NCBI GenBank assembly: GCA_965249025.1
Contig: OZ252215.1
Coordinates: forward strand, 83,209-147,208
DNA: 64,000 nucleotides
Source: Dehalococcoidia bacterium
Lineage (GTDB): Bacteria > Chloroflexota > Dehalococcoidia > Lucifugimonadales > CAYTFF01
Direction of reading: 5' to 3'
In this document: positions 1-64,000 of the stretch, piece by piece
Layout: every line of letters starts with the position of its first letter
Numbering within the stretch: position 1 is the first letter of the stretch
The notes under the pieces: model-generated
Told to the model about the DNA's origin: nothing
Databases searched by the model: none
Seen by the model: the letters and a program-made list of their open reading frames with translations, nothing else
Translations under genes and position numbers: made by a program

Positions 1-132
1 CCTCAAGAGCCTCCAGAAGATAGCGTTACAGAAGAGGACAAGCTGGAGGGTCAATTGCAAGAGCCTGTTCAGGAAGCCTCTGATGATCAAGTCGATGACG
101 ATCAAGCTCCGAAGCAGGACAGCACTCAATAA
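1..132 (+). CDS. 3' end of an upstream gene (acidic C-terminal tail), product unknown
   Basis: Frame 1 is open from the window edge to TAA at 130-132 (...EEDKLEGQLQEPVQEASDDQVDDDQAPKQDSTQ*). No start is visible and the sequence is low-complexity. Confidence 0.3.
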   Translation, partial: PQEPPEDSVTEEDKLEGQLQEPVQEASDDQVDDDQAPKQDSTQ

Positions 133-221
133 GTAAGGCATCGAGTTGGCCAATGGCTGGCTCTTTATTCCCTTGGTTGAAGGGATTATAGATAGTACAT
201 CTATTTGTGTGGTGGGAGACT

Positions 222-1289
222 ATGGCTTCAAAAAAGGATCCATTTAGAGGATTTAGGTCTGTCAGGCGTGAAAGGCTGTCTAGGCGTCAGCAGGAGAGAC
301 GAAAGCAGCGAATAGCGTTTGGGTTCATTGTGGGGTTCATCTTACTAGTCCTGGGCGTTATAGCCTATGGTTACTTTACCACTTTCGTATTTCCCCCTCG
401 GCAGCTTATAGTGAGAGTAGATGATACCAGATATACCATGGGGGATATGATTAAGATCCTCAGGATGATGCAGCGTGGCTCTGAGTTCTTCGGCCAGAGG
501 ATGGATCTCTCCACCGTACCCTTCCAGATCCCGTTGTCCTTGGCTCAGCGAGAAATCATAGCGAATTCTGTGCCTCGTTTCAATATCAATGTAACGGATG
601 AAGAGATAGACCAGGAGATTAGGAGTCGCCTTCTTCCCAGCATTCCTGAAGGACAGGAGGTAGACCAGGAGCAGTTGGATCGGGAGTTTACGGAAAGGTA
701 TCGTCAATATCTCAACGCTATACAGTTTTCAGTGGCGGAGTATATGGACCTTGTCAAGGCTGATCTGGAGAGGGAAAAGGTTAGGGAGATAGTGGGACAG
801 GACGTGCCTAGAGTAGCGGAGCAGATTCACATAAACGCTATTGCAATGGGGCCTAGTGACGAATACGAGATTCTCAAGTCCAAGTTTGAGGATGGCACTC
901 CCTGGGAGCAGTTGGTGGTTGAGTTTAACCAAGACCCTACGCTAGCCGGCGAAAAAGGCGACTTGGGCTGGTTTCCTAGGGAAGTTCTTGAGACTTTGGA
1001 TGACATGCTATTTGGCCTAGAGATTGGCGAACTCAGCGAGCCAATCTTTGACCAGAATAGTAGGGTTGTGTACATGGTATCGGAGAAAGCAGATGCCAGG
1101 GAGTTGGATGAGGAAGACAGGGAGGCTCTGAAGACCAGGGCTATGCAGAAGTGGCTTGACGAGCAGTGGGACAAGTTCGATATCGAGACCAACTTCACAT
1201 CAGATGACTACGCCTGGGTGACTAAACAACTTGGCATATCCACCATACTTGCGGCACCACAGCAGCAGCCGAATCCGCTTGCCCAGTAG
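222..1289 (+). CDS. membrane-anchored peptidyl-prolyl cis-trans isomerase (SurA-N / parvulin PpiC type)
   Basis: Basic N-terminus followed by a TM helix (IAFGFIVGFILLVLGVIAYGYF). C-terminal parvulin-like motif KGDLGWFPREVL...LFGLEIGELSEP. ATG 222 follows GGGAG; the track ORF opens at GTG 207. Confidence 0.7.
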   Translation: MASKKDPFRGFRSVRRERLSRRQQERRKQRIAFGFIVGFILLVLGVIAYGYFTTFVFPPRQLIVRVDDTRYTMGDMIKILRMMQRGSEFFGQRMDLSTVPFQIPLSLAQREIIANSVPRFNINVTDEEIDQEIRSRLLPSIPEGQEVDQEQLDREFTERYRQYLNAIQFSVAEYMDLVKADLEREKVREIVGQDVPRVAEQIHINAIAMGPSDEYEILKSKFEDGTPWEQLVVEFNQDPTLAGEKGDLGWFPREVLETLDDMLFGLEIGELSEPIFDQNSRVVYMVSEKADARELDEEDREALKTRAMQKWLDEQWDKFDIETNFTSDDYAWVTKQLGISTILAAPQQQPNPLAQ

Positions 1290-1299
1290 AGGAGTAGGA

Positions 1300-2607
1300 T
1301 TGAAGGAGCCGTCTGAGATTGGCATAGGTCTGTTGGGTATGGGGGTGGTTGGCGGCAGTGTGGTAGAGGCCCTCGTGAGGAACAGGGGGCGAATAGTCAA
1401 TCAAGTGGGGAAGCCGATAGATCTGAAGGGCGTATTAGTCAGAGACCTCAATAAGCCGCGCTCCTTTCAGGCGTCCCCGGGTATTCTCACTACCGACGCA
1501 TCCGATGTTCTTGAAAGCCCTGATATAGACATAGTTGTCGAGTTGATGGGCGGCGAACGCCCCGCTTCCGACTATATAAAAAGAGCGGTTTCTCTTGGAA
1601 AGCATGTGGTCACAGCCAACAAGGAAGTAATGGCCAAAGAGGGCCCCGAGATACTGGCTCTGGCGCAAGAGAGGGAAGTGCGTGTGCTTTTCGAGGCCAG
1701 TGTAGGAGGGGGCATTCCCGTTATTGGCCCTCTAGTCAGAGACCTAACCGCCAACGATATATTAACGATACGCGCCATCATTAACGGCACTACCAACTAC
1801 ATCGTAACTAAGATGTCTAAAGAGGGTCTGGATTTTGCGAAGGCCCTAGCCCAGGCTCAAGAGCTGGGGTATGCAGAGGCGGACCCATCTAACGATGTTG
1901 AGGGAGTGGACGCTGCCTACAAGCTGTCTATTCTCTCTACGCTGGGCTTCCATGTCCGTGTGCACGCCTCAGATGTGTATTACGAGGGCATAACTCGCCT
2001 TACAGCCAGGGACTTTAGATATGCTCAAGAGCTAGGCTACACCATTAAGCTTATGGCTATAGGGCACAAGGAAGAGGGCCATATTCAAGTTAGAGTGCAT
2101 CCGGCCTTTGTTCCCCAGGATGTTATAATGGCCAAGGTTGATGGGGCGTTCAATGGTGTGGAGATAACTGCTGATATGGTCGGGAGAGTCTTCTTCCATG
2201 GCATGGGGGCTGGGCCTCTTCCAACAAGCAGCGCGGTGGTGGCCGACGTCATAGAGATTGCCAGAGGCATTTTGCATGGTGATGCTTCGGCGTTTCCACT
2301 AATGTTGGACGACAGTTTGACGATAAGGCCAATGTCCGATCTACAGACCAAGTACTACATTAGGCTTAACCTTAAAGACAGGCCTGGGGTATTTGCCAAG
2401 ATTGGCACCTTGTTAGGCGACTTGGACATCAGCATTGCCTCTGTTATTCAGAAGGAGGTAGATGAAGAGTCGCAGACTGCTGAGGTGGTTATCATGACAC
2501 ATCCCGCCAAGGAGGCCGCTGTGCAACTGGCTCTACAGGGGATGAAGGACATGGACGTTGTCAGGGAAATTGGTAATATGGTTCGTGTAGAGGAGTGGCT
2601 CTCCTAG
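1300..2607 (+). CDS. hom: homoserine dehydrogenase
   Basis: N-terminal NAD fold IGIGLLGMGVVGGSV, central homoserine dehydrogenase catalytic region and a C-terminal ACT-like domain (YYIRLNLKDRPGVFAKIGTLLGD). TTG 1300 is preceded by GGAG; the track ORF extends upstream to 1231 and overlaps the previous gene. Confidence 0.9.
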   Translation: MKEPSEIGIGLLGMGVVGGSVVEALVRNRGRIVNQVGKPIDLKGVLVRDLNKPRSFQASPGILTTDASDVLESPDIDIVVELMGGERPASDYIKRAVSLGKHVVTANKEVMAKEGPEILALAQEREVRVLFEASVGGGIPVIGPLVRDLTANDILTIRAIINGTTNYIVTKMSKEGLDFAKALAQAQELGYAEADPSNDVEGVDAAYKLSILSTLGFHVRVHASDVYYEGITRLTARDFRYAQELGYTIKLMAIGHKEEGHIQVRVHPAFVPQDVIMAKVDGAFNGVEITADMVGRVFFHGMGAGPLPTSSAVVADVIEIARGILHGDASAFPLMLDDSLTIRPMSDLQTKYYIRLNLKDRPGVFAKIGTLLGDLDISIASVIQKEVDEESQTAEVVIMTHPAKEAAVQLALQGMKDMDVVREIGNMVRVEEWLS

Positions 2608-2705
2608 CGCAAGATGGATACGTTGATTTTATTGGCTTGTGACGACATCTCGAAATGCTTTAGGTATACTGGCCACGGATATCATCGATACGCTAATGGT
2701 GCAGC

Positions 2706-3764
2706 ATGAAAGACGGGGTCCTCAAGAGATATCGCCGATTTCTCCCTATAACTGACGATACACCTCTTTTCACCTTGGGTGAGGGAGATACACCTCTAGT
2801 CAAGTCCCACAGGCTTGGCAAGGAGATAGGATGCGAAGAGCTGTATTTCAAGCTTGAGGGGTGTAATCCGTCGGGGTCTTTTAAGGACAGGGGAATGGTG
2901 ATGGCGGTGGCCAAGGCCCTAGAAGACAAGAGCGCTGGATTGATATGCGCGTCTACAGGGAATACCAGCGCTTCTGCGGCTGCCTATGGGGCCAGATGCG
3001 GCTTGCCCACCATAGTCCTTGTCCCAAAGGGTAACATAGCAAGAGGGAAGCTTGTTCAAGCTATAGCATACGGCGCTCGGATAATGCTCGTTGAGGGCAC
3101 TTTTGACGAAGCCCTACGCATGTTGAGGGAATTGGACAAAGAGAATCCCCTGACCCTGGTTAATTCTATTAACCCATATCGGTTGAAAGGTCAGAAGACC
3201 GCTGCCTTTGAAATAGTTGACGACTTGGGAGACGCTCCAGAATACCTGTTTATTCCTGTAGGCAACGCTGGTAATATAACAGCCTACTGGATGGGCTTTA
3301 AGGAATATTTCGAAGATGGCCTGGCGACTCGTCTTCCCCGCATGATGGGGTTCCAGGCGGAGGGAGCGGCCCCCATAGTTCATGGACACGTTGTTGAGCA
3401 TCCTGAGACCGTGGCTTCGGCTATACGCATAGGAAATCCCGCCAGTTGGGACAAGGCGCTAAAGGCCAAGGATGAGTCTAAGGGCCTGATAGATACGGTT
3501 TCTGACGCCCAAATAATAGAGGCTTATAAACTGCTCTCCCAGCGTGAGGGCATATTCTGTGAGCCAGCTTCTGCCGCCTCTCTGGCAGGTGTGATAAAAC
3601 TCTCTAGTAGCGGAGTGCATCTAAGAGATAAAAGGATAGTCTGTGTGATTACGGGGTCGGGGCTTAAAGACCCCGACTTGGTCACCAAGTATGCCGACTC
3701 TTCCATTGAAGAGTTGCCATCGGATTTATTCAAAGTAAAAGAGGCTCTGACTGCTGCCATCTAA
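2706..3764 (+). CDS. thrC: threonine synthase
   Basis: PLP-lysine motif NPSGSFKDRG, TGNTSAS, length 352 aa, located next to hom. Confidence 0.9.
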   Translation: MKDGVLKRYRRFLPITDDTPLFTLGEGDTPLVKSHRLGKEIGCEELYFKLEGCNPSGSFKDRGMVMAVAKALEDKSAGLICASTGNTSASAAAYGARCGLPTIVLVPKGNIARGKLVQAIAYGARIMLVEGTFDEALRMLRELDKENPLTLVNSINPYRLKGQKTAAFEIVDDLGDAPEYLFIPVGNAGNITAYWMGFKEYFEDGLATRLPRMMGFQAEGAAPIVHGHVVEHPETVASAIRIGNPASWDKALKAKDESKGLIDTVSDAQIIEAYKLLSQREGIFCEPASAASLAGVIKLSSSGVHLRDKRIVCVITGSGLKDPDLVTKYADSSIEELPSDLFKVKEALTAAI

Positions 3765-3783
3765 CTCTGATGAGGCCCCCTGC

Positions 3784-4344
3784 TTGTTTCAGGAAGACCG
3801 TATAAGGGAATCTATTCTTGCCGTCATCCAGGCTATAGGAGATAACCCGGACCGTGAGGGTCTGAGAGAGACTCCTCGCCGAGTGGCCGAGATGTACCGT
3901 GATCTGTTTTCTGGACTAGGCCAGGACGCAAGGTCTGTGCTGGCTGCTGGGTTTGAGGAGGGGCACCAGGAGCTGGTTACCCTCAAGAACATACCATTCT
4001 ACTCTATGTGCGAGCATCACCTGCTCCCATTTTTTGGGAGCGCTCATATTGGATACATACCCAGAGGGAGGGTGGTAGGAGCGAGCACGTTGGCCCAGGT
4101 TGTTGACATAATAGCGCACCGACCGCAGATACAGGAGCGTCTAACCAATCAAGTGGCAGATGTCATTTTTGAGGCCATAAGCCCAGAGGGGGTGGCTGTG
4201 CTGGTGGAGGCGGAACACCTTTGCATGTCCATGAGAGGAGTGAAGAAGCCAGGCATGGTGCTTCTCACCTCTGCTACCAGGGGTGAGTTCAGCAGCAGAG
4301 CGGCTAGCCCTGCAGAATTCCTTAGGCTGTTGAAAGATAGTTGA
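3784..4344 (+). CDS. folE: GTP cyclohydrolase I
   Basis: Signature FYSMCEHHLLPFFG and REGLRETPRRVAEMY; 186 aa. Confidence 0.9.
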   Translation: MFQEDRIRESILAVIQAIGDNPDREGLRETPRRVAEMYRDLFSGLGQDARSVLAAGFEEGHQELVTLKNIPFYSMCEHHLLPFFGSAHIGYIPRGRVVGASTLAQVVDIIAHRPQIQERLTNQVADVIFEAISPEGVAVLVEAEHLCMSMRGVKKPGMVLLTSATRGEFSSRAASPAEFLRLLKDS

Positions 4345-5321
4345 TGATACACGGAGCCGTTAAGAATCAGGGATTTGAAGAATTGCATGAGCAGTGGGAG
4401 CGTATTTTACCTTATAGCGCCGCTAACTCGATATTCCTGACGCCCCACTGGCAGCGTATATGGTGGGAGGAGTTTGGAGCCGACTCCCAACTCTGTCTAT
4501 TGGCGATACCAACGGACTCTGTACATGGCGTAGCTCCCTTGATGATTAGCGATGGAATCATCACGTTCCTGGGAGATACCGATCTCTTTGATTATCACGA
4601 TTTCCTGGTGCCTGAAGGACTGGAGGAGGGGTTTTTTCATTTCCTGGTTGACTATTTGGAGGCTATGGACTGGCGATCGATCGATCTGCGTTCCATACGA
4701 GGCGGCTCTCCTACTATAGGGATGTTGTCGTCCCTGGCTAAGGATAAGGGCTATGAGGTGGAGGTAAGCGAGGAGGATGTTTCTCCAGGGATGGTTCTTC
4801 CCGATTCCTGGGAGGAGTTTGTCACAAGCCTTTCTAAGAAGGATCGCCATGAATTGCGAAGGAAAATACGTCGCTTGGAGAGAGAGGGTGAGGTTCGGCT
4901 GCATGCGCTCACCGATCCGGAGCAGATCTCAGAGGGCATCGACGACTTTCTAAGACTCCTCCGTATGAGTCGCACGGACAAGGCCGAGTTTATGATCCCT
5001 GAGAGGGAGAAATTTTTTAGAAAGGCTACTCAAGAGCTTGCGAAAAAGCAGCAGGTTAGACTGTATTTCCTTGAGTTGAACGGTGTTCGGGTAGCGTCGG
5101 CTCTGTGCTTCGATTATTCTGGGACCTTCTATTTGTACAACAGTGGGTACGACCCCGAATACTCTTCTCTCAGCGTCGGCCTCGTGAGCAAGGCCCTCTG
5201 CGTCAAGGATGCCATAGAGGAGGGGAGGCATTTCTTCGATTTTCTCAGAGGCGCGGAGCCTTATAAGTATCACCTTGGTGGCAGGGACAGAATCCTATTT
5301 AGGATGGTAATTAGCAAGTAG
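4341..5321 (+). CDS. GNAT-superfamily acetyltransferase (CelD/BioF2-like type)
   Basis: C-terminal FDFLRGAEPYKYHLGG is typical of the CelD/BioF2-like acetyltransferase domain. The start overlaps the folE stop by 4 nt. Confidence 0.6.
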   Translation: MMIHGAVKNQGFEELHEQWERILPYSAANSIFLTPHWQRIWWEEFGADSQLCLLAIPTDSVHGVAPLMISDGIITFLGDTDLFDYHDFLVPEGLEEGFFHFLVDYLEAMDWRSIDLRSIRGGSPTIGMLSSLAKDKGYEVEVSEEDVSPGMVLPDSWEEFVTSLSKKDRHELRRKIRRLEREGEVRLHALTDPEQISEGIDDFLRLLRMSRTDKAEFMIPEREKFFRKATQELAKKQQVRLYFLELNGVRVASALCFDYSGTFYLYNSGYDPEYSSLSVGLVSKALCVKDAIEEGRHFFDFLRGAEPYKYHLGGRDRILFRMVISK

Positions 5322-5420
5322 CGCTATCCAAGAACTCTATTATATGTGTATTGACATGCGTGTAAGAATAAACCCTAGCCAATGTTCAGCTTTATTCAAG
5401 CTGAGCTTTTGGAGGTGAAG

Positions 5421-6644
5421 GTGTACAGGATTGCCATAATTAGTTTCCATGGTTGCCCTGTGGCTCGATTGGGAGAGAGAGACACGGGGGGTATGAATGT
5501 ATACGTCTTGCAGACCGCCAGGGAGTTGGGGAAACGCGGTCATATGGTGGATATCTATACCCGCTACCACGACTCAAAGGATTCGCAGATCACGAAGTTG
5601 GATAACAACGTCAGGGTAATACATCTGGAGGCTGGGCCTTACGGTGAATCTAAGGAGAACCTGTCTCTCTATATACCGAAGTTCTTAAGAGGTCTTTACG
5701 CCTTCCAAAGTTCGCATAACCTTGAGTATGACCTGGTACACTCTCATTACTGGCTTTCCGGTAAGGTTGGCTTGGACCTGGCTCAGCAATGGGGCGTTCC
5801 CCACGTGGCGTGTTTTCACACTCTGGCCAAGATCAAGCAAATAGCGAGAGCAGGCGAAAGGGCCTCGGCCAGCCGGGTAGCCGGAGAGTGGGAGGTCATG
5901 AGCAAGGCTGACGCTGTTGTCAGCTTGAGCCGCTACGAAAAAGAGGATATGGTTCGCCTCTATGGCGCCGATCCAAATAAGATTAGAGTGATTCCTGGAG
6001 GCGTTGACCTGGATATGTTCAAGCCAATGGACATGGTTAAGGCCAGAAAGCAGCTAGGGCTGAAGGATACCAACCTAGTCCTCTACGTCGGACGCATCGA
6101 GCGCCTGAAGGGTATTGATATATTGATAGACGCACTGGCCAAAATGGATGACAGAGCCGACACTCGGCTACTTATCATCGGAGGCAACCCCGTGAAGGAT
6201 AATGAGCTCTTGCGACTTCGGAAGATGACTCAAAGATTGAACATGGAACATAGGATAAGTTTCCTGGGTACTATACCTCAGGATAGGTTGCCGGAGTATT
6301 ATAGTGCGGCAAATATATGTGTGTTGCCCTCTTATTATGAGAGCTTTGGCCTTGTAGCACTGGAGTCCATGGCCTGCGGGACCCCAGTCATAGCCTCCCG
6401 AGTAGGAGGGCTGCAAACCATAGTCAAGAATGGAAGGACGGGCTATCTGATTCCCTGGCGATGTCCTGATCCATTTGTAGAACGTATGGAGATGCTAATG
6501 GGAAACAGAACGCTTCAACAGGCCATGGGTGTGGCAGCACGAGCGGAGGCCGAGAAGATGAGTTGGGGCTTTGTTGTGGACATGATGGAAGGTCTCTACG
6601 GCTCGTTAACGGACGCCTTATGGACCAGCGCCGCAGGCAAATGA
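5421..6644 (+). CDS. family-4 glycosyltransferase, MshA-like N-terminal signature
   Basis: RIAIISFHGCPVARLGERDTGGMNVYVLQTARELGKRGHMVDIYTR resembles the MshA-type GT4 N-terminus. C-terminal GT1 motif ESFGLVALESMACGTPV. GTG 5421 follows GGAGG at 5-nt spacing; the track ORF starts at ATG 5382. Confidence 0.8.
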   Translation: MYRIAIISFHGCPVARLGERDTGGMNVYVLQTARELGKRGHMVDIYTRYHDSKDSQITKLDNNVRVIHLEAGPYGESKENLSLYIPKFLRGLYAFQSSHNLEYDLVHSHYWLSGKVGLDLAQQWGVPHVACFHTLAKIKQIARAGERASASRVAGEWEVMSKADAVVSLSRYEKEDMVRLYGADPNKIRVIPGGVDLDMFKPMDMVKARKQLGLKDTNLVLYVGRIERLKGIDILIDALAKMDDRADTRLLIIGGNPVKDNELLRLRKMTQRLNMEHRISFLGTIPQDRLPEYYSAANICVLPSYYESFGLVALESMACGTPVIASRVGGLQTIVKNGRTGYLIPWRCPDPFVERMEMLMGNRTLQQAMGVAARAEAEKMSWGFVVDMMEGLYGSLTDALWTSAAGK

Positions 6645-6661
6645 TAGCGGCGCCTCCGACC

Positions 6662-6820
6662 TTGCACAAAAAGTCCTCGTTTTCGCCTATACTGTGACAG
6701 CAAACCTTGATTATCCCACCCGCTCCACTCTAGGATTGTATGTGTGGGACACCCCCAGACTCCCGCCAGAGAACCCAGGTTCTCTGGACTCTCCAGTAAG
6801 ATTCGCTTCCTGTGCAAAGC
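6662..6820. repeat. TIR-bounded ~159-nt interspersed element, copy 1 (inverted relative to copy 2 at 22131-22287)
   Basis: The reverse complement aligns along its whole length with 22131-22287. Shared core: GGAGAGTCCAGAGAACCTGG(G)TTCTCTGGC.GG.GTCTGGGGGTGT.CCC ... GTGGGTGGGATA.TC.AGGT. Ends are TTGCACA.../...TGTGCAA. Confidence 0.85.
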
Positions 6821-6993
6821 AAGATGTATTGACCCTTGCACAAATAGTTCGGATATCATCCTGAGCGAGTCGAAAGATGAGCGGCCACATATGCACCGTT
6901 CGTGGTGAGCCCTTCGCCAAGCTCAAAACAGGCTTGCCGAACTACGAACAATACAGGTCGATTTATTTTCTCAATAACCATAAGTGGGAGGCG

Positions 6994-9900
6994 TTATACG
7001 GGTTGTTCGTTTTTCCGGCCGCTGGCGGCTAATAGCGCATCCCGTCGCGCTCGCTGCACCTCTCGTGGCGGTGGTGGCGCAACAGTAGGTTTAGGTTTCA
7101 CTTTACGGAAGTTTGGTAGGTTGGCATCCCAGTTGTCCAAGACCTCGCGGGCCTTGGGACTGCCTGTTACCTCCCAATGGCGCTCGATGAGAGCATGTAG
7201 CGTCTCTATGTCTTCGGCTGCCTCCATGGACTCCAAATCAACCATTCCTGGGTTGTAGTTCAGGCCCAGTTGATCGTCGGGGTCGAGAACGAAGGCGATG
7301 CCTCCCGACATACCAGCGCCGAGGTTTCGCCCCGTCGGGCCTAAGACGACGACCACGCCTCCGGTCATGTATTCGCAGCAGTGGTCTCCTGCGCCTTCGA
7401 CCACCGCCCACGCGCCGCTGTTTCGGATGGCCAGACGCTCTCCCGCCTGGCCCGATGCGAAGAGGTAACCACCAGTAGTGCCGTACAGCACGGTGTTGCC
7501 CATGATGACGTTCTTGTGAGGGGGAAACGTAGCGCTTTGTGGCGGTCGTATGATTATCTCCCCGCCATTCATTCCCTTGCCGACGTAGTCATTGGCTTCC
7601 CCTTCAAGGTAAAGCTGCATTCCATTGATGCAGAAGGCGCCAAAGCTTTGTCCTGCGCTGCCTTTGAAACGAAGGCTAATGGAACCATCAGGCAGTCCTT
7701 TGTCGCCGTGTTCGTGGGCGATTGCACCAGCTATGCGTGCCCCGACGGTTCTGTGAACGGTTGATATCTTGCTCTCCATAGTCACAGGCTTTCCACCTTC
7801 GATGGCTGGTCTTACCTTGGGAAGAATGTCGTCATCCAGAGGCGGAGCGTCTCTATCGTTGCGGTCCTGGGCGCAGTACCTCGGACGAGTTGCCTCTGGG
7901 TCTAGCTGTACCAGCAGTTGGCTCAAATCCAGTGTCTTTGCCCTGGGATTAGCGATGTCTTTTCTCTGAGCTAAGAGTTGAGGCCTGCTAATTATGTCCT
8001 TTAGCCTTCGAGCTCCTAAGCTGGCCAGTATACCCCTTAGCTCTTCTGCTATGAAGAAGAAGTACCGTATGACCATCTCTGGTGTGCCGAAGAACTTCTT
8101 TCTGAGGTTTGGGTCCTGGGTAGCGACGCCCACTGGGCAGGTGTTGAGATGGCACTGGCGGGCCATCTGGCAGCCGATGGACACCAGCGCAGAGGTGCCG
8201 AAGGAGTACTCCTCTGCCCCTAACATGGCGGCCACTGCCACGTCCCGGGCCGTGCGTAGACCCCCGTCAGTACGCAGGGTGACCCTACCTCTCAAGTCGT
8301 TCATGACCAGGATCTGCTGGGTCTCGGCCAGACCTAGTTCCCAAGCGCTGCCGGCGTGTTTGATGGATATCAGAGGGGATGCTCCCGTGCCCCCCTCGTG
8401 GCCGCTGATGTGGATAACGTCGGCGTAGCCTTTGGCCACGCCAGCGGCGATAGTCCCTACGCCGGCCTCTGCAACCAGCTTTACGGCCACCTTGGCCCGG
8501 GGATTGACCATCTTTAGATCGTAGATAAGCTGCGCCAGGTCCTCTATGCTGTAGATATCGTGATGCGGAGGCGGAGAGATCAGAGGCACGCCTGGTTGGG
8601 TGTGTCTTATGGCGGCTATGTGTTCCACAACCTTATGGCCAGGCAGTTGTCCACCTTCACCTGGCTTGGATCCCTGGGCCATCTTTATTTCGATCTCGTC
8701 GGCCATAGCCAAATACTCCGGGGTTACGCCAAAGCGGCCGGAGGCTACTTGTTTTATCTTGCTATTGGAGGCCTCTCTGAAGCGACGGGAGTCCTCCCCA
8801 CCTTCTCCGGTGTTACTCTTCCCGCCTATGCGGTTCATGGCTATGCCCAAGACCTCGTGAGCCTCGGGGCTGAGTGCTCCGAGGGACATAGAAGCGGTAT
8901 TGAAGTGCTTGACGATTTCCGAGGCGGGTTCTACCTCATCCAACGGCACAGCCGGGCCCAGAGGCCTGAATTCCAGGAGGTCTCTAATGGCGACTGGCTG
9001 TTCTCCTGTTACCATGTCGCGGAACTGGTTATACAACTCCTGGGTTCCGTCTTCTGCTACGGTCTTGTGGAGCGCTCTTACCATCCGCGGGTTAAAGGCA
9101 TGATGCTCTCCTTGCTTGCGGAACCGATAGTAGCCGTAGTCGTCTAATTTGCCTTTGGGTGGAGGCTCGCCGAAGGCACGTCGGTGGCGCTCCAAGGTCT
9201 CTTGGGCGATCTCCTCTAGTCCGATGCCCTTGATTGAGGAGGGCGTACCATAAAAGGCTAGGTCTACGACCTCGTCACTCAGGCCAATAACCTCGAAGAT
9301 TTGGGCGCCGTGGTAGCTGGATACGGCAGAGATCCCCATCTTGGACATAATCTTGAGGATCTGTTTTTCCAGGGTACCCTTGTAGTTGTGGAGCGCATCC
9401 TCTAGGGGCATGTCCTCTCCGTGCTCTTCTTGTACAACGTCTGTTAGGCAGGCCAAGGCCAGGTAGGGGTTAATGGCGCTTGCGCCGTACCCCAAGAGGG
9501 TGACCATGTGATGCATGTCCCTGGCTTCTCCTGTCTCCGCGATGATGCTGGCCCTCATGCCCTTGCCCTCTCGGATCAGGTGATAATGCACTGCGCCTAC
9601 CGCTAGGAGCATTGGTATAGGGGCGTGCTCTTCATCAACCCCTTTGTCACTCAAGATAATGAGAGACTTCCTTTGGTCGACTGCCTGAGATGCCTCTTCG
9701 CATATTCTATTTAGGGCATCTCTTAAACCCGTTGACCCTTGCTTTACCCCTAAAAGCGTGGGAATGGTAGCGGAAGCGAGGATTGGGTCTGCCATATTTC
9801 TTAGAGCCGACATCTCGTGGTCCAGAAGCACGGGGCTTTGTAGGTAGATGAGGCGCGCGTGTTCCTCTGACTCTTCCAGAAGGCTATGGCGGGGGCCCAG

Positions 9901-11538
9901 GTAGGTGTTCAAAGACATTACCAGATGCTCTCTCAAGGGGTCTATGGCTGGATTGGTGACCTGCGCGAATCTCTGCTTAAAGTGTGAGTATAGAAGCCTA
10001 GGTCTATCTGAGAGAACGGACAGGGGCGTATCGTCGCCCATGGAGCCAACCGGCTCCTTCGACTCGGCTACCATGGGCAGGATTACCAGCTTCATCTCCT
10101 CGGAGGTGTATCCGAAAGCTCGCATGGTTTCCATATCGGGGGTCACTGTAGACAAGTTGCCGTTTACAGATGCGAGGTACTTGTCAAAGTAGAGCGTGCG
10201 CTTCTTGAGCCACTGTCCATAGGGCTTCATGGATGCGAGGCCTTGCTTGATTTCACCGTCTTTCAAGATCCTCTTATGGGTGGTGTCTACGGCTATCATG
10301 TGGCCAGGACCTAGTCGGCCCTTCTCCACAATCTTGGAGCCATCGACGTCTATCATGCCCGCCTCTGACCCCATGATTATGATGTTGTCGTCGGTTACCA
10401 TGTACCGCGCTGGCCTGAGACCGTTGCGGTCTAGGCAAGCGGCGACTATTTCGCCATCGGAAAAGGCCAATGCCGCTGGGCCATCCCAAGGCTCGGTAAG
10501 GCAGGCGTGGTACTCATAGAATTCCCTTAGCTGGGTAGGCATGTTGGGCATGTTCTCCCATGCCTCCGGGACTAGCATTGCCATGGCGTGGAGTAGTCCT
10601 CTGCCAGAGACGGTCAGGACTTCTAGCACGTTGTCCAGGCTGGCGGAGTCACTTCCTCCTGCGGTAATTATGGGAGAGAGCTTGCCTATCTGGTCATTCC
10701 ACATGGACGAATGTAGCTCAGGCTCCCTGGCCTTCATCCAGTTGCGATTGCCCTGAAGGGTGTTTATCTCTCCGTTGTGGGCTAGAAATCGAAAGGGCTG
10801 CGCTAGTGTCCAATTTGGAAGTGTGTTGGTGCTGTAGCGCTGATGAAATATAGCTATTGCCGTCTCGAAATTAGGATCGTTGAGGTCTTGGTAAAAGTTT
10901 CTGAGCTGTGGCGCTGCTACAAGGCCCTTGTAGACTAGGGTATTGTTGGAGAATGAGGGTATGTACAGACCTTGTATGCCGCGCTCTGTTACTCTAGCTT
11001 CGATATCTTTACGAGCTAGATACAATTTGCTCTGGAATTGATCTGGAGACATGCTTTCTGGACGAACCACCAGCACCTGGCGAATGTCTGGCATAGTAGC
11101 TAACGCCTGCTGTCCCAGGGCATGGCGGTCTACGGGCACCCGACGCCAACCCAAGAGTGCGAGTCCATGTTGGTTGATGGACTCCTCTATTATGGATAGA
11201 CATCTATCTAGGACATCGTCTTTGCCACATGGCGGGAAGATCATTCCGATTGCCAGGTCTTTAGGATTGTTTGAAGCGTGGCGGCCCAACCTTTCCATCT
11301 CTTTGCTCATCAGCTTGACAGGAATCTGGGTTAGGACGCCGGCTCCATCGCCGGTCTTGGCATCGGCTGAGACGGCGCCTCGGTGCTCCAGGTTGACCAC
11401 CGATTCTATGGCCATATCCAGGATAGAATGGCTTCGGTGTCCCGATATATCGGCAACGAAGCCTACTCCACAGGCGTCGTGTTCGTATTCTGCTCTATAA
11501 AGGCTTCCCTTGTAAGATGGTTCTCTTGCCATACTCAT
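6994..11538 (-). CDS. gltB: glutamate synthase large subunit (GOGAT, 1514 aa)
   Basis: N-terminal amidotransferase Cys (HDACGVGFVADISG) plus FMN/Fe-S and C-terminal GXGXG domains. No small-subunit gene is adjacent. Confidence 0.95.
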   Translation of the reverse strand: MSMAREPSYKGSLYRAEYEHDACGVGFVADISGHRSHSILDMAIESVVNLEHRGAVSADAKTGDGAGVLTQIPVKLMSKEMERLGRHASNNPKDLAIGMIFPPCGKDDVLDRCLSIIEESINQHGLALLGWRRVPVDRHALGQQALATMPDIRQVLVVRPESMSPDQFQSKLYLARKDIEARVTERGIQGLYIPSFSNNTLVYKGLVAAPQLRNFYQDLNDPNFETAIAIFHQRYSTNTLPNWTLAQPFRFLAHNGEINTLQGNRNWMKAREPELHSSMWNDQIGKLSPIITAGGSDSASLDNVLEVLTVSGRGLLHAMAMLVPEAWENMPNMPTQLREFYEYHACLTEPWDGPAALAFSDGEIVAACLDRNGLRPARYMVTDDNIIIMGSEAGMIDVDGSKIVEKGRLGPGHMIAVDTTHKRILKDGEIKQGLASMKPYGQWLKKRTLYFDKYLASVNGNLSTVTPDMETMRAFGYTSEEMKLVILPMVAESKEPVGSMGDDTPLSVLSDRPRLLYSHFKQRFAQVTNPAIDPLREHLVMSLNTYLGPRHSLLEESEEHARLIYLQSPVLLDHEMSALRNMADPILASATIPTLLGVKQGSTGLRDALNRICEEASQAVDQRKSLIILSDKGVDEEHAPIPMLLAVGAVHYHLIREGKGMRASIIAETGEARDMHHMVTLLGYGASAINPYLALACLTDVVQEEHGEDMPLEDALHNYKGTLEKQILKIMSKMGISAVSSYHGAQIFEVIGLSDEVVDLAFYGTPSSIKGIGLEEIAQETLERHRRAFGEPPPKGKLDDYGYYRFRKQGEHHAFNPRMVRALHKTVAEDGTQELYNQFRDMVTGEQPVAIRDLLEFRPLGPAVPLDEVEPASEIVKHFNTASMSLGALSPEAHEVLGIAMNRIGGKSNTGEGGEDSRRFREASNSKIKQVASGRFGVTPEYLAMADEIEIKMAQGSKPGEGGQLPGHKVVEHIAAIRHTQPGVPLISPPPHHDIYSIEDLAQLIYDLKMVNPRAKVAVKLVAEAGVGTIAAGVAKGYADVIHISGHEGGTGASPLISIKHAGSAWELGLAETQQILVMNDLRGRVTLRTDGGLRTARDVAVAAMLGAEEYSFGTSALVSIGCQMARQCHLNTCPVGVATQDPNLRKKFFGTPEMVIRYFFFIAEELRGILASLGARRLKDIISRPQLLAQRKDIANPRAKTLDLSQLLVQLDPEATRPRYCAQDRNDRDAPPLDDDILPKVRPAIEGGKPVTMESKISTVHRTVGARIAGAIAHEHGDKGLPDGSISLRFKGSAGQSFGAFCINGMQLYLEGEANDYVGKGMNGGEIIIRPPQSATFPPHKNVIMGNTVLYGTTGGYLFASGQAGERLAIRNSGAWAVVEGAGDHCCEYMTGGVVVVLGPTGRNLGAGMSGGIAFVLDPDDQLGLNYNPGMVDLESMEAAEDIETLHALIERHWEVTGSPKAREVLDNWDANLPNFRKVKPKPTVAPPPPREVQRARRDALLAASGRKNEQPV

Positions 11539-11640
11539 ATCCTAAGGATTGTAGTCTTACCACTGTTGCTTGAAGTAGGCTTTCGTAAGGTATGCCTAGA
11601 CTAAGACTAGTGTAGCGTCCTTGAAATACTCTCATAAATT

Positions 11641-11746
11641 GTCATTGCGAGGAGTCCCGACGAGTTGGGACGACAAAGCAATCTGGTGGGGATGGCCCCA
11701 CGCCGCCAGATTGCCACGGCCCTCCTTCATCGGGCCTCGCAATGAC
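11641..11746. repeat. palindromic MITE/REP-like element (GTCATTGCGAGG ... CCTCGCAATGAC family)
   Basis: 12-nt terminal inverted repeats with an internal AAGCAATCTGGTGGGG motif. Half-copies lie at 14734-14780 and 49450-49503. Confidence 0.8.
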
Positions 11747-11797
11747 ATTTGCAGTGAACTTCGAAGACATGACGCTAGGATGTTAGGAGCCAGCTTC

Positions 11798-13138
11798 CTA
11801 AAGAATTGGAAGGTACCGCTTTATTTCATAGTCGGAGACCTGGGAGCGGTACTCGTCCCACTCGATCTTTTTGTTTCGGATAAAGGTCTCAAAGACGTGG
11901 TCTCCCAGGGCTTCTCTCAACACTTGGCTATTCTCCGCCGCCTGGATTGCTTCCCAGAGGCTACCAGGGAGAGTATCGATGTCTCTTTGGGTGCGCTCAT
12001 CATCGCTCATCTCATAGACGTTTGACTCTACGGGGTCTGGGACCTCGTACTCCTTCTGAATTCCTTGGAGGCCGGCGGCTAGCATTACACTAAAGGCCAG
12101 GTAGGGATTACATGCGGGGTCCGGTGACCGGTACTCTATGCGCACAGACTCCTCCTTGCCCCTTCTGTATGCGGGCACACGTATGAGGTCAGACCGGTTG
12201 ATCCTTGCCCATGAGACGTAAGCGGGGGCTTCGAAGCCGGGTACCAGACGCTTGTAGGAGTTTATCCACTGGTTGGTGACTAGGGTTATTTCTCTGGCAT
12301 GGCGCATTAGACCGGCTACGAACAGTCGGCCGACTCCTGACAGATAGTAGGGGTCATTCGCATCAAAGAAGGCGTTTTTGTCGCCCCGGAAGAGAGACAT
12401 ATGAGTATGCATGCCGCTTCCGTTGACGCCGGCAATTGGCTTGGGCATGAAGGTGGCGTACACACCCTGTTTGATCGCTACCTCCTTGACCACCAGGCGA
12501 TATGTCATAACCGTATCGGCCATGGTCAAGGCATCTGTGTATCTAAGGTCAATTTCGTGCTGGCTTTCAGCCACCTCGTGATGGCTGTACTCTACAGGTA
12601 TGCCCAACTCCTCCAGCATCAAGACGGTCTCCCTTCGGAGGTTTGTGACGAGATCCTGGGGGTCCTGATCAAAGTAGCCACCCTTGTCCAGGGTTTGCGT
12701 GCCCTGGGAGTCCTTGAAGTAGAAGTATTCCAGCTCTGGGCCTACATAGAAGACGAAGCCCATGTTGGCGGCCCGTTCTAGGTTACGTCGAAGTATGTAT
12801 CTTGGATCGCCTTCAAAGGGGTTCCTTTCTGGGGTGATTATGTCGCAGAACATTCTGGCGACGGCGTTCTGCTTAGGTCTCCAGGGGAGTATGCGGAAGG
12901 TAGTTGGGTCTGGCAGCACGAACAGGTCGCTTTCATCTATTCGCGCGAATCCCTCAATAGATGAGCCATCAAAGCCCATGCCAGTCCTCAAGGCATACTC
13001 TAGCTCTCCTATGGTTATGGCGAATCCCTTTAGATTGCCGAGGATGTCTGTAAACCAAAGTCGTATGAACCTAACGTCGTTCTCTTTGGCCGTCTTGAGA
13101 ACGTACTCTATGGCTTCGGGTTCTCTCTCCATTTCCAT
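11798..13138 (-). CDS. glnA: glutamine synthetase type I
   Basis: VRFIRLWFTDILGNLKGF ... MFDGSSIEGF-like N-domain; 446 aa, typical of GSI. Confidence 0.95.
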   Translation of the reverse strand: MEMEREPEAIEYVLKTAKENDVRFIRLWFTDILGNLKGFAITIGELEYALRTGMGFDGSSIEGFARIDESDLFVLPDPTTFRILPWRPKQNAVARMFCDIITPERNPFEGDPRYILRRNLERAANMGFVFYVGPELEYFYFKDSQGTQTLDKGGYFDQDPQDLVTNLRRETVLMLEELGIPVEYSHHEVAESQHEIDLRYTDALTMADTVMTYRLVVKEVAIKQGVYATFMPKPIAGVNGSGMHTHMSLFRGDKNAFFDANDPYYLSGVGRLFVAGLMRHAREITLVTNQWINSYKRLVPGFEAPAYVSWARINRSDLIRVPAYRRGKEESVRIEYRSPDPACNPYLAFSVMLAAGLQGIQKEYEVPDPVESNVYEMSDDERTQRDIDTLPGSLWEAIQAAENSQVLREALGDHVFETFIRNKKIEWDEYRSQVSDYEIKRYLPIL

Positions 13139-13323
13139 CGCTTGGCTCCCGGTCTCAACGTAACTTGATAACGGCCTTCGGATTTCTTGGTAAGGGAAAT
13201 ACGGGTCTTATCCGAGAATAAGTTGTGATTTTATTCGCAAATTAAGGTTTTGTAAAGGGGTATGCGCTGCGTCTTGCAAATTGCCACCGTCCCAAACAAT
13301 TATGCCTTTCAAACGATGATATA

Positions 13324-13354
13324 GCGCTCACCGTGGCCTATGTACAGTGAGCGC
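13324..13354 (-). terminator. hairpin downstream of glnII (GCGCTCAC-N15-GTGAGCGC)
   Basis: 8-bp perfect stem about 35 nt after the glnII stop. The U-tract is weak. Confidence 0.3.
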
Positions 13355-13386
13355 CATCTCTAAATGCCTGGTGAATAAATTTTCTG

Positions 13387-14448
13387 CTAGGAAGAAACTC
13401 CGGCCTTGCTCGTGTTAGTAGGAATTCCTGCCAATACGCCATCCCTTTCAAAGGCGCTGCAAACGGTGTCGGTGATGAGACGGGTAACCACATAAGGGTC
13501 CATGTTCGCGTTGGGCCTGCGGTCCTCAATGTAGCCCTTTCCATCGCGCTTCACCTGCCACGGAATTCTGACAGAGGCTCCCCTGTCGGAGACTCCATAC
13601 CTGAACTCCTTGTAGGAGCAGGTCTCATGGAGGCCTGTTAGACGCTCCTCTATGGCGAACCCATAGTTGACGATGTGGAGATCGTGTTTCTTGCTCAAGG
13701 CTTCGGCTGCCTGAATACAGGGTTCGTAGGACTCTCTCATTTCTTTAGTGGAGAAGTTAGTGTGAGCGCCCGCGCCGTTCCAGTCGCCTCTGACAGGTTT
13801 TGGATAAAGGGTAGCGCTAACGTTAAAGTCTTCGGCGATGCGATATAGGAGCCAGCGCGCCATCCATAGCTGGTCGGATACCTCGACAGGACCTACTGGG
13901 CCTATTTGGAACTCCCACTGACCTGGCATTACCTCTGCATTGATGCCAGAGATTCGGATATCTGCGTCGATGCAGGCCTGCATGTGTCTTTCCACGATGT
14001 CTCTTCCAAACACTTCATCGGCGCCGACTCCGCAGTAGTATCCACCCTGTGGTGGAGGGAAACCAGAATCCCCGGGGAAGCCAAGAGGGCGTATCCCCTT
14101 AAAGAAAGTGTACTCCTGTTCAATACCGAACCATGTGTCGTGAGACGCGTATTTCTCAGACGTTTCCACGCATGCGGCGCGAGTGTTGCTTGGATGAGGT
14201 GTCATGTCTATGTTTAGCACTTCGCACAACACCAGCTTATTGTCTTCGCCGCGGATAGGGTCGGGACAGACATACACCGGCTTCAAGACGCAGTCGGACT
14301 GGTCTCCTGGGGCTTGGTTGGTGCTTGAACCGTCGAATGCCCAGATTGGAGGCTCCTCACCCAGTGGCACAATCTTAGTCTTAGCTCTTATCTTTGCCGT
14401 GGGGACAGACCCATCTATCCAGATATACTCTGCCATATAGACGCTCAT
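13387..14448 (-). CDS. glnII: glutamine synthetase type II (eukaryote-like GSII)
   Basis: N-terminus AEYIWIDGSVPTAKIRAKTKI and a 353-aa length are characteristic of GSII. AGGAG lies 6 nt upstream of ATG 14448. Confidence 0.9.
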   Translation of the reverse strand: MSVYMAEYIWIDGSVPTAKIRAKTKIVPLGEEPPIWAFDGSSTNQAPGDQSDCVLKPVYVCPDPIRGEDNKLVLCEVLNIDMTPHPSNTRAACVETSEKYASHDTWFGIEQEYTFFKGIRPLGFPGDSGFPPPQGGYYCGVGADEVFGRDIVERHMQACIDADIRISGINAEVMPGQWEFQIGPVGPVEVSDQLWMARWLLYRIAEDFNVSATLYPKPVRGDWNGAGAHTNFSTKEMRESYEPCIQAAEALSKKHDLHIVNYGFAIEERLTGLHETCSYKEFRYGVSDRGASVRIPWQVKRDGKGYIEDRRPNANMDPYVVTRLITDTVCSAFERDGVLAGIPTNTSKAGVSS

Positions 14449-14505
14449 CGCATACTCCTGTCGATAAATTTAGGTATATTAAACAGCTAGAGATGTAAAT
14501 GATTC

Positions 14506-14598
14506 CTATTTGGACTTCCGCAGACGGCTGGGTAGGACGACCCACATTGCTAAGAGACCGATAAAGGCGACTCCACCTAGAATTGCTTCTAGCCCCAT
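14506..14598 (-). CDS. candidate 30-aa hydrophobic peptide upstream of glnII
   Basis: Encodes MGLEAILGGVAFIGLLAMWVVLPSRLRKSK*. AGGAAGG lies 9 nt upstream of the ATG. It is below the ORF-track length cutoff and its stop is 57 nt before the glnII start. Confidence 0.3.
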   Translation of the reverse strand: MGLEAILGGVAFIGLLAMWVVLPSRLRKSK

Positions 14599-14642
14599 AA
14601 TATTAAGCCTTCCTAGCTGTTATATCGAGTTCTTGTCATCTA

Positions 14643-14699
14643 GTTTAACCGCCTACGTTACAAAAGGTATTGCGTGAATGTTAAATCTTTGTTACAAAA
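14643..14699 (-). promoter_or_regulatory. candidate operator: two copies of TTTTGTAAC-N6/8-TTAA(A)C
   Basis: Gene-strand sequence is TTTTGTAACaaagatTTAAC ...(14 nt)... TTTTGTAACgtaggcggTTAAAC. It lies 45-100 nt upstream of the small ORF and glnII. Half-sites are 11 nt apart in the first unit. Confidence 0.3.
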
Positions 14700-14791
14700 T
14701 TCGCCACACTAGTAGGGACATCTTTCCTACCCCGTCGTCGTTGCGAGCGAGCCAGCGAGCGAAGCAATCTGGTGGGGTGGTTGACTACACT

Positions 14792-14968
14792 TCAGCTCTT
14801 GGAGGTCGGTCCCATATCCTGCTCAGGATAGGCCAGCATGCCGTGCTCCGGCATGTCCAGTCCCTCCATCTCTTCCTCTTGAGAGGCCCTTAGACTGATG
14901 GTCCTTTTTATGAACCAGAAGATGGCCAGTCCAGCGCCTTGGGCCCAGGCTGTAACCGTGACCATGCT
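14792..14968 (-). pseudogene. ammonium transporter (Amt) C-terminal remnant
   Basis: 57 codons, VTVTAWAQGAGLAIFWFIKRTISLRASQEEEMEGLDMPEHGMLAYPE..*, matching the conserved last TM helix plus the GLRvseEEExeGLDxxEHG tail of AmtB. The upstream ~350 aa are absent and the fragment abuts a repeat fragment at 14971-14995. Confidence 0.65.
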
Positions 14969-15248
14969 AAAGCATGGGGCATAGATGCCTCTACCTAATG
15001 GTCTTCAACAAAATAAACTGACGTTTTCTCTGTGTGAAGTAAACCATGTAAGGAAATTCTACGTGGTAAAGGCACAAGGTGTTCTCTCCCACCTGCCCAC
15101 CCAGAAAGGTATCTACTCAAGGGCACATCCCCTGAAATCCCTGCCCCTTCGACTACGCTCAGGGTAAACTCCGAGGGATACCCTCTCTGGACTTTCCCAA
15201 TTTGGCCGTCTGCATTATAAATGTCACAATAAATAGTTTATGACTATC

Positions 15249-15308
15249 AGCATGGGGCATCGATACCTCCGCCTTTAGGGGGAGGTCGAGTAGTCGTATC
15301 GTAAATTG
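15249..15308. repeat. ~60-nt interspersed repeat, copy 1 (inverted copy at 50277-50336)
   Basis: AGCATGGGGCATCGAT.CCTCCGCCTTTAGG.G.GGTCGAGTAG.CGTATCGTAAATTG is about 90% identical to the reverse complement of 50277-50336. A partial copy lies at 14971-14995. Confidence 0.85.
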
Positions 15309-15331
15309 GCGCCTTATTTTCTCAATGACCA

Positions 15332-16009
15332 TTAGGATGGGGTCGTAACAGCGAATCTGTATCCTACGTTCCAGATGGTTTCGATGAAGGAGTGTTCCGT
15401 GTCTTCGATTTTGCTGCGCAAGCGTCGAACGTGAACATCGACGGTGCGGGTGCCGCCGTAGTAGCCATATCCCCACACTTTGCTTAGGATGGTTTCCCTT
15501 GTGTATACCATGCCGGGATGTGAGGCTAGAATTCGCAGAAGCTCGTATTCCTTGAAGGTGAGTATGACCTTCTTTCCCTTCACGGACACTTCGTATTTGT
15601 CCAGGTCAATAACTAGATCGCTCGTCACGATCACGTTGCTGCCCACTGCTCGTCTGGTGCGCCACAGCAACTGGCGAAGCCTGGCCTTAAGCTCTGCTGC
15701 GTCGATGGGCAACGTCACGAAGTCGTCCAGTGCCAACTTAACGTCGAACTTGGCGAGGGATTCATTAGGGATCAGGCCAATTACTGCCAAATCAAGCTTG
15801 TGGCAGGCCTCAACGCACTCCCGTTGGTCTTGTGAAGACATAGAGGTGGTGTCCAGGAGCACGATGTCAGGGGGCATGTTTTGGCTGAGCGAGGCCAACT
15901 CTCTATGGTCATCCAGTACGGTTACTGAAATTCCATCCGCCTGAAGGGAATTGAGGGCTTCTCCCCTCTCGTCGTTCACGTCGGCACCTACTAGCAATAG
16001 CTTGCTCAC
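15332..16009 (-). CDS. OmpR/PhoB-family winged-helix response regulator with an atypical (pseudo-)receiver domain
   Basis: C-terminal LTFKEYELLRILASHPGMVYTRETILSKVWGYGYYGGTRTVDVHVRRLRSKIE. The receiver domain lacks the DD pair (LLVGAD), the conserved T/S (VIGLIP) and the K (VTLP). No histidine kinase gene is adjacent. Confidence 0.85.
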   Translation of the reverse strand: MSKLLLVGADVNDERGEALNSLQADGISVTVLDDHRELASLSQNMPPDIVLLDTTSMSSQDQRECVEACHKLDLAVIGLIPNESLAKFDVKLALDDFVTLPIDAAELKARLRQLLWRTRRAVGSNVIVTSDLVIDLDKYEVSVKGKKVILTFKEYELLRILASHPGMVYTRETILSKVWGYGYYGGTRTVDVHVRRLRSKIEDTEHSFIETIWNVGYRFAVTTPS

Positions 16010-16201
16010 GGTTAGACAACCTTAGCTGTACATATAGTGGCAATCATCTCTGCGCCATTATACAGACATCCAGAGGAATGGGAAAACGCAGAAGCTCTCG
16101 TCTATCGATCTACGAGACTGCCTTGAATTCTGTGTAGTTATACGATCGGGTTAGGGGTGAGAGATCGGATAAATCACTTCAAGGAATCATAGGGTGAAGG
16201 G

Positions 16202-17053
16202 CTAGTCTTTTTCTATGAGCACACCCACAGAATTGCCCCACTCCGTCCAGGAGCCGTCGTAGTTGCGCACCCTCTCGTAGCCCAGGAGATACTTTAGGAC
16301 AAACCAGCTATAGGAGGCCCGTACCCCCAGGCGGCAGTAGGGGATGACCTCCTTGTCGGGCATCACGCCCTTCTCTTCGTACATTCTTCGCAGTTCGTTG
16401 GCGGGCTTGAAAACGCCGCTTTCGTTAGCGCCGTCGTCCCAGGGGATGTGTATGGCGCCTGGAATGCGGCCCTTCCGCTCGATCTCCGGCTGATGGGTGC
16501 CTGGCGCCGAGGTGAGCTCGCCGCGATACTCCTCAAGTGCCCTGGTATCCAGAATGGCCACGTCCGAATTACCCAAGCGATTAGCTATATAGTCTTTGGT
16601 AGCCCTTAGGCTAGAGTCGGGGTTCTTGGCATGATAGGCCTTGGAAGAGGGGTTTGGGATATCTGTAGAGAGGGGGCGATTTTCGGCTACCCACTTCTTC
16701 CGGCCGCCGTTCATTATCCTCGCGTCTCGGTGGCCATAGTGCTTGAGGACCCAGAAGGCCCATGTGGCAGTGCGGTTGTTGCCGTCGCCGTACAAGACTA
16801 TGGTGGTGTCGTTGTCCACGCCTGAATTGTCCAAAAGGCGCTCAATTTGCTCCTTTGTGGGGATGTCGCGCATCACCGGATGCTCCAAGTCGGTGTGGAG
16901 TCCCCAACCTACGGCTCCGGGCACGTGGCCCTGTTTATATGCCGACTCTAGGTCTCCGTTGACCTCTACTATAACCAGGGAGGGGTCTGATAAGCGCTGT
17001 GCCACCCAGTCGGTCTCAACTAATAGCTCTGGATTAGCGTAGTTCTCTGGCAT
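16202..17053 (-). CDS. thiosulfate/3-mercaptopyruvate sulfurtransferase (tandem rhodanese domains)
   Basis: Two rhodanese domains with active-site loop CRLGVRAS; 283 aa. Confidence 0.85.
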   Translation of the reverse strand: MPENYANPELLVETDWVAQRLSDPSLVIVEVNGDLESAYKQGHVPGAVGWGLHTDLEHPVMRDIPTKEQIERLLDNSGVDNDTTIVLYGDGNNRTATWAFWVLKHYGHRDARIMNGGRKKWVAENRPLSTDIPNPSSKAYHAKNPDSSLRATKDYIANRLGNSDVAILDTRALEEYRGELTSAPGTHQPEIERKGRIPGAIHIPWDDGANESGVFKPANELRRMYEEKGVMPDKEVIPYCRLGVRASYSWFVLKYLLGYERVRNYDGSWTEWGNSVGVLIEKD

Positions 17054-17116
17054 GTCTAGTCCTCTAAAACAGGTTATGGCGATTTTATATCAGTGCAATA
17101 GATGAGGGCAAGTTTG

Positions 17117-18406
17117 TCATAAACCTTCTCGGTTCTCCGACATATCCGCCTCGAGCGTTGCTTTCTGGATCTCTTCAGGAGGCTTCACTTTACGGAACAC
17201 CATGTAGAGAGAGATGTCATAAACAATCTTGAGAACTCCAGAGAATACAAAGGGGGCGCTACTGGAGATGGCGTTCCATAAGGCAGTTCCAACAGAGGGC
17301 CCGATGGTCTGGTTGATGCTTCGTACCCCCAGGCGTAAGCTCACCATAGTTACGCGCTCTTCGGGGAGGACAATGGCTAACGTATAAGAGTCCCTGGTAG
17401 GCACATCCATCTGGTTTAAGAGAGATCGAAGTTGCCAGAATATGACTGCCATCCACGCTACGGGAGCGAAGGCTACCGCTATCAACAAAACGCTAGTGGG
17501 AATGTGGGTGAAGACCATTGTCTTTAGAAGGCCTATTCTATTGGCTATCTTGGCGGACAACCACAGTGAGATTACAGCTAGAAGTTGGGCTGTGAAGAAG
17601 ATTAAGGCCAGTCCTCCTAGCTCTATTCCAAACTTAGTAAAGAACCAATATACCACAAGGCCCTGTACGATGAGGCCACTGGCAAACTGGTCAACGCTAA
17701 AGAGGGCGATTAGAGGGAGGATGATTCGCCTAGAGGGGAGCTTCAAAGGGTTTATCCATCGCCGCTCTTCAAAACGACCATCCATAGCGGGTGATAGGGA
17801 CCTATATAGAAGAGAAAGAACAACCATAAGAGCGACAAAGAATAGGAACATGGTTTTAAAGGAGAAGGCTGGGCTTGTGTGAAATACGTCCTGAATTACC
17901 GTTGGAAGCCCTGCGGCCAGGGATCCCAAGGCGACGCCAATGGTAGAGACCATTCGATATATGGCGAAGAGGTCGGTCCGTTTTTGAGGTGGAGCCGTAT
18001 CTGGCAGGCCAGCCTGTTCCAGAGGTTGGATTGGTCCTCCTAGTGAACCGGCGCCGCCGCCACTTAGACCGCCAACGAAGGATATGAGCATTAACGGTAT
18101 CACATCGTCTACAAAGACAAGGGCTGTTCCTGAGATAGCTAGGAGGAGAGTGAATATGGTGAGTAGCTGTCTTCGTCCTACTCTTTCCCCGATGAATCCG
18201 GCCAGGAAGGTAAAGAAAGCAGAACCGGCTGCCCCCGCGCTAAGAAAGAAGCCAATTTGTACGAGGGTAAAGCCGAGATAGTCAAGGTAGATCGGCAGCA
18301 GTAAGGTTAGAGAACCCAGACCTAGGGTTAGCACTCCTCTGGAAAGAATGACGATTTTAGCGTCTCTGCTTATCCAACCAAGGGATGAAACTAAGGGAAA
18401 GTTCAC
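17117..18406 (-). CDS. MFS transporter
   Basis: About 12 predicted hydrophobic segments and the loop motif GERVGRRQ between TM2 and TM3; 429 aa. Confidence 0.8.
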   Translation of the reverse strand: MNFPLVSSLGWISRDAKIVILSRGVLTLGLGSLTLLLPIYLDYLGFTLVQIGFFLSAGAAGSAFFTFLAGFIGERVGRRQLLTIFTLLLAISGTALVFVDDVIPLMLISFVGGLSGGGAGSLGGPIQPLEQAGLPDTAPPQKRTDLFAIYRMVSTIGVALGSLAAGLPTVIQDVFHTSPAFSFKTMFLFFVALMVVLSLLYRSLSPAMDGRFEERRWINPLKLPSRRIILPLIALFSVDQFASGLIVQGLVVYWFFTKFGIELGGLALIFFTAQLLAVISLWLSAKIANRIGLLKTMVFTHIPTSVLLIAVAFAPVAWMAVIFWQLRSLLNQMDVPTRDSYTLAIVLPEERVTMVSLRLGVRSINQTIGPSVGTALWNAISSSAPFVFSGVLKIVYDISLYMVFRKVKPPEEIQKATLEADMSENREGL

Positions 18407-18575
18407 TTAAGCCGTTAGCCCTTCCTACTCCGTGTCGCAACGCGGCCTGCATTATAACACGCTTGGTAGGGTGGTAAGGAGACGAAGCTAACCTGGGGGG
18501 AGCCAAGCATCCAAATTGGCCCCCCCAGGGGTTTCTAATTCGGTGAAGTTCAAATCGATGACAGTGACCGTTAGG

Positions 18576-19541
18576 TTACCACCACAATTTGCCGTCTACC
18601 TCTTCCTTGAGGTCTCCAAAATCTTTGGTCCAAAGACCGGTGCTAAGGTATTTCCAGCCACCGTCCGCTAAGAGGCAGACGATGTTTCCGTTTTTCATTC
18701 GCGTTGCCAGTCTTCTGGCGCAGGCTATCACAGACCCTGAGGAGATGCCAGCAAAGAGACCCTCCTGTTCCATAAGCTCCCTGGTGAAGAAGAAGGCCTC
18801 TCTGCTCTCTATCAGCATCCTAGAATCCAGGACGGATAGGTTCAAAATAGGAGGTATGAACCCCTCTTCCAAGCTCCTTAGGCCCTGAATGGAGTCGTCT
18901 GGGTTGGGGGCAACGGCCACAATCTTGACACTGGGATTATGCTCCTTCAACCGCCGTCCCACCCCCATAAGGGTGCCTCCTGTGCCAAGTCCTGCGACAA
19001 AGACATCCACCTCTGGCAAGTCTCGGATAATCTCTTCTGCCGTTGTCTCGTAGTGGGCCCTGGGATTGGCCTCGTTGCCATACTGGTAGGGCATGAAGTA
19101 TGAGTCGTCCTGGGACGCCATCTCTTGAGCTACAAGGATAGAGCCGTTGGTCCCTCTCGATCCATCTGTAAAATGGATCTCTGCACCGTAGGCTTTGAGG
19201 AGTTGCACTCGCTCCTGGCTTACGTTATCTGGCATAACTACCTTGACCTTATATGCCTTTCGGCGTCCTATCATGGCAAGGGAGATACCGGTGTTGCCGC
19301 TGGTGGGCTCTAAGATAGTCTTGTCTGGCGTGAGAAGCCCTTCTGCTTCGGCCTGTTCAATCATGTACTTGGCTATTCTGTCTTTAACGCTTCCGGTGGG
19401 ATTTGCCCCTTCCAACTTTGCATATATGTTTACCTTTGGATTGGTGCTAGTTCTTTCCAGCTTTACCAAAGGTGTGTTGCCGATGGAGTCCAAGATACTT
19501 TCGTATCTCATATTATTAGGGCTTTTTACGCTGACCACCAT
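18576..19541 (-). CDS. cysM: PLP-dependent cysteine synthase, CysM type (resembles the mycobacterial CysO-dependent O-phosphoserine sulfhydrylase)
   Basis: GSVKDRIA PLP-lysine, EPTSGNTGISLA, YQYGNEANPRAHY, and a C-terminal ADGGWKYLSTG...GKLWW tail, as I recall for M. tuberculosis CysM. A strong AAGGAGG lies 6 nt before ATG 19541. Confidence 0.8.
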   Translation of the reverse strand: MVVSVKSPNNMRYESILDSIGNTPLVKLERTSTNPKVNIYAKLEGANPTGSVKDRIAKYMIEQAEAEGLLTPDKTILEPTSGNTGISLAMIGRRKAYKVKVVMPDNVSQERVQLLKAYGAEIHFTDGSRGTNGSILVAQEMASQDDSYFMPYQYGNEANPRAHYETTAEEIIRDLPEVDVFVAGLGTGGTLMGVGRRLKEHNPSVKIVAVAPNPDDSIQGLRSLEEGFIPPILNLSVLDSRMLIESREAFFFTRELMEQEGLFAGISSGSVIACARRLATRMKNGNIVCLLADGGWKYLSTGLWTKDFGDLKEEVDGKLWW

Positions 19542-19581
19542 AATCCGCCTCCTTGTATGTGAACTTTTCCTCTAAAAGGAG

Positions 19582-20130
19582 TTAGCCTCCTGATTTCAAG
19601 GAAAGGTTATTGCAGCGTTCGCAGGTCTCCTGGGGAATGAGTCCCCATTTCATGAGGTATCCGAATACAAAGCATCCAGCGCAGAATCCTACGAAGGACT
19701 CCAGCGCGGCGAAGATAGCCAGGATCGCGAGTACCCCTTCCGCCGCCACTTGTAAGCCGAAAGGATAGATAAAGATCAGCGCAGTAGTGGAAAAGACAAG
19801 GCCTACAAACTGGGCAAATCGCTTGGGAGGGCCAGCGACGAGTTTGTTTGGATTGCCCAAAAGTGGAACCAGACCCCGGGTAGCCAGCAGCCCCAAGGGG
19901 CTGAGGGTAGGCCCTGTGAGCACGCGCGCCAGGAACCCGTAGGCCAGGAAGAACAACAGCCAGCGGATGTCGAATACGATGATGGTCAGAGCTAATATGA
20001 CCACCATACCTGCTACCATCCTGGCGGCTATCTCGTTGGCTGGATGTGGAAAGCTGAAAACCTCTGAGAGAAAGCTTGGCTTGCTAATAGCTCCTTGGTT
20101 ACTTATTGTTGAGTGGTGCAATTCCTTCAA
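19582..20130 (-). CDS. DUF4395-family membrane protein
   Basis: LFFLAYGFLARVLTGPTLSPLGLLA...PPKRFAQFVGLVFS...FVGFCAGCFVFGYL matches the DUF4395 pattern. The start is uncertain (TTG 20130 or TTG 20121) because of a 9-nt tandem AAGGAATTG duplication at the start. Confidence 0.7.
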   Translation of the reverse strand: MKELHHSTISNQGAISKPSFLSEVFSFPHPANEIAARMVAGMVVILALTIIVFDIRWLLFFLAYGFLARVLTGPTLSPLGLLATRGLVPLLGNPNKLVAGPPKRFAQFVGLVFSTTALIFIYPFGLQVAAEGVLAILAIFAALESFVGFCAGCFVFGYLMKWGLIPQETCERCNNLSLKSGG

Positions 20131-20162
20131 TTCCTTTCTACTTATTCTGATGGTTTCCGGGC

Positions 20163-20199
20163 ATAAAAAGAGCCCTCGTTAGATTTCAACGAGGGCTCT
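20163..20199 (-). terminator. intrinsic terminator inside the 5' leader of DUF4395-cysM (attenuator stem 3:4)
   Basis: Minus strand reads AGAGCCCTCGTT-gaaatct-AACGAGGGCTCT followed by TTTTTAT. This is a 12-bp perfect stem only about 35 nt upstream of the DUF4395 start codon. Confidence 0.7.
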
Positions 20200-20229
20200 A
20201 GACGTCTGCTGTCTATCTTAGCTACGGCA

Positions 20230-20271
20230 CTAGGCGATAGCCCCTCCTATGTGGGGCATACAAGCGCACAT
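20230..20271 (-). CDS. candidate 13-codon leader peptide MCACMPHIGGAIA (Cys codons at positions 2 and 4)
   Basis: ATG TGC GCT TGT ATG CCC CAC ATA GGA GGG GCT ATC GCC TAG overlaps alternative-pairing segments 1 (GCCCC) and 2 (GAGGGGCT). No clear SD precedes it. Confidence 0.35.
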   Translation of the reverse strand: MCACMPHIGGAIA

Positions 20272-20304
20272 TGCTGCGAAGTTGATTTTTATCATTGTAT
20301 TGTA

Positions 20305-20333
20305 AGTATACACTATAGACATTTAAGTGTCAC
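20305..20333 (-). promoter_or_regulatory. candidate sigma70-type promoter for the Cys leader (GTGACA-N17-TATACT)
   Basis: On the minus strand the -35 GTGACA is at 20333-20328 and the -10 TATACT at 20310-20305, with a 17-nt spacer in an AT-rich context about 35 nt upstream of the leader ATG. Confidence 0.35.
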
Positions 20334-20374
20334 TATATCAGTTTGATGATGGGAATCTTATTAAGATTCTAGCG

Positions 20375-20472
20375 TGTCATTCTGAGGAGCGTGGCGACGA
20401 AGAATCCTTGGTACGGTCGCAAGAAAGGCAGACCAAGGATTCTTCCCCAGACAAGTCGGGCTCAGAATGACA
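20375..20472. repeat. palindromic MITE/REP-like element (TGTCATTCTGAG ... CTCAGAATGACA family)
   Basis: Terminal inverted repeats plus an internal inverted GAAGAATCCTTGG/CCAAGGATTCTTC pair. Related copies lie at 25361-25461 and 37907-38034, with a half-copy at 37846-37884. Confidence 0.85.
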
Positions 20473-20620
20473 GGAACCAGAGGATGTCAACTGTAGACAG
20501 CTGACTTCGTCTCGCCGTAGGGCGGACTCCGTCCCCGAGCCGTCGCCAGAGTGGCTTTGGCACGTCGGTGACCGAAGGCGGAGCTACTCGTTCTTCTACT
20601 GGGATAGTTGCCTAAGAATA

Positions 20621-21445
20621 TTATCCGGCTGCTGTCACGGGAGCGCCACAGAAGGCCTCGTAGTCTATTAACTCGGTGACGGTGGGATTGTCGCCACAGA
20701 GGGGGCAGTCCTTGTTGCGCCGCAGCTTGACGGCGCGGAACTCCATGGATAGGGCGTCTATAAGGAGAAGCCGTCCAGAAAGGGACTCGCCGACGTTCAG
20801 GATCAGCTTCATGGTTTCAATGGCCTGTATGGAACCCACTAGGCCTGGCAAGGCTCCCAGGACCCCGGCCTCTGCGCATGTCGGCACCGATCCCGGGGGT
20901 GGGGGGGTTGGGAAGAGGCATCGATAGCAGCCCTGGCCTGGAATGTACACGCTGGCCATGCCGTCGAAGAGCAGAATACTGCCGTCCACCAGAGGCTTGC
21001 CCGCTAGGTAGCAGGCGTCGTTGACCAGGTATCTGGTGGCGAAGTTGTCGGCCCCATTGATCACTATGTCGTAGTTGGGGATGATTTCCATGGCGTTTTC
21101 AGAGGTAATGGGCTCCTCGTGGCCTACCACCTTGACGTCCGGGTTATATCTAGTCAGGGTATCGATGGCGGACTGAATCTTAGGACGGCCAATGTCGTCG
21201 TTTTGGTGCAGTATCTGCCTTTGAAGGTTGGTGATGTCCACGGTATCGAAGTCGACGATACCAATGGTTCCTACGCCGGCAAGGGTTAGGTAGAGGGCTA
21301 CTGGCGAGCCGAGGCCGCCGGCGCCGATTATCAACACTCTGGTTCCCATTAGCTTGCGCTGGCCCTTGCTGCCAACCTGGGGCATTATAATATGCCTGCT
21401 ATATCTTTTGACCTGTTCTGCCGTTAGCGATAGGGTCTGAGTCAT
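20621..21445 (-). CDS. moeB: ThiF/MoeB/HesA-family adenylyltransferase (E1-like)
   Basis: RYSRHIIMPQVGSKGQRKL...VLIIGAGGLGSP nucleotide-binding motif and two CxxC pairs (CYRC, CPLC). No fused rhodanese domain. ATG 21445 follows AGGGAG; the track start is GTG 21451. Confidence 0.85.
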   Translation of the reverse strand: MTQTLSLTAEQVKRYSRHIIMPQVGSKGQRKLMGTRVLIIGAGGLGSPVALYLTLAGVGTIGIVDFDTVDITNLQRQILHQNDDIGRPKIQSAIDTLTRYNPDVKVVGHEEPITSENAMEIIPNYDIVINGADNFATRYLVNDACYLAGKPLVDGSILLFDGMASVYIPGQGCYRCLFPTPPPPGSVPTCAEAGVLGALPGLVGSIQAIETMKLILNVGESLSGRLLLIDALSMEFRAVKLRRNKDCPLCGDNPTVTELIDYEAFCGAPVTAAG

Positions 21446-21594
21446 GAGCACTCCCTGTTTTTACTGTTTATTCATTTGTTTAGGTGCAATAAGTGCAGAT
21501 GTGGTGCATTATATCAAAAAACCGTTGAGAGAAGGCGGCTTGAAACGGTGTTGGCCGAGTTTCAAAGAATGGTTCACGGAAGGCGAGGATATGG

Positions 21595-22032
21595 CTAGAT
21601 CTGGTACATGCCTCCGCTTACTGTGTGGGCCTGGCGCTGCGCCAACTCGCCGATGGAGGTGAAGTTCAGAACGTTTTGCACCACCTGGTCCACCGACTGC
21701 CATACATCGCGCTGAGCACAGATGCTGTACTGGATGCACTCTGTAGGCTCATCTATACAGTTTAGGGGAGCCGAGGTACCGTCTAAGGTCTCCATTACCA
21801 TGCCTAAGCTTATTTCTTGGGGTGACTTGGCCAGCATATGGCCTCCCTGGGGTCCCCTTCGGCTTCTAATGAGGCCGAATTTGTTCAGGATGGTTAGAAG
21901 CTGGTCAAGGTAAGGCTCAGGTATGCTCTGGCGGTTTGCAATCTCAGCGGTGGGAACAGGCCCAGAGCCAGTTTGCTGGGCCAAATCGATTAGGGCACGA
22001 ACCCCATAGTCCACCTTCATTGGTATCCGCAT
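21595..22032 (-). CDS. Rrf2-family transcriptional regulator
   Basis: N-terminus MKVDYGVRALIDLAQ...PVPTAEIANRQSIPEPYLDQLLTILNKFGLIRSRRGPQGG; 145 aa. Confidence 0.85.
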   Translation of the reverse strand: MRIPMKVDYGVRALIDLAQQTGSGPVPTAEIANRQSIPEPYLDQLLTILNKFGLIRSRRGPQGGHMLAKSPQEISLGMVMETLDGTSAPLNCIDEPTECIQYSICAQRDVWQSVDQVVQNVLNFTSIGELAQRQAHTVSGGMYQI

Positions 22033-22130
22033 CTTCCACCTCTGCGTAGTCTCCGTATCTAAGATTTTACCATTTCAATTGACGACTTACAAGATAGACA
22101 ATGTCAACAAAGCAATGTTAACTTACGATA

Positions 22131-22287
22131 GCTTTGCACAAAAATCTGTTCTTAAAGGAGAGTCCAGAGAACCTGGTTCTCTGGCAGGGGTCTGGGGGTG
22201 TTCCCCAAATACGATTCGAGGGCGTGGTGGGTGGGATAGTCGAGGTCTATTGTTACAATATTGGCCAAAATACCGCTTTTTGTGCAA
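22131..22287. repeat. TIR-bounded ~157-nt interspersed element, copy 2
   Basis: Perfect 11-bp TIRs TTGCACAAAAA / TTTTTGTGCAA and a central hairpin CCAGAGAACC-t-GGTTCTCTGG (22154-22174). Aligns with the reverse complement of 6662-6820. Confidence 0.85.
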
Positions 22288-22446
22288 CGCTACTATCGCT
22301 ACTTACGAGGAAGTTCTTTAGGGGAGACTCAGTTGTTGGCGTAAGGCTCGCGACTGCTTTCAAGATGGGGCGCTCTATGGTAAAATAACTTAGTTTTGTA
22401 GATAGTAATGTCCCCAGTTTTCTAATATAAAGGGTGGTGTGAGGAT

Positions 22447-23127
22447 ATGGAAGCGATAAAATTGGAAACAGCCCCTAGAGATGTGATTGGGAAGAAGGTC
22501 AAGGTCCTTCGCAAAGAGGGACTTACACCTATACATGTCTACGGCAAGAAGATGGACTCCAAGCTCCTTCAGGCCGATACCAAGACGCTGCAGCGGGTGA
22601 TTCAGCGTGTTGGTAAGAACATACCTGTCACTATTGTGGAGGGGAATGGAAAGGGAGAAGGCAAGGGAAACATCTCCTTTGTGCGAGAGGTGCAAGAGCA
22701 CCCCGTGTCTGGGCAGTTGTTGCATGTGGACTTTTACCAGGTGGACGTCTCAGAGCGTATCAAAGCGGAGGTGCCCGTTATTTTGGTGGGTGAGGCCCCT
22801 GCAGTACGTATTGATCATGGTGTGCTGATGCAGGCCCTTCACACTCTGCAGGTGGAGTCGTTGCCTATGGATGTCCCAGAGGGCTTCCAGGTGGACATCT
22901 CCTTTCTGGATGACTTTGAGAAGGCGATTCGCGTAGGCGACATCCCTGTCTCTGGTGATGTGACAATCCTGGCTGACGCTGAGGACGTGATTGCTCGTGT
23001 GAACCCGCCAAGGGTAGAGGAAGAGGTGGCTGAGGTGGCGGCTGAAGAGGGTGCTGAGGTAGAGGCCATCGCTGAAAAGAAGGAGACTGAGGTGGGCGAA
23101 GAAGAGACGAAGGACAAGGAGGAGTGA
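22447..23127 (+). CDS. rplY: 50S ribosomal protein L25 / general stress protein Ctc form
   Basis: L25 N-domain (RDVIGKKVKVLRKEGLTPIHVYG), Ctc-type C-domain and an acidic tail. Confidence 0.9.
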   Translation: MEAIKLETAPRDVIGKKVKVLRKEGLTPIHVYGKKMDSKLLQADTKTLQRVIQRVGKNIPVTIVEGNGKGEGKGNISFVREVQEHPVSGQLLHVDFYQVDVSERIKAEVPVILVGEAPAVRIDHGVLMQALHTLQVESLPMDVPEGFQVDISFLDDFEKAIRVGDIPVSGDVTILADAEDVIARVNPPRVEEEVAEVAAEEGAEVEAIAEKKETEVGEEETKDKEE

Positions 23128-23301
23128 CCCTTTTGTCGCTGTTGCCTCTTTTGCGCCGCGTCCTCTTCGCTAACACGTGGACGGAGGGCGGGGGACTGTG
23201 TCTTGCCATTTTTGTGGTTAGGCTGTTTAATACAAGGGGCACAGACACGCTGTGGGCCTAATCTTTGGCGACTCAGCGGGGATTGACCTCTAGAAGGGGC
23301 G

Positions 23302-23568
23302 ATGAAAGCAGGGGTTCTTGTCGGTTCACTACTCTTAGCCAGTGCAGCGGCGATTGCGCTTAATGCTGGGAACGTTGCCACGGCCAACGGGGGAGATGTC
23401 CATTTAGGAAGCTTTTCTAGTGCGGCGTCATCTGGAGTACTGGGTTTTGCCATCGTAGTTGTTGGGTTGTTTAGCTCCCTCTTTGTGCTAAGATGGCGGC
23501 GATCCAGAAGTTCCCCCAAACGAGGGGATAGGCGTTGGAGGAGAGAAGACCTAGAGTCAGACAAATAA
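23302..23568 (+). CDS. small exported/anchored hypothetical protein
   Basis: N-terminal signal-like helix, a C-terminal hydrophobic helix followed by LRWRRSRSSPKRGDRRWRR. No recognisable family. Confidence 0.35.
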   Translation: MKAGVLVGSLLLASAAAIALNAGNVATANGGDVHLGSFSSAASSGVLGFAIVVVGLFSSLFVLRWRRSRSSPKRGDRRWRREDLESDK

Positions 23569-23629
23569 CTTGAGCTGGTGAAGGTTCGGTTCAGGGGTGA
23601 GTCGATAGCCAAGGGGGTCCTACTCTACA

Positions 23630-24772
23630 TTGGAAAGTTTATCTAAAAGCGTGGCTATTGTTGGGGTAGCGGAGTCGGATGAGTTGGGGGTAGTGCCTGG
23701 GAAGTCGGCTTTGCAGCATCATGCGGAAGCGGCCCACAACGCATTGACGGACGCAGGATTGTCCAAGGACGATGTGGACGGCGTCTTCACGGCTGGTGTG
23801 TCTACTTTGACCACGGCAGAGTATATGGGTATACGGCCCAGTTTCACAGACAATACCACGGTAGGCGGCTCCTCATTCGTCATACACGTTGCCCATGCCC
23901 TTGCTGCGATTAACGCTGGCTACTGTGAGGTGGCCCTTATAACACACGGAGAGACCGGCCGTAGCTCCAGATACAGGCAGGGGTCAGACAATAATCATCC
24001 TGCTACTCAGTATGAGATGCCTTATGGCCTTATAGGGCCACCGGTTACCTACTCGCTGTCTTGCGCCAGATACATGCACGAGTTTGGAGAGAGTCGCACC
24101 AGGGATGCGATGGCTGAGATTGCCGTTGCCACCAGGAAGTGGGCTCAGTTGAATCCAAAGGCCCTCAAGCGGGAGCCGATGAGCTTTGACGACTATCACA
24201 ACGATCGCTGGATAACCTGGCCCTTCCACCGCGCCGACTGCTGCCTCGTGACTGACGCTGGAGCAGCAGTAGTGCTCACTACCGTCGAGCGAGCCCGCAG
24301 CCTAAAAAAGAGGCCTGTCCTGGTCTTGGGAGCTGCAGAGGGCCATGATCACAGAATGATAAGCCAGATGCCCAACTTAACGTCCTTTGTGGCAAGGGAA
24401 ACTGGCAAGAGGGCAATGGCCATGGCAGGGGTAACCCACAATGACATAGACCTGACTATGATCTACGACTCCTTTACTTACACCGTTCTGTTGAGCCTGG
24501 AGGACCTGGGCTTCTGTGGGAAAGGTGAGGGGCCGGACTTCGTCAAGGGGCAGAGGATAGCCCCAGGCGGCGATTTTCCCTTGAATACCAGCGGCGGTGG
24601 ACTGTCCTATACTCACCCTGGCATGTACGGGATATTCTTGGTTGTCGAGGCCGTGCGTCAGCTTAGAGGCGAGGCGGGGGAACGACAGGTTAAGAACGCA
24701 ACAGTCAGTTTGGTCAATGGCACGGGAGGGTCATTGTCGTCTACTGGCACCGCTGTGCTGGCGGTGGACTAG
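23630..24772 (+). CDS. thiolase-fold protein (SCP-x / acetyl-CoA acetyltransferase-like)
   Basis: Thiolase-like N and C domains (VAIVGVAES..., ...NTSGGGLSYTHPGMYG), paired with a DUF35 gene. Confidence 0.85.
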   Translation: MESLSKSVAIVGVAESDELGVVPGKSALQHHAEAAHNALTDAGLSKDDVDGVFTAGVSTLTTAEYMGIRPSFTDNTTVGGSSFVIHVAHALAAINAGYCEVALITHGETGRSSRYRQGSDNNHPATQYEMPYGLIGPPVTYSLSCARYMHEFGESRTRDAMAEIAVATRKWAQLNPKALKREPMSFDDYHNDRWITWPFHRADCCLVTDAGAAVVLTTVERARSLKKRPVLVLGAAEGHDHRMISQMPNLTSFVARETGKRAMAMAGVTHNDIDLTMIYDSFTYTVLLSLEDLGFCGKGEGPDFVKGQRIAPGGDFPLNTSGGGLSYTHPGMYGIFLVVEAVRQLRGEAGERQVKNATVSLVNGTGGSLSSTGTAVLAVD

Positions 24773-24805
24773 GGGTGGCATTTAATAGCGTGGAGACAAA
24801 CTAAT

Positions 24806-25231
24806 ATGGCCCAGGAACAGTACAACAAACCTCTGCCGATGACTCAGCCGGAGTCGGATTTCTATTGGGAGAAGGCCAAGGAGCACCAGCTATGGCTGCG
24901 GAAGTGCAATGATTGCCAGAAGGCCTACTTCTATCCAAGGGACATTTGCCCGGAGTGTTTTTCAAGGGATACCACGTGGGTTCGAGCTAGCGGAAGGGGG
25001 ACTTTGCATACCTTTGCCGTAGTCCATCGCGCTCCCGCGTCTGCCTTCAAAGAGGACGTGCCTTATGTGGTAGCTATGGTTGATCTGGAAGAGGGGCCTC
25101 GCATGCCCACGAGCTTAGTCGATGTAGAGCCTGATCCATCCAAGATCAAGGTGGGTATGCGGGTAGAGGTGGTATTCCAGGATGTGACGGAAAAATTCGC
25201 CTTGCCCAAGTTCAGGCCAGTTTCTGGTTAG
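24806..25231 (+). CDS. Zn-ribbon / OB-fold protein (DUF35 family), thiolase partner
   Basis: CNDCQKAYFYPRDICPECFS zinc ribbon followed by an OB-fold (GTLHTFAVVH...); 141 aa. Confidence 0.85.
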   Translation: MAQEQYNKPLPMTQPESDFYWEKAKEHQLWLRKCNDCQKAYFYPRDICPECFSRDTTWVRASGRGTLHTFAVVHRAPASAFKEDVPYVVAMVDLEEGPRMPTSLVDVEPDPSKIKVGMRVEVVFQDVTEKFALPKFRPVSG

Positions 25232-25360
25232 GCACTTAATATTTGCTAATTGCTCCTTGAAGGCAAGCCCCGCTCATGCTGAACAGGTCGGAGTATGAAG
25301 GATATAGCAGCGAGCGGCTCACCTTTCGACTTGGCTCAGGGTGAGCGGACGTTGCACCCC

Positions 25361-25461
25361 TGTCATTCTGAACGTAGTGAAGAATCCTTGAATTGTTTTT
25401 ATGTCTCACGTGCCAAGGATTCTTCAGTCGTCCGAATCTTTCGGACTCCTTCAGAATGACA
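25361..25461. repeat. palindromic MITE/REP-like element (TGTCATTCTGA family)
   Basis: TGTCATTCTGAA ... TTCAGAATGACA termini with an internal GAAGAATCCTTG / CAAGGATTCTTC pair. Confidence 0.85.
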
Positions 25462-25580
25462 ACTACATTCTTGTTTGTCTTGCTCCAAATACAGGATACA
25501 AGGGTGAGCTTTACTACACTCAACCTGTCAGGACAACGACGAAGCCACCTAAAATAATTGCGACTGGCTGGATAACCGCT

Positions 25581-25799
25581 TTATTTTTCAGGTGGTGTTC
25601 CTTGCTGGTCTTTTTGTATTCTCGGAAGCACCAGGAATCTAAACACAAGGTTCACTATGACCAGAGTAAATAGGGCATCTGCCAGTTTGAGCATAGGTGC
25701 AATGTCAAGGGTGTTGCCAGAGATCCTCAGCAACACATAAGTCGACAAGGCATACAACAAGCCTGCTCTACTCGTCAGCGCTTTGCTTATCTTTAACAC
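25581..25799 (-). CDS. possible small membrane protein
   Basis: The 72-aa ORF has hydrophobic segments and overlaps the DUF971 gene end by 32 nt. No family recognised. Confidence 0.2.
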   Translation of the reverse strand: MLKISKALTSRAGLLYALSTYVLLRISGNTLDIAPMLKLADALFTLVIVNLVFRFLVLPRIQKDQQGTPPEK

Positions 25800-26139
25800 G
25801 GCTTTTTCTTGCCTTCACGCACTCATCACAGGGGCATATGTCCCGTAGCATCGTATAGGGATAGATCCCTGTGCTGTGGCTATCGCTCCATAGGAACTGA
25901 AGGGCGTAACGGCCCACCTGTATGTAGTCAATGGCTTGAATGTCCGCAGCAACGGTAGCAGGATCAAGGAGTTGCCTGTGGGTCCACTCCTCCACACACT
26001 GGGCGCAGGCGCAGTTTATTCGCAGGTATTTGGACGGGAAAAAGCTGCTGTGTCCGTCCTTCCACTCAATGGAAATGCCTTCTGGATTGGTTTCTACCTT
26101 TTGAGGTTCAATTATCATCTTATCTCCAGGCATGGACAC
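25768..26139 (-). CDS. DUF971-family protein (gamma-butyrobetaine hydroxylase-like N-terminal domain)
   Basis: IEWKDGHSSFFPSKYLRINCACAQC ... LWSDSHSTGIYPYTMLRDICPC is the duplicated DUF971 pattern. Confidence 0.7.
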   Translation of the reverse strand: MSMPGDKMIIEPQKVETNPEGISIEWKDGHSSFFPSKYLRINCACAQCVEEWTHRQLLDPATVAADIQAIDYIQVGRYALQFLWSDSHSTGIYPYTMLRDICPCDECVKARKSRVKDKQSADE

Positions 26140-26290
26140 ATCTCTTAGACTTAGTTACTGTAAGAGAGCCAATTGATATGATAACGTCAATGTGGTCTGC
26201 TATGCAAACCGAGATACAACGCAGAGAGGCTGCGGCTCACTAGAAGACCGCAGCCTCGTCAAATTATATAGCTTGGCTGGTGTTGCTTGC

Positions 26291-26911
26291 CTACGGGGCT
26301 GGGAAGACGTGAACGGTAACCCACCTACCTTGCTTCTTGGGGCCTTTCCCGTTGCCCTTGCCGTTTCCTGGGCCTCCACTGCTTACTTGGTCAGTATGGT
26401 TATAGACGGTGGTTAACATTTCGGCGTCATGGGCGTTGGGGGACGTTACCGAGCCGAGGGTCGCTTGGTCGTTCATACAGGTATCGCCTTCGGTGCGGTT
26501 ATGATCTAGGCCTAGCACATGGCCGAGTTCTTGGCAAAGTACATGGTCAGCTGCAGCAGCGCCATAGCTTCCCAGCAGCCGAGTATTGAGCTTTACCTCT
26601 CCTTTGGTTATGTGACCTTCTTCTACAAAAACCCTGGCTAAACCAAGCCAAAAGGTGCTAGATCCCTCAGAGACCGTAATGTTCCCCTTCTTTCCGTCGG
26701 TGAGTTGAGGGCTTATGGGAGTGCCCAGATTGGTCCACTCATCCACTCCTGCGGTCACGTTGTAAAGTGGCGAAGAAGTTTTATCTTTCACCGATGGGGA
26801 TAGATTGTCGCTTCCCCAGTGGTAGCCGTTCCAAGAGTGATCGGCGGAGGCTACCGCCGTTAACGATAGAAAAGCAACTATTAATATGCTTACGATTGTC
26901 AGTTTCTTCAT
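26291..26911 (-). CDS. secreted metzincin-like metalloprotease with a variant QExxHxxGxxH motif
   Basis: Signal peptide MKKLTIVSILIVAFLSLTAVASA. The motif CQELGHVLGLDHN has Gln (CAA) where the first zinc-ligand His is expected. A downstream TCM could be the Met-turn. Confidence 0.65.
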   Translation of the reverse strand: MKKLTIVSILIVAFLSLTAVASADHSWNGYHWGSDNLSPSVKDKTSSPLYNVTAGVDEWTNLGTPISPQLTDGKKGNITVSEGSSTFWLGLARVFVEEGHITKGEVKLNTRLLGSYGAAAADHVLCQELGHVLGLDHNRTEGDTCMNDQATLGSVTSPNAHDAEMLTTVYNHTDQVSSGGPGNGKGNGKGPKKQGRWVTVHVFPAP

Positions 26912-27208
26912 ACTCCACTTCCTCCCTAGGTTGCACCTTTGTATAGATAGCCTTAGTAGTAGACTTTACATATCAAACTGGAATTTGAATACGTTACTAG
27001 AAACTGGGCAAGATTTATCCGGAATAGACTACCTAGGACCTAAATTGAATTGGCTAATATTTTGGCACAAACTCAACTCTGTGTCAGTAGGTGGGAGTTA
27101 GTGGTAGTGTAAGAATTACGGATGTGAATTCGACACAACTTCCTTAGTATTATGGAGCAATTTGAAGGTTTCTGCTATCTCGTGCGCAGGCATGGGTAAT
27201 AGATAAGA

Positions 27209-27236
27209 TTGATTCGTATGTCACATTTGCTATACT
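27209..27236 (+). promoter_or_regulatory. candidate promoter for argF (TTGATT-N16-TATACT)
   Basis: Hexamers at 27209-27214 and 27231-27236, about 25 nt upstream of the argF start. Confidence 0.4.
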
Positions 27237-27261
27237 ATCGGCTGCAAGGGAGGCGTAAACT

Positions 27262-28185
27262 TTGAAATCTAAGCATCTTCTTTCTATTGTAGACCTGAGC
27301 ACAGAGGAGGTCTCGCGGCTGATCCAGCGCGCCTTTGACATGAAAAGGGGCGCTCCTCCATTGGCGCTGCAGGACAAGATGGTGGCGCTCATCTTTGAAA
27401 AGCCATCGCTGCGCACTAGGGTCAGCTTTGCTGTAGCGGTTCAGCAGCTAGGCGGGCATTCCATATATCTATGGGGTGAAGAGGTTGGCATGGGGGTCCG
27501 GGAGCCGACCAGCGATATAGCAAGGGTATTGAGCAGTTGGATAGACGTAATTGTGGCGAGGGTCAATTCACATGCTACTTTGAAGACTTTAGCTGATAAC
27601 GCTTCGATTCCCGTCATTAACGCCCTCTCAGATTTGGAGCATCCATGTCAGGCTCTGGCTGATCTTTTGACCATATTTGAAAAGAAGGGGGACCTTAGGG
27701 GAGTCAAGATTGCCTTTGTTGGGGACGGGAACAACGTGGCTGCCAGCTTAGCCCTGGCCTCGGCGTCAGTGGGAGCCAACTTCGTCATAGCATCTCCCCA
27801 GGGGTATGAGATACCAAAGGAAACGTGGGATGAGGGTTTGCGCCGCGCATCCATTAGCGGTTCTGAGATGACGCAGGTAGTGTCGCCGCAGGAAGCGGTA
27901 GAGGGGGCAGATGTTATCTATACCGATGTCTGGATCAGTATGGGTCAGGAAGATGAAGCTAAGAAGCGCTCAAAAGATTTCGCAGGCTATCAGGTGAATG
28001 AGAATCTTATGGAGCTGGCCGCTAAAGATGCCATCTTTATGCACGATATGCCCGCTCATAGGGGTGAGGAAATATCTGAGGGAATGCTGGGCCACCGGGC
28101 CTCTGTGGTGTTTGACCAGGCCGACAACCGCCTCTATGCCCAAAAGGCTATCCTTGCGGAGATCATAGAGGCTGATAAACGATGA
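27262..28185 (+). CDS. argF: ornithine carbamoyltransferase
   Basis: FEKPSLRTRVSF carbamoyl-phosphate motif and HPCQALADL. TTG start with AGGGAGG 7 nt upstream. Confidence 0.9.
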   Translation: MKSKHLLSIVDLSTEEVSRLIQRAFDMKRGAPPLALQDKMVALIFEKPSLRTRVSFAVAVQQLGGHSIYLWGEEVGMGVREPTSDIARVLSSWIDVIVARVNSHATLKTLADNASIPVINALSDLEHPCQALADLLTIFEKKGDLRGVKIAFVGDGNNVAASLALASASVGANFVIASPQGYEIPKETWDEGLRRASISGSEMTQVVSPQEAVEGADVIYTDVWISMGQEDEAKKRSKDFAGYQVNENLMELAAKDAIFMHDMPAHRGEEISEGMLGHRASVVFDQADNRLYAQKAILAEIIEADKR

Positions 28186-29501
28186 GCGCCAAACCCCTTG
28201 TTGCCATTGTGGGACGGCCCAACGTCGGCAAATCCACGCTTTTCAACCGTATCTCCAAGAGTCGCACGGCGATAGTCTCCGACGTACCGGGCACCACACG
28301 GGACCGTATCAGCGCGGAAGTTGCCTGGAGAGGGCGCTCCTTTATCCTTGTCGATACGGGGGGCCTTCTTCCCTTTGAGGAGGATGACCTCTGGAAGAAG
28401 GTAAAGGCGCAGGTAAGTATGGCTATTGAGGAGGCGGACGCAATAATAATGGTGGTGGACTCCAACGAAGGCTTAGCCTCTACCGATAGAGATGTAGCAG
28501 ACCTCCTAAGGCGAATCGGAAGGCCTGTGGTGCTCTGTGCCAACAAGGCTGACAACGAAAGCCGTCGTGGGCAGGCCATGGAGTTTTATGAGTTGGGCAT
28601 CGGCGAGCCGATCCCAGTAAGCGCCTATCATAACCAGGGTATTGATGACCTGTTGACAAGGGTGGCTGACCTTCTCCCTGAGGCACCTTCAGAAGCGGAA
28701 GAGGATGTCATGAAGCTGGCCATCGTTGGGCGCGCCAACGTAGGCAAGTCCACCCTAATGAATTCGATCCTGGGCTTTGAGCGTGCCATAGTTAGCGAAA
28801 CGCCAGGCACCACTCGAGACGCCATAGACAGCCTGCTTACGTTGGATGACTATTCCATGCTGATTATAGACACTGCGGGTATACGCCGTCGCGGCAAGGT
28901 AGAACCAGGAATCGAAAGGTACGGTGTTCTTAGGGCTATCCGCTCTATAGAGCGGGCGGACGTGGTTCTGCTGGTATTGGATGCCACGGAACTGGTCACG
29001 GCCCAGGACACACATATAGCCGGATATGTGCTGGACGCTTATAAGGCTCTGGTGATAGTGGTGAACAAGTGGGACTTGGCTCAGAAGATGGGGTTTACAA
29101 AGTCTGACATCGTCGAGGAGGTGGTGAAGCGCTACAAGTTTGCGCCGGATGTGCCAATGGCATTTACTTCTGCCATCACTGGAGGTGGTGTGGGGAAGGT
29201 TCTACAGAGCGCTTCGCAGGTCTATCAGGAGTGGAGCAAACGTTTATCCAGAGGTGAGGTGAGCCGAGTGCTGATGGCCGCAATAGCTGAGCATCCGCCC
29301 CCTTCGCATGGCAAAAGAAGTCTCAAAATCCATAGGGTCGCTCAGGAGGAAACGTGTCCCCCCACTTTCGTTTTTTACGGTAATCATCCTGATTTGGTAC
29401 ACTTCTCCTATCGCCGATACCTGGAGAACGTTCTTCACAGGTCCTTTGGCTTTCAGGGAGTGCCTCTCAAGCTCATATTCAAGGGTAGGGGAAGACAGTG
29501 A
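28182..29501 (+). CDS. der: ribosome-biogenesis GTPase Der (EngA)
   Basis: Two tandem G domains (GRPNVGKST and GRANVGKST) plus a KH-like C-terminus. ATGA overlap with argF. Confidence 0.95.
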   Translation: MSAKPLVAIVGRPNVGKSTLFNRISKSRTAIVSDVPGTTRDRISAEVAWRGRSFILVDTGGLLPFEEDDLWKKVKAQVSMAIEEADAIIMVVDSNEGLASTDRDVADLLRRIGRPVVLCANKADNESRRGQAMEFYELGIGEPIPVSAYHNQGIDDLLTRVADLLPEAPSEAEEDVMKLAIVGRANVGKSTLMNSILGFERAIVSETPGTTRDAIDSLLTLDDYSMLIIDTAGIRRRGKVEPGIERYGVLRAIRSIERADVVLLVLDATELVTAQDTHIAGYVLDAYKALVIVVNKWDLAQKMGFTKSDIVEEVVKRYKFAPDVPMAFTSAITGGGVGKVLQSASQVYQEWSKRLSRGEVSRVLMAAIAEHPPPSHGKRSLKIHRVAQEETCPPTFVFYGNHPDLVHFSYRRYLENVLHRSFGFQGVPLKLIFKGRGRQ

Positions 29502-30148
29502 TGGACTACGTTCTGACGGCACTTATTGGCTACATTGTGGGCGCCGTTCCCGTGGGACTCATTGTGGCTAAAGCCATCAAAAGGATAGATATCAGAGAGT
29601 ACGGTAGCGGCAAGATTGGGACGACCAATGTGCTCAGAACAGTGGGACGGCCCGCTGCGGTCCTCGTTCTTATGCTGGACATTGGCAAGACGGTAGGAGT
29701 TGTGTTAGTTATTAGAGCCTTTTCAGATTCTACAGGTGCAGAAGCGGCTGTGGCCTTCGCAGTGCTAATAGGGCATAATTGGCCGATCTTCACTCGGTTC
29801 AAGGGTGGAAGAGGCACAGCACCCGGCCTAGGAGGGATCATTGCGTTTTCTCCTTGGGCTACTCTGGCTACCATATTGCTCGGTCTTCCTGCTCTTTTGC
29901 TATCCAGATACGTTTCATTAGGTTCGTTGGTAGGGGCAGTGGTGGGGGGACTGACGCTGCTGGTCTTGGGCATTTTGGGAATAAACCCTATTGAGTATGG
30001 CTTCTTTGGGCTAATCGGTGGCTCCATAGTGGTCTTTAGCCACAGGGATAATATTGGTAGGATTATTGCGGGTACTGAGCGCAAACTAGGTAACCGCGTA
30101 GAGCCTGTAGTAATGGCAGAGGAAACCGAAGGCGAAGAAAGGGTATAA
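29498..30148 (+). CDS. plsY: glycerol-3-phosphate acyltransferase PlsY
   Basis: GSGKIGTTNVLR and HNWPIFTRFKGGRG motifs; overlaps the der stop. Confidence 0.9.
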   Translation: MMDYVLTALIGYIVGAVPVGLIVAKAIKRIDIREYGSGKIGTTNVLRTVGRPAAVLVLMLDIGKTVGVVLVIRAFSDSTGAEAAVAFAVLIGHNWPIFTRFKGGRGTAPGLGGIIAFSPWATLATILLGLPALLLSRYVSLGSLVGAVVGGLTLLVLGILGINPIEYGFFGLIGGSIVVFSHRDNIGRIIAGTERKLGNRVEPVVMAEETEGEERV

Positions 30149-31174
30149 GTGGCTAGAGTTGGTATCGTAGGCAATGCGACGTGGGGCACTACCCTGGGCG
30201 TTGTGATGGTCAGAAACGGGGTAGACGTGCTTTTGTGGTGCCGCACTAGGGAGGAGGCCTCAGACCTTCAGGCTAGGCGGGAGAACAGGCGCTTCCTTCC
30301 AGGGATCCCTTTCTCAGAGGGCTTAGCTGCTACTGCCTCCAGGAAAGAGGCTTTTCGTGATGCTGATCTGATTGTGTTTGCCGTGCCATCGGGGAGTCTG
30401 AGGGAGAATGTTCGCAATGTGAGGGATGCCTTTCAAGGTGCCCCTATAGTGATAAGTGCCACTAAGGGTCTGGAGGTAGGCTCGGGGAAACGAATGAGCC
30501 AGGTCTTAGAGGAAGAGCTTCCTTCGCATCTTCGGGCTGGAATTTGTGGCCTGTCCGGTCCGAACCTGGCAAGAGAGATAGCGGAGGGCAGGCCGTCATC
30601 TGCTGTTGTCGCTTCTGGTAGTGCTGAGGCAGCCAGACGAGCACAGCAGATCATGAACTCAACTGTATTTCGCGTGTATACCAGTGACGACTTAGTCGGT
30701 GTTGAGCTGGGGGGAGCCCTAAAGAACATAGTAGCCTTGGGCGCTGGAATTTGCGATGGCTTGGGGTATGGAGATAATGCCAAGGCAGCCTTCATTACTC
30801 GAGGCTTAGCGGAGATTACTAGATTGGGAGTTGCCGCTGGAGCTAACCCCCTCACCTTTGCTGGACTGGCAGGGTTAGGAGACTTAATAGCTACCTGCTC
30901 CAGCGTCCTCAGCCGCAACCACTTAGTGGGTACGGAACTGGCCAAAGGACGCCACCTGAGAGATGTCCGCGCCTCTATGCAAAACGTGGCCGAGGGCGTA
31001 GACACCACTATAGCTGCCATAAATATGGCGAAGAAGCTGGGAGTTGATATGCCCATTACTCAGACCACCTATAAGGTGCTGTTTGAGGATATGGACTTGA
31101 CTCAGGCTATATCGGAGTTGATGGAACGGGCTCCGAGACCGGAGTTGGAAGACCTGGATGTCAAAAAGGTCTAG
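30149..31174 (+). CDS. gpsA: NAD(P)H-dependent glycerol-3-phosphate dehydrogenase
   Basis: GALKNIVALGAGICDGLGYGDNAKAA and the conserved der-plsY-gpsA gene order. Confidence 0.9.
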   Translation: MARVGIVGNATWGTTLGVVMVRNGVDVLLWCRTREEASDLQARRENRRFLPGIPFSEGLAATASRKEAFRDADLIVFAVPSGSLRENVRNVRDAFQGAPIVISATKGLEVGSGKRMSQVLEEELPSHLRAGICGLSGPNLAREIAEGRPSSAVVASGSAEAARRAQQIMNSTVFRVYTSDDLVGVELGGALKNIVALGAGICDGLGYGDNAKAAFITRGLAEITRLGVAAGANPLTFAGLAGLGDLIATCSSVLSRNHLVGTELAKGRHLRDVRASMQNVAEGVDTTIAAINMAKKLGVDMPITQTTYKVLFEDMDLTQAISELMERAPRPELEDLDVKKV

Positions 31175-31177
31175 ATT

Positions 31178-31781
31178 ATGCCAACACCTACTATAGCCCT
31201 AGTCTTCTTCACATCCTTTGGAGTGGGTTTCTTGCGGGGCCTCTGGGTTTCTTGCGGGGCCTCTGGTGAGGCCTTGGGCACGCTCTTTTGGAACTGCTAG
31301 TGGTGGTTGGCCTTGCCCTTGGCGTTAGCAGGTTCCTGAATAGCGATCCGGTATTCGCCGTCATAGGCTTTATTGGGGGTCCTTTCCTCTTGTGGATGGG
31401 CTGGGGCATGTTGCGCAGGCCCGCTGGCTATCTGCCTATGAATGACACATACGAGGCGGGCCTCGGAAGAGGTAACCCTGTACTGGGTGGCGTTCTGGTT
31501 AGCCTATCCAACCCTTTTTGGAGTATCTGGTGGCTTACCCCATAGGTCTGGGTTACCTGTTATGGGCAAGAGATCTGGGGGTCACGGGGGTGACCTCTTT
31601 CTATACGGGTCACATATTGTCCGACCTGGTTTGGTACAGCCTAGTCTCTTTTATGGTGGCATCTGGAAGACGGATCTTGGGGCCGGGATTCTATAGGGGC
31701 TTGATTATAATCTGTGGGATTTTCCTTCTAGCGCTGGGAGGCTATTTTATCTCCTCTGGCGTAGGATTTCTGACTGGTTGA
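31178..31781 (+). pseudogene. LysE/RhtB-family amino-acid exporter, disrupted (three reading frames)
   Basis: LysE-like segments (..VSLSNPFWSIWW.., ..GLIIICGIFLLALGGYF..) are spread over frames starting at 31178, 31288 and 31518. A 20-bp tandem duplication lies at 31225-31264. Confidence 0.7.
31225..31264. repeat. perfect 20-bp tandem duplication GGGTTTCTTGCGGGGCCTCT x2
   Basis: Read directly from the sequence. A 20-nt length shifts the reading frame of the LysE-family gene. Confidence 0.95.
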
Positions 31782-31821
31782 GAAAGAGATCAGCCCTATC
31801 CCAAGACAGGAGGCCATAGGA

Positions 31822-32340
31822 TTAACCATTGGCCAGCCTATGTTGTTTTCTCAGGAACCATTTCTGATCGGCTAAGACCACCGAGGTCTCTATCTGTCGC
31901 TGAGGGATAGACCAGTACCTTCTCAGAAGCTCCTCCTTCTCGGTAGATGATACCAGATCAAAGCCGTGGTTTTGATAGAAACGAATAGCCCATGACGAGG
32001 CTGCCCATGTGCCAATTAGCATTGGATGGTCTGTTTGTTTTCTAAGATGGGTCAATAGTTGTGTTCCGATTCCAGAGTTCTGTCTGACAGTAAGGACGTA
32101 GGCGTGTCTTATGAGGGTAACATCTTGGACGTGCTGGATGCCCATCACCCCAATTAGGCTGCTGGGCTCTTCGTAACCCCAAAATACCACCCCAGCGTCT
32201 ACTTCATGTCGCAACTCTTCCCTAGGCATGTAGGGTTCCTTCCACTGGTCGGAGGGTATGATCTCTTTGTACGCCTGAGCGGCATCGTTGATGACTTGGT
32301 ATATCGCCTCGAAGTCATGCTCATCGCATTGGCGGATCAT
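31822..32340 (-). CDS. GNAT-family N-acetyltransferase
   Basis: Acetyl-CoA binding region VRQNSGIGTQLL; 172 aa. Confidence 0.8.
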   Translation of the reverse strand: MIRQCDEHDFEAIYQVINDAAQAYKEIIPSDQWKEPYMPREELRHEVDAGVVFWGYEEPSSLIGVMGIQHVQDVTLIRHAYVLTVRQNSGIGTQLLTHLRKQTDHPMLIGTWAASSWAIRFYQNHGFDLVSSTEKEELLRRYWSIPQRQIETSVVLADQKWFLRKQHRLANG

Positions 32341-33290
32341 TTGGCTTCTACAGTGAGATTTGATTGCTTAGGCAGCATCATCGAGGATGACTTCGATATC
32401 ACCAGGGTTATCCAGTCGTTTTCGATACGATGGTAGTCTACGTTGCCTCCTGCCTTTTTGAGGCATTCCTCTATTTCATCTTTCTTATCCTGGATGATGC
32501 CCGAAGTCACTAGTTTCCCCTCTGGCTTTAGGACGGCAATTAGCTCCTCAGAGAGGCCTGAGACCACCTTGGCGGAGATGTTGGCTAGGACTAGATCCTG
32601 GGAGGCTACGATGGCTTGGGGAGATGGAAGAGAGCCGTGGCTCACCTTTACGATGCTTCCGACCCCATTAGCAGCCACGTTCTCCTTGGCTACCTTTATT
32701 GCTATGGGATCAACGTCTAAGGCGAGCACCCTGCTGGCTCCCAATTTGGCGGCGGCTATGGATAATATACCAGACCCAGTTCCGATATCCAGAACCGTCA
32801 TACCCGGTTTGAGCAGCCTCTCGAGCTCTAAGAGGCACATGTGTGTGGTCGGGTGATGTCCGGTGCCAAAGGCCATACCTGGATCTAGGTTTACTACTGC
32901 CTGATGGGGTTTTGGCTGGTACCTTCTCCAAGGGGGTCTGATGACTATTCTGGCGCCTATGTGGAGGACGTAGAAGTGGCGTTTCCAAGCATTTTCCCAT
33001 TCCTTCTCATCTAGGATGCGTTCTTGAAGAGGTGAGATAGGCGCTACTTTGGATACCAGTTGAATCGCCACGTCAATTTGGCTGCGTCTGGACTTAGAAG
33101 TAGCGTCCAGGGGAAGGTAGGTTCTCACTGTGGCCCAGTGTGGGTTCTTGGGTTCTTCTCCTTCATCTGGGTTGAAGCTATCTTCTACCTCTACGGAGAC
33201 TCCTTGTCCATATCGGGTGAAGATATGAGACAAAGGCTCCACATACTCTTGAGGCGTTTTGACGCTAAGTTCAATCCATTTTGAGTCCAT
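32337..33290 (-). CDS. prmA: ribosomal protein L11 methyltransferase
   Basis: PrmA pattern [21 protein letters not shown] and SAM motif [19 protein letters not shown]. Confidence 0.9.
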   Translation of the reverse strand: [317 protein letters not shown]

Positions 33291-33451
33291 ATTTAAGCCT
33301 CAACCCAGTGAAGACATCAAACTTTTGCTTATGGTTTCAGGAGGTAAGTGAAATTTGTCTTTGATAATAGTGGAACCGCAGGCTTTGAAATTAGGTCGGG
33401 TGGCGACTTGAAGCGTGGTCGGAGGATGGGAAGGGCCTATTGCTTAAGGCG

Positions 33452-34609
33452 CTAGTCTGTGCCCACAAAGGCGTCTTTCACCTTCTCAAACCAGCTCTTG
33501 TCGTTTTGCGGTATGGATTCTGGGGTATTGAGGGTCTCTTTGAGCTTTTCAAACTGAGATCTTTGTTCGTCGCTCAGGTTCTTAGGAGTCACTACAATAA
33601 TCTGGACGAGTTGGTCTCCTCTGCCTCCCCTATTGTTGATGGGCACCCCCTTGCCTTTGATGCGGAGCACCGTGCCGGAATATATGCCTGCTGGAATGTT
33701 AAACATGTCCTTGCCATCTAAGGTTTCAACCTCTACTTGGCCTCCTAGAGCGGCCTGAGCAAAGTTGATCGGGAGTTGGGATACAATATTGGTCCCTTCT
33801 TGGGTGAATTTAGGATGAGGATTCACGTTAAGGTGTATGTACAGGTTGCCTGGGCGACCCCCGTTGATGCCCGCTTCGCCTTCTCCTGTCAACCGTACTC
33901 TAGATCTGTCCTCCACTCCTGGAGGTATATTTACAACCAGCTTTCTTTTAACTCGCTGCCTTCCATTACCGTTACATCTAGAGCAGGGCTGGGTTGTTAT
34001 CTTGCCTTCCCCACGACAAGTAGGGCATGTGGAAACCTGGACAAACTGGCCGAATATCCCCTGCTGGGACCGGCGGACTTTACCCACTCCACGGCAGGTA
34101 GCGCACTCTTGTTGGATGCTTCCTGGCTCTGCCTTGGTTCCTTTGCAGCGTTCGCACGTCTCGGCCCTTTCTATCTCTACTTCCTTTTCTACGCCGAAGA
34201 CGGCCTCTTTAAAGGATATGGCCATAGAGAGCTGAAGATTAGAGCCGTCTTGCGCTGATGAACGCGACCTTGTACCAGCGCCAGCGCCGAAGCCATCGAA
34301 GAAGGCTTCGAATATGTCGCCGAAGCCGCCGAAGGGGTCGAACCCCTCGAAACCGTTCCCAACATCGGATTCTAAGCCCACTCCTGCATGGCCGAATCGA
34401 TCGTATTGGGCGCGTTTCGCAGAGTCATTAAGAACCTGGTAGGCCTCATTGATCTCTTTGAATTTTGATTCGGAACCTTTGCTTTTGTTCCTGTCTGGGT
34501 GGTGTTTAAAGGCTAGCTTCCGAAACGCCTTCTTAATCTCTTCTTCAGAGGCGTTTCTAGGTACCCCTAGCACTTCGTAATAGTCCTTTTTGTGGGTAGT
34601 CATAAGCAC
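33452..34609 (-). CDS. dnaJ: molecular chaperone DnaJ
   Basis: J domain (KDYYEVLGV...HPDRN), a G/F-rich region and four CxxCxGxG zinc-finger repeats. Confidence 0.95.
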
Positions 34610-34632
34610 CTAAATTCTCAGGTTTGCCATCT

Positions 34633-34662
34633 ATTATAGCTCATTAGAGGAACCTATCTCAA
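34633..34662 (-). promoter_or_regulatory. candidate promoter for dnaJ (TTGAGA-N18-TATAAT)
   Basis: On the minus strand the -35 is at 34662-34657 and the -10 at 34638-34633, between the hrcA terminator and the dnaJ start. Confidence 0.4.
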
Positions 34663-34698
34663 GGAAGGTTAGTGCGCCTTTGCGAGCAAGGTGTGTTT

Positions 34699-34733
34699 CA
34701 AAAAAAGAACGCCGAAGGTCTTGTCTTCAGCGT
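34699..34733 (-). terminator. intrinsic terminator after hrcA
   Basis: Minus strand reads ACGCTGAAG-acaagac-CTTCGGCGT (9 bp including one G-U pair) followed by TCTTTTTTTG. Confidence 0.6.
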
Positions 34734-34766
34734 TTCGTCATTGCGGTGGCGGGTCTATGGGGAAGC

Positions 34767-35789
34767 CTAGCCTTTGCCGATGACCTCTCCCACCATCTCA
34801 TCCAAGACGGAAGATATATACTTTACGCCGCTGATGGCATTGGTGTACGACATACGCGTAGGCCCAATTACGGCCATCACCCCGGCCACCTGGTCTGGAA
34901 CACCGTAGCGACATAGGATCACGCTAAGAGGCCGGAGGGCGTTTTCCGAGTTCTCGCTTCCTATTTGAATCTTTATAGCGTGGCCTTGAGGCGCATGTTC
35001 CAGGATTGTATGGATCAGGGATTGGTCCTCAAGGCATGCCACTATTTCGCGGAGCTTCTCGCTCTCTGTGAACTCTGGTTGAGTTAGAAGGAAGCTCAAG
35101 CCATCTACGAAGTGGTCGCTGTAGTCTGCGCGGTCTTCTTCGCGCATTACATTAAGGGTTGTGGCTACCACTTCTTCTTCGAAGGCCGATAAGTCCGTTC
35201 GATTCTCTTCTATTTCGCTAATGCTCAGACCCGCTAGTTGCGATTTAAGTTTGTTTGCGACCAGCGTTAACTCTGTGGGGGACATATTCTCTTTCAGGGG
35301 TATCAACTGTTGGCGAAGCTTAGCCTCCTGGAGGACAAGGACTAACAGAGCTAGATATTCTTGAATGGGAACCAACTCTATGTGACGTAACCGAGAGTTA
35401 TACGCCTTGGGCATGGTGACGACGGCCATATTTTGGGCCATTCGAGCCAGGGATGAGGTGGCTATTTTAATCCAAATCTCAGGGCTCCTGCCTGCTCGAT
35501 TAAGTTCCTGCCGTATCATGTTCGCAATATAAGCGGGGAGGTCTACAGAGTCGCCAAGGGTCTCGACGTAGAACCTGTACCCCTTGTCCAAAGGCACTCT
35601 GCCTGAGGAGCTGTGGGGGCGTATGATGTAGCCGTTATCTTCCAGATCAACCATCTCATTGCGTACGGTGGCTGAGCTTACTCCCAGTCCATGATTCCGA
35701 ACGATACTCTCGGAAGCGACTGGGCTAGCGGTATCGATGTACTCGCCTACTATGGCTTTAAGGATGGTCTCTTTTCTCTCGGTTAGAAT
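34767..35789 (-). CDS. hrcA: heat-inducible transcription repressor HrcA (probable ATT start)
   Basis: The winged-helix N-terminus (I)LTERKETILKAIVGEYIDTASPVASESIV lies upstream of the first ATG (35654). The frame is closed by TGA at 35795-35793 with no ATG/GTG/TTG in between. ATT 35789 sits 6 nt after GAGG. Confidence 0.85.
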   Translation of the reverse strand: MLTERKETILKAIVGEYIDTASPVASESIVRNHGLGVSSATVRNEMVDLEDNGYIIRPHSSSGRVPLDKGYRFYVETLGDSVDLPAYIANMIRQELNRAGRSPEIWIKIATSSLARMAQNMAVVTMPKAYNSRLRHIELVPIQEYLALLVLVLQEAKLRQQLIPLKENMSPTELTLVANKLKSQLAGLSISEIEENRTDLSAFEEEVVATTLNVMREEDRADYSDHFVDGLSFLLTQPEFTESEKLREIVACLEDQSLIHTILEHAPQGHAIKIQIGSENSENALRPLSVILCRYGVPDQVAGVMAVIGPTRMSYTNAISGVKYISSVLDEMVGEVIGKG

Positions 35790-35829
35790 AATTCACCTCA
35801 ACAGAACAGAGAAATGGCCTGTCAAATCG

Positions 35830-35858
35830 AATGTAGCATGAGCTTCTTGGGCTGTCAA
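35830..35858 (-). promoter_or_regulatory. candidate hrcA promoter (TTGACA-N17-TACATT)
   Basis: On the minus strand the -35 is at 35858-35853 and the -10 at 35835-35830. Confidence 0.4.
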
Positions 35859-35863
35859 GGCAA

Positions 35864-35892
35864 TTGACCCGTGGGTCTGGCGCTGCTATACT
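35864..35892 (+). promoter_or_regulatory. candidate divergent promoter for the MBL-fold gene (TTGACC-N17-TATACT)
   Basis: Hexamers at 35864-35869 and 35887-35892, about 33 nt before ATG 35925. Confidence 0.4.
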
Positions 35893-35924
35893 CAGTCCCG
35901 ATTCTCGAGACTAAATGAGGGCAT

Positions 35925-36584
35925 ATGGAAATTAACTGGTTGGGTAACAAATGCTTCAGGATTACGAGTGGCGATGCTGTACTGCTTACAGATCCCATGG
36001 ACATTTCTAGAGAGGCCTTTGATTCCGCTTCATCCGTTTCATCCGTAGACATTGTGATTATAAGCCACACTACCCCTGCCTATGAGGGTTATATGGAGTT
36101 GCTTGGCATGCCTAAGGTTCTTGAAGGGCCTGGCGAGTATGAAATCTCATCTGTTTACATTCGTGGCATAGCCACACCCTACCGCGCTTCCGAGGATCCT
36201 GATCATCAGGATATAAACACCGTCTATCTTATAGAGTTGGAGGGCATTGTTCTGTGTCATCTGGGAAGTCTGAGCAGCATGCCTTCATCTAGGGAGGTTG
36301 AGGAGTTGAGTGGCGCAGATTTGCTGTTTGTGCCTGTGGGCGGAGGCAATACCATATCTCCCAATGAGGCGGCTGAGCTTACCAACACGATCTCGCCTGG
36401 AATAGTGATACCGATGCATTACAGAGGCGATGAATCGGATGGGCCTCTGGAATCTCTGGATGCATTTCTAAAAGAGATGAGTGTCAAAGAAGTAGAGCAG
36501 CGCTCTAAATTGAACGTGACCAAATCTAACATCTCTGGCGAGACAAGACTGATAGTTTTGTCCCGACAGGTCGAAATGGGTTAG
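35925..36584 (+). CDS. MBL-fold metal-dependent hydrolase (UPF0173-like)
   Basis: MEINWLGNKCFRITSGDAVLLTDP N-terminus; 219 aa. Confidence 0.75.
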   Translation: MEINWLGNKCFRITSGDAVLLTDPMDISREAFDSASSVSSVDIVIISHTTPAYEGYMELLGMPKVLEGPGEYEISSVYIRGIATPYRASEDPDHQDINTVYLIELEGIVLCHLGSLSSMPSSREVEELSGADLLFVPVGGGNTISPNEAAELTNTISPGIVIPMHYRGDESDGPLESLDAFLKEMSVKEVEQRSKLNVTKSNISGETRLIVLSRQVEMG

Positions 36585-36615
36585 GCTTAGACATATCCTT
36601 GATTTGCTTAAGTTA

Positions 36616-36643
36616 AGAGGGGCCTCCAAGTGGAGGCCCCTCT
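36616..36643. terminator. bidirectional terminator hairpin between convergent genes
   Basis: AGAGGGGCCTCC-aagt-GGAGGCCCCTCT, a 12-bp perfect stem. Confidence 0.6.
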
Positions 36644-36694
36644 GCTATTCATTCTTGTGTGAGTTTGAACAGATTGGCTTTCGCATGTCCCATT

Positions 36695-37696
36695 TTATCT
36701 ACGTCGCCAGCGATAGATTCCTATCAGGCCAACTGGCGCTAGTATAAGCAGGAGGTCTGCCATACCGTTTCCTCCCGAACCGTTAAGTGGCGAGGAGCAG
36801 CTTAACCCTCCTGAAGGCTCAGGTGTTGGGCTGGGGGTTGGCGGTGGGATAGGCGTCGCCGTTGGCACGCGAGTAGGAGTAGGCGGCACCGGAGTGGGAG
36901 TTGGAGTTGGCGGCACCGGAGTAGGCGTTGGTGTTGAAGTAGGGGCGGGAGTCGGTGTTGGTATGGGTGTAGGCGTCGCCGTAGGGGTGGGTGTTGGGGT
37001 GGGCGTTGGCAATCCGACGAATATCAGAGCGAAGTTGGGTTTGAATTGGCCCTCTTGAAACACGTCGGTGGTGCTTGACTTGATGCCGTTTAGGTAAAAC
37101 TCTACCGTCTGTCCTATTGCGCTTATGCCGATTGGCGTGATTACCAAGTTGCGGTAGGTGTTCCCCTCTACCCTCGCAGGGGAGGACTGGTAGCTTCCGA
37201 TACGAGCCACCAACACTGCGCTAGCGGGGGTGTCCCCTCCAGCTATCACGATGGCGCCCTCATATGCCGTAGGTTGAAATATCACTGGTGTGGCCGTAGG
37301 GGTTGGCGTTGGTGTCGGGGGCAGGTCGGCAAAGGTCAAAATGAAGTTGTTTTTCAGGACGGGAAGGGAAGGACTTATGGACGTGTCCGTTTCGCTGGCC
37401 TGCACGTATCCGCCCAGATGGAAGGTGACGGTCTTGTTGCCGTAAGAGCTATCGGGCGGGGCTACATTGAGGGCCAGAAAGCGGCCTCCGGAGGTCTCCA
37501 CGGGAGGCGATTCGTAGTCTTCTATACGGGCTGTGATAATAAGGCCGTCCGGCGCAGGCGCTCCCGCTACGGTCACATTGCCGTTATAAATCACAGGCGC
37601 AGGGGGAAGGCTCTGGGCGTGGGTTGGCCTTACGTTCACTGCGGCTATGGCCACGAGGATAGCTAATAACGTCATTCCCAATACTCTTAGAGACAT
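36695..37696 (-). CDS. secreted two-domain protein with Pro/Thr-rich linkers and a C-terminal membrane anchor
   Basis: Signal peptide [27 protein letters not shown] (M17 of the track ORF, after GAGGAG). Two ~110-aa homologous modules are each followed by (PT)n. The C-terminus is [38 protein letters not shown]. Confidence 0.6.
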
Positions 37697-37906
37697 CTCT
37701 CCTCTCTTTCCTGACTTTGCGCTAAAAGTCTTGTTTCGTCCCATACTATGATAACAGAACTATGATAACAGACTTTGATTATCCCACCACGTCTTTCTCG
37801 ACTTGTCTGGGTCGGATTTTATCGTTCCTCTTTCAAAAACAGTGTGGCGACAGATTCCTCGTCGCTGCGCTCCTCGGAATGACAGCAAATAAGAGCGTGT
37901 CGTTTC

Positions 37907-38034
37907 TGTCACTCTGATCAAGCGGGGCTACTGAAGAATCCTTGGTATGTATATTAGAAGAGGCTAATCAAGGCACATAAAGATATTCTACGTGCCAAGG
38001 ATTCTTCTCCTCACAGGTCGGGAGAAGAATGACG
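37907..38034. repeat. palindromic MITE/REP-like element (TGTCA.TCTGA family) plus an adjacent half-copy at 37846-37884
   Basis: GAAGAATCCTTGG ... CCAAGGATTCTTC internal pair. The half-copy reads GATTCCTCGTCGCTGCGCTCCTCGGAATGACA. Confidence 0.8.
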
Positions 38035-38067
38035 TGAGGAGATGGTGGGGGAGCTCCTTTCAAAAGA

Positions 38068-38100
38068 AGCCTCCCTCCCCCGGGCAGGAGGAGGGAGGCT
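38068..38100 (-). terminator. intrinsic terminator after the S-layer-like gene
   Basis: AGCCTCCCTCC-N11-GGAGGGAGGCT (11 bp) followed by TCTTTTG on the minus strand, 40 nt after the stop. Confidence 0.6.
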
Positions 38101-38140
38101 CTTAAACCTCTAGTCAGGTTTGTTGGTTTGAGCTAGCTGG

Positions 38141-41100
38141 TTACGGTACTAGGACCGCGGCCTCGGTTACATAGACCCAGTAGCCCTTACCGACAGTCAG
38201 GGTGGCCGTGGAAAGGACTGTCGAGAACTGCCCGCTCAGTGTGCTGTACTCATAGATCCTGCTGAACTTGACGCCCGTCAGGTACTGAGCGGCGGTGGTG
38301 GTGGTTGGGTCGCCAGCCACCAAGGTGCCGGTGACGTCTATGGTAGGCACCAGGTTCCAGCCTACGTTCAGGGTTATCGTGGGCGGGGTCACCTGTTGTC
38401 CGCCTGACGTTCCGGGTATGTTGACCTTGATAGGCTGGAATGTGGTGGTATGGATCCAGTAGGCGCTGCCGGCCGTTATCGAAGTCAGGCTGCCCACCAG
38501 GTTGCCTGTATCGGTGTCTCTAACCGCAGTTAGCCATGGCCCGCCCTGAGCGTTAGGATCGTAGGTGAGGACGGTATCTATCGGCAGACTGCTGCTGATG
38601 ACCGAATTGATGGCTGGGTCGGCTGGCGAGTTGGGCAAGGAGACCATGTTCCAGCCAGGCTGCAGCTTGACTGAGAAGAGGGCCTTTTCGGTCACCTTGA
38701 CCGTGAAGGATGTCTCTGCCAGCGCTCTGCCGGACTCATCGGTGGCCTTTATCTTGACGGTGTGAGTCCCGATGGTCAGGCCAGAGGCCTTGTACAGGAA
38801 GATGATCTTGTCCTCACTATTGATGGCGCTTAGTATAGATATGCCATCTAGGGTTGCTGAGTTTAGCGTCACCTTGCCGTGGGTGTCCTTGTCGGTCACC
38901 ACATTGGCCTGGGTAGTTGTGAAATCGCCGTTGGTGTCCAGGCCGTATTCCTTACCCTCGGTGGTGAAGTCAATAATCAGGAAGGAATCCGGATTATCTG
39001 TCGTTGCCGGGGTAAAGGTAGGTACCTGTACGGCCACGTCCTTCTCAAATAGGATAGCCTTGGAATTGCTTGGGTCTGAGATGTGCCCGGCCGTTCCCTC
39101 GTTGGCGGACAGGTCCTTGGCTGTGGAGTAGACGTTGAACACGCCGGCTACGGTCGGGGTAACCTCAAGCTGCCAGGTATTGGCGCTCACGATGGAGGGC
39201 GCTACTTGTGGCAGAGAAGTACCCAGAGTGGTGGCGGTGGCTATAGGCGCTACGACCACTGAGCTGCTGTCCACCGTGGCGGATTCGTTGGTAGAGATCT
39301 GAATTATCACCTTGTCCTTGGTTGCTGGAACGGTGCCAGTAGCTGTGCCAGTGACCGTTACCGTAACGGTCGGTCCTATGCCGTCAGCAGAGGTGGTCGT
39401 GTCCAGGGTCAAGGCGTTTCCTGCAAGGTCTTTGACCTCGCTGACGAGGGTCACGATTGGCTTGGCATCGGGCGCAAGGGCGCTCACGGTCAGGAACACA
39501 GCGCATCCGGTGACACCTGAAGCGCAGCCTGCCGTTGACCCTGAGCCTGACTGGTGAGCTAAGGTAACGGGTTGCGCGCCTGCCACCAGGAAGTCAGAGA
39601 TAGCTAACGTTGTGGCGTCAACTCCCTCGCTGAAGCGGACGATTATGCTGTCACTCTTAGCCTTGGAAGCAGTATCTTCAGTCTTGTCGGTTGTGGTCTT
39701 GGTGGCGTCCCACCAGAGCCCTGTCTCAGAGGACAACATATTAGGCTTGGTGTTGTCCACCTTCACAACAAAAGGATCGCAACCGCCGTTATCAGCTGTG
39801 GTTGGGGTACCGATGGCGGCGTAACTGGCAGCGTCGCATGTGCTTTTTTGCGCCAGTTGAGAAGCCGCAGTTGCGGTGAAGGCGACGTCTACGACAATAC
39901 TATTGGCGTCAGTAATGGTATTCACCCTTCGAGTCTCGCCAGCTACGGTGACAGTCTGTCCAACTGCCAACTCGGTGGTGAACAGAGTGCCAGTGCCGGT
40001 TACCGTGGCGGAGGAGACGGTGGTAGCAACCGTTCCCGTCAGGGTGGTGGCGGCTACGCTGTCGCTCACACCGTCGTTTCCAGCGTCATCAGTGGATGTT
40101 AACCACCACAGGACATCTGCATCGCTTATTGCAGGAGTGGTGGGCCTCTGCTGCTGGACCGTGTAACCGCTGGTGATGGCAACAACGCTGCCTGTAACAC
40201 CTGAGTTGGGGTCCACAGTTGTAACCGTGCCGTTGACGTTGAAGACAGCCCTTAGGGAGGTCTTATTCACGCCGGAACCGCTGTCGGTAACGTCACCGCT
40301 GACGATTGGTACAGGGCTGGTGGTAGCGGCCTTATGAGCAGGCGACAGGTTGGCGAAGGTTGTAGGCTGGGTCTCGATCGTTAAAGCCTTTGCAACCGAA
40401 CTAGCGCTGGCGTCCACATAGGTAAACGTGAGGACGTCGCTGCTACCGACCTTCAAGTTGGGGACGTAGTCAGTAGTGCCGACATCACCGTCATCGTCGT
40501 TAGAGGCGCCGACGCTCAAGTCTAGGGTGGCACGGAATATGCCCGTGCTGGCGCCGCTCTCGGTCAGAACTACGCCTATACCGCTCTCATCGGCCTGGCT
40601 CTTCACCGAGACGATGCTTGTGCTGAGAGGCTGTTCTGCAACGCCCTGGGTATCCTGGGTGCTTGTCCAATACAGGACATATGCTGTTGCAGGTCCGTCG
40701 ACGGAGAGCTGAACCCTAAGAACGCCGTTTGCAGCGTCCAGGGAGTTAAGAGACAGGTTGGCAACATCTACGGCTGCGGCGTCTACCACTCGGGCATCCA
40801 ACTTGTTAAGGGCCGTGTCTGGCGCTCCCGTGAAGCGATTTCTCAGGGCGCTTCCTACGTTGGTATCCAACTGAGGGAAGTTCTCAAGGTTAAAGGTTTG
40901 CTCATCGGTGCCGGTTGCAATAGCGATAGTAGGAGCGTTGGTGCAGTTGGGACAGTTAGCAAACGTGCCACCACTGGTGAGAACTTCTGTCGCCTCGACG
41001 CTAGCATGTGTAGATGCAAAGGCCGTGGTGACAGTAAAAGTCAGGCCATCAGTTGATCGGGTAGCGATCTTCTTAACTCTCTCTGAGCCGGGGAACAAGA

Positions 41101-41434
41101 CAGTGTCACCAACGAGAAGCTCGGTTGCATTGACGTCTGATGTAAACGTCTTGCTACCGGCCGTGGCGTTCTGCACTCCCGTCACAACTGATGAATCGCT
41201 GGGGACGAGGACCCTCTTCAGAGGCACGTCTAAGTCGGTGTCCGTCACCTGCAGTATTACCGTGCCACCTTTTCTAGCAAATGTAAGGGACACGGTGGTG
41301 TCAGTGCTCTTTACGATATCCACCGTGCCCTGGACAGCCGCTGATGGCGCAGCCATGGCTGGGATGATGGCCACGAGGGACATCAATAAGGTTAAGACTA
41401 CTACGATTGGTATAAATTTGGCTTTGTTTTTCAC
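38141..41434 (-). CDS. large secreted surface (S-layer-like) protein, 1097 aa
   Basis: Signal peptide MKNKAKFIPIVVVLTLLMSLVAIIPAMA, Thr/Ser/Ala/Val-rich beta-type composition, and two C-terminal modules with GWN(M/L)V ... G(S/K)(A/G)YW(I/V) motifs. GTG start after AAGGGGG. Strong promoter, long 5' UTR and its own terminator. Confidence 0.6.
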   Translation of the reverse strand: MKNKAKFIPIVVVLTLLMSLVAIIPAMAAPSAAVQGTVDIVKSTDTTVSLTFARKGGTVILQVTDTDLDVPLKRVLVPSDSSVVTGVQNATAGSKTFTSDVNATELLVGDTVLFPGSERVKKIATRSTDGLTFTVTTAFASTHASVEATEVLTSGGTFANCPNCTNAPTIAIATGTDEQTFNLENFPQLDTNVGSALRNRFTGAPDTALNKLDARVVDAAAVDVANLSLNSLDAANGVLRVQLSVDGPATAYVLYWTSTQDTQGVAEQPLSTSIVSVKSQADESGIGVVLTESGASTGIFRATLDLSVGASNDDDGDVGTTDYVPNLKVGSSDVLTFTYVDASASSVAKALTIETQPTTFANLSPAHKAATTSPVPIVSGDVTDSGSGVNKTSLRAVFNVNGTVTTVDPNSGVTGSVVAITSGYTVQQQRPTTPAISDADVLWWLTSTDDAGNDGVSDSVAATTLTGTVATTVSSATVTGTGTLFTTELAVGQTVTVAGETRRVNTITDANSIVVDVAFTATAASQLAQKSTCDAASYAAIGTPTTADNGGCDPFVVKVDNTKPNMLSSETGLWWDATKTTTDKTEDTASKAKSDSIIVRFSEGVDATTLAISDFLVAGAQPVTLAHQSGSGSTAGCASGVTGCAVFLTVSALAPDAKPIVTLVSEVKDLAGNALTLDTTTSADGIGPTVTVTVTGTATGTVPATKDKVIIQISTNESATVDSSSVVVAPIATATTLGTSLPQVAPSIVSANTWQLEVTPTVAGVFNVYSTAKDLSANEGTAGHISDPSNSKAILFEKDVAVQVPTFTPATTDNPDSFLIIDFTTEGKEYGLDTNGDFTTTQANVVTDKDTHGKVTLNSATLDGISILSAINSEDKIIFLYKASGLTIGTHTVKIKATDESGRALAETSFTVKVTEKALFSVKLQPGWNMVSLPNSPADPAINSVISSSLPIDTVLTYDPNAQGGPWLTAVRDTDTGNLVGSLTSITAGSAYWIHTTTFQPIKVNIPGTSGGQQVTPPTITLNVGWNLVPTIDVTGTLVAGDPTTTTAAQYLTGVKFSRIYEYSTLSGQFSTVLSTATLTVGKGYWVYVTEAAVLVP

Positions 41435-41691
41435 AGCCTACCCCCTTTCTTTACGAAGGTGATTTCAAAGGAATGTTTCGTCGACATTGGGGTAACGAGC
41501 GCGGAACCCCCGGGCCCGCATGTAGTGCCCGGAAGCACGTGCCGGCTCCGTCTTGAGAACCATCCAGCTCGACTCATAGTATGTGAGCCGAGACAGACGC
41601 CCCGAAACGAAGACTCAGCCCCCGGATCTGCTCTAGATAAAAATACAGACAATTCCATCTGACCTCGCTTTCGTAGGTCGAACCCCTAGAA

Positions 41692-41720
41692 TTTTTACAC
41701 TATGTGATTATCTTTGTCAA
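41692..41720 (-). promoter_or_regulatory. candidate strong promoter of the S-layer-like gene (TTGACA-N17-TAAAAA)
   Basis: On the minus strand the -35 is at 41720-41715 and the -10 at 41697-41692. This implies a GC-rich 5' UTR of about 250 nt. Confidence 0.45.
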
Positions 41721-41993
41721 GGTCTATCAGGCCCTTGTTACCGAAAATGACCAAAAAGCACTCTTCCCTAGCACTAAGTTCGCCGTCGGTCTTTATATTG
41801 GAACAGTATCGAATTATGCCATGCTGAGAGGAACTGTGTTGTTGGACTAGTGGAACTATAGAATAATGCCCCAGTAATGTCAATAGAACAAATCATTGGA
41901 TTTTGTAAGGTTCTTTAGAGCAGTGTTTGCGCTGCCTACTGCTACACCCTGTCGATCTATCACTCTCTCGGTTCATAAATAGTATAATGTGTT

Positions 41994-43259
41994 TTAGACG
42001 TCCTTTGTTAGGGTAGCCAAGAATTCTGCGTTATTGGCCGTCTTAGCCAGTTTCTCCAGGACTCGTTCCGTGGCCTCCGAGGAATGGAGAGAGTCAGAGG
42101 TGACCATGCTGACCATGCGTCTCAGGAGCCAGACCTGCTTGAGGGTGGTTTCGTCCAGTAGCTTCTCCTCTCTTCTTGTGCCGCTGCGCTGGATGTCAAT
42201 GGCGGGGAAGACTCGGCGGTCCGCCAGCTTGCGGTCCAGATGAAGCTCCATGTTTCCTGTTCCCTTGAACTCTTCGTAGATGACTTCATCCATGCGGCTC
42301 CCCGTCTCGACGAGACAGGTGGCGATGATGGTAAGGCTTCCACCCTTCTCCGTGTTGCGGGCCGCCCCGAAGAACCGCTTGGGCGGATACAGGGCCGCGG
42401 GATCAATACCGCCCGAGAGGGTGCGGCCACTGGTGGGGGCCGCCAGGTTGTACGCCCGGGTCAGCCTGGTGATGCTGTCCAAAAGGATAACCACGTCCCT
42501 ACTGTCCTCTACCAGGCGCTTGGCCCTATCCAGGCATAGCTCCGCCACCCGGCAGTGGTCCTCTACGGGATCATCGAAGGTGGAGCCAAAGACCTCACCT
42601 GAAACGGAGCGCTCGATGTCGGTGACCTCCTCAGGACGCTCTCCAATGAGGGCCACCATGAGGTGGATGTCCTGGTAGTTGGTGGAAACGCCGTTGGCAA
42701 TCTGTTTAAGGAGGGTGGTCTTGCCGGCTTTGGGCGGCGATACTATAAGGCCTCTCTGGCCACGTCCGATGGGCGCCAAAAGGTCGATAAGCCGTGTGGA
42801 CAGGCCCTGAGGCTTGGTCTCCAGGGTGATCATCTTGTCGGGGAAAATGGGCACTAGTGACTCGAAGTTTGGACGGCGGCGCGCGCGGTCAGGCTCCAGA
42901 CTATTGACCGTGTCTACCCTAATTAACCCAAAGTAACGCTCGTTGTCCTTGGGTGGCCTGACCTGGCCAGCGACCTCATCGCCCGTTCTGAGCCCGAACC
43001 TTCTTATCTGGGACTGGGAGACATAGACGTCGCCAATGCTCTGACGGTTGCCATTTTGTCTCAAGAAACCGTATCCGTCATTGACCACGTCTAGAATTCC
43101 ACTGGCAAGTAGCTCTTCGTTTTGGTCTACGTAGGCCCGTAGGATCTTGAGGAGGAGGTCTGATTTCCTGAGCATGGAACCGTTCTCTAGTCCTACCTGG
43201 TGGGCTATCTCTAGGAGTTCGTCGATTTCCTTGGTTTCTAGTTCCCTTAATTTGATCAT
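41994..43259 (-). CDS. rho: transcription termination factor Rho
   Basis: N-terminal RNA-binding domain (GILDVVNDGYGFLR) and Walker A PPKAGKTTLL; 421 aa. Confidence 0.95.
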   Translation of the reverse strand: MIKLRELETKEIDELLEIAHQVGLENGSMLRKSDLLLKILRAYVDQNEELLASGILDVVNDGYGFLRQNGNRQSIGDVYVSQSQIRRFGLRTGDEVAGQVRPPKDNERYFGLIRVDTVNSLEPDRARRRPNFESLVPIFPDKMITLETKPQGLSTRLIDLLAPIGRGQRGLIVSPPKAGKTTLLKQIANGVSTNYQDIHLMVALIGERPEEVTDIERSVSGEVFGSTFDDPVEDHCRVAELCLDRAKRLVEDSRDVVILLDSITRLTRAYNLAAPTSGRTLSGGIDPAALYPPKRFFGAARNTEKGGSLTIIATCLVETGSRMDEVIYEEFKGTGNMELHLDRKLADRRVFPAIDIQRSGTRREEKLLDETTLKQVWLLRRMVSMVTSDSLHSSEATERVLEKLAKTANNAEFLATLTKDV

Positions 43260-43713
43260 GTCGACTCCGTGGGCGCCGTCAGCCTTGAATGGATGGCTGT
43301 GCTTAAAATTGATTTCATAGTTGGGTCATCGTAAGTAGGCAATAGGCTTCATTGTAGGTTATCAGGCTTATTCATTTTGTTAGATGTGTCTATGGCTTTG
43401 TGGTTCATGCTAGGTTTTAAAAATGCGCCCCCTACTTGCAAGTGTCACATATTTGGTCGATTGAACTAACTCACGCCAGCGAGATGCTTTACCATTGAGA
43501 ACTCGGACGCTGGTTATCGGAGAAAGGTGACTGGGTAGTTTTAGAAGCTACGACTTAAGCTATATACTTCAGATCCAATTCTTGGAGGTATCTTGAAGAT
43601 GTCCTGTCAACCTTTGGATTATGACTTTAGAGGGTATAACTTCTACAGTTGCCAGTATTGGTCGAGGAGCGTAATTGCAACAGTACAGCATTATTATATC
43701 AAAGGATTCTACA

Positions 43714-45381
43714 TTAGTCTATCCTTTTATGTTCGTTGCCTTCCGTTTGTTCCAAGGACAAGCGGTGCTGTCCCCCTTCTCGTAAAACCCCCTTGGCGAC
43801 TCCGAGGAATTCCGTAAATAGTGGATGTGGCCTGTTTGGCCTGGAGCGAAACTCCGGGTGGAACTGCATTCCTATCATAAATGGATGATCTACTAGCTCG
43901 CTGATCTCAACGAGACGCCCATCGGGAGAGAGTCCGCTGGCCAGCAGCCCAGCCGCCTCCAGGGGTTCTCGATATTTGTTGTTGAACTCGAACCTATGCC
44001 TATGGCGCTCCATCACAAGGGGCTCCTTATAGGCTTTATGAGCTTTAGACCTCTCCTGGATCTGGCAAGGGTAGTTGCCTAGCCGCATGGTGCCGCCTTT
44101 GTCTGTGATATCTCTCTGATCGGGCAGAAGGTCTATGACGGGGCAAGAGGTCTTTGGGTTGAACTCGGTAGAGTTGGCATCTGGGTAGCCTAAGGCGAAT
44201 CGCGCGAACTCTGCCACCATCACCTGCATGCCTAGGCAGAGGCCGAGGTAAGGGACGTTGTTCTCTCTAGCGTATTTAGCCGTTTGGATCATGCCCTCAG
44301 TCCCACGGCGACCAAATCCCCCTGGAACGACGATACCACTGATGGAGTGGAGCAGCCTCTCTGGACCGTATTGCTCCACATCCTCGGACTGTATCCAGGA
44401 TATCTCGACGTCTCTATTATGAGATAGTCCCGCATGATGGAGGGCTTCTCTGATAGAGAGGTAGGAGTCTGGCAGCTCTACATATTTGCCCACCACGGCA
44501 ATCGGCACCATCTCCTTTCCGTCTTGCATCATCTGTTCTATCATTATTCGCCAGTCGGTCAGGTCCTGGCCGATGTTCGGTATGCCAAGGCTCTCAGATA
44601 GCAGGTCTCCCAGCCTCTCTTCCTCTAGTATTAAGGGGACGGCGTAAACGTTTGGCACAGTGGGCAAGGCAATTACCGCTTCCCTTGGCACATCGCAGAA
44701 GAGGGATATCTTTGCTTTGATGTCATCTGAGACGGGTTCCTCGCTACGACATATTATGGCGTCAGGCTGCACGCCGATGCTACGAAGCTCCTTGACGCTA
44801 TGTTGCGTGGGCTTAGTCTTTAGTTCGCCGGTGGATGATATGTAAGGCACAAGGGTAAGGTGTATATAGAATACGTTGTCCCTTCCCACATCGTTTCTCA
44901 TTTGCCGGATGGCTTCCAAGAAGGGCAATCCCTCTATGTCGCCTACTGTGCCGCCAACCTCTACCACGATAACTTGGGCGCCGGTCTCCCGGGCTAGGCC
45001 AGTGATTCGCTCTTTGATGGCGTTGGTTACGTGGGGCACTACTTGTATAGTGCCGCCGAGGAACTCACCACGTCTCTCTCTGGAAATTACGTCTGTGTAT
45101 ATTTGGCCGGCCGTTACATTAGATGAGCGGGTTAGTTCAACGTCGGTGAAGCGCTCGTAGTGGCCTAGGTCCAGATCGGTTTCGCTCCCGTCTTTTGTGA
45201 CAAATACCTCCCCATGTTGATAGGGAGACATTGTGCCAGGGTCCACGTTTAGATAGGGATCGAGTTTCTGAATAGAGACGGTGATACCACGGCCCTTGAG
45301 AATTCGTCCGATAGAAGCTACCGTGATGCCCTTTCCAAGGGAGCTGACTACCCCTCCGGTTACAAATATGTATTTGGTCAT
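43714..45381 (-). CDS. pyrG: CTP synthase
   Basis: [20 protein letters not shown]-terminus and a glutaminase domain GLCLGMQ; 555 aa. Confidence 0.95.
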
Positions 45382-45441
45382 TTCATCAAAAAGTTCGTCA
45401 GGGCTCCTAAGGCTGGGGGATTCTCTTTTTCAAACGCTACT

Positions 45442-45477
45442 AATGTAATATGCACCTAAAATGTAATATGCACCTAA
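45442..45477. repeat. perfect 18-bp tandem repeat AATGTAATATGCACCTAA x2 upstream of pyrG
   Basis: Read directly from the sequence; 60-95 nt upstream of the pyrG start on the opposite strand. Confidence 0.9.
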
Positions 45478-45744
45478 TAGGTAGAACGACTTTTTGGGAG
45501 AGGGTAAGATTAATGCTCTTTAGCCACATAAGAGCAAGTTGTCTCGGCATCCCAAAGGCCTGAGCGCTAATATTAGTCTCCTGTTCAATTCTGCCTCTGG
45601 TTGGTTTGAGTATATGGGCAGGTGTTCACTTGTGTCAACAGTTCTAGACTCTCTTTATCTAGTAAAAAGATAATGTCAATTCATAGCAAACAGGGATGCT
45701 GCTCAACATCCCTTCCATGATTTGGATTTTGCCCAGATGCTTCG

Positions 45745-45773
45745 TTGACACCTAATTGCCATTTTGCTACTCT
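45745..45773 (+). promoter_or_regulatory. candidate promoter (TTGACA-N17-TACTCT) for the SDR gene
   Basis: Hexamers at 45745-45750 and 45768-45773. This supports ATG 45791 (after GGGGGGAGG) rather than TTG 45764 as the start. Confidence 0.45.
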
Positions 45774-45790
45774 TTTCAAAGGGGGGAGGC

Positions 45791-46738
45791 ATGCTTCTTC
45801 TTACGGGGGCGACTGGCTTTGTGGGCCGTAGGGTCTTGAAGGCATTAGGAACTCATGGACTGCCCATACGTTGCCTGGTACACACCCCAGCTTGGGGGGA
45901 GGTTATCCAAAGCCAAGCCGACGAGTTGGTCTATGGCGATGTTTTGGCTCCTGCTTCTCTTAGAGAGGCCGTGCGGGGAGTGGAGGGCATAGTGCATCTT
46001 GTGGCCATAGTTCGGGAGAAGGGGCCTCAAACCTTTGAGAGGGTAAATCTTCGGGGCACCAGGAATTTGTTGGAGGCTGCAAAAGAAGCGGGTGTAAATA
46101 AGTTTATCCACGCCAGCACCATTGGCGCCGCTGACGATCCTACTATTCCATATTTGCGCTCTAGATGGCTGGCGGAGCAGGAGATCATCAAGAGTGGTGT
46201 TCCATACGCCATACTTCGGTCCTCTCTGCTCTTTGGTGAAGGGGATGAATTCTTCAATACTCTAGCTGCCTTGGTCAAGGCCCTTCCAGTGGTTCCCATA
46301 GCGGGAGATGGAGAGGCAAAGTTCCAGCCTTTAGCCGTTGAAGACTTTGCGGAGTGTGTAGCTAGAGCCCTTGGAGACAAAGGCGTCCTTGGTAAGGTCC
46401 TAGAAGTTGGTGGGCCAGAACATATCACCTACGAAGGTCTTATAGACCTGGTGTGTGAAACCCTTCAGCGACACCCGCCTAAAGTGCACCTTCCTTTATC
46501 AATGATGAGGCCGGTGGTCAGCTTAATGGATGCTTTGCTTCCTCGACCTCCTGTGACCTCGGAGCAATTGAAGATGCTTAAGATAGACAACACCGCCGAC
46601 CTTAATTCAGTTGAAGAGATCTTCGGCTTTACCCCTAAGTCGGTGAGGGGAAATATAGATTACATAACACAACTTAGCTATATGGACTCCTTGAAGATAA
46701 ACCTGGGATTTATGCCCGAATATGTACGCGACCACTGA
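45791..46738 (+). CDS. NAD(P)H-binding SDR-family protein (NmrA/NDUFA9-like)
   Basis: Rossmann motif LLLTGATGFVGRRV; 315 aa from ATG 45791. Confidence 0.8.
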   Translation: MLLLTGATGFVGRRVLKALGTHGLPIRCLVHTPAWGEVIQSQADELVYGDVLAPASLREAVRGVEGIVHLVAIVREKGPQTFERVNLRGTRNLLEAAKEAGVNKFIHASTIGAADDPTIPYLRSRWLAEQEIIKSGVPYAILRSSLLFGEGDEFFNTLAALVKALPVVPIAGDGEAKFQPLAVEDFAECVARALGDKGVLGKVLEVGGPEHITYEGLIDLVCETLQRHPPKVHLPLSMMRPVVSLMDALLPRPPVTSEQLKMLKIDNTADLNSVEEIFGFTPKSVRGNIDYITQLSYMDSLKINLGFMPEYVRDH

Positions 46739-46780
46739 TCTTGGTCTACCGGTTCATGCGGTGCACTCTGTTAGGAGACC

Positions 46781-48163
46781 TTGTTGGACTACAATACCGC
46801 CCTCGAGCGGATTCTAAGTTTGGCCGATTTTGAACGGCCGAAGAAAGACCCCAATCGCTCTGAGTACCATCTACACCGCATTGAACTGATGCTGGAGAAG
46901 ATGGGCAGACCCCATCTAAGCGCGCCGACTGTTCACGTGGCGGGAAGCAAAGGAAAGGGAAGTACCGCAGCCCTAATTACGTCTTTGCTCTCTGCTCAGG
47001 GATACAAGACGGGTCTTTACACCTCCCCTCATTTACACACTTTCAGAGAGAGGATAAGGGTAGACTCTAGTATTGTAACGGAAGAAGGGTTCTCCCGCTT
47101 GGTGGAGGAGTTGTGGCCTGTGGTGCAATGGGTGGCTGAGGAGGGAGGTTATGGGGAGCCGACTACTTTCGAACTGCTTACGTGTATGGCGTTCGTTTAT
47201 TTCCAGCAATCCAAGACGGACTTTCAGGTAATTGAGGTTGGCATGGGAGGAAGACTGGATACCACCAACATAGTCGACCCTGAGGTATGTGTGTTGACCT
47301 CCATTAGCCTTGACCATACTGAGGTCCTTGGCGACACCCTAGAGCGTATAGCCATGGAAAAGGCGGGCATAATCAAACCAGGCGCGACGGTTGTAGTGGC
47401 CCCTCAACCACCGGAGGTCATGAGGATATTCCAAGGGGTCAGCGAAGAGAAGGGCGCTCAGTTGCTCGCTGTTAGCGAGGAGATGTCCTGGCACAGGGAG
47501 TCCCATAACTTTGAAGGCCAGTCTTTCAGTGTGAGCGAGGCGGGTAGCTCATTTCGGTTCTGGGTGCCCCTCTTAGGCGAGCATCAGTTGGAGAACGCCT
47601 GCACTGCCTTGGCTGCTGTGGAAGCACTGAAGAATAGGGGACACACGATTTCCGAAGAGAGCTTCGATAGGGGCTTTAGGGAGGTGCAATGGCCAGGACG
47701 GCTGGAGGTGTTGAGACACAACGGCCAGACCATAGTGGTGGATGGGGCGCATAACCCTTACTCAATGAACAGGCTGGTTGAGGCTCTCAGCGATTACTTC
47801 AAATTTGATGATGTGATTGTGCTATTTGGCTCGCTAGACAGACACAACGTTGATGGAATGGTGCAAGAGCTGGCGACACTTTCTCCTAGAATCATAGCGG
47901 TAAGATCTAGACATCCGCGGTCAATGTCTAGCGAGGCTATAGCTCAAGCCTTTTCCCAAGGTGGTGTCCAGACGGTTTACGAATCTGATGACATAAGTAG
48001 GGCCACTAATTACGCTGTGGATATGGCCCAGCGGGGAGACCTAATATTAGGGACAGGGTCCCTTTTTGTGGCGGCGGAGATTATCGAGACAATTCGTGGG
48101 AAGGAACCAGAGCTTTATCCCTCATTGGATAGCTCTTCCTCCAGACCCGTCAGTACGGCGTGA
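46781..48163 (+). CDS. folC: bifunctional folylpolyglutamate synthase / dihydrofolate synthase
   Basis: P-loop VHVAGSKGKGST, Mur-ligase middle and C-terminal domains. Confidence 0.9.
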   Translation: MLDYNTALERILSLADFERPKKDPNRSEYHLHRIELMLEKMGRPHLSAPTVHVAGSKGKGSTAALITSLLSAQGYKTGLYTSPHLHTFRERIRVDSSIVTEEGFSRLVEELWPVVQWVAEEGGYGEPTTFELLTCMAFVYFQQSKTDFQVIEVGMGGRLDTTNIVDPEVCVLTSISLDHTEVLGDTLERIAMEKAGIIKPGATVVVAPQPPEVMRIFQGVSEEKGAQLLAVSEEMSWHRESHNFEGQSFSVSEAGSSFRFWVPLLGEHQLENACTALAAVEALKNRGHTISEESFDRGFREVQWPGRLEVLRHNGQTIVVDGAHNPYSMNRLVEALSDYFKFDDVIVLFGSLDRHNVDGMVQELATLSPRIIAVRSRHPRSMSSEAIAQAFSQGGVQTVYESDDISRATNYAVDMAQRGDLILGTGSLFVAAEIIETIRGKEPELYPSLDSSSSRPVSTA

Positions 48164-48177
48164 GGTAGTCAACAGCT

Positions 48178-49431
48178 ATGAACAACAGGAAAAGAACGCG
48201 AGTCGTGGTAACTGGCATGGGAGCCGTTACGCCTTTAGGCCAATCTATAGATGAGTTTTGGAAGGGGCTGGTTGAAGGGAGGTCTGGCATAGGGCCGATT
48301 ACCTTATGCGACGCTTCTGAATTTACGTGTCGCATCGCAGGAGAGGTCACTGGCTTCGACCCGACACAGTTCATAAATGCCAAGGAAGGTCGTCGCATGG
48401 CGCGATTCTCCCAGTTGGCCATCGCCGCTGCCCAAATGTCAGTGGAGGATGCGGGACTGAACCTTTCTAAGGAAGATTCGGAGCGCATAGGTATAGTAAT
48501 GGGCACTGGAGTTGGAGGCTTTCCTACCACTGAGGACAACGCTCGGGTCCTGGTGGAGCGGGGCGGTATGCGGATGAGCCCCTTCTTCATTCCCATGATC
48601 CTGCCCAATATGGCTGCGTCTAACATAAGTCGCACCCTAGGAATCAAAGGGTACAGCAATACGGTTATTACGGCCTGCGCCGCCGGCACTCAGGGCGTCG
48701 GCGAGGCGGTAGAGGTGATCAGGCGAGGGGCGGCGGACGTGGTGCTTGGAGGCGGCTGCGAGGCTGGCATTAGCCAGCTAGGCTTGGGAGGATTCTGCGT
48801 AATCCATGCCCTGACCTCTAGCAACGAGGAGCCGGAGAAGGCGAGCCGCCCCTTCGACGCCGAGCGAGACGGCTTCGTTCCGGCGGAAGGGGCCGCGGTC
48901 TTCATCCTGGAGTCCCTGGAACACGCCCTGAGCAGGGGAGCCGACATCCTGGCCGAGGTCTTGGGTTACGGTGCCTCCTCCGACGCCTATCATCTGGTCC
49001 AGCCGGAAGAGGATGGTTCAGGGGCCGCCAGGGCCATCCGGTGGTCTTTGGAGAACGCGGGCTTAAGGCCTGAGGACATCGATTATATAAACGCCCACGG
49101 AACATCCACGCCGTTAAACGACAAGTCGGAGACCCTGGCCATCAAGAGGGCCTTTGGCGAGCAAGCCTACAAAGTTCCCATAAGCTCCACCAAGTCCATG
49201 ATCGGACATGCCCTTGGAGGCTCAGGCGCTCTGGAGGCCGTGGCCTGTGTGAAGACCATCCAGGATGGCGTGATCCATCCGACGATAAACTACGAGTACC
49301 CAGACCCCGACTGCGATTTGGACTACGTGCCCAACGAGGCCCGACACCAGGAAGTCAGGACCGTCCTGTCCAACAGCTTCGGCTTCGGCGGCCAGAACGC
49401 CTGCCTGGTCTTCAGCAGGTTTGAGGAGTAG
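48178..49431 (+). CDS. fabF: beta-ketoacyl-ACP synthase II
   Basis: RVVVTGMGAVTPLG, active-site ACAAG, HGTSTPLND and GHALGGSG motifs. Confidence 0.95.
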   Translation: MNNRKRTRVVVTGMGAVTPLGQSIDEFWKGLVEGRSGIGPITLCDASEFTCRIAGEVTGFDPTQFINAKEGRRMARFSQLAIAAAQMSVEDAGLNLSKEDSERIGIVMGTGVGGFPTTEDNARVLVERGGMRMSPFFIPMILPNMAASNISRTLGIKGYSNTVITACAAGTQGVGEAVEVIRRGAADVVLGGGCEAGISQLGLGGFCVIHALTSSNEEPEKASRPFDAERDGFVPAEGAAVFILESLEHALSRGADILAEVLGYGASSDAYHLVQPEEDGSGAARAIRWSLENAGLRPEDIDYINAHGTSTPLNDKSETLAIKRAFGEQAYKVPISSTKSMIGHALGGSGALEAVACVKTIQDGVIHPTINYEYPDPDCDLDYVPNEARHQEVRTVLSNSFGFGGQNACLVFSRFEE

Positions 49432-49449
49432 AGGCGCCTAGCTCTAACC

Positions 49450-49503
49450 GTCATTGCGAGCCGCGATGAAATCGGAGAGCGAAGCAATCTGGAGGAGTGG
49501 GGC
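49450..49503. repeat. half-copy of the GTCATTGCGAG...AAGCAATCTGG repeat family
   Basis: GTCATTGCGAGCCGCGATGAAATCGGAGAGCGAAGCAATCTGGAGGAGTGGGG. Confidence 0.75.
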
Positions 49504-49678
49504 CTGCCGCCGCTTATCAGGCATTTCTTCACAACCTCTGAACTGATGACATGCGCTTATAGACGCTTTCGACAATCCGTTTTTGTACTTGGGTGCGCTG
49601 TCTTTCAGCGCGGGGACTGTCTTCTTCTGAAACCCACTCTGGACAGCCAGATTTCCACTCTCTTATCAGCCGGAGCCT

Positions 49679-49999
49679 CTATTGGTCCCTTTGCCGTAGC
49701 CGCTTTGCTGTACTCATCGCTTCGTCGCCGTGGACTACCTGAAGAGGGCCGAGGCCCTCTTGATCATCGAGGTGTGCGCCTAGTTCCGCCATCCTCATTG
49801 CCTCTTCCCGAGACGTTGGGCCTTTTGCCCGGGCCGCTGCCACAAGTTTCTTCATCTCCTCTAGCTCAGAACCCTGCTGCTCCAAGTACGTAGTAATGGC
49901 ATTGCGGATAAGTTCCACCAACGCCTTCCGCTCGATAACGGAGCGGAGCTTCAAGCTATCGTACTCCTCCTGGGTGAGCCGAAGTGTTAGTGCAGGCAT
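49679..49999 (-). CDS. ribbon-helix-helix (CopG-like) domain protein
   Basis: MPALTLRLTQEEYDSLKLRSVIERKALVELIRNAITTYL fits a beta-strand plus two helices RHH fold. The C-terminal half is uncharacterised and no toxin partner is seen. Confidence 0.5.
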   Translation of the reverse strand: MPALTLRLTQEEYDSLKLRSVIERKALVELIRNAITTYLEQQGSELEEMKKLVAAARAKGPTSREEAMRMAELGAHLDDQEGLGPLQVVHGDEAMSTAKRLRQRDQ

Positions 50000-50276
50000 A
50001 GATATCCTTCCTATCACAATGCAGTATATCGGTGTTACGGTATCATTATACCATGACTGTCATATATTGGTGAACTCCCCTGAAAACGACTCCGATAGCA
50101 GGTTGTCTAAGCACCATTGCCCTTAAATCTTCAAAGCGGCATTCCTTACATTACACTGATGCTCACTTGGAATGGTTATTGAATTAACCTAACACCTTGA
50201 GAAGTGTCAATTCATCTTCGCCTGAAGGCGAAGACACCGATACCCCATCCTTATGGTCATGGAGAAAATAAGGTAA

Positions 50277-50336
50277 CAATTTACGATACGGCTACTCGAC
50301 CCCCGCCTAAAGGCGGAGGCATCGATGCCCCATGCT
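50277..50336. repeat. ~60-nt interspersed repeat, copy 2 (inverted relative to 15249-15308)
   Basis: See 15249-15308. It is extended here by the perfect palindrome CCCCATGCT-tc-AGCATGGGG. Confidence 0.85.
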
Positions 50337-50393
50337 TCAGCATGGGGTCGAAAAAGCGCGAATATCGCAACGTTGGGATTTTCCGCCCTACCT

Positions 50394-50642
50394 CTACGCC
50401 TGCACTGGCTCCTTGGTTGCTATCATGCCCTCTAGGATTCGCTGAAGGGCCATGGTGTGACTGCAAAGGCCGTGCCCCGCGAAAAAGTCGCAAGTGCACG
50501 ACCACTTATCGTCCTCGTAAGATACCTGGTGGGTGTTGTGTTCGCCTCTGAATTCGGTCTTCAATTGATAGAATCTTACCCTGTCTTTCTCTGCCGCATA
50601 CCGCTTCGCCTTCTCTATCTTACCAATGAGGCTTGAGTTCAT
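50394..50642 (-). CDS. small SWIM-type zinc-finger protein
   Basis: WSCTCDFFAGHGLCSHTMAL matches the CxCxnCxH SWIM pattern; 82 aa. Confidence 0.6.
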   Translation of the reverse strand: MNSSLIGKIEKAKRYAAEKDRVRFYQLKTEFRGEHNTHQVSYEDDKWSCTCDFFAGHGLCSHTMALQRILEGMIATKEPVQA

Positions 50643-50793
50643 CTAAATCTCCTTCCAAAGTCGTTCGTTCCTTAAATCACAATCCCACTGCTGTCTTCCA
50701 TTTTAGACGCCAGCCTCCGCCTGGTCAACGAAATTTTCGGCAAAAAATTCTCGATTCACCCTCTTGGTAGGCCAGCCCTTTAGCGGTGTTATA

Positions 50794-53700
50794 ATGGCGG
50801 AAGCGCTTTCTCTAGGAGGGCCTTTGTTCACCCATCTACACGTTCATACAGAATACAGCCTACTCGATGGAGTGAGCCGTATCAGGCCCATGCTAGAGAG
50901 GGCCAAGGCCCTTGGCATGAACAGCCTGGCAATTACCGACCACGGCAACATGTATGGGGCCATCGAGTTTTTTCAGACTGCAAAACATCTGGACATCAAA
51001 CCTATCTTAGGCTGTGAGCTGTATGTGGCCCAAGACAGTCGGCATGGCCGAACCCCCAGCAACAAGAGTCCTTATCATCTAACGGTCCTTGCCAAGGATA
51101 TTAAAGGGTATAAGAACCTATATCAGCTAGCTACCAAGGCCCATCTGGAGGGCTTCTATTACAGGCCTCGGGTGGACAAAGAGCTGCTGGAGCAGCATAG
51201 AGAGGGTCTTGTAGTCCTTTCAGGGTGCCTCAACTCTGAGGTCTCCCGCCTGATAGTCGAAGGCCAGATAGAGGAGGCCGAAAGGGCTGCGTCGTGGCAC
51301 CAGGATGTCTTTGGCGACTACTATTTGGAGGTTCAAGAGCACGAGGGCATACCTGAGCTTAAGGTGGTCAATCAGCAGCTTGTCTCCATGAATAAGAAGC
51401 TCAGCTTCCCCTTAGTGGCAACTAACGACTTCCACTACGTCAACCGGGAAGATTCCCCCCTACAGGATATTCGCATCTGCATCCACACCAACACCAACAT
51501 CTACGACGACAAGCGTCTCAAGATGGCAGATGACTCCTACTATCTGAAGAGTCCAGAGGAGATGGTAGCCCTGTTCAAGGAATTGCCTGAGGCCGTCTCT
51601 AACACTCAGACCATAGCCGAGATGTGCAACGTGGAGTTAGAGTTCGGGAAACTGCGGCTGCCGGAATACAAGACCCCAGATGGGCAGGGTGCCTATGAAT
51701 ATCTAACAGTCCTGTGCTGGGAGGGTCTAAAGAGAAGGTTTCAAAGCGCCACTCCCGAGCTTGAGCAGCGCCTCTCGTACGAGCTAGACGTCATAAAGCA
51801 GACTCAGTTCGCCAACTACTTCTTGGTGGTCTGGGATATAGCGACCTTCGCCAGGGAGAACCGTATTCTCTTTGGCGTTCGTGGCAGCGCCGCCGCCAGC
51901 CTGGTCCTCTATTGCTTGGACGTCACCGATATCGACCCATTGGAGTTCGGTCTGGTCTTCGAGCGTTTCCTGAACATAGAGCGCAAGGAGATGCCTGATA
52001 TTGACATGGACTTCCAGGACGACCGTCGCGAAGAGATTATCAATTACCTGGTGCGGAAGTACGGTTCCGACAAAGTGGCCCAGATCATCACCTTTGGCAC
52101 TCTGGGCGCTAAGGCGGCCATCCGTGATGTGGGGCGTGCCCTGGCGATGCCGTATGCTGATGTCGACCGCGTCGCCAGGCTTATTCCCTTTCGACTGAAC
52201 ATGAAGCTTGATGCAGCCATGGAGGAGAGCCCAGACCTGAAGGAGATCTACGAGGCCGATGATTCCCTTCGTAAATTGGTGGATACGGCTCGTAAATTGG
52301 AGGGACTTGCCCGTCACGTCAGTACGCATGCCGCGGGCGTGGTCATCTCCAAAGACCCACTGGTTGAACTTACCCCGCTGCAACGTCCCACCAAAGGTGA
52401 CGAGCATGGGACCTCTATGACCCAGTATCCCATGGATGCCATCGCCAAGTTGGGCCTTCTCAAGATGGATATCCTTGGCTTGATTAACCTGACCATCCTG
52501 GACAGGGCTGTGAAGCTGGTGGCCGAGGCCAGAGGGATTAATTTGGAGTTGCCGAATATACCCTTGGACGACCAGAAGACCTTTGCGCTCTTGTCTTCCG
52601 GCGACACAGCCAACGTCTTCCAACTTGAGGGCGCTGGCATGCGACGCTACATTAAGGAGCTTAAGCCTTCCTCCTTGAGGGACGTGGCGGCTATGATCGC
52701 CCTCTACAGGCCTGGCCCCATGGAGCACGTCTCCACCTTCATCGACGCCAAACACGGCCGGGCACCCATAAAGTTCCCCCATGAGGCCCTAAAAGAGATC
52801 CTGCATGAGACCTATGGGGTCATCGTTTATCAGGACCAGGTTCTCATCATAGCGCGCACCTTTGCTGGATACACCCTGGGGGAGGCGGACATCGTCCGCA
52901 AGGCCATGGGCAAGAAGATTCCGGAGGTCATGCGACAGGAGAAGGACAAGTTCATTGAAGGGGCGTTGAAACAGGGCTATACCAGGGAGATGGCCCAGCA
53001 GATGTTCGACCTCATAGAGCCTTTCGCAGGATATGCCTTCAACAAGGCCCACAGCATGAGCTACGCCCTCATCTCCTATTGGACAGCCTACTTCAAGGCC
53101 AACTATTCCGTGGAGTACATGACGGCTGTGCTCAACTCCTATTTGGGCAATACAGATAAGGTAGCGAGCGCTATAGGCGAGTGTCGCCGTCTTCGGATCT
53201 ATGTCCTGCCCCCAAGCATTAACGAGAGCGGCGTGGGGTTTACCATGGAAAAGATGGAGGATGGCCAGGACGCTATTCGTTTTGGTCTGGCGGCTGTGAA
53301 GAACGTTGGAGAGGGGGCGGTTGGCCTCATTCTCCAAGTCAGAGAAGAGGGAGGGCCTTTCAAAAGCATAGAGGACCTTTGTGCTCGCGCCGATATGAAG
53401 GGTCTGAATCGAAGGGCCCTGGAGAGCCTGATTAAGGTGGGCGCTCTGGATTGTCTGGGGAACCGAGGCTCTTTGCTGGCAGCCGTAGAGCGTATCCTGG
53501 CTATGGCAAATCGGGAGGCAAAGCTGAAGCAGTCGGGCCAGGCCACCATGTTCGACCTCTTTGGGGAAAGCGTTCCCACTCCGCTGGGGACAATAGAGTT
53601 GCCGGACATGGACGTGCTTCAGAAGGAGAAACTGGTTTGGGAAAAAGAGTTGCTGGGCGTATATCTCTCAGATAACCCAATCAGCAGCGTTGCGTATCAG

Positions 53701-54405
53701 GCGAATTCTGAGGCTATAGTGTTTAAGGACCAGTTGGACCCTGAAATGAAGCGGGTTCAGTTGGTAGGCCAGGTGATGTCGACTCAGAAGAGGTACACTC
53801 GAGAACAGAAACCCTTCCTCATTGCCAATTTAGGCCTCATGGATGGACAGGTAGAGGTAGCGGTGTGGTCCAAACAGTTGGAAGAGACGGAGGCTCTATG
53901 GGTAGAGGGTAATTTCCTTTTGGTCGTCGGAAGGGTTCGGGTCCGAAACGACCAGATTAGCATCACATGTGAGAATGTCGAAGAGTATAACTTGCCCGCA
54001 CCCGATGTTCATACGCAAACCGAGGTAAGCGCGAATGTCGAGGAGGCTGAACCTCCTTCACAAGAGAAATCTCAGCCTCAATCGTCTTCACCTTCGCCGC
54101 CTTCGTTGGAGAAGCCTCTGCCTCAGCCGCCATCGCCTACGCCCAATGCCGGGAAACACCGTTTGCGTCTGCGATTTCGAGAGACAGACGACCCTGTCCA
54201 GGACGAGTATCTGCTGAAGGATGTGGTGACGCTTTTGTTGGACTATCAGGGAACCGACCCAGTGAAGTTGGAGATAGCTACCAACGGACACAGCGTGCAA
54301 ATGGACCTGCCTATTGTCAGCGTAAACTGCTGTCAAGAGCTGATAGAAAGTCTCGAGAAGGTGATGGGATACCCTGGCGCCATCATCGAGGATATCTCAG
54401 CTTGA
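50794..54405 (+). CDS. dnaE: DNA polymerase III alpha subunit
   Basis: PHP domain (FTHLHVHTEYSLLDG), polymerase core, an OB fold, and an unusual Pro/Ser-rich linker followed by a ~90-aa C-terminal module. Confidence 0.95.
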   Translation: MAEALSLGGPLFTHLHVHTEYSLLDGVSRIRPMLERAKALGMNSLAITDHGNMYGAIEFFQTAKHLDIKPILGCELYVAQDSRHGRTPSNKSPYHLTVLAKDIKGYKNLYQLATKAHLEGFYYRPRVDKELLEQHREGLVVLSGCLNSEVSRLIVEGQIEEAERAASWHQDVFGDYYLEVQEHEGIPELKVVNQQLVSMNKKLSFPLVATNDFHYVNREDSPLQDIRICIHTNTNIYDDKRLKMADDSYYLKSPEEMVALFKELPEAVSNTQTIAEMCNVELEFGKLRLPEYKTPDGQGAYEYLTVLCWEGLKRRFQSATPELEQRLSYELDVIKQTQFANYFLVVWDIATFARENRILFGVRGSAAASLVLYCLDVTDIDPLEFGLVFERFLNIERKEMPDIDMDFQDDRREEIINYLVRKYGSDKVAQIITFGTLGAKAAIRDVGRALAMPYADVDRVARLIPFRLNMKLDAAMEESPDLKEIYEADDSLRKLVDTARKLEGLARHVSTHAAGVVISKDPLVELTPLQRPTKGDEHGTSMTQYPMDAIAKLGLLKMDILGLINLTILDRAVKLVAEARGINLELPNIPLDDQKTFALLSSGDTANVFQLEGAGMRRYIKELKPSSLRDVAAMIALYRPGPMEHVSTFIDAKHGRAPIKFPHEALKEILHETYGVIVYQDQVLIIARTFAGYTLGEADIVRKAMGKKIPEVMRQEKDKFIEGALKQGYTREMAQQMFDLIEPFAGYAFNKAHSMSYALISYWTAYFKANYSVEYMTAVLNSYLGNTDKVASAIGECRRLRIYVLPPSINESGVGFTMEKMEDGQDAIRFGLAAVKNVGEGAVGLILQVREEGGPFKSIEDLCARADMKGLNRRALESLIKVGALDCLGNRGSLLAAVERILAMANREAKLKQSGQATMFDLFGESVPTPLGTIELPDMDVLQKEKLVWEKELLGVYLSDNPISSVAYQANSEAIVFKDQLDPEMKRVQLVGQVMSTQKRYTREQKPFLIANLGLMDGQVEVAVWSKQLEETEALWVEGNFLLVVGRVRVRNDQISITCENVEEYNLPAPDVHTQTEVSANVEEAEPPSQEKSQPQSSSPSPPSLEKPLPQPPSPTPNAGKHRLRLRFRETDDPVQDEYLLKDVVTLLLDYQGTDPVKLEIATNGHSVQMDLPIVSVNCCQELIESLEKVMGYPGAIIEDISA

Positions 54406-54620
54406 AGTGGGTGCACTTGACAACTGCGCCTGATCAGACCATTGCCGCGACTTGGCGTGACCTTCTCAACCAGGAAGGGGTCTCCGCCGTTATTCGCGCC
54501 AGCGATGTGAGCTCCTTTTTAGGGGTATCCCTAACCCCATGCCGCATTATGGTCCCAGAGGAGGAGATGGAGCGGGCCAAGGATGTCCTGGCCGTCTTCC
54601 TGGATGAGGGGAGCCAATAG
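54402..54620 (+). CDS. DUF2007-like small protein (putative signal-transducing fold)
   Basis: 72 aa. TTGA overlap with the dnaE stop. The pattern ...AATWRDLLNQEGVSAVIR...VPEEEMERAKDVL is DUF2007-like. Confidence 0.55.
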   Translation: MKWVHLTTAPDQTIAATWRDLLNQEGVSAVIRASDVSSFLGVSLTPCRIMVPEEEMERAKDVLAVFLDEGSQ

Positions 54621-54634
54621 AGAGTGTTGCGCTT

Positions 54635-54662
54635 ACCCCACATAGTATAGGTTTGGGGTTTT
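54635..54662 (+). terminator. possible terminator of the dnaE operon
   Basis: ACCCCA-N13-TGGGGT followed by TTTTGCTT. Confidence 0.4.
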
Positions 54663-55004
54663 GCTTCGTCGGCTAGGGTAGGGGTTAATTGGAGTCGCAG
54701 AATATCGGCGGGTTCGAGTCCCTGATCTCCTCGAAGTCACTAGAACCCCTCCACTAATTTCCCTATTCGACAACGAAGGAAATGGTAGACCATGGACTAT
54801 TAACAAGTTGTGCTAGTTGGCTACACGCTGTATTATGCGAGACACATTTCAGTTAGCCCATCGCGTTTGAATATTGGTTAAGCCATCAGTTCCTGCTATC
54901 AGCGCAAATGCCAGAGAGGTTTTGACCAAGCGACTCGCTTGGTCATATCTGGCTTCTGAATGCCACTCCCGTTTGTAGTCCAGCTGCTCTATTGGAGGTG
55001 AACC

Positions 55005-56705
55005 ATGCAACACAGGACCATTAGTCATCGGCAAGATTTGTCCAAGGCTGCCTACGGGTCCGATCTGATTGTCGACATGATGAGAGCCTTTGATATCGAA
55101 TACATTGCCCTTAACAGTGGGGCTAGCTTTAGATGGCTCCACGATTCCATTCTTAACTACGGGGGCAATACCACCCCTGAAGTAATTATGTGCTTACATG
55201 AGGAGACAGCCGTTGCCTTGGCTCATGGATACGCCAAGGCCAAGGGCAAACCCATGGCCGCTGTGGTTCATAATGTGGTAGGTCTCCAGCACGCCTCTAT
55301 GGCTATCTACAACGCATGGTGTGACCGCGCTCCAATGATGGTGCTCGGCGGCACCGGCCCAATGGACCTGACGACCCGCCGCCACTGGGACTGGATGCAC
55401 ACCGCTCTAGTTCAAGGCAACATTGTAAGAGACTTTGTCAAGTGGGACGATCAGCCCCACGTTGCGAGCAATATACATGAGTCTTTCATCAGAGGGTTTC
55501 GCATAGCCACCACCGAGCCGAAGGGCCCAGTGTACATCTGCTACGATGGCAATGTGCAGGCAGAGCGGCTAGAGAGCTCGGTGGAGCTTCCTGATATAAG
55601 CCGATATGCCCCACCCACTCCGCCACAAGCCGACGCTCTGACCCTTGAACGGGCCGCCAAGTGGCTTATTGAGGCGGAAAACCCAGTTATTGTAGCCGAC
55701 CATTTGAGTGATAGTGCCGACGCATGCCGAGCTTTGGTGGAGCTTGCAGAGCTTCTTGTCATTCCTGTTTTAGACAAATTTGGCCGCTACAACTTCCCAT
55801 CTGACCACTCCATGAATCTCACGGGCGCAGAAGAGGAGATATTGAGTCAGGCAGATCTAGTGATGGGTCTTGAAGTCAAAGACCTTTTCGATGCTCTAAA
55901 TATTCAAAGCCAACAGACTCAACTGTTTGACTCCACAGTTCCCTCTGAGGCTAGAATTATCCATATGTCCCTCTGGGAAAAGAGGATTGATAGCTGGGCA
56001 ACCACTAATTACAGGCTTCCCCGCGTTGATTTGAACATCCCTGCTGATCCTGGAGTTGCCCTTCCTCAGCTTGTGAGGGTATGCAGGCAGCTATTGCCTG
56101 AGGACAAGACTTTCAAGGAGAGGCGCAAAATTAGATTCGCTCGCATGGAGGAGAAACACAAAAGCTTGCGCGACCAGTGGAGGGAACAGGCAAAGAAAAC
56201 CCAAACCGAGACACCAGTCTCCCTAGCGACTCTGGCACAGGAAGTATGGAATGCTGTCAAAGATTACGATTGGGCGCTTGTAAACGGTGATTTAGACGGC
56301 TGGGTCAGGAGGATATGGGACTTCTCAAAGCCCGCCCAGTTTTTGGGGTCTAGCGGTGGTGGCGGGCTCGGCTATGGCATTGGGGCGTCCATAGGAGCTG
56401 CTCTGGCCTATAAGGACACCGACACACTCTGCGTCGATATTCAAACAGACGGTGATCTCATGTATGCGGACGGCGCTCTGTGAACTGCGGCCCATCACCG
56501 CATCCCCCTGCTAATTATCATGTACAACAATAGGTCCCACTATAATTCAGAGCTGCATGCTATAAACGCGGCTAACGAGCGAGAGAGGGACGCTGAGCAT
56601 ACTCATATCGGCACCCAACTGAGGAGTCCAGAGATCAACTATGCTCAACTGGCTAAGTCCATGGGTGTCTATGGCGAGGGACCGATTGAGTCGCCAGAAC
56701 TCGGA
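55005..56705 (+). pseudogene. thiamine-pyrophosphate enzyme (benzoylformate decarboxylase / acetolactate synthase-like), interrupted by an in-frame TGA and probably 3'-truncated
   Basis: TPP-enzyme N, middle and PP domains. TGA at 56481-56483 falls in DGAL[*]TAAHHRIPLLIIMYNN, where relatives (as I recall) have ALWTAA...NN. The same frame continues afterwards, and family similarity fades near 56.7 kb, where it overlaps a convergent ORF. Confidence 0.7.
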
Positions 56706-57371
56706 AACCTCCACCTGATAGAGGGTATACATGACCGTGCCAGTACTCCCGTTAGGCCGTTGGAACTCGTTGGTGCGAGATTCCCGTTGAACCACCACGC
56801 CTTCCACTACCAACATGGAGGTTGCTGCCCGGTCGGTCTGATAGGCAAGCAACCCAATAGCTCCGAATCCAACCACGATCCCCAGCGTCACGGCTAGTCG
56901 CAGACTCAAACTCTTCCCCCGCATAGATCCTGCGACGCCCTGGCGATGCCATAAGACCGCTCCGTAAGCTACGAGCAACAACCCTGGCGCGGTGAATACG
57001 AGCATACCTGCTGGACCCGAGTTGTAGGGCGGTAAGAATGCGTAAAAGGAGGCAACATAAATGAGGCCTGCGATGATTGCGCCTAGAGGAACGAACGCCA
57101 CTGGTCGGAGCCGAACATAGCCAAGGACGAAGATCAGACCGACAAGACCATAGAGCGTTGTGGCGAGCCAGCCGAGCCCGACGCCGATGGAGCCGTCGCC
57201 TACGAGTGTATTTGACGAACTGAAGGCTGGAACGGTTCCAACGGTCACCGTCGCCAGCCCCAACCATGGGATGGCAACACGCGCACGGCACCATACTGCT
57301 GCCAATGGCAACAGGTTGACCACGATTATCCAAACCAAGAAGTCCACTTCACGCCCCTCGGAGGTCAGCAT
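56547..57371 (-). CDS. hypothetical polytopic membrane protein
   Basis: Multiple hydrophobic helices. The 3' ~150 nt overlap the TPP-enzyme frame, so the true C-terminus is uncertain. Confidence 0.45.
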   Translation of the reverse strand: MLTSEGREVDFLVWIIVVNLLPLAAVWCRARVAIPWLGLATVTVGTVPAFSSSNTLVGDGSIGVGLGWLATTLYGLVGLIFVLGYVRLRPVAFVPLGAIIAGLIYVASFYAFLPPYNSGPAGMLVFTAPGLLLVAYGAVLWHRQGVAGSMRGKSLSLRLAVTLGIVVGFGAIGLLAYQTDRAATSMLVVEGVVVQRESRTNEFQRPNGSTGTVMYTLYQVEVSEFWRLNRSLAIDTHGLSQLSIVDLWTPQLGADMSMLSVPLSLVSRVYSMQL

Positions 57372-57737
57372 CCCGCCAAGCGGTAAATCTGCCTCTAGAG
57401 TAACCAGTATAGGGCGACTCTAGTTGCTGAGCAACAGACCCTTCTCTCCTTCCATGTCGGTGCCTTCCCGTGTTTTGAAGCCTCATTCCAAAGCCTATAT
57501 ATGCAGGCCCTTTTTGTTGTCTGGAATAGGCGGATAAGTACGCGTGTCAGGGACACATTGTCCGGGCCGGGAGGGGGTTGACGGCAAGGCACAATGTGCC
57601 GCATACTTACCTCCGTACACATTATCCCATGGCCCCTGCGAGAACGGGCGTTATAGGGCCATCAGCGCCCATTGGATGTTAGGTCCGGACGGCAACACAT
57701 ACGGTGGGATTACATCGAATAGCCGGAAGGTAAGTAA

Positions 57738-58553
57738 ATGTCCGTAAACGGGCTTTTGAAAGCTACTGCCCGTGTGCTCGACTTGGTATCTGTAGGGCAA
57801 AGGCAGCCGCAGGGCAAGAACCATCAACCCGACGGTGTCGAGTTGATGAACGCTCCCTACCCGGCCAATTGGATCAAGGAGTGGCTTGGAGACTGGGCTT
57901 CAGAGAAGGGAAGGTTCGTAGGATCTCTAGTCCCAGAGGGATTTGAAGCCTACGCACGAGTCTTTCACCCGGCCGAACTCTGGAAAGCTGACCGAAGTTG
58001 GGAACAGGTGAGGTGGTCCACTGTGGCGTCGTGGAACGGGAAAGTCGTTCATCCACAGATGCAGTTCTGTCGAATCGCAAACCTTGACTTACACTTACAC
58101 GAAAAACCTTCGTGGGGCCGCATCCCGTTCTATGGGATGCTACCCGAGGGCGAGTGCCAGGTTCTGATCAGTGTCCTCAAAGGGTTCACTTCCACACCGG
58201 AACGCTGCTATTTCTCCCTTTGGCACGGCTATGGATTCCTTGATGACCGCTACTTCAAGAGGGTAGCTAAGTTGAAAGTTCCACGCAGGGAGGAGTACTT
58301 GGTCTTTTGTGGCCCTTTAAACAGCATCATGTCGTTTTACAAGCATGTTGGGGGAAGATGGGGGCAATCGCCGAACATTTGGTGGCCAGAAGACCGGGCC
58401 TGGTGCGTTGCAACCGAAATAGATTCTTTGGATACCTACATTGGCGGTAGCAAAGCTTGTATAGAGCGAGTTCTTGGGCACCCAGACCTAGAGGCGCTCC
58501 CTATAGGTCTGGGTGCACGTGTAGACGCCTCTGGCGATACCATCAACGTCTAA
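57738..58553 (+). CDS. conserved hypothetical protein (resembles actinobacterial DUF2716-type proteins)
   Basis: GFEAYARVFHPA..., SPNIWWPEDRAWCVATEIDSLDTYIGGS. The family assignment is from memory only. The start may be the internal ATG at 57846. Confidence 0.55.
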   Translation: MSVNGLLKATARVLDLVSVGQRQPQGKNHQPDGVELMNAPYPANWIKEWLGDWASEKGRFVGSLVPEGFEAYARVFHPAELWKADRSWEQVRWSTVASWNGKVVHPQMQFCRIANLDLHLHEKPSWGRIPFYGMLPEGECQVLISVLKGFTSTPERCYFSLWHGYGFLDDRYFKRVAKLKVPRREEYLVFCGPLNSIMSFYKHVGGRWGQSPNIWWPEDRAWCVATEIDSLDTYIGGSKACIERVLGHPDLEALPIGLGARVDASGDTINV

Positions 58554-58880
58554 GAAAACCCATGGTTGGTTTGACTGTTTCCTAATCTCTCACGAAGATA
58601 ATTGACGATATTGGGGCAGTAAATGGCTATCTCTACGGCAGCCGCTTCAACATGTTCAGATACCCGGTTCTTAAGAATGGGTTTCTTTCGCGAGATCTCA
58701 TGAAGTGCCTGGTCTCCACCTGTATCATACAGGTCCCGGTACCGGTAGAAAGTGTCCCGGCTGTAGCCCATGATCTTGCAAGGCTTGGGAGACCTTGCCC
58801 AACTGCTTGGCCAGTTCTAGCAGTTCCAGCTTGGGTTTGATTACCTTTTCCTGCCGTAGGAGCGGGTTCTTCTGGGGTGG
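58550..58880 (-). mobile_element. IS transposase 5' fragment (HTH region only), frameshifted and truncated
   Basis: KPKLELLELAKQLGKVSQA (one frame) continues as (K)IMGYSRDTFYRYRDLYDTGGDQALHEISRKKPILKNRVSEHVEAAAVEIAI (another frame). The catalytic DDE/integrase core is absent. Confidence 0.6.
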
Positions 58881-58984
58881 TAGTTGTACTAACACCAGGG
58901 AAAGCCACAATGGTGGTTGCCATGCAGATCGCTCCCACAGCAATGGCTACGATGCTGACGGTTTACATACCACCCAAGGCCTTT

Positions 58985-59337
58985 TCAAAGTCTATTCTTG
59001 GTGGGCCTGTCGGCCCATGCGGATCGTGATGGCATCGGGTGAGCCCTTCGCCTTCGCGGGTCTCTGGGATGGATGGCGGGACCCGAAGGGCGAGGTCGTC
59101 CGGTCCTGCGCCATCATCACCACGTCGGCCAACGAGTTGCTTAGCCCCATCCACGACCGGATGCCGGTCATCCTACCGAGGGAACTGGAGTCCCTCTGGC
59201 TGGACCATGACATCCAGGACTACGCCGCCCTCGCCGGAATCCTGACTCCTTACATCACCGACGAGATGGAGGCATACGAAGTCTCCTCCCTGGTCAACAG
59301 CCCCGCCAACGACGGACCGGAAATGGTCGTTCCTGTA
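58985..59337 (+). pseudogene. SOS-response-associated peptidase (SRAP/YedK) C-terminal fragment
   Basis: GEPFAFAGLWDGW...CAIITTSANELLSPIHDRMPVILP...WL...YEVSSLVNSPANDGPEMVVPV. The N-terminal ~90 aa, including the catalytic Cys2, are missing. It abuts the IS fragment. Confidence 0.7.
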
Positions 59338-59658
59338 GGGCAGGTCAGGCCGTGCGACGGCCCTGCTCTTGGGCGTAGAAATGTAAAGAACCCTATACCC
59401 TCCAATAACCTCAGGAACGCTTGCTACCCAACTGTCATCGTAGTCGATGTCAAAGATCGGCCTATCCACCCTGACATCCAATTGTGAAACCTCCTCCGTG
59501 TCAAGAGATTCAGTATGTCCCAGCGGTGCCGCTGGATGCTGGTTTCGTGCCTGGCTGGATTCAGTTGGCGCCTCGTTAAGCATAGGACTAAAGGTTGTGC
59601 TAACAAACACAAAAGCCACCAATAACAACCCCGTGACAAAGGGAACGAAACTCCTCAT
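59173..59658 (-). CDS. hypothetical exported protein
   Basis: MRSFVPFVTGLLLVAFVFVSTTFS signal/anchor. The distal third of the ORF is antisense to the SRAP fragment, so the real end is uncertain. Confidence 0.35.
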   Translation of the reverse strand: MRSFVPFVTGLLLVAFVFVSTTFSPMLNEAPTESSQARNQHPAAPLGHTESLDTEEVSQLDVRVDRPIFDIDYDDSWVASVPEVIGGYRVLYISTPKSRAVARPDLPYRNDHFRSVVGGAVDQGGDFVCLHLVGDVRSQDSGEGGVVLDVMVQPEGLQFPR

Positions 59659-59795
59659 GAACAAGCCGTGCACGAGGCACCGAAGGTCGTGATCTTGACC
59701 TCCTCACCGATGTCCGTATTCCGGTAGGTGAGGTAGGCGCTCCACAGGGCGAGCTGGGCGATGACCACGATGATGCCGAGGAGTATCCAGGGCAT
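59655..59795 (-). CDS. candidate 46-aa single-TM protein, translationally coupled (ATGA) to the downstream ORF
   Basis: MPWILLGIIVVIAQLALWSAYLTYRNTDIGEEVKITTFGASCTACS*. Its stop TGA (59657-59655) overlaps ATG 59658. It is below the track cutoff. Confidence 0.3.
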   Translation of the reverse strand: MPWILLGIIVVIAQLALWSAYLTYRNTDIGEEVKITTFGASCTACS

Positions 59796-59939
59796 CCATC
59801 TCTTGCGGAGCTTGAACCATTCCCCGCGTCAGGCGTAGCACGTCGACGACCATTATTCCCGCCCTCTCGGCAATTTAGTTCGGATCCCCTCTGGCATTCT
59901 TTACGCCCGCCTCCTTTCAGGCCTACGCACAGAATCGTT

Positions 59940-61058
59940 CTACTCGCCGATAACGGCCCTACAGCTTATTCCGCCCAGGCTGGGACCCGGCAGCGGTATA
60001 ATGGAACCCCCTTCGCTTGGGGGCCGGTACAGGGACAGATACGCCGGTTGGGCCTCCAGTGTCAATTCTCGCGTGTGTTCAAGCGTGGGCCAACAGACGA
60101 GTGTTTGATCCCCATGCCACCACCACATCTGGTTGGAGACGTGCATGGACGCAACCTGCACCACGTAGTGGTGGCCAGCATTGTCTCTGATACTTCTGAA
60201 GCCTTCCCACTGCCGGATAATCCCCTGCTGTTTCGCGGAGGACCATCCCCTTGGAAGGCTGAATCGGACCCTTAAGTGAAGGGCAAAGCCAAGCTCAAGA
60301 ATATCAATTTGCCGTACCTTTACATGGAGACGACCGTTTGAGCGGGTGTGGACTCTCGGACGTATCGAACGGAGTGGGGAGCCGTTTATTGCAGAGACAA
60401 CGAGATCTTCCATTGGGACTACTCGCTGTAGGAGATGTTCCAGCACGAGACGAGCAGCAAGGGACAAACGGTGGTCCTGAAGCCACCATACCGGGTCTGT
60501 CGAATCCGGCAGCCTCAGCAGATCGGCGAGGAGCGTATCCGGTCCCGGATCGACCTGAGACCGGCTTGGGGAGGTCTCCGTCGGCAGACCAATCTTCCGG
60601 CGAAACCGCATTAGCGCATCCACAAGACGGCGATGCTCTGACGGGCCATCGACGGTATCGCCCCACTTCTTGGAGACAGCCCAATCTTCATCGGATTGAA
60701 GCAGCGAGCCATACATGGGACCATACTTGTCTTGAAGGGACTGATGTGCCTGCCGTTCTTGCTGGCTTGTGAGCATACCGGAGACAATTCTGTTCTGGGC
60801 GCCGTACATCTGCTCGGCTATTTCCAGGGTCCGTCCTAGGGCCAGCAGGGCGACGTCAACGCCCCTTTCAGCCTCAAGCCACCGCAGAACATCAATGCTC
60901 TCCGGCAAACTGAGAAGTTCGCGAAACATCACCCGTGAAAGGTCGCCCTCCGGCCATGACAATCGAGTGCCCGGCCTCAAATTCCTGAGGGCGGTCAGTC
61001 GATCCTGTAGTCTAAGCTCCCGTCCAACAACGGTTTCATATGTTGACGCCTGAGACAT
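59940..61058 (-). CDS. hypothetical protein, 372 aa, with an internal duplication
   Basis: About 62% GC. Repeated segment LLSLPESIDVLRWLEAERGVDVALLALGRTLE / LLRLPDSTDPVWWLQDHRLSLAARLVLEHLL. The Trp-rich C-terminal domain has no family I recognise. Confidence 0.55.
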   Translation of the reverse strand: MSQASTYETVVGRELRLQDRLTALRNLRPGTRLSWPEGDLSRVMFRELLSLPESIDVLRWLEAERGVDVALLALGRTLEIAEQMYGAQNRIVSGMLTSQQERQAHQSLQDKYGPMYGSLLQSDEDWAVSKKWGDTVDGPSEHRRLVDALMRFRRKIGLPTETSPSRSQVDPGPDTLLADLLRLPDSTDPVWWLQDHRLSLAARLVLEHLLQRVVPMEDLVVSAINGSPLRSIRPRVHTRSNGRLHVKVRQIDILELGFALHLRVRFSLPRGWSSAKQQGIIRQWEGFRSIRDNAGHHYVVQVASMHVSNQMWWWHGDQTLVCWPTLEHTRELTLEAQPAYLSLYRPPSEGGSIIPLPGPSLGGISCRAVIGE

Positions 61059-61456
61059 TTGAGGTCTCCCTCAGCAAGTATATCAGTGAAACGATCGGAA
61101 GATCAGGAGAGGCAATCACCATATGACGCCTGAACGATGCTCATGGCGTATACGAGCGGGGTGCTTTCCGAAGAGATCGTAAGCCTCCGTAGACTGCCGT
61201 AACCTTTCCGGTAGAAGGGACGCCAAGCCAACAGCCGAGGAACTGCTGGTGGACGAGGAGTGGCATGCCGCCGAGATAGGGGCGGCCAACGGTCACGACG
61301 AAGCCCCCGAGACCCAGCGGTCACTGTTCTCGTAGGCGGAGTTTATGGCTGAGGAGCCGGGGGAACAACCCAGCCGAAGCCGGAAGACGAAACCTTCGTC
61401 TCTATCTCAGTTCGAATAGGCACTCTAACCCTGGAGCAGAAACGGGAGGAAGAGAT

Positions 61457-61512
61457 GGTCAGCGCCTCGCGCTGACCAGTAAACCACAGGGGCAGCCACC
61501 GTGGCTGCCCCT
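61457..61512. terminator. two strong GC hairpins in a gene-free stretch
   Basis: GGTCAGCGC-ctc-GCGCTGACC (61457-61477) and AGGGGCAGCCA-ccg-TGGCTGCCCCT (61488-61512). Confidence 0.35.
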
Positions 61513-61902
61513 AACCTATCCATATGTGTGAGCCTTTTTGTGGCCTGCCTATACGGACGATCTAACTCTCAAGGTTGCTGGTAGGGATCGAATTTCCCAA
61601 TTGCAGTTTCTGATTAGCATTCGCTAGCGAAATCTCCCTACTTGGGCTTGGGAATCACCGTTGGAGCCGGCTCGGAAGTCGTCGTGTCCGTTGTGCTACT
61701 CGGGTAGGTGTCGGATGTCGTCTCATTAGGCTAGCCAAGACTGGACAGGCGGCAAAAGACATGGCCAAGGGCCAGCCACTGCCGCCGGGGTCGCCGTTGC
61801 AACGGCGGGGGTTGCAAAGGGCGGGCCATAGCTCGAATTGGACTATCGCTCGGTCCCTTCGGGCAACATCGCCAGGACGAGGCCAAACAAATAGGAACCC
61901 CG

Positions 61903-62517
61903 CTAACGATTCGGAGAAATCAATGGTTCCGGCGCTGGGGCAACTGTGAATTCGAGAGGGAAGTCGCTCTCGATGACCTGACGCGCCCGGTCGGTCTGTT
62001 GCGCCCGGTCAAGCCGCGCTGTGGGTTCAATCCCGACTCCTATTCCTGAGAAATCAGAAAGAGGTCCTGTCTCAGTGACATTGACGCCTGCCCCGGAGAG
62101 ATCAAGTTCGACAAGCCGCCTTGCTTCCCGCTGAAGCTCTACGAGTGAGTAGGGTCTTTCAACTACTCGAACTGGGATGCTGGCCCGCAACGTTCGCACA
62201 AGCGCGGCCATCCTGTGAGGGACCTGTCCCTTCCAGTACAGGGTTACTTCCCCCTTGTCATTGTCAAGCCGCATCCCTGTGAAGCCTTGCAAGCCTTCTC
62301 TCCGCCAAAGCTCGTAGATTTGACTCGACGCGTCTGCTAGAGGCATCTGCCTAACGATCCTAGGGTCTATTGTTGGAGGAGCGGCCTCGTGGGATATCGA
62401 TTTGTGAGCAGATGCCGATTCGTAACCACCGGTGTCTCGGGCGTACAAGAACCCCGCAGCGGCAATCAACGGCAGCGCTACTACCAGAATTGCAGAGTAT
62501 GTGAATCTCCGCCTCAT
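61903..62517 (-). CDS. hypothetical secreted/anchored protein, 204 aa
   Basis: N-terminal MRRRFTYSAILVVALPLIAAAGFLYA signal/anchor; no recognised family. Confidence 0.5.
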   Translation of the reverse strand: MRRRFTYSAILVVALPLIAAAGFLYARDTGGYESASAHKSISHEAAPPTIDPRIVRQMPLADASSQIYELWRREGLQGFTGMRLDNDKGEVTLYWKGQVPHRMAALVRTLRASIPVRVVERPYSLVELQREARRLVELDLSGAGVNVTETGPLSDFSGIGVGIEPTARLDRAQQTDRARQVIESDFPLEFTVAPAPEPLISPNR

Positions 62518-62781
62518 ACCAAAGTTTCTTCGTCTTCACGAATGCAATTACTACAGCAATGTCGTCAAAGCCGACGAACCCTACTAGAATAGAGAGGCAT
62601 CTAAGTTTCGATTATACCACGCCGGGGTTTAGCCATCTCAACTCAGGCGCTTCGTGATATCCGGGAGTGGGGTGCACGAAACGTAGTAGCGCTTGGTACG
62701 GAGGGACATCTGAGGTCTATCGGCGTAGCGACAGTATCTGCATGGGTCGCCCATGCCTTTGCCTGGGCCGCTGGGGTCTGG

Positions 62782-63129
62782 TTGGCGTTCTGGCCCACCT
62801 ATGAGGGTGCGTCGGTAACGGCGACACTCCCTGGTGAGCCTGGCGGGGAGGTGATTCGCTCTAGCGCTACGGCAATAGAAGTGAATGACCTGCACGTAAT
62901 CTTGTTGCTGCTAGTGCCTATCCTGTTGACCGCCATCACTTTGTTGGGTCTTCGGCTCCAACAGACGACGATGCGCAAGATACTCCTCTGGAGCCCCGCC
63001 GTCGTGCTTCTAGGATTCTGTTTTGTAGCGATATTCTCCATCGGTGTGTTCTATTTGCCAGCTGCGCTCGCGCTCCTTGTTGCAGCCATTGCTGATCTCG
63101 GAGGTCAGGAAGGCAATGAGCCGATCTAG
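62782..63129 (+). CDS. hypothetical membrane protein
   Basis: Hydrophobic helices (VILLLLVPILLTAITLLGL, SPAVVLLGFCFVAIFSIGVFYLPAALALLVAAI). The frame is open from 62605 with another hydrophobic stretch but no canonical start before TTG 62782. Confidence 0.35.
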   Translation: MAFWPTYEGASVTATLPGEPGGEVIRSSATAIEVNDLHVILLLLVPILLTAITLLGLRLQQTTMRKILLWSPAVVLLGFCFVAIFSIGVFYLPAALALLVAAIADLGGQEGNEPI

Positions 63130-64000
63130 TCTCTCGGTCGTCACTGGGGCCTTTGGCTACAGTGGCAAGTACATCGCGCGGCGGTTGCTGGAACAGGGAG
63201 CAACTGTAAAGACGTTGACCCGTACTCCTACTTCCCACAGCCCCTTCGGTGATCGGGTGGAGGCTCTACCTCTGGACTTCGGCGACTTTAACGGTTTGGT
63301 GGAAAATCTTCGGGGAGCCGCCACTCTGTACAACACCTATTGGATTCGCTTCGCACGAGGCACGGTTACTCATGACGTTGCGGTTCAGAACTCCCGCATC
63401 CTGATAGGAGCGGCGGCCGAAGCCGGTGTTAGCCGCATCGTCCATATCAGCATCACCAACCCCTCGGAAGACTCGCCACTTCCTTACTTCCGGGGGAAGG
63501 CGCTGGTGGAGAAGGCAATCCACGAGTCTGGGTTGTCCTACGCCATCCTCAGACCCACGGTGCTGTTCAGCCCCGAGGATGTGCTGATAAACAACATCGC
63601 CTGGTTCCTGCGGCGGTTTCCAGCGTTCCCAATCGTAGGGTCTGGGGACTATCCGATACAGCCGGTGTTCGTAGACGACCTGGCGCAACTTGCCGTGAAT
63701 GCCGGGGCGGGAAGCGAAGATGTCGTGTTAGACGCCGTGGGTCCAGAAACATTCACGTTTGAGGAGATGGTACAGCTCATAGCTCGCCGAGTAGGCAGCC
63801 GAGCCCGGCTGATTCACGTACGGCCTTCGGTGGCGCTGCTGGCCGCCCGAATGGCGGGTTGGTTGGTGCGGGATGTGGTGCTGACCAGGGATGAAATCGA
63901 CGGACTGATGGCGGGCCATCTGGTGTCGGCTGATCCGCCCACCGCCTCCACCCGGTTCACCAAATGGTTGGAAGCCGAAGGCGCCACGTTGGGACGGCGC
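63116..64000 (+). CDS. NAD(P)H-binding SDR-family protein (NmrA-like), 3'-partial at the window edge
   Basis: Translated manually: MSRSSLSVVTGAFGYSGKYIARRLLEQGATVKTLTR...ILRPTVLF.... Rossmann motif present. GGAGG lies upstream of ATG 63116. It is not in the ORF track because no stop occurs before position 64000. Confidence 0.75.
   Translation, partial: MSRSSLSVVTGAFGYSGKYIARRLLEQGATVKTLTRTPTSHSPFGDRVEALPLDFGDFNGLVENLRGAATLYNTYWIRFARGTVTHDVAVQNSRILIGAAAEAGVSRIVHISITNPSEDSPLPYFRGKALVEKAIHESGLSYAILRPTVLFSPEDVLINNIAWFLRRFPAFPIVGSGDYPIQPVFVDDLAQLAVNAGAGSEDVVLDAVGPETFTFEEMVQLIARRVGSRARLIHVRPSVALLAARMAGWLVRDVVLTRDEIDGLMAGHLVSADPPTASTRFTKWLEAEGATLGRR

Follow-up and report, generated by a model that had tools for sequence, protein, structure and literature searches.

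The window analysed here, a 64-kb stretch of DNA, carries a gene for a DNA-binding regulator beside a cluster of nitrogen-assimilation genes. Its closest regulator loci and PyrG homologs are those of Dehalococcoidia/Chloroflexota metagenome-assembled genomes, its G+C content is about 52%, and the host is not a member of the Actinomycetota, the phylum in which the literature places the GlnR family. The locus comprises the following features:

6994..11538, minus strand: gltB, large subunit of glutamate synthase (1514 aa, from the translated open reading frame), the last gene of the cluster.
11798..13138, minus strand: glnA, type I glutamine synthetase (446 aa, from the open reading frame and a Pfam scan), a possible target.
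13387..14448, minus strand: GSII, type II-like glutamine synthetase (353 aa; Pfam Gln-synt_N and Gln-synt_C), a predicted target.
14506..14598, minus strand: sORF, read from the sequence, a hydrophobic peptide of 30 aa (MGLEAILGGVAFIGLLAMWVVLPSRLRKSK) with the ribosome-binding site AGGAAGG, the first open reading frame past the array.
14619..14624, minus strand: candidate -10 element, TATAAC, read from the sequence 18 nt past the last box.
14643..14695, minus strand: GlnR-box-like direct-repeat array of four to five sites at a spacing of about 11 bp, upstream of sORF, GSII, glnA and gltB.
14764..14968, minus strand: relic of the amtB 3' end, about 200 nt (tblastn, AmtB residues 369-405, 43-50% identity).
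15332..16009, minus strand: regulator gene, GlnR-like orphan of the OmpR/PhoB family (225 aa, GTG start, stop codon included; open reading frame, Pfam and PDB matches).
15335..15634, minus strand: winged-helix DNA-binding domain of the regulator, residues 126-225 (HMMER alignment to 8hig and 8hml).
15644..16009, minus strand: predicted pseudo-receiver domain of the regulator, residues 1-122, (beta-alpha)5 fold (alignments, secondary structure of an AlphaFold2 model, residue frequencies in the family).
15851..15853, minus strand: codon of Asp53, the phospho-acceptor equivalent (VLLDTT), aligned to the phospho-Asp of RegX3, MtrA and PhoB.
16057..16084, minus strand: putative sigma-70-like promoter of the regulator gene, TTCCCA-16-TATAAT (10/12 matches in a consensus scan).
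16202..17053, minus strand: two-domain rhodanese gene, directly upstream of the regulator gene (domain scan).

The reading frame at 15332-16009 coincides exactly with that given in a preliminary description of this DNA, which had assigned it to a winged-helix regulator of the OmpR/PhoB family, and its output domain matches the Pfam model Trans_reg_C with 92.8 bits. The database entry of the protein (P0001) begins at a GTG 10 codons further downstream and comprises 215 aa. However, the N-termini of the closest homologs (MSKVLLVG or MSKILLVG) favour the longer, 225-aa form, as does the gene call in a sister contig (L083), whose product (P0121) also has 225 aa and differs from the window protein at 17 of 225 residues. 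The best model for the N-terminal domain is GlnR_1st (PF21695), which at 25.7 bits stays 1.3 below its cut-off of 27, whereas Response_reg only reaches 16 bits (cut-off 30.2). Across 120 homologs, GlnR_1st matches 57 members of the family at E ≤ 0.01 and Response_reg 6. The NCBIfam equivalog scores all fall far under their cut-offs (YycF, 123 vs 340; PhoB, 103 vs 296).

The regulator had been described as sitting directly beside its presumed nitrogen targets, and this holds for GSII, glnA and gltB; amtB is present as a 3' relic only, and there is no adjacent gltD. The gene order around GSII is repeated in L013 and L083, and the gltB ortholog of L083 contains the Pfam domains GATase_2, Glu_syn_central, Glu_synthase and GXGXG. 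Gene prediction in L083 also recovers the sORF, with two amino-acid differences, and a homolog of the sORF in L026 lies between an array and amtB. In blastn comparisons, the amtB relic matches the 3'-terminal part of the L083 gene (3133-3341) with 87.6% identity, and the adjacent segment of L083 (1540-3132), which comprises the amtB boxes and most of amtB, is absent from the window. The amtB gene of this sister strain is called in two pieces. In the ancestral locus, a second array probably drove amtB(-glnK) directly 3' of the regulator gene, an arrangement kept in the sister strain and many relatives, and this unit has since been deleted in the strain represented by the window. Such a local deletion would amount to regulon remodelling between near-identical strains. 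On the other side of the regulator gene lies the rhodanese. Roughly every second Actinomycetota locus encodes a protein 40-47% identical to it within some 5 kb upstream of its glnR homolog, and a counterpart is also found in L012, so that this neighbourhood may represent synteny shared with the Actinomycetota. The genes upstream of the regulator gene include several with a link to sulfur metabolism (rhodanese, CysK-like, ThiF/MoeB and Rrf2).

The phosphorylation pocket was read from HMMER alignments to RegX3, MtrA and YycF and from a MAFFT alignment with E. coli PhoB. The positions of the acidic pair, E9/D10 in PhoB, are taken by G8/A9 (motif LLVGAD); T83/A84 by I80/P81 (VIGLIP), with loss of the beta4 Thr/Ser; and K105/P106 by L100/P101 (VTLP), with loss of the beta5 Lys. 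Asp53 aligns with D53 of PhoB (VLLDTT) and is the sole pocket residue left. The substitutions listed in the preliminary description are correct throughout, and the comparison with canonical PhoB that it had proposed as a check did not restore the DD, T or K residues. The same pattern characterises the family as a whole. The Asp53 position is occupied by Asp in 111 of 120 homologs (92%), with Y, E, N, A, P or G in certain close homologs; the Thr position holds Val in 105 and Thr in a single one, and Lys is found in only 13 at its position. The N-terminal domain is most likely a pseudo-receiver that has lost the ability to catalyse Asp phosphorylation, and the regulator probably acts independently of this modification, although a distant kinase or acetyl phosphate might still phosphorylate Asp53 weakly, given its high conservation.

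Despite its degenerate pocket, the domain retains the (beta-alpha)5 receiver fold in an AlphaFold2 model of the regulator (mean pLDDT 88.1), and the residues D96, E106 and R110 on its alpha4-beta5-alpha5 face, which align with PhoB D101, E111 and R115, are invariant or nearly so in the family. A further residue, Cys69, is nearly invariant as well (116/120). Outside the dimer face, the receiver is hypervariable, with an average identity of 22% within the Chloroflexota-like family. If the regulator is indeed of the GlnR type, this variation around a few fixed positions (Asp53, Cys69 and the alpha4-beta5-alpha5 residues) would narrow down where the input signal of such proteins could act.

No kinase gene accompanies the regulator gene. 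The absence of an adjacent histidine kinase gene, mentioned in the preliminary description, extends to the entire window: a Pfam scan identified no HisKA or HATPase_c domain in any open reading frame of at least 150 aa, and a tblastn search with the kinase core of PhoR returned zero matches. The regulator is thus an orphan within these 64 kb. Similarly, no kinase gene adjoins the regulator homolog in any of the Chloroflexota-like loci examined, the nearest candidate being a weak HATPase match at a distance of 6 kb in L003. The genes for canonical regulators that served as the outgroup, located in the same actinobacterial loci, each have a kinase gene alongside.

The closest characterised relatives of the regulator are found among the actinobacterial GlnR proteins, which include S. 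coelicolor SCO4159, M. tuberculosis Rv0818 and the S. erythraea and A. mediterranei proteins, with the PDB entries 8HIH, 8HIG, 8HML, 4O1H and 4O1I. Its best sequence matches in the PDB are the GlnR structures 8hig, 8hih and 8hml (E 8e-34 to 4e-28), with bit scores for GlnR structures of 120 and 110, compared to 94 for RegX3 and 87 for MtrA. This similarity resides in the DNA-binding domain, which scores 101.7 bits against 8hml and 84 bits or less against the others and shares the identical segment TRTVDVHVRRLR; on average, the DNA-binding domains of the Chloroflexota-like proteins are 55% identical to those of actinobacterial GlnR and 42% identical to those of canonical regulators. The DNA-binding domain is thus specifically similar to that of GlnR. 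Its recognition helix (TRTVDVHVRRLRSKI) carries R188, V192, R195 and R196, which are invariant in the 120 homologs and correspond to R186, V190, R193 and R194, through which S. erythraea GlnR contacts the bases of its DNA site (PMC10235972). The same residues also occur in PhoB, which reads a different box, so that they are no proof of specificity. A neighbour-joining tree, built from candidates pre-selected by a GlnR-like peptide pattern in the DNA-binding domain and a small outgroup, joins this family with the actinobacterial GlnR clade at a bootstrap value of 78 and does not resolve the Chloroflexota-like group. Among the genomic matches, actinobacterial glnR loci follow directly after the Chloroflexota-like loci.

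The receiver half, by contrast, provides no support for a specific relationship with GlnR, and its identity was rejected as a criterion: it is 24% identical to the GlnR receiver and 25% to canonical receivers, with all of these values within 24-26%. When searched alone, it matches canonical receivers such as YycF (E 2e-7), and the GlnR entries 4o1h and 4o1i are absent from its PDB matches at E ≤ 10. The assignment to GlnR is therefore based on the DNA-binding domain, the cis-element, the genetic context and the HMM scores. A fold search with the AlphaFold2 model was also discarded as a discriminator, with the full-length structures of MtrA, PhoP, GlnR and PrrA matching about equally well. In GlnR, a charge network centred on Asp50 involves Thr9 as well as Arg52 of the beta3-alpha3 loop (Lin et al., 2014, summarised in PMC10704036), and the retained Asp serves dimer stability rather than phosphorylation (PMC10704036). 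This triad is absent from the regulator, in which the equivalents of Arg52 and Thr9 are T55 and G8, respectively. None of the 120 homologs has Arg at the Arg52 position, which is occupied by S, A, G or T instead, and the Thr9-equivalent position is variable across the family. Accordingly, the regulator lacks both the D-A-R and the LLLLT motif that are conserved in actinobacterial GlnR loci. Conversely, it keeps two features that GlnR has lost: P101, which follows the position of the missing Lys, and the aromatic F97 at the Tyr102 position.

The region between the regulator gene and the sORF contains an array of pentamers that resembles the published GlnR box (gTnAc-n6-GaAAc, usually two boxes and thus four sites, with the crystal consensus GTAAC). 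Its sites read GTAAC (14695-14691), n6, TTAAC (14684-14680), n6, GCAAT (14673-14669), n7 and GTAAC (14661-14657), followed by TAAAC (14647-14643), with boxes 4 and 5 deviating from an 11-bp register by 1 to 3 nt; in the orthologous array of the sister strain (L083, 3471-3508), the fourth site is regular and reads GAAAC. A four-site matrix of 38 nt, built from seven other genomes with the window excluded, finds its single best match in the window at 14658-14695, with 22.6 bits compared to 12.2 bits for the runner-up, a score reached in 1 of 200 Markov-2 randomised windows. In L002, L013, L019, L021, L023, L026, L027 and L083, as in the window, the stretch separating the regulator gene from the first nitrogen gene contains an array of the form GTAAC-n6-[G/T]TAAC-n6-G.AA[C/T]-n6-G.AAC. 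In many Dehalococcoidia contigs, the genes past the arrays are amtB, glnK, glnA or GSII, and the distance from the end of the array to the start codon is 48-62 nt in eight loci. Scores of at least 30 bits in 1.5 Mb of loci are restricted to these promoters and one untrained site (L016, 14828-14865), located about 1.7 kb upstream of an amtB match. In a motif-first scan of metagenomes, an amtB or glutamine synthetase gene starts within 300 nt downstream of 7 of the 24 non-repetitive arrays, and a regulator homolog lies on the same contig in 8 of the 24; these counts are conservative, because the tandem-repeat filter was over-strict and classed the genuine arrays of L094, L144, L151 and L203 as repeats. 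Thus, the arrays are present, statistically significant and conserved across genomes.

Within the window, the array at sORF-GSII is the only significant one. The preliminary description had named three intergenic regions as potential binding sites, of which 14449-14720 holds the array, whereas 11539-11640 and 13139-13386 do not contain a significant one. The matrix scan likewise detected none in front of glnA, gltB or the regulator gene itself, with the best of these upstream regions reaching 10.05 bits (11601-11638, opposite strand), which is within random expectation; possible autoregulatory arrays were seen in L026 and L034 only. The simple 16-mer GTAAC-n6-GTAAC, with up to two mismatches, was rejected as a search motif, as the window shows no excess of it (20 found, 32 expected); a significant and unique match is obtained with the four-site matrix only. 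One such 16-mer, with one mismatch, lies near the sulfur genes (18564-18579), again within chance expectation. For glnA, there is a separate sigma-70-like promoter candidate (TTTACA-17-TAAAAT, 13256-13228). At the array, a promoter scan found no consensus promoter and no good -35 element, as expected for an activator-dependent promoter. An Rfam scan of positions 11000-17000 (E ≤ 0.1) returned no RNA family, arguing against a glutamine riboswitch or similar element in this region.

Taken together, these results make it likely that the protein is a GlnR-type nitrogen regulator of Dehalococcoidia, which lacks a kinase, carries a pseudo-receiver and activates ammonium-assimilation genes via tandem GTAAC boxes. 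The pseudo-receiver most likely serves as a constitutive dimerisation module that acts through its alpha4-beta5-alpha5 face, while the winged-helix domains would bind head-to-tail to the array at 14643-14695, with its four or five GTAAC-like pentamers at intervals of about 11 bp. The last box would reach the -35 position of a promoter without a good -35 element, so that the bound regulator probably recruits RNA polymerase, in a manner reminiscent of the GlnR tetramer in the M. tuberculosis activation complex. In this way, it would activate, rather than repress, the sORF-GSII operon, possibly with read-through to glnA and gltB.

It is conceivable, if rather improbable, that the protein is a conventional response regulator whose kinase is encoded elsewhere, with phosphorylation of Asp53 by this kinase or by acetyl phosphate triggering dimerisation and DNA binding. 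Such a mode of action would be in line with the retention of Asp53 in the regulator and 111 of the 120 homologs, the intact receiver fold of the model and the match of the receiver half to YycF; moreover, our kinase search spans 64 kb, out of some 3.3 Mb in the complete genome, and a review of pseudo-receivers points out that phosphotransfer can in some cases survive substitutions of DD, T or K (PMC12632262). However, three classes of catalytic residues (both Mg-binding acids, the Thr and the Lys) are gone together and are unconserved across the family, the Response_reg score (16 bits) stays well short of its cut-off, and the examined Chloroflexota-like loci lack a kinase gene beside the regulator gene. 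In addition, the Asp is replaced by Y, E, N, A, P or G in certain close homologs and, in GlnR, contributes to dimer stability instead of accepting a phosphate. With an even smaller likelihood, the regulator could act mainly as a repressor or control phosphate or sulfur metabolism, its position among nitrogen genes being incidental and the arrays being bound by another factor. Where its box is suitably placed, GlnR can indeed act as a repressor; in Streptomyces, promoters under its control are reportedly contested by PhoP (PMC3561978); and sulfur genes lie upstream of the regulator gene. Yet, in many genomes, the arrays follow immediately 3' of the regulator gene, in the motif-first scan they co-occur with its homologs, they lie upstream of, and do not overlap, the candidate -10 element and the start codon at a promoter devoid of a -35 element, and the genes downstream of them are amtB, glnK or a glutamine synthetase gene, whereas the sulfur genes have no array upstream save for the chance-level 16-mer.

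The relationship with GlnR could, in turn, be an instance of convergence, in which an MtrA-, RegX3- or WalR-like ancestor independently acquired a degenerate pseudo-receiver and a role in nitrogen control, and the likeness of the boxes merely reflects the general reading of 11-bp direct repeats. We regard this scenario as unlikely, although several observations are compatible with it. The receiver is equally far from GlnR and canonical receivers, it retains P101 and F97 and lacks the DAR and LLLLT motifs, the cut-off of GlnR_1st is narrowly missed, the joint clade has a bootstrap value of only 78 with few outgroups and no resolution within the Chloroflexota-like group, and GlnR does not stand out from other family members in the fold search. 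By contrast, the DNA-binding domain is clearly nearest to GlnR (55% vs 42% identity; 101.7 bits to 8hml vs at most 84), the arrays share the GTAAC/GAAAC pentamer, the n6 spacing and the four-site layout with GlnR boxes, and the targets are the same (amtB, glnK, glnA and a glnII-type glutamine synthetase). Moreover, the two-domain rhodanese neighbour is common to the lineage of the window, L012 and about half of the Actinomycetota loci, and the best genomic matches outside the Chloroflexota-like group are actinobacterial glnR loci. Even if it had arisen by convergence, the protein would still function like GlnR.

On balance, the earlier GlnR interpretation is largely, though not wholly, supported, and on firmer grounds than the preliminary description could offer. 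Of the 'architecture of actinobacterial GlnR' proposed previously, the orphan OmpR type, the degenerate pocket and the status of GlnR as the closest characterised relative are borne out, whereas the host belongs to the Chloroflexota, the receiver is no closer to that of GlnR than to canonical receivers and the Asp50-Arg52-Thr9 triad is absent. The shared features comprise the two-domain architecture without an adjacent kinase gene, the loss of DD, T and K with retention of the Asp, identical base-contacting residues in DNA-binding domains that are about 55% identical, predicted sites made up of four GTAAC/GAAAC pentamers with 6-nt gaps, the predicted core targets amtB, glnK, glnA and type II glutamine synthetase, and a rhodanese gene nearby. 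Apart from the missing triad and the retained Pro and aromatic residue, the Chloroflexota-like family differs from its actinobacterial counterparts in the nearly invariant Cys69 and in the divergence of its receivers, which share 22% identity, compared to 53% among actinobacterial GlnR proteins. Furthermore, its regulator gene often adjoins the presumed targets, whereas most of the fetched actinobacterial loci have no glnA, amtB or glnK within 10 kb.

A winged helix of the OmpR type is likewise combined with a receiver-like domain devoid of catalytic residues in ChxR of Chlamydia, HP1043 of Helicobacter, RitR of Streptococcus and CosR of Campylobacter. These proteins lack a cognate kinase and dimerise constitutively, using the alpha4-beta5-alpha5 face or a surface close to it (PMC12632262). 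HP1043, RitR and CosR are among the structural matches of the regulator, but their similarity is far lower than that of GlnR (HP1043, 2hqr, E 1e-11; RitR, about 1e-10; GlnR, 8e-34), and the regulons and DNA motifs of this group are unrelated, with none of them linked to nitrogen. Canonical family members such as PhoB of E. coli, RegX3, MtrA, PhoP and PrrA of M. tuberculosis and WalR/YycF of B. subtilis resemble the regulator in their overall fold (fold search E of about 1e-17 to 1e-15), their recognition-helix residues, the equivalents of D101, E111 and R115 and the head-to-tail binding to 11-bp direct repeats, as predicted here. Unlike the regulator, they possess the full quintet of E/D-D, D, T and K and a paired kinase gene.

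The literature treats OmpR-type GlnR as an actinobacterial solution to nitrogen control, and full-text searches found no published link of such a protein to Chloroflexi, Chloroflexota, Dehalococcoidia, SAR202 or Chloroflexus. Among the points that weigh against a nitrogen-regulatory role, 18 of the first 28 loci (L002-L029, mostly Chloroflexota-like) have no match to glnA, GSII, gltB, amtB or glnK in the fetched flank, and most of these also lack an array. It is tempting to speculate, albeit with considerable reservation, that the entire OmpR-type GlnR regulon, comprising the regulator, the four-site GTAAC box and the amtB/glnK/glutamine synthetase targets, is ancient and common to the Actinomycetota and the Chloroflexota, and perhaps the Armatimonadota, with the conserved residues representing the minimal core of a pseudo-receiver. 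If so, D96, E106, R110, Asp53 and Cys69 together with the DNA-binding domain would define the minimal GlnR-type core, and Cys69 or Asp53 would be candidates for the entry site of a nitrogen or redox signal. The same system would then control nitrogen assimilation in abundant marine and subsurface lineages of the Dehalococcoidia and SAR202 type.

Should our more general prediction of a GlnR-type nitrogen regulator hold, the family would constitute a natural mutagenesis experiment on the receiver domain, and proteins so far labelled only as 'response regulator transcription factor' would gain a proper annotation. Moreover, it would provide a regulon model, complete with regulator, box and targets, for the mostly uncultured bacteria of the class Dehalococcoidia, which are abundant in oceans, sediments and aquifers.

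The regulator gene and its surroundings in the window are arranged as follows.

6994-11538, minus strand: gltB
11798-13138, minus strand: glnA
13387-14448, minus strand: GSII, a type II-like glutamine synthetase gene
14506-14598, minus strand: small hydrophobic ORF (sORF)
14643-14695, minus strand: array of tandem GTAAC-like pentamers
14764-14968, minus strand: 3' relic of amtB (last ~200 nt)
14971-14996: partial 26-nt copy of a dispersed repeat
15245-15330, minus strand: dispersed repeat, just 3' of the regulator gene
15332-16009, minus strand: regulator gene (GTG start, 225 aa)
16084-16057: candidate sigma-70-like promoter of the regulator gene
16202-17053, minus strand: two-domain rhodanese gene, directly upstream of the regulator gene
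17117-22032, minus strand: sulfur-related gene cluster
36695-37744 and 38141-41434, both minus strand: ORFs of 349 and 1097 aa without Pfam match (E <= 1e-5)
50262-50345, plus strand: second copy of the dispersed repeat

Database entry P0001 places the start of the regulator 10 codons later. We favour the longer form because the two closest homologs begin with MSKVLLVG and MSKILLVG, the gene is called with 225 aa in the sister-strain contig L083, and β1 of the receiver fold requires residues 2-7 in an AlphaFold2 model. This model (mean pLDDT 88.1) comprises an intact (βα)5 receiver fold and a winged helix. The OmpR/PhoB DNA-binding domain is strongly recognized (Pfam Trans_reg_C, 92.8 bits), while the N-terminal half weakly matches GlnR_1st (25.7 bits; cut-off 27) and Response_reg (16 bits; cut-off 30.2), and no NCBIfam equivalog model comes close to its own cut-off.

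The preliminary description of a degenerate phosphorylation pocket proved correct residue by residue in HMMER alignments with RegX3, MtrA and YycF and a MAFFT alignment including E. coli PhoB: E9/D10 of PhoB correspond to G8/A9, T83/A84 to I80/P81 and K105/P106 to L100/P101, and D53 is retained as D53. Its statement that no histidine kinase gene is adjacent was likewise borne out, since no ORF of at least 150 aa across the 64-kb window contains a HisKA or HATPase_c domain and a tblastn search with the PhoR kinase core found no match there; nor did a kinase gene adjoin the regulator homologs in the loci examined. The regulator is part of a large Chloroflexota family whose DNA-binding domain is near-invariant and whose receiver is highly variable. 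Among 120 homologs, Asp53 is conserved in 111, the Thr position (I80) is V in 105 and T in one, and the Lys position (L100) is K in 13; D96 (118), F97 and P101 (119 each), and E106 and R110 (all 120) are retained. In the MAFFT alignment, D96, E106 and R110 match PhoB D101, E111 and R115, which, from the PhoB and ArcA dimer structures, we take to lie on the α4-β5-α5 dimer face. Cys69 (15803-15805, minus strand), at the end of α3, is conserved in 116 homologs amid the hypervariable receiver and may have a structural role or act as a redox or modification site; Cys65, present in 66, gives many members a CxxxC pair.

The gene had been described as lying beside known GlnR targets, which holds for GSII, glnA and gltB, but amtB is represented only by its 3' relic. 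The order regulator, GSII, glnA, gltB recurs in locus L013, and two loci (L002, L088) carry a GS-like gene in place of GSII; three others (L019, L023, L027) have regulator, amtB, glnK, glnA, and other homologs have no nitrogen gene nearby. In L083, which shares ~94% nucleotide identity with the window, the order is regulator, array, amtB, second array, 30-aa sORF, GSII, glnA, gltB. There amtB is complete, with separate gene calls of 155 and 253 aa, and follows a GlnR-box array with the textbook four sites. Since L083 positions 1540-3132 (~1.6 kb, comprising the amtB boxes and most of amtB) are missing from the window, which keeps only the amtB 3' end (compare L083 1540-3341), this lineage has lost amtB together with its boxes by deletion. 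The 64-kb window contains no second amtB and no glnK. It is uncertain that array control extends to glnA and gltB, because glnA is served by a sigma-70-like promoter of its own (TTTACA-17-TAAAAT), a matrix scan of the window found no significant array upstream of that gene, and a hairpin lies 3' of GSII.

Several further elements occur in this region. The sORF (30-42 aa; MGLEAILGGVAFIGLLAMWVVLPSRLRKSK) is conserved in L083 (3568-3660) and locus L026 (9354-9479), has a strong ribosome-binding site and no Pfam match, and sits between the array and GSII (window, L083) or amtB (L026); its product could be a small membrane protein under shared regulation with ammonium assimilation. The dispersed repeat (~80 nt with internal hairpins; cctaaaggcggagg; atgccccatgct/agcatgggg) looks REP- or MITE-like; its full copies are 35 kb apart, and the partial copy, 278 nt from the first, adjoins the amtB deletion, in which the repeat may have been involved. 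Upstream of both the regulator and the rhodanese, the sulfur-related cluster encodes an MFS transporter, a CysK-like PLP enzyme, DUF4395, an E1 enzyme resembling ThiF/MoeB and an Rrf2 regulator. Gene order Rrf2-ThiF-CysK-regulator recurs in L002, L011 and L014, and ThiF-CysK-regulator in L017. Homologs of the rhodanese occur in L012 (9085-9927) and ~25 Actinomycetota loci (e.g. L025, L031-L033, L037, L042), and in about half of the actinobacterial loci such a homolog (40-47% identity) sits on the opposite strand, at most ~5 kb upstream of the gene homologous to glnR. M. tuberculosis cysA2 (Rv0815c) is similarly close to glnR (Rv0818), and the neighbourhood may reflect ancient synteny.

In nine loci, direct repeats of GTAAC-like pentamers with 6-nt spacers precede the first nitrogen gene after the regulator.

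Pentamer arrays and the genes downstream of them
Window: GTAACaaagatTTAACattcacGCAATaccttttGTAAC...TAAAC; sORF-GSII
L026: GTAACatgattGTAACatggagGAAACacggctGAAAC; sORF-amtB
L019: GTAACatagatTTAACatgtctGTAATatgttgGTAAC; amtB
L023: GTAACatattcGTAACacaggcGTAATaccccgTAAAC; amtB
L027: GTAACacaatcTTAACgctgctGTAACaggcccGCAAC; amtB
L083: GTAACaatttgTTAACactcctGAAACacctccGAAAC; amtB
L002, L013, L021: similar arrays; glutamine synthetase genes

This is the layout of actinobacterial GlnR boxes, published as a1-n6-b1-n6-a2-n6-b2 with gTnAc and GaAAC sites (crystal consensus GTAAC; M. smegmatis consensus t/gTAAC-n6-Gc/aAAC). A 38-nt matrix trained on seven other genomes, with the window excluded, had its single best match in the whole window at 14658-14695 (minus strand; 22.6 bits, runner-up 12.2), a score attained by one of 200 Markov-2 randomised windows (mean maximum 12.6 +/- 2.3). 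Across 1.5 Mb of loci, scores of at least 30 bits occurred at these promoters and at one untrained site (L016 14828-14865), ~1.7 kb upstream of an amtB match; a weaker new match lies upstream of glnA in L029. When metagenome contigs were scanned starting from the motif, many matches were trivial 11-bp microsatellites. Of the 24 non-repetitive arrays, seven lay within 300 nt upstream of an amtB or glutamine synthetase start on the same strand, and eight shared their contig with a regulator homolog; one or the other applied to 12, far above chance (~0.1% of genes). As sequence evidence, we consider these cis-elements decisive for a GlnR-like reading. The distance from array end to start codon is 48-62 nt; in the window, TATAAC follows 18 nt past the last box and a promoter scan found no consensus -35 near the array, which fits activator-dependent transcription. 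Arrays upstream of the regulator gene in L026 (8307-8344, 24.8 bits) and L034 (9554-9591, 15.5 bits) suggest autoregulation there; the window has none at this position, with the sigma-70-like promoter candidate instead.

Chloroflexota, Dehalococcoidia and SAR202 MAGs supply all named top matches, both for the regulator (45-64% identity) and for PyrG (72-85%). The highest-ranking genomic loci belong to Dehalococcoidia MAGs in which neighbour genes are conserved; the host is thus a Dehalococcoidia-class Chloroflexota bacterium rather than an actinobacterium. Rrf2, ThiF, CysK and GlnA of L002 are 61-78% identical to the window proteins, and the window has ~52% G+C. Homologs also occur in MAGs labelled Armatimonadota (L018, chromosome OY760504.1), Omnitrophota (L016, L024, L028) and Latescibacterota (L022), some adjoining glnA or amtB-glnK-glnA, which reflects either a wider family distribution or mis-binned contigs.

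Among all PDB sequences, the regulator best matches GlnR of S. erythraea (8hig; E 8e-34, 120 bits), the M. tuberculosis activation complex (8hih; E 1.4e-30) and GlnR entry 8hml (E 3.5e-28), ahead of RegX3 (94 bits) and MtrA (87 bits). True GlnR sequences were obtained via PDB alignments, with an S. coelicolor GlnR sequence as query. In an alignment of 90 sequences (the window protein, 28 Chloroflexota-like, 47 actinobacterial GlnR-like and 14 canonical regulators), the DNA-binding domains of the two GlnR-like groups share 55% identity, compared with ~42% between either group and the canonical regulators. Receiver identity is ~19-25% in all between-group comparisons and, within groups, 22% for the Chloroflexota-like proteins versus 53% for actinobacterial GlnR. 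A neighbour-joining tree unites both groups (bootstrap 78), a clade that is only suggestive because the outgroup is small and candidate loci were pre-selected by a GlnR-like peptide pattern. At E <= 0.01, 57 of the 120 homologs match GlnR_1st, versus six for Response_reg. The equivalents of the base-contacting residues R186, V190, R193 and R194 of S. erythraea GlnR (PMC10235972) are invariant in the family (R188, V192, R195, R196), although PhoB shares them. By contrast, the GlnR-specific Asp50-Arg52-Thr9 network (PMC10704036) is missing: T55 takes the place of Arg52, and no Arg occurs at this position in the 120 homologs, whereas actinobacterial loci conserve D-A-R. Conversely, the Chloroflexota-like family keeps P101 and F97, which actinobacterial GlnR has lost. 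By these alignments, the receiver is therefore a differently degenerated pseudo-receiver.

Mechanistically, the pseudo-receiver may form constitutive dimers via α4-β5-α5, as the invariant D96, E106 and R110 suggest. A pair of dimers would then bind the array with its four winged helices in head-to-tail order, an arrangement known from the M. tuberculosis GlnR activation complex, and recruit RNA polymerase to the weak -35 promoter. Speculatively, the nitrogen signal could be conveyed by Ser/Thr phosphorylation or acetylation, given that both are reported for S. coelicolor GlnR, by regulator abundance or by the near-invariant Cys69.

Reviews treat GlnR as actinobacterial, and the literature searched yielded nothing relevant on GlnR in Chloroflexi/Chloroflexota, Chloroflexus, Dehalococcoid* or SAR202. 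Because the Asp-Arg-Thr triad is absent, the host belongs to another phylum and GlnR_1st falls just below its cut-off, we set the regulator apart from the strict actinobacterial GlnR family. It nevertheless is likely to function like GlnR and is probably a distant ortholog.

Follow-up and report, generated by a model that had tools for sequence, protein, structure and literature searches.

In M. smegmatis, leaderless poly-Cys short open reading frames (ORFs) have been shown experimentally to control cysteine and sulfur operons (10.1101/834739), and according to Canestrari et al. 2020 attenuation by a cysteine upstream ORF was previously undescribed (10.1101/834739). In these mycobacterial ORFs (Ms5788A and others) 2-8 consecutive C-terminal Cys codons pair with the Shine-Dalgarno (SD) sequence of the next gene, the control being translational and operating without a terminator (10.1101/834739). 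Short ORFs with runs of Cys codons have also been predicted before cys and cbs operons in Actinobacteria, where no terminators were found and Rho was proposed to mediate the control (Seliverstov et al. 2005, PMC1262725). A further candidate, the uORFC-8-2 motif, lies upstream of cysS in the Rhodobacterales and is a predicted Cys-tRNA sensor (Brewer et al. 2021, PMC8632094). It carries two conserved Cys codons in a stem, followed by a terminator stem and U-run (PMC8632094), an arrangement that is also found at the locus described here.

This locus lies on the minus strand of a window of 64,000 nucleotides, the whole stretch of DNA that was analysed, from a bacterium of the Chloroflexota. Judged from sequence comparison and modelling, it is likely to be a cysteine-responsive, ribosome-mediated transcription attenuator of the leader-peptide type, with the supply of charged tRNA-Cys the most likely signal that is read. 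A cysteine-sensing attenuator had been proposed in a preliminary description of the same DNA, and that proposal is supported by conserved leaders, by a bias towards Cys in 21 of 26 terminator-linked short ORFs and by the predicted folds, with the start of the leader ORF amended. The locus differs from uORFC-8-2, which belongs to another phylum, precedes a cysteinyl-tRNA synthetase gene, has its Cys codons in tandem (codons 14-15) and has no sequence relation to it. It also differs from the Actinobacteria leaders, as a strong intrinsic terminator is the most conserved part of the locus. The literature searched contained no paper on such elements in Chloroflexota or linking them to DUF4395, and a cmscan search of positions 19500-21000 against the Rfam covariance models (E <= 10) returned only chance-level matches far below gathering scores.

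The first gene thought to be regulated encodes a DUF4395 membrane protein (19582-20130, minus strand; Pfam PF14340, E = 8.8e-32), starting at TTG 20130 or TTG 20121 and carrying conserved CAGC and CxxC motifs. It is followed on the same strand by a gene of the CysK/CysM subfamily (18576-19541; Pfam PALP), and the earlier assignment of a cysteine synthase to the operon agrees with its TIGR01136 cysKM score of 361.3 bits, above the cutoff of 344.15. By gene and domain annotation an MFS transporter (17117-18406, minus) and a tandem-rhodanese sulfurtransferase (16202-17053, minus) come next; these may be distal members of the operon, with a 170-nt gap before the MFS gene. Upstream, again on the same strand, are genes for an Rrf2/CymR-like regulator and a ThiF/MoeB-type adenylyltransferase.

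A sigma-70-like promoter, GTGACA-17-TATACT, is present at 20333-20305 on the minus strand and matches 10 of 12 consensus positions, in agreement with the promoter of the preliminary description. The start codon of a leader ORF of 21 codons plus TAG, encoding MIKINFAAMCACMPHIGGAIA (20295-20230, minus; identified from its reading frame and kept in relatives), is placed 9 nt past the -10 hexamer, with the TAG at 20232-20230. We infer that transcription starts at or just before ATG 20295 and that the ORF is probably translated from a leaderless or nearly leaderless mRNA with a 5' UTR of 0-3 nt, because its start codon sits so close to the -10 box (4-9 nt in relatives). The lack of an SD before the ORF follows from this probable leaderless translation, and its listing as a weakness has therefore been dropped. 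A gap of 9 nt is nevertheless long for a strictly leaderless start, which is a point against. The 13-codon ORF originally put forward (20271-20230) does exist, with its ATG TGC GCT TGT and TAG, but it is the in-frame 3' portion of the 21-codon ORF that is conserved as the leader. Its own start, ATG 20271, was rejected as the closest relative (L157) has ACA at that position whilst retaining the upstream start ATG ATA AA. A 30-codon ORF starting at 20322 was also rejected, as its start precedes the predicted transcription start and L157 lacks the ATG.

The alignment of clade-A leaders identifies TGC-GCT-TGT (20268-20260, minus) as the regulatory codons, corresponding to Cys10-Ala11-Cys12. Cys accounts for 2 of the 21 leader codons in the window, with one Ala codon between them, and that there are only two and that they are not adjacent is a point against the attenuator reading. 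As in the mycobacterial short ORFs, an ORF with Cys codons is the first cistron of a cysteine or sulfur operon, the locus being probably leaderless, and the stalling on Cys codons that forms the signal there is proposed for the locus. Two or more Cys codons follow one another near the 3' end of the mycobacterial ORFs, whereas here Cys-Ala-Cys lies in the middle of the ORF (codons 10-12 of 21) and is combined with an intrinsic terminator and a predicted antiterminator.

The intrinsic terminator (20199-20165, minus), found by a terminator scan and its hairpin energy, comprises a 13-bp stem, a 5-nt loop and a T5 run, and provides segments 3 and 4 of the leader. The stem-loop itself, AGAGCCCTCGTTG-AAATC-TAACGAGGGCTCT (20199-20169, minus), has 13 pairs followed directly by the T-run, and the 3:4 hairpin has an energy of -20.3 kcal/mol. 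A strong hairpin with a T-run is thus present as had been claimed. From the end of the T-run to the DUF4395 start is 33 nt (TTG 20130) or 42 nt (TTG 20121), and a promoter scan found no promoter-like site between them, which bears out the earlier statement that DUF4395 begins about 35 nt past the terminator with no room for a promoter. A simple terminator scan gives 1 site in 1.5 kb against 1.3 expected, therefore the terminator count alone is no proof. Among the 13 terminator-like sites of the 64-kb window, this site has the longest perfect stem and no other follows a short ORF with Cys codons; a scan of the whole window found no second Cys leader. RNAalifold returns the terminator as the consensus structure of 8 clade-A leaders, and 4 of 10 pairs show compensatory changes.

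The predicted fold of the 181-nt leader has an energy of -53.6 kcal/mol (z = -3.95), better than all 200 dinucleotide shuffles. The alternative pairing segments, GCCCC, a GGGGC-type segment and AGCCCTC, are where the preliminary description had placed them. In minimum free energy (MFE) folds the 5' half of the 1:2 hairpin is made up of the Cys codons and the GCCCC core of segment 1 (20257-20253, minus). Segment 2, GGAGGGGCT (20247-20239, minus; Gly17-Gly18-Ala19), is the best duplex partner of the terminator 5' arm and can pair with either that arm or segment 1. In the free RNA the Cys codons and GCCCC are predicted to pair with GGGGC and the stop-proximal GC-rich stretch, leaving the terminator free to form.

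A comparison of the energies of these alternative folds had been suggested at the outset, and it gave -16.5 kcal/mol for the 1:2 hairpin of the window, which runs from the Cys codons to beyond the stop codon, and -10.9 kcal/mol for the 2:3 duplex GGAGGGGCU:AGCCCUC, beside the value for 3:4 given above. The 2:3 duplex forms in the window as GGGGCU:AGCCCU, or as GAGGG:CCCUC in an alternative register, and GGAGGGGCU begins 15 nt past the UGU codon. The helices of the trp attenuator have energies of about -11, -12 and -20 kcal/mol, and the values at the locus are of the same order. The locus also resembles the classical attenuators (trp, his, leu, thr, ilv and pheA of E. coli and Salmonella) in that 1:2, 2:3 and 3:4 pairings are all possible and in that an intrinsic terminator stands directly before the first structural gene. 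It differs from them in sensing cysteine, as we propose, through two regulatory codons split by one codon, in an ORF that has no SD and is probably leaderless, in its Chloroflexota host and in having no match to an Rfam leader model.

The influence of ribosome position was modelled by constrained folding, in which the nascent transcript was taken up to the terminator loop, everything to the leading edge of the ribosome was blocked, and the energy gained by sequestering the terminator 5' arm was read out. With the ribosome stalled on the last Cys codon of the window leader this gain was -5.8 kcal/mol, and with the ribosome at the stop codon it was 0.0 kcal/mol. Fifteen leaders were folded, and 13 of these, the window included, showed the same stall-versus-stop behaviour, with gains of -6.1 to -11.5 kcal/mol upon stalling in the 12 others and of 0 to -4.6 kcal/mol with a stop-codon ribosome in the relatives. 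When a ribosome is placed on the Cys codons, the 2:3 pairing appears in the MFE structure of the nascent window transcript. These predictions agree with the stall-dependent 2:3 antiterminator geometry that had been claimed. The readout replaced an earlier measure, the mean probability of the 5' arm pairing upstream, as that measure gave no clear contrast between stall and stop in several relatives.

With 6 pairs in the window and 5 in most relatives, the 2:3 helix is short, and it also closes a multiloop. Equilibrium folding always favours the terminator (-36.4 with it against about -18 without), therefore the switch must be kinetic. The trp attenuator is likewise decided kinetically, its three helices being similar in energy. 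Shuffle z-scores for the 2:3 duplex are modest in these G-rich leaders (mean -1.15), and a swap test of cognate against non-cognate pairs was therefore added, with leaders from other clades as the comparison set; in 11 of 12 clade A and C leaders no segment paired with the arm better than the cognate stop-proximal one. Across 8 clade-A leaders RNAalifold gave no consensus 1:2 or 2:3 helix. The 1:2 hairpin is clear in the window, L077 and L089, and weak or different in L158, L159 and L086.

From these folds we infer the following response, in which the stalling of the ribosome and its dependence on cysteine are steps of a model. Transcription would begin at or just before ATG 20295, with a ribosome on the 21-codon leader whilst RNA polymerase advances. 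When Cys-tRNA is plentiful the ribosome would reach the TAG and cover GGAGGGGCU, and after its release GGAGGGGCU would be held in the 1:2 hairpin by the region of the Cys codons and GCCCC. The terminator 5' arm would then be free to form the 13-bp hairpin, and transcription would stop at the T-run ahead of DUF4395. When Cys-tRNA is scarce the ribosome would stall with UGC or UGU in its A site, masking segment 1 and leaving GGAGGGGCU exposed to pair with AGCCCUC of the 5' arm once this has been made. With the terminator blocked, RNA polymerase would enter DUF4395 and the cysteine synthase gene, and possibly those for the MFS transporter and the rhodanese.

To compare leaders, 166 loci encoding DUF4395 relatives were gathered from genome and metagenome collections. 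Five closer relatives, with protein identities of 72-89%, retain the layout of the leader: a promoter, ATG or GTG 6-9 nt past the -10, C-x-C, GGAGGG, a stop codon and a CCCTC...GAGGG terminator. The closest is L157, whose DUF4395 is about 90% identical. The ORF is conserved as an ORF, with translation predicted, in L157 (MIKANFSTTCTCMPYIGGAIA), L158 (VIILKRCVCTTSTGGNIA), L159 (MRLLTMCTCTCCLGGPIA), L077 (MSILTGCACTNSIGGTSA) and L089 (MFVLPRMSCACPHCFGGSAPA; 60% protein identity), and a further leader peptide is encoded in L003 (MNQLHTCMCTKRKLRGHICL). A -35/17/-10 promoter stands directly before the leader start codon in L157, L158 (TTGACA-17-TACAAT, 6 nt to GTG), L159 (TTGACC-17-TATACT, 6 nt to ATG), L077 (TTGACA-17-TATCCT, 6 nt to ATG), L003 (TTGACA-17-TATACT, 8 nt to ATG), L086 (TTGACA-17-TATAGT, 6 nt to ATG), L025 (TTGACA-17-TACGAT, 6 nt to ATG) and L164-L166; no promoter-like site was called before the leader of L089.

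The preliminary description had looked to orthologous leaders for a Cys-containing upstream ORF, for 2:3 complementarity and for compensatory changes in segments 2 and 3. The first two are found, the leaders of closer relatives carrying such an ORF with a G-rich 3' segment that complements its own terminator 5' arm, but the sought changes are absent: there is no 2:3 covariation in clade A, where GGAGGG and CCCTC are both invariant. All 8 aligned clade-A leaders have TGT as the second Cys codon and 7 have TGY as the first; the other invariant columns are the GGAGGG block (near-invariant) and the CCCTC/GAGGG core of the terminator. Whilst the Cys codons and the 3' half are fixed, the N-terminal codons drift freely, with non-synonymous changes among them between the window and L157.

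Conservation of this kind might also be expected if the short ORF coded for a small Cys/Gly peptide with a function of its own (a membrane peptide, say, or one that binds metal or sulfur), with read-through into DUF4395 incidental or constitutive. The C-terminal ...IGGxIA is conserved in clade A and the unit owns both a promoter and a terminator, as such a peptide gene would. The codons used argue otherwise, since the segment-2 Gly codons in clade A are GGA or GGG only, as pairing with CCCUC needs, and not any GGN. An A-to-G change in L157 still allows a G-U pair with the U of CCCUC, and together these features of the aligned leaders point to constraint at the level of the RNA and not of the peptide. 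Between clades the peptides are wholly different except for Cys and Gly, and the only amino acid singled out by the bias is Cys, which is what the operon makes. Given the stretch free of promoter-like sites after the terminator, DUF4395 and the cysteine synthase gene would furthermore be left without a transcript. A functional peptide is on this evidence very unlikely, and the attenuator reading is preferred.

In other Chloroflexota clades the leaders look dissimilar, yet Cys codons (CxC or CCC) and a terminator are again found. They include an Anaerolineae-type leader (MFGKNRLALEACFCSTCIGAP), an AT-rich marine type (MSINLMKMFCCCPNNNFGVA) and the leaders MMLYLTCVCTGAP, MHHCSCCCMRP and MQFVPCVCTSVP. 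In L164-L166 the gene order is Rrf2-ThiF-PALP-DUF4395 and the Cys leader and terminator lie before ThiF, the leaders being MMAMENICTCMCM, MIAMNYTCICMCPK and MMARQTVCTCMSSH. BLASTN of the leader against 76 distant loci found no nucleotide conservation; beyond the closer relatives, homology of the leader shows in its architecture alone, and co-occurrence of neighbours by tblastn is informative within the close clade only. No gene stands directly behind Cys leaders as consistently as DUF4395.

A hairpin with a T-run occurs on the sense strand of 37 of 122 non-redundant DUF4395 upstream regions, and in 26 of these 37 a short ATG/GTG ORF ends 15-45 nt before the hairpin. CxC or CC is present in 21 of these 26 short ORFs; the same test gives 10 for Gly and 7 for Leu, with Cys topping all 20 amino acids. 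The antisense control yielded 27 terminators and 8 short ORFs, 4 of the 8 with Cys. A looser count, of any short ORF with CxC or CC within 300 nt, gave 36/119 on the sense strand and 21/119 on the antisense strand, with 7.5% in shuffles. Chloroflexota hold most of the signal, which is absent from the majority of the more distant DUF4395 loci (Actinomycetota, Leptospira and many SAR202).

Across 24 curated leaders the stop codon lies 23-37 nt before the terminator 5' arm, and all 24 have a stable hairpin whose next 9 nt include at least 5 T. In clades A-C the arm pairs best with a G-rich segment whose start is 12-18 nt past the last regulatory Cys codon and whose end is 3-14 nt short of the stop codon. 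This segment would therefore be just outside a Cys-stalled ribosome and within one that has reached the stop codon. The simple geometry does not hold for a few high-GC clades in which the Cys codons adjoin the stop codon.

These leaders also bear on whether the ORF matters at all. As the window leader is strongly structured and an Rrf2/CymR-like regulator gene is nearby, the leader could be a metabolite- or protein-binding RNA that uses the terminator as its expression platform, with the ORF incidental. The Rrf2/CymR family, though, binds DNA, and the Rfam search gave no match that would suggest such an RNA. The clades share only in-frame Cys codons, the G-run and the terminator; a promoter with at least 9 of 12 matches ends 4-9 nt before the start codon in 13 of the 24 curated leaders, which ties the ORF to its promoter. 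TGY occurs 62 times in the ORF frame against 25 and 3 in the other two, this frame having been chosen by hand by the analyst. A binding RNA with an incidental ORF appears extremely improbable, and a translated leader that acts through attenuation is the reading followed here.

The chief alternative left is a Cys short ORF that does sense cysteine but works through an output other than the terminator, such as translation of DUF4395 (through SD occlusion), Rho or mRNA stability, the hairpin being mainly structural or stabilising. The mycobacterial Ms5788A does work at the level of translation (10.1101/834739), and the shortness of the antiterminator helix would fit this alternative. In L160-L166 a second Cys short ORF lies just before DUF4395, followed by a hairpin without a clear T-run. 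Pairing of a Cys tract with an SD, as in mycobacteria, is not what the folds of the window predict: its Cys codons pair with the stop-proximal region and not with the DUF4395 SD, which the terminator precedes. The T-run behind every one of the 24 curated hairpins and the constant spacing from stop codon to terminator are features that fit termination control. A non-terminator output is thus unlikely, and transcription attenuation remains the favoured account.

New here are the host, the genes under control, the C-x-C spacing and the presence of a leaderless ORF together with a terminator; the principle is known, and there is no homology to known members. Cysteine has long been without a described leader-peptide attenuator, with the tested cases being mycobacterial and translational only, and a terminator-based version for cysteine was previously only predicted (cysS in Rhodobacterales). 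The locus and about two dozen relatives are predicted to apply the classical terminator/antiterminator design to cysteine-synthesis genes of Chloroflexota. The finding overturns nothing established, but it is a broadly conserved and previously unreported example.

To our knowledge, almost no gene regulation has been characterised in the Chloroflexota. The leaders offer a rule for annotation, namely a promoter, a leaderless ATG, CxC, a G-run, a stop codon and a terminator 23-37 nt on, which is usable for finding cysteine-regulated genes in metagenomes. DUF4395, a family of unknown function, is tied by its position to cysteine and sulfur metabolism, and this provides a functional lead. More tentatively, and with slightly less than even confidence, Cys-codon leaders with intrinsic terminators may constitute, in Neomarinimicrobiota as well as in uncultured Chloroflexota, a widespread and undescribed 'cysteine ribulon', which would have arisen repeatedly and would sometimes be stacked with a second, translational Cys short ORF in the operon. 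DUF4395, as its most constant target, would then be central to the uptake or relay of sulfur for making cysteine.

Leaders with Cys codons are not limited to those found 5' of DUF4395. Within loci of Neomarinimicrobiota, leaders with 4-6 consecutive Cys codons and terminators lie 5' of other genes (L024:1111-1243 on the plus strand, a tandem pair on the minus strand of the same locus, and also L023 and L156). The leader MMKMNVKQINNTCCCCCTPKGNPSRA precedes a PALP cysteine-synthase-like gene, and the tandem leaders of the minus strand of L024, ...NCCCCCCNLMSLLLV and MKNKNKINCCCCIIWDLIPD, are found 5' of a NIR_SIR sulfite-reductase-like gene. Marine SAR202-type Chloroflexota also carry leaders 5' of other genes (L074:4646-4798, L098, L104, L103, L133; L148:4320-4432), with MGSNLIKIEKKQHSYIYSCGCCCRNKVRPMDF and a terminator directly 3' of DUF4395 and MGNSFFSRYCSCCS and a terminator 5' of an MFS transporter. 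The gene that follows MGSNLIKIEKKQHSYIYSCGCCCRNKVRPMDF and its terminator encodes a secreted protein of ~460 aa, which has no match in Pfam.

A second short ORF, which overlaps the PALP stop codon, is present in the loci with the gene order ThiF-PALP-DUF4395 (L160-L166). It lies about 120 nt 5' of the DUF4395 start (locus position 4001) and its product ends in ...C-x-C-I* or ...C-x-C-T-M/V-G-A*, and directly 3' of it comes a GGGGG...CCCCC hairpin that lacks a clear T-run. In L162 the CCUCUG inside the Cys codons is complementary to CAGAGG at the DUF4395 SD. This second ORF may attenuate translation in the mycobacterial manner, where a short ORF with Cys codons pairs with the SD of the next gene, and would then be stacked behind the transcriptional attenuator.

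The order of the cysteine gene cluster varies by genome, with DUF4395 5' of PALP in the window and L158 and 3' of PALP in L160-L165, and in close relatives the cluster is flanked by transposase genes of IS110, rve/IS3-like and IS1595 types (L158:1119-2081 and 6674-8528; L159:1-332). The flanking transposase genes and differing cluster order together suggest repeated local rearrangement, with the leader moving along with DUF4395. The C-terminus of DUF4395 itself (window 19582-19700) has two Cys pairs, ...FVGFCAGCFVFGYLMKWGLIPQETCERCNN, and L152, whose homologue is a distant one, has both of them too (FCAGCF ... CEAC). These Cys pairs, along with control by a Cys leader, hint that DUF4395 is a thiol- or sulfur-handling membrane protein.

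Further features lie upstream of the leader in the window. The Rrf2-ThiF spacer contains a 9-codon ORF, MHHICTYCT*, with two Cys codons (21480-21509, minus strand), ~30 nt 5' of the ThiF start; a TATAAT-like box overlaps this ORF and no terminator is found 3' of it. It may have arisen by chance, or may be a remnant of the Cys leader found 5' of ThiF in L164-L166. Between ThiF and the leader promoter is a nested palindromic element of ~100 nt (20375-20472), built as TGTCATTCTGAG...GAAGAATCCTTGGT...ACCAAGGATTCTTC...CTCAGAATGACA, which looks like a REP/MITE-like repeat. A diverged second copy occurs 5 kb away within the window (about 25362-25460), and L157, the closest relative, has related sequence at the identical location.

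Centred ~63 nt 5' of the point where transcription is predicted to begin lies a near-perfect 17-bp palindrome, GAATCTTAATAAGATTC (20353-20369), which has no second copy in the window and is kept in part in L157. It may serve as the operator of a DNA-binding regulator, for instance the Rrf2/CymR-like protein encoded nearby, and if so there would be control at the level of the promoter on top of that proposed for the leader.
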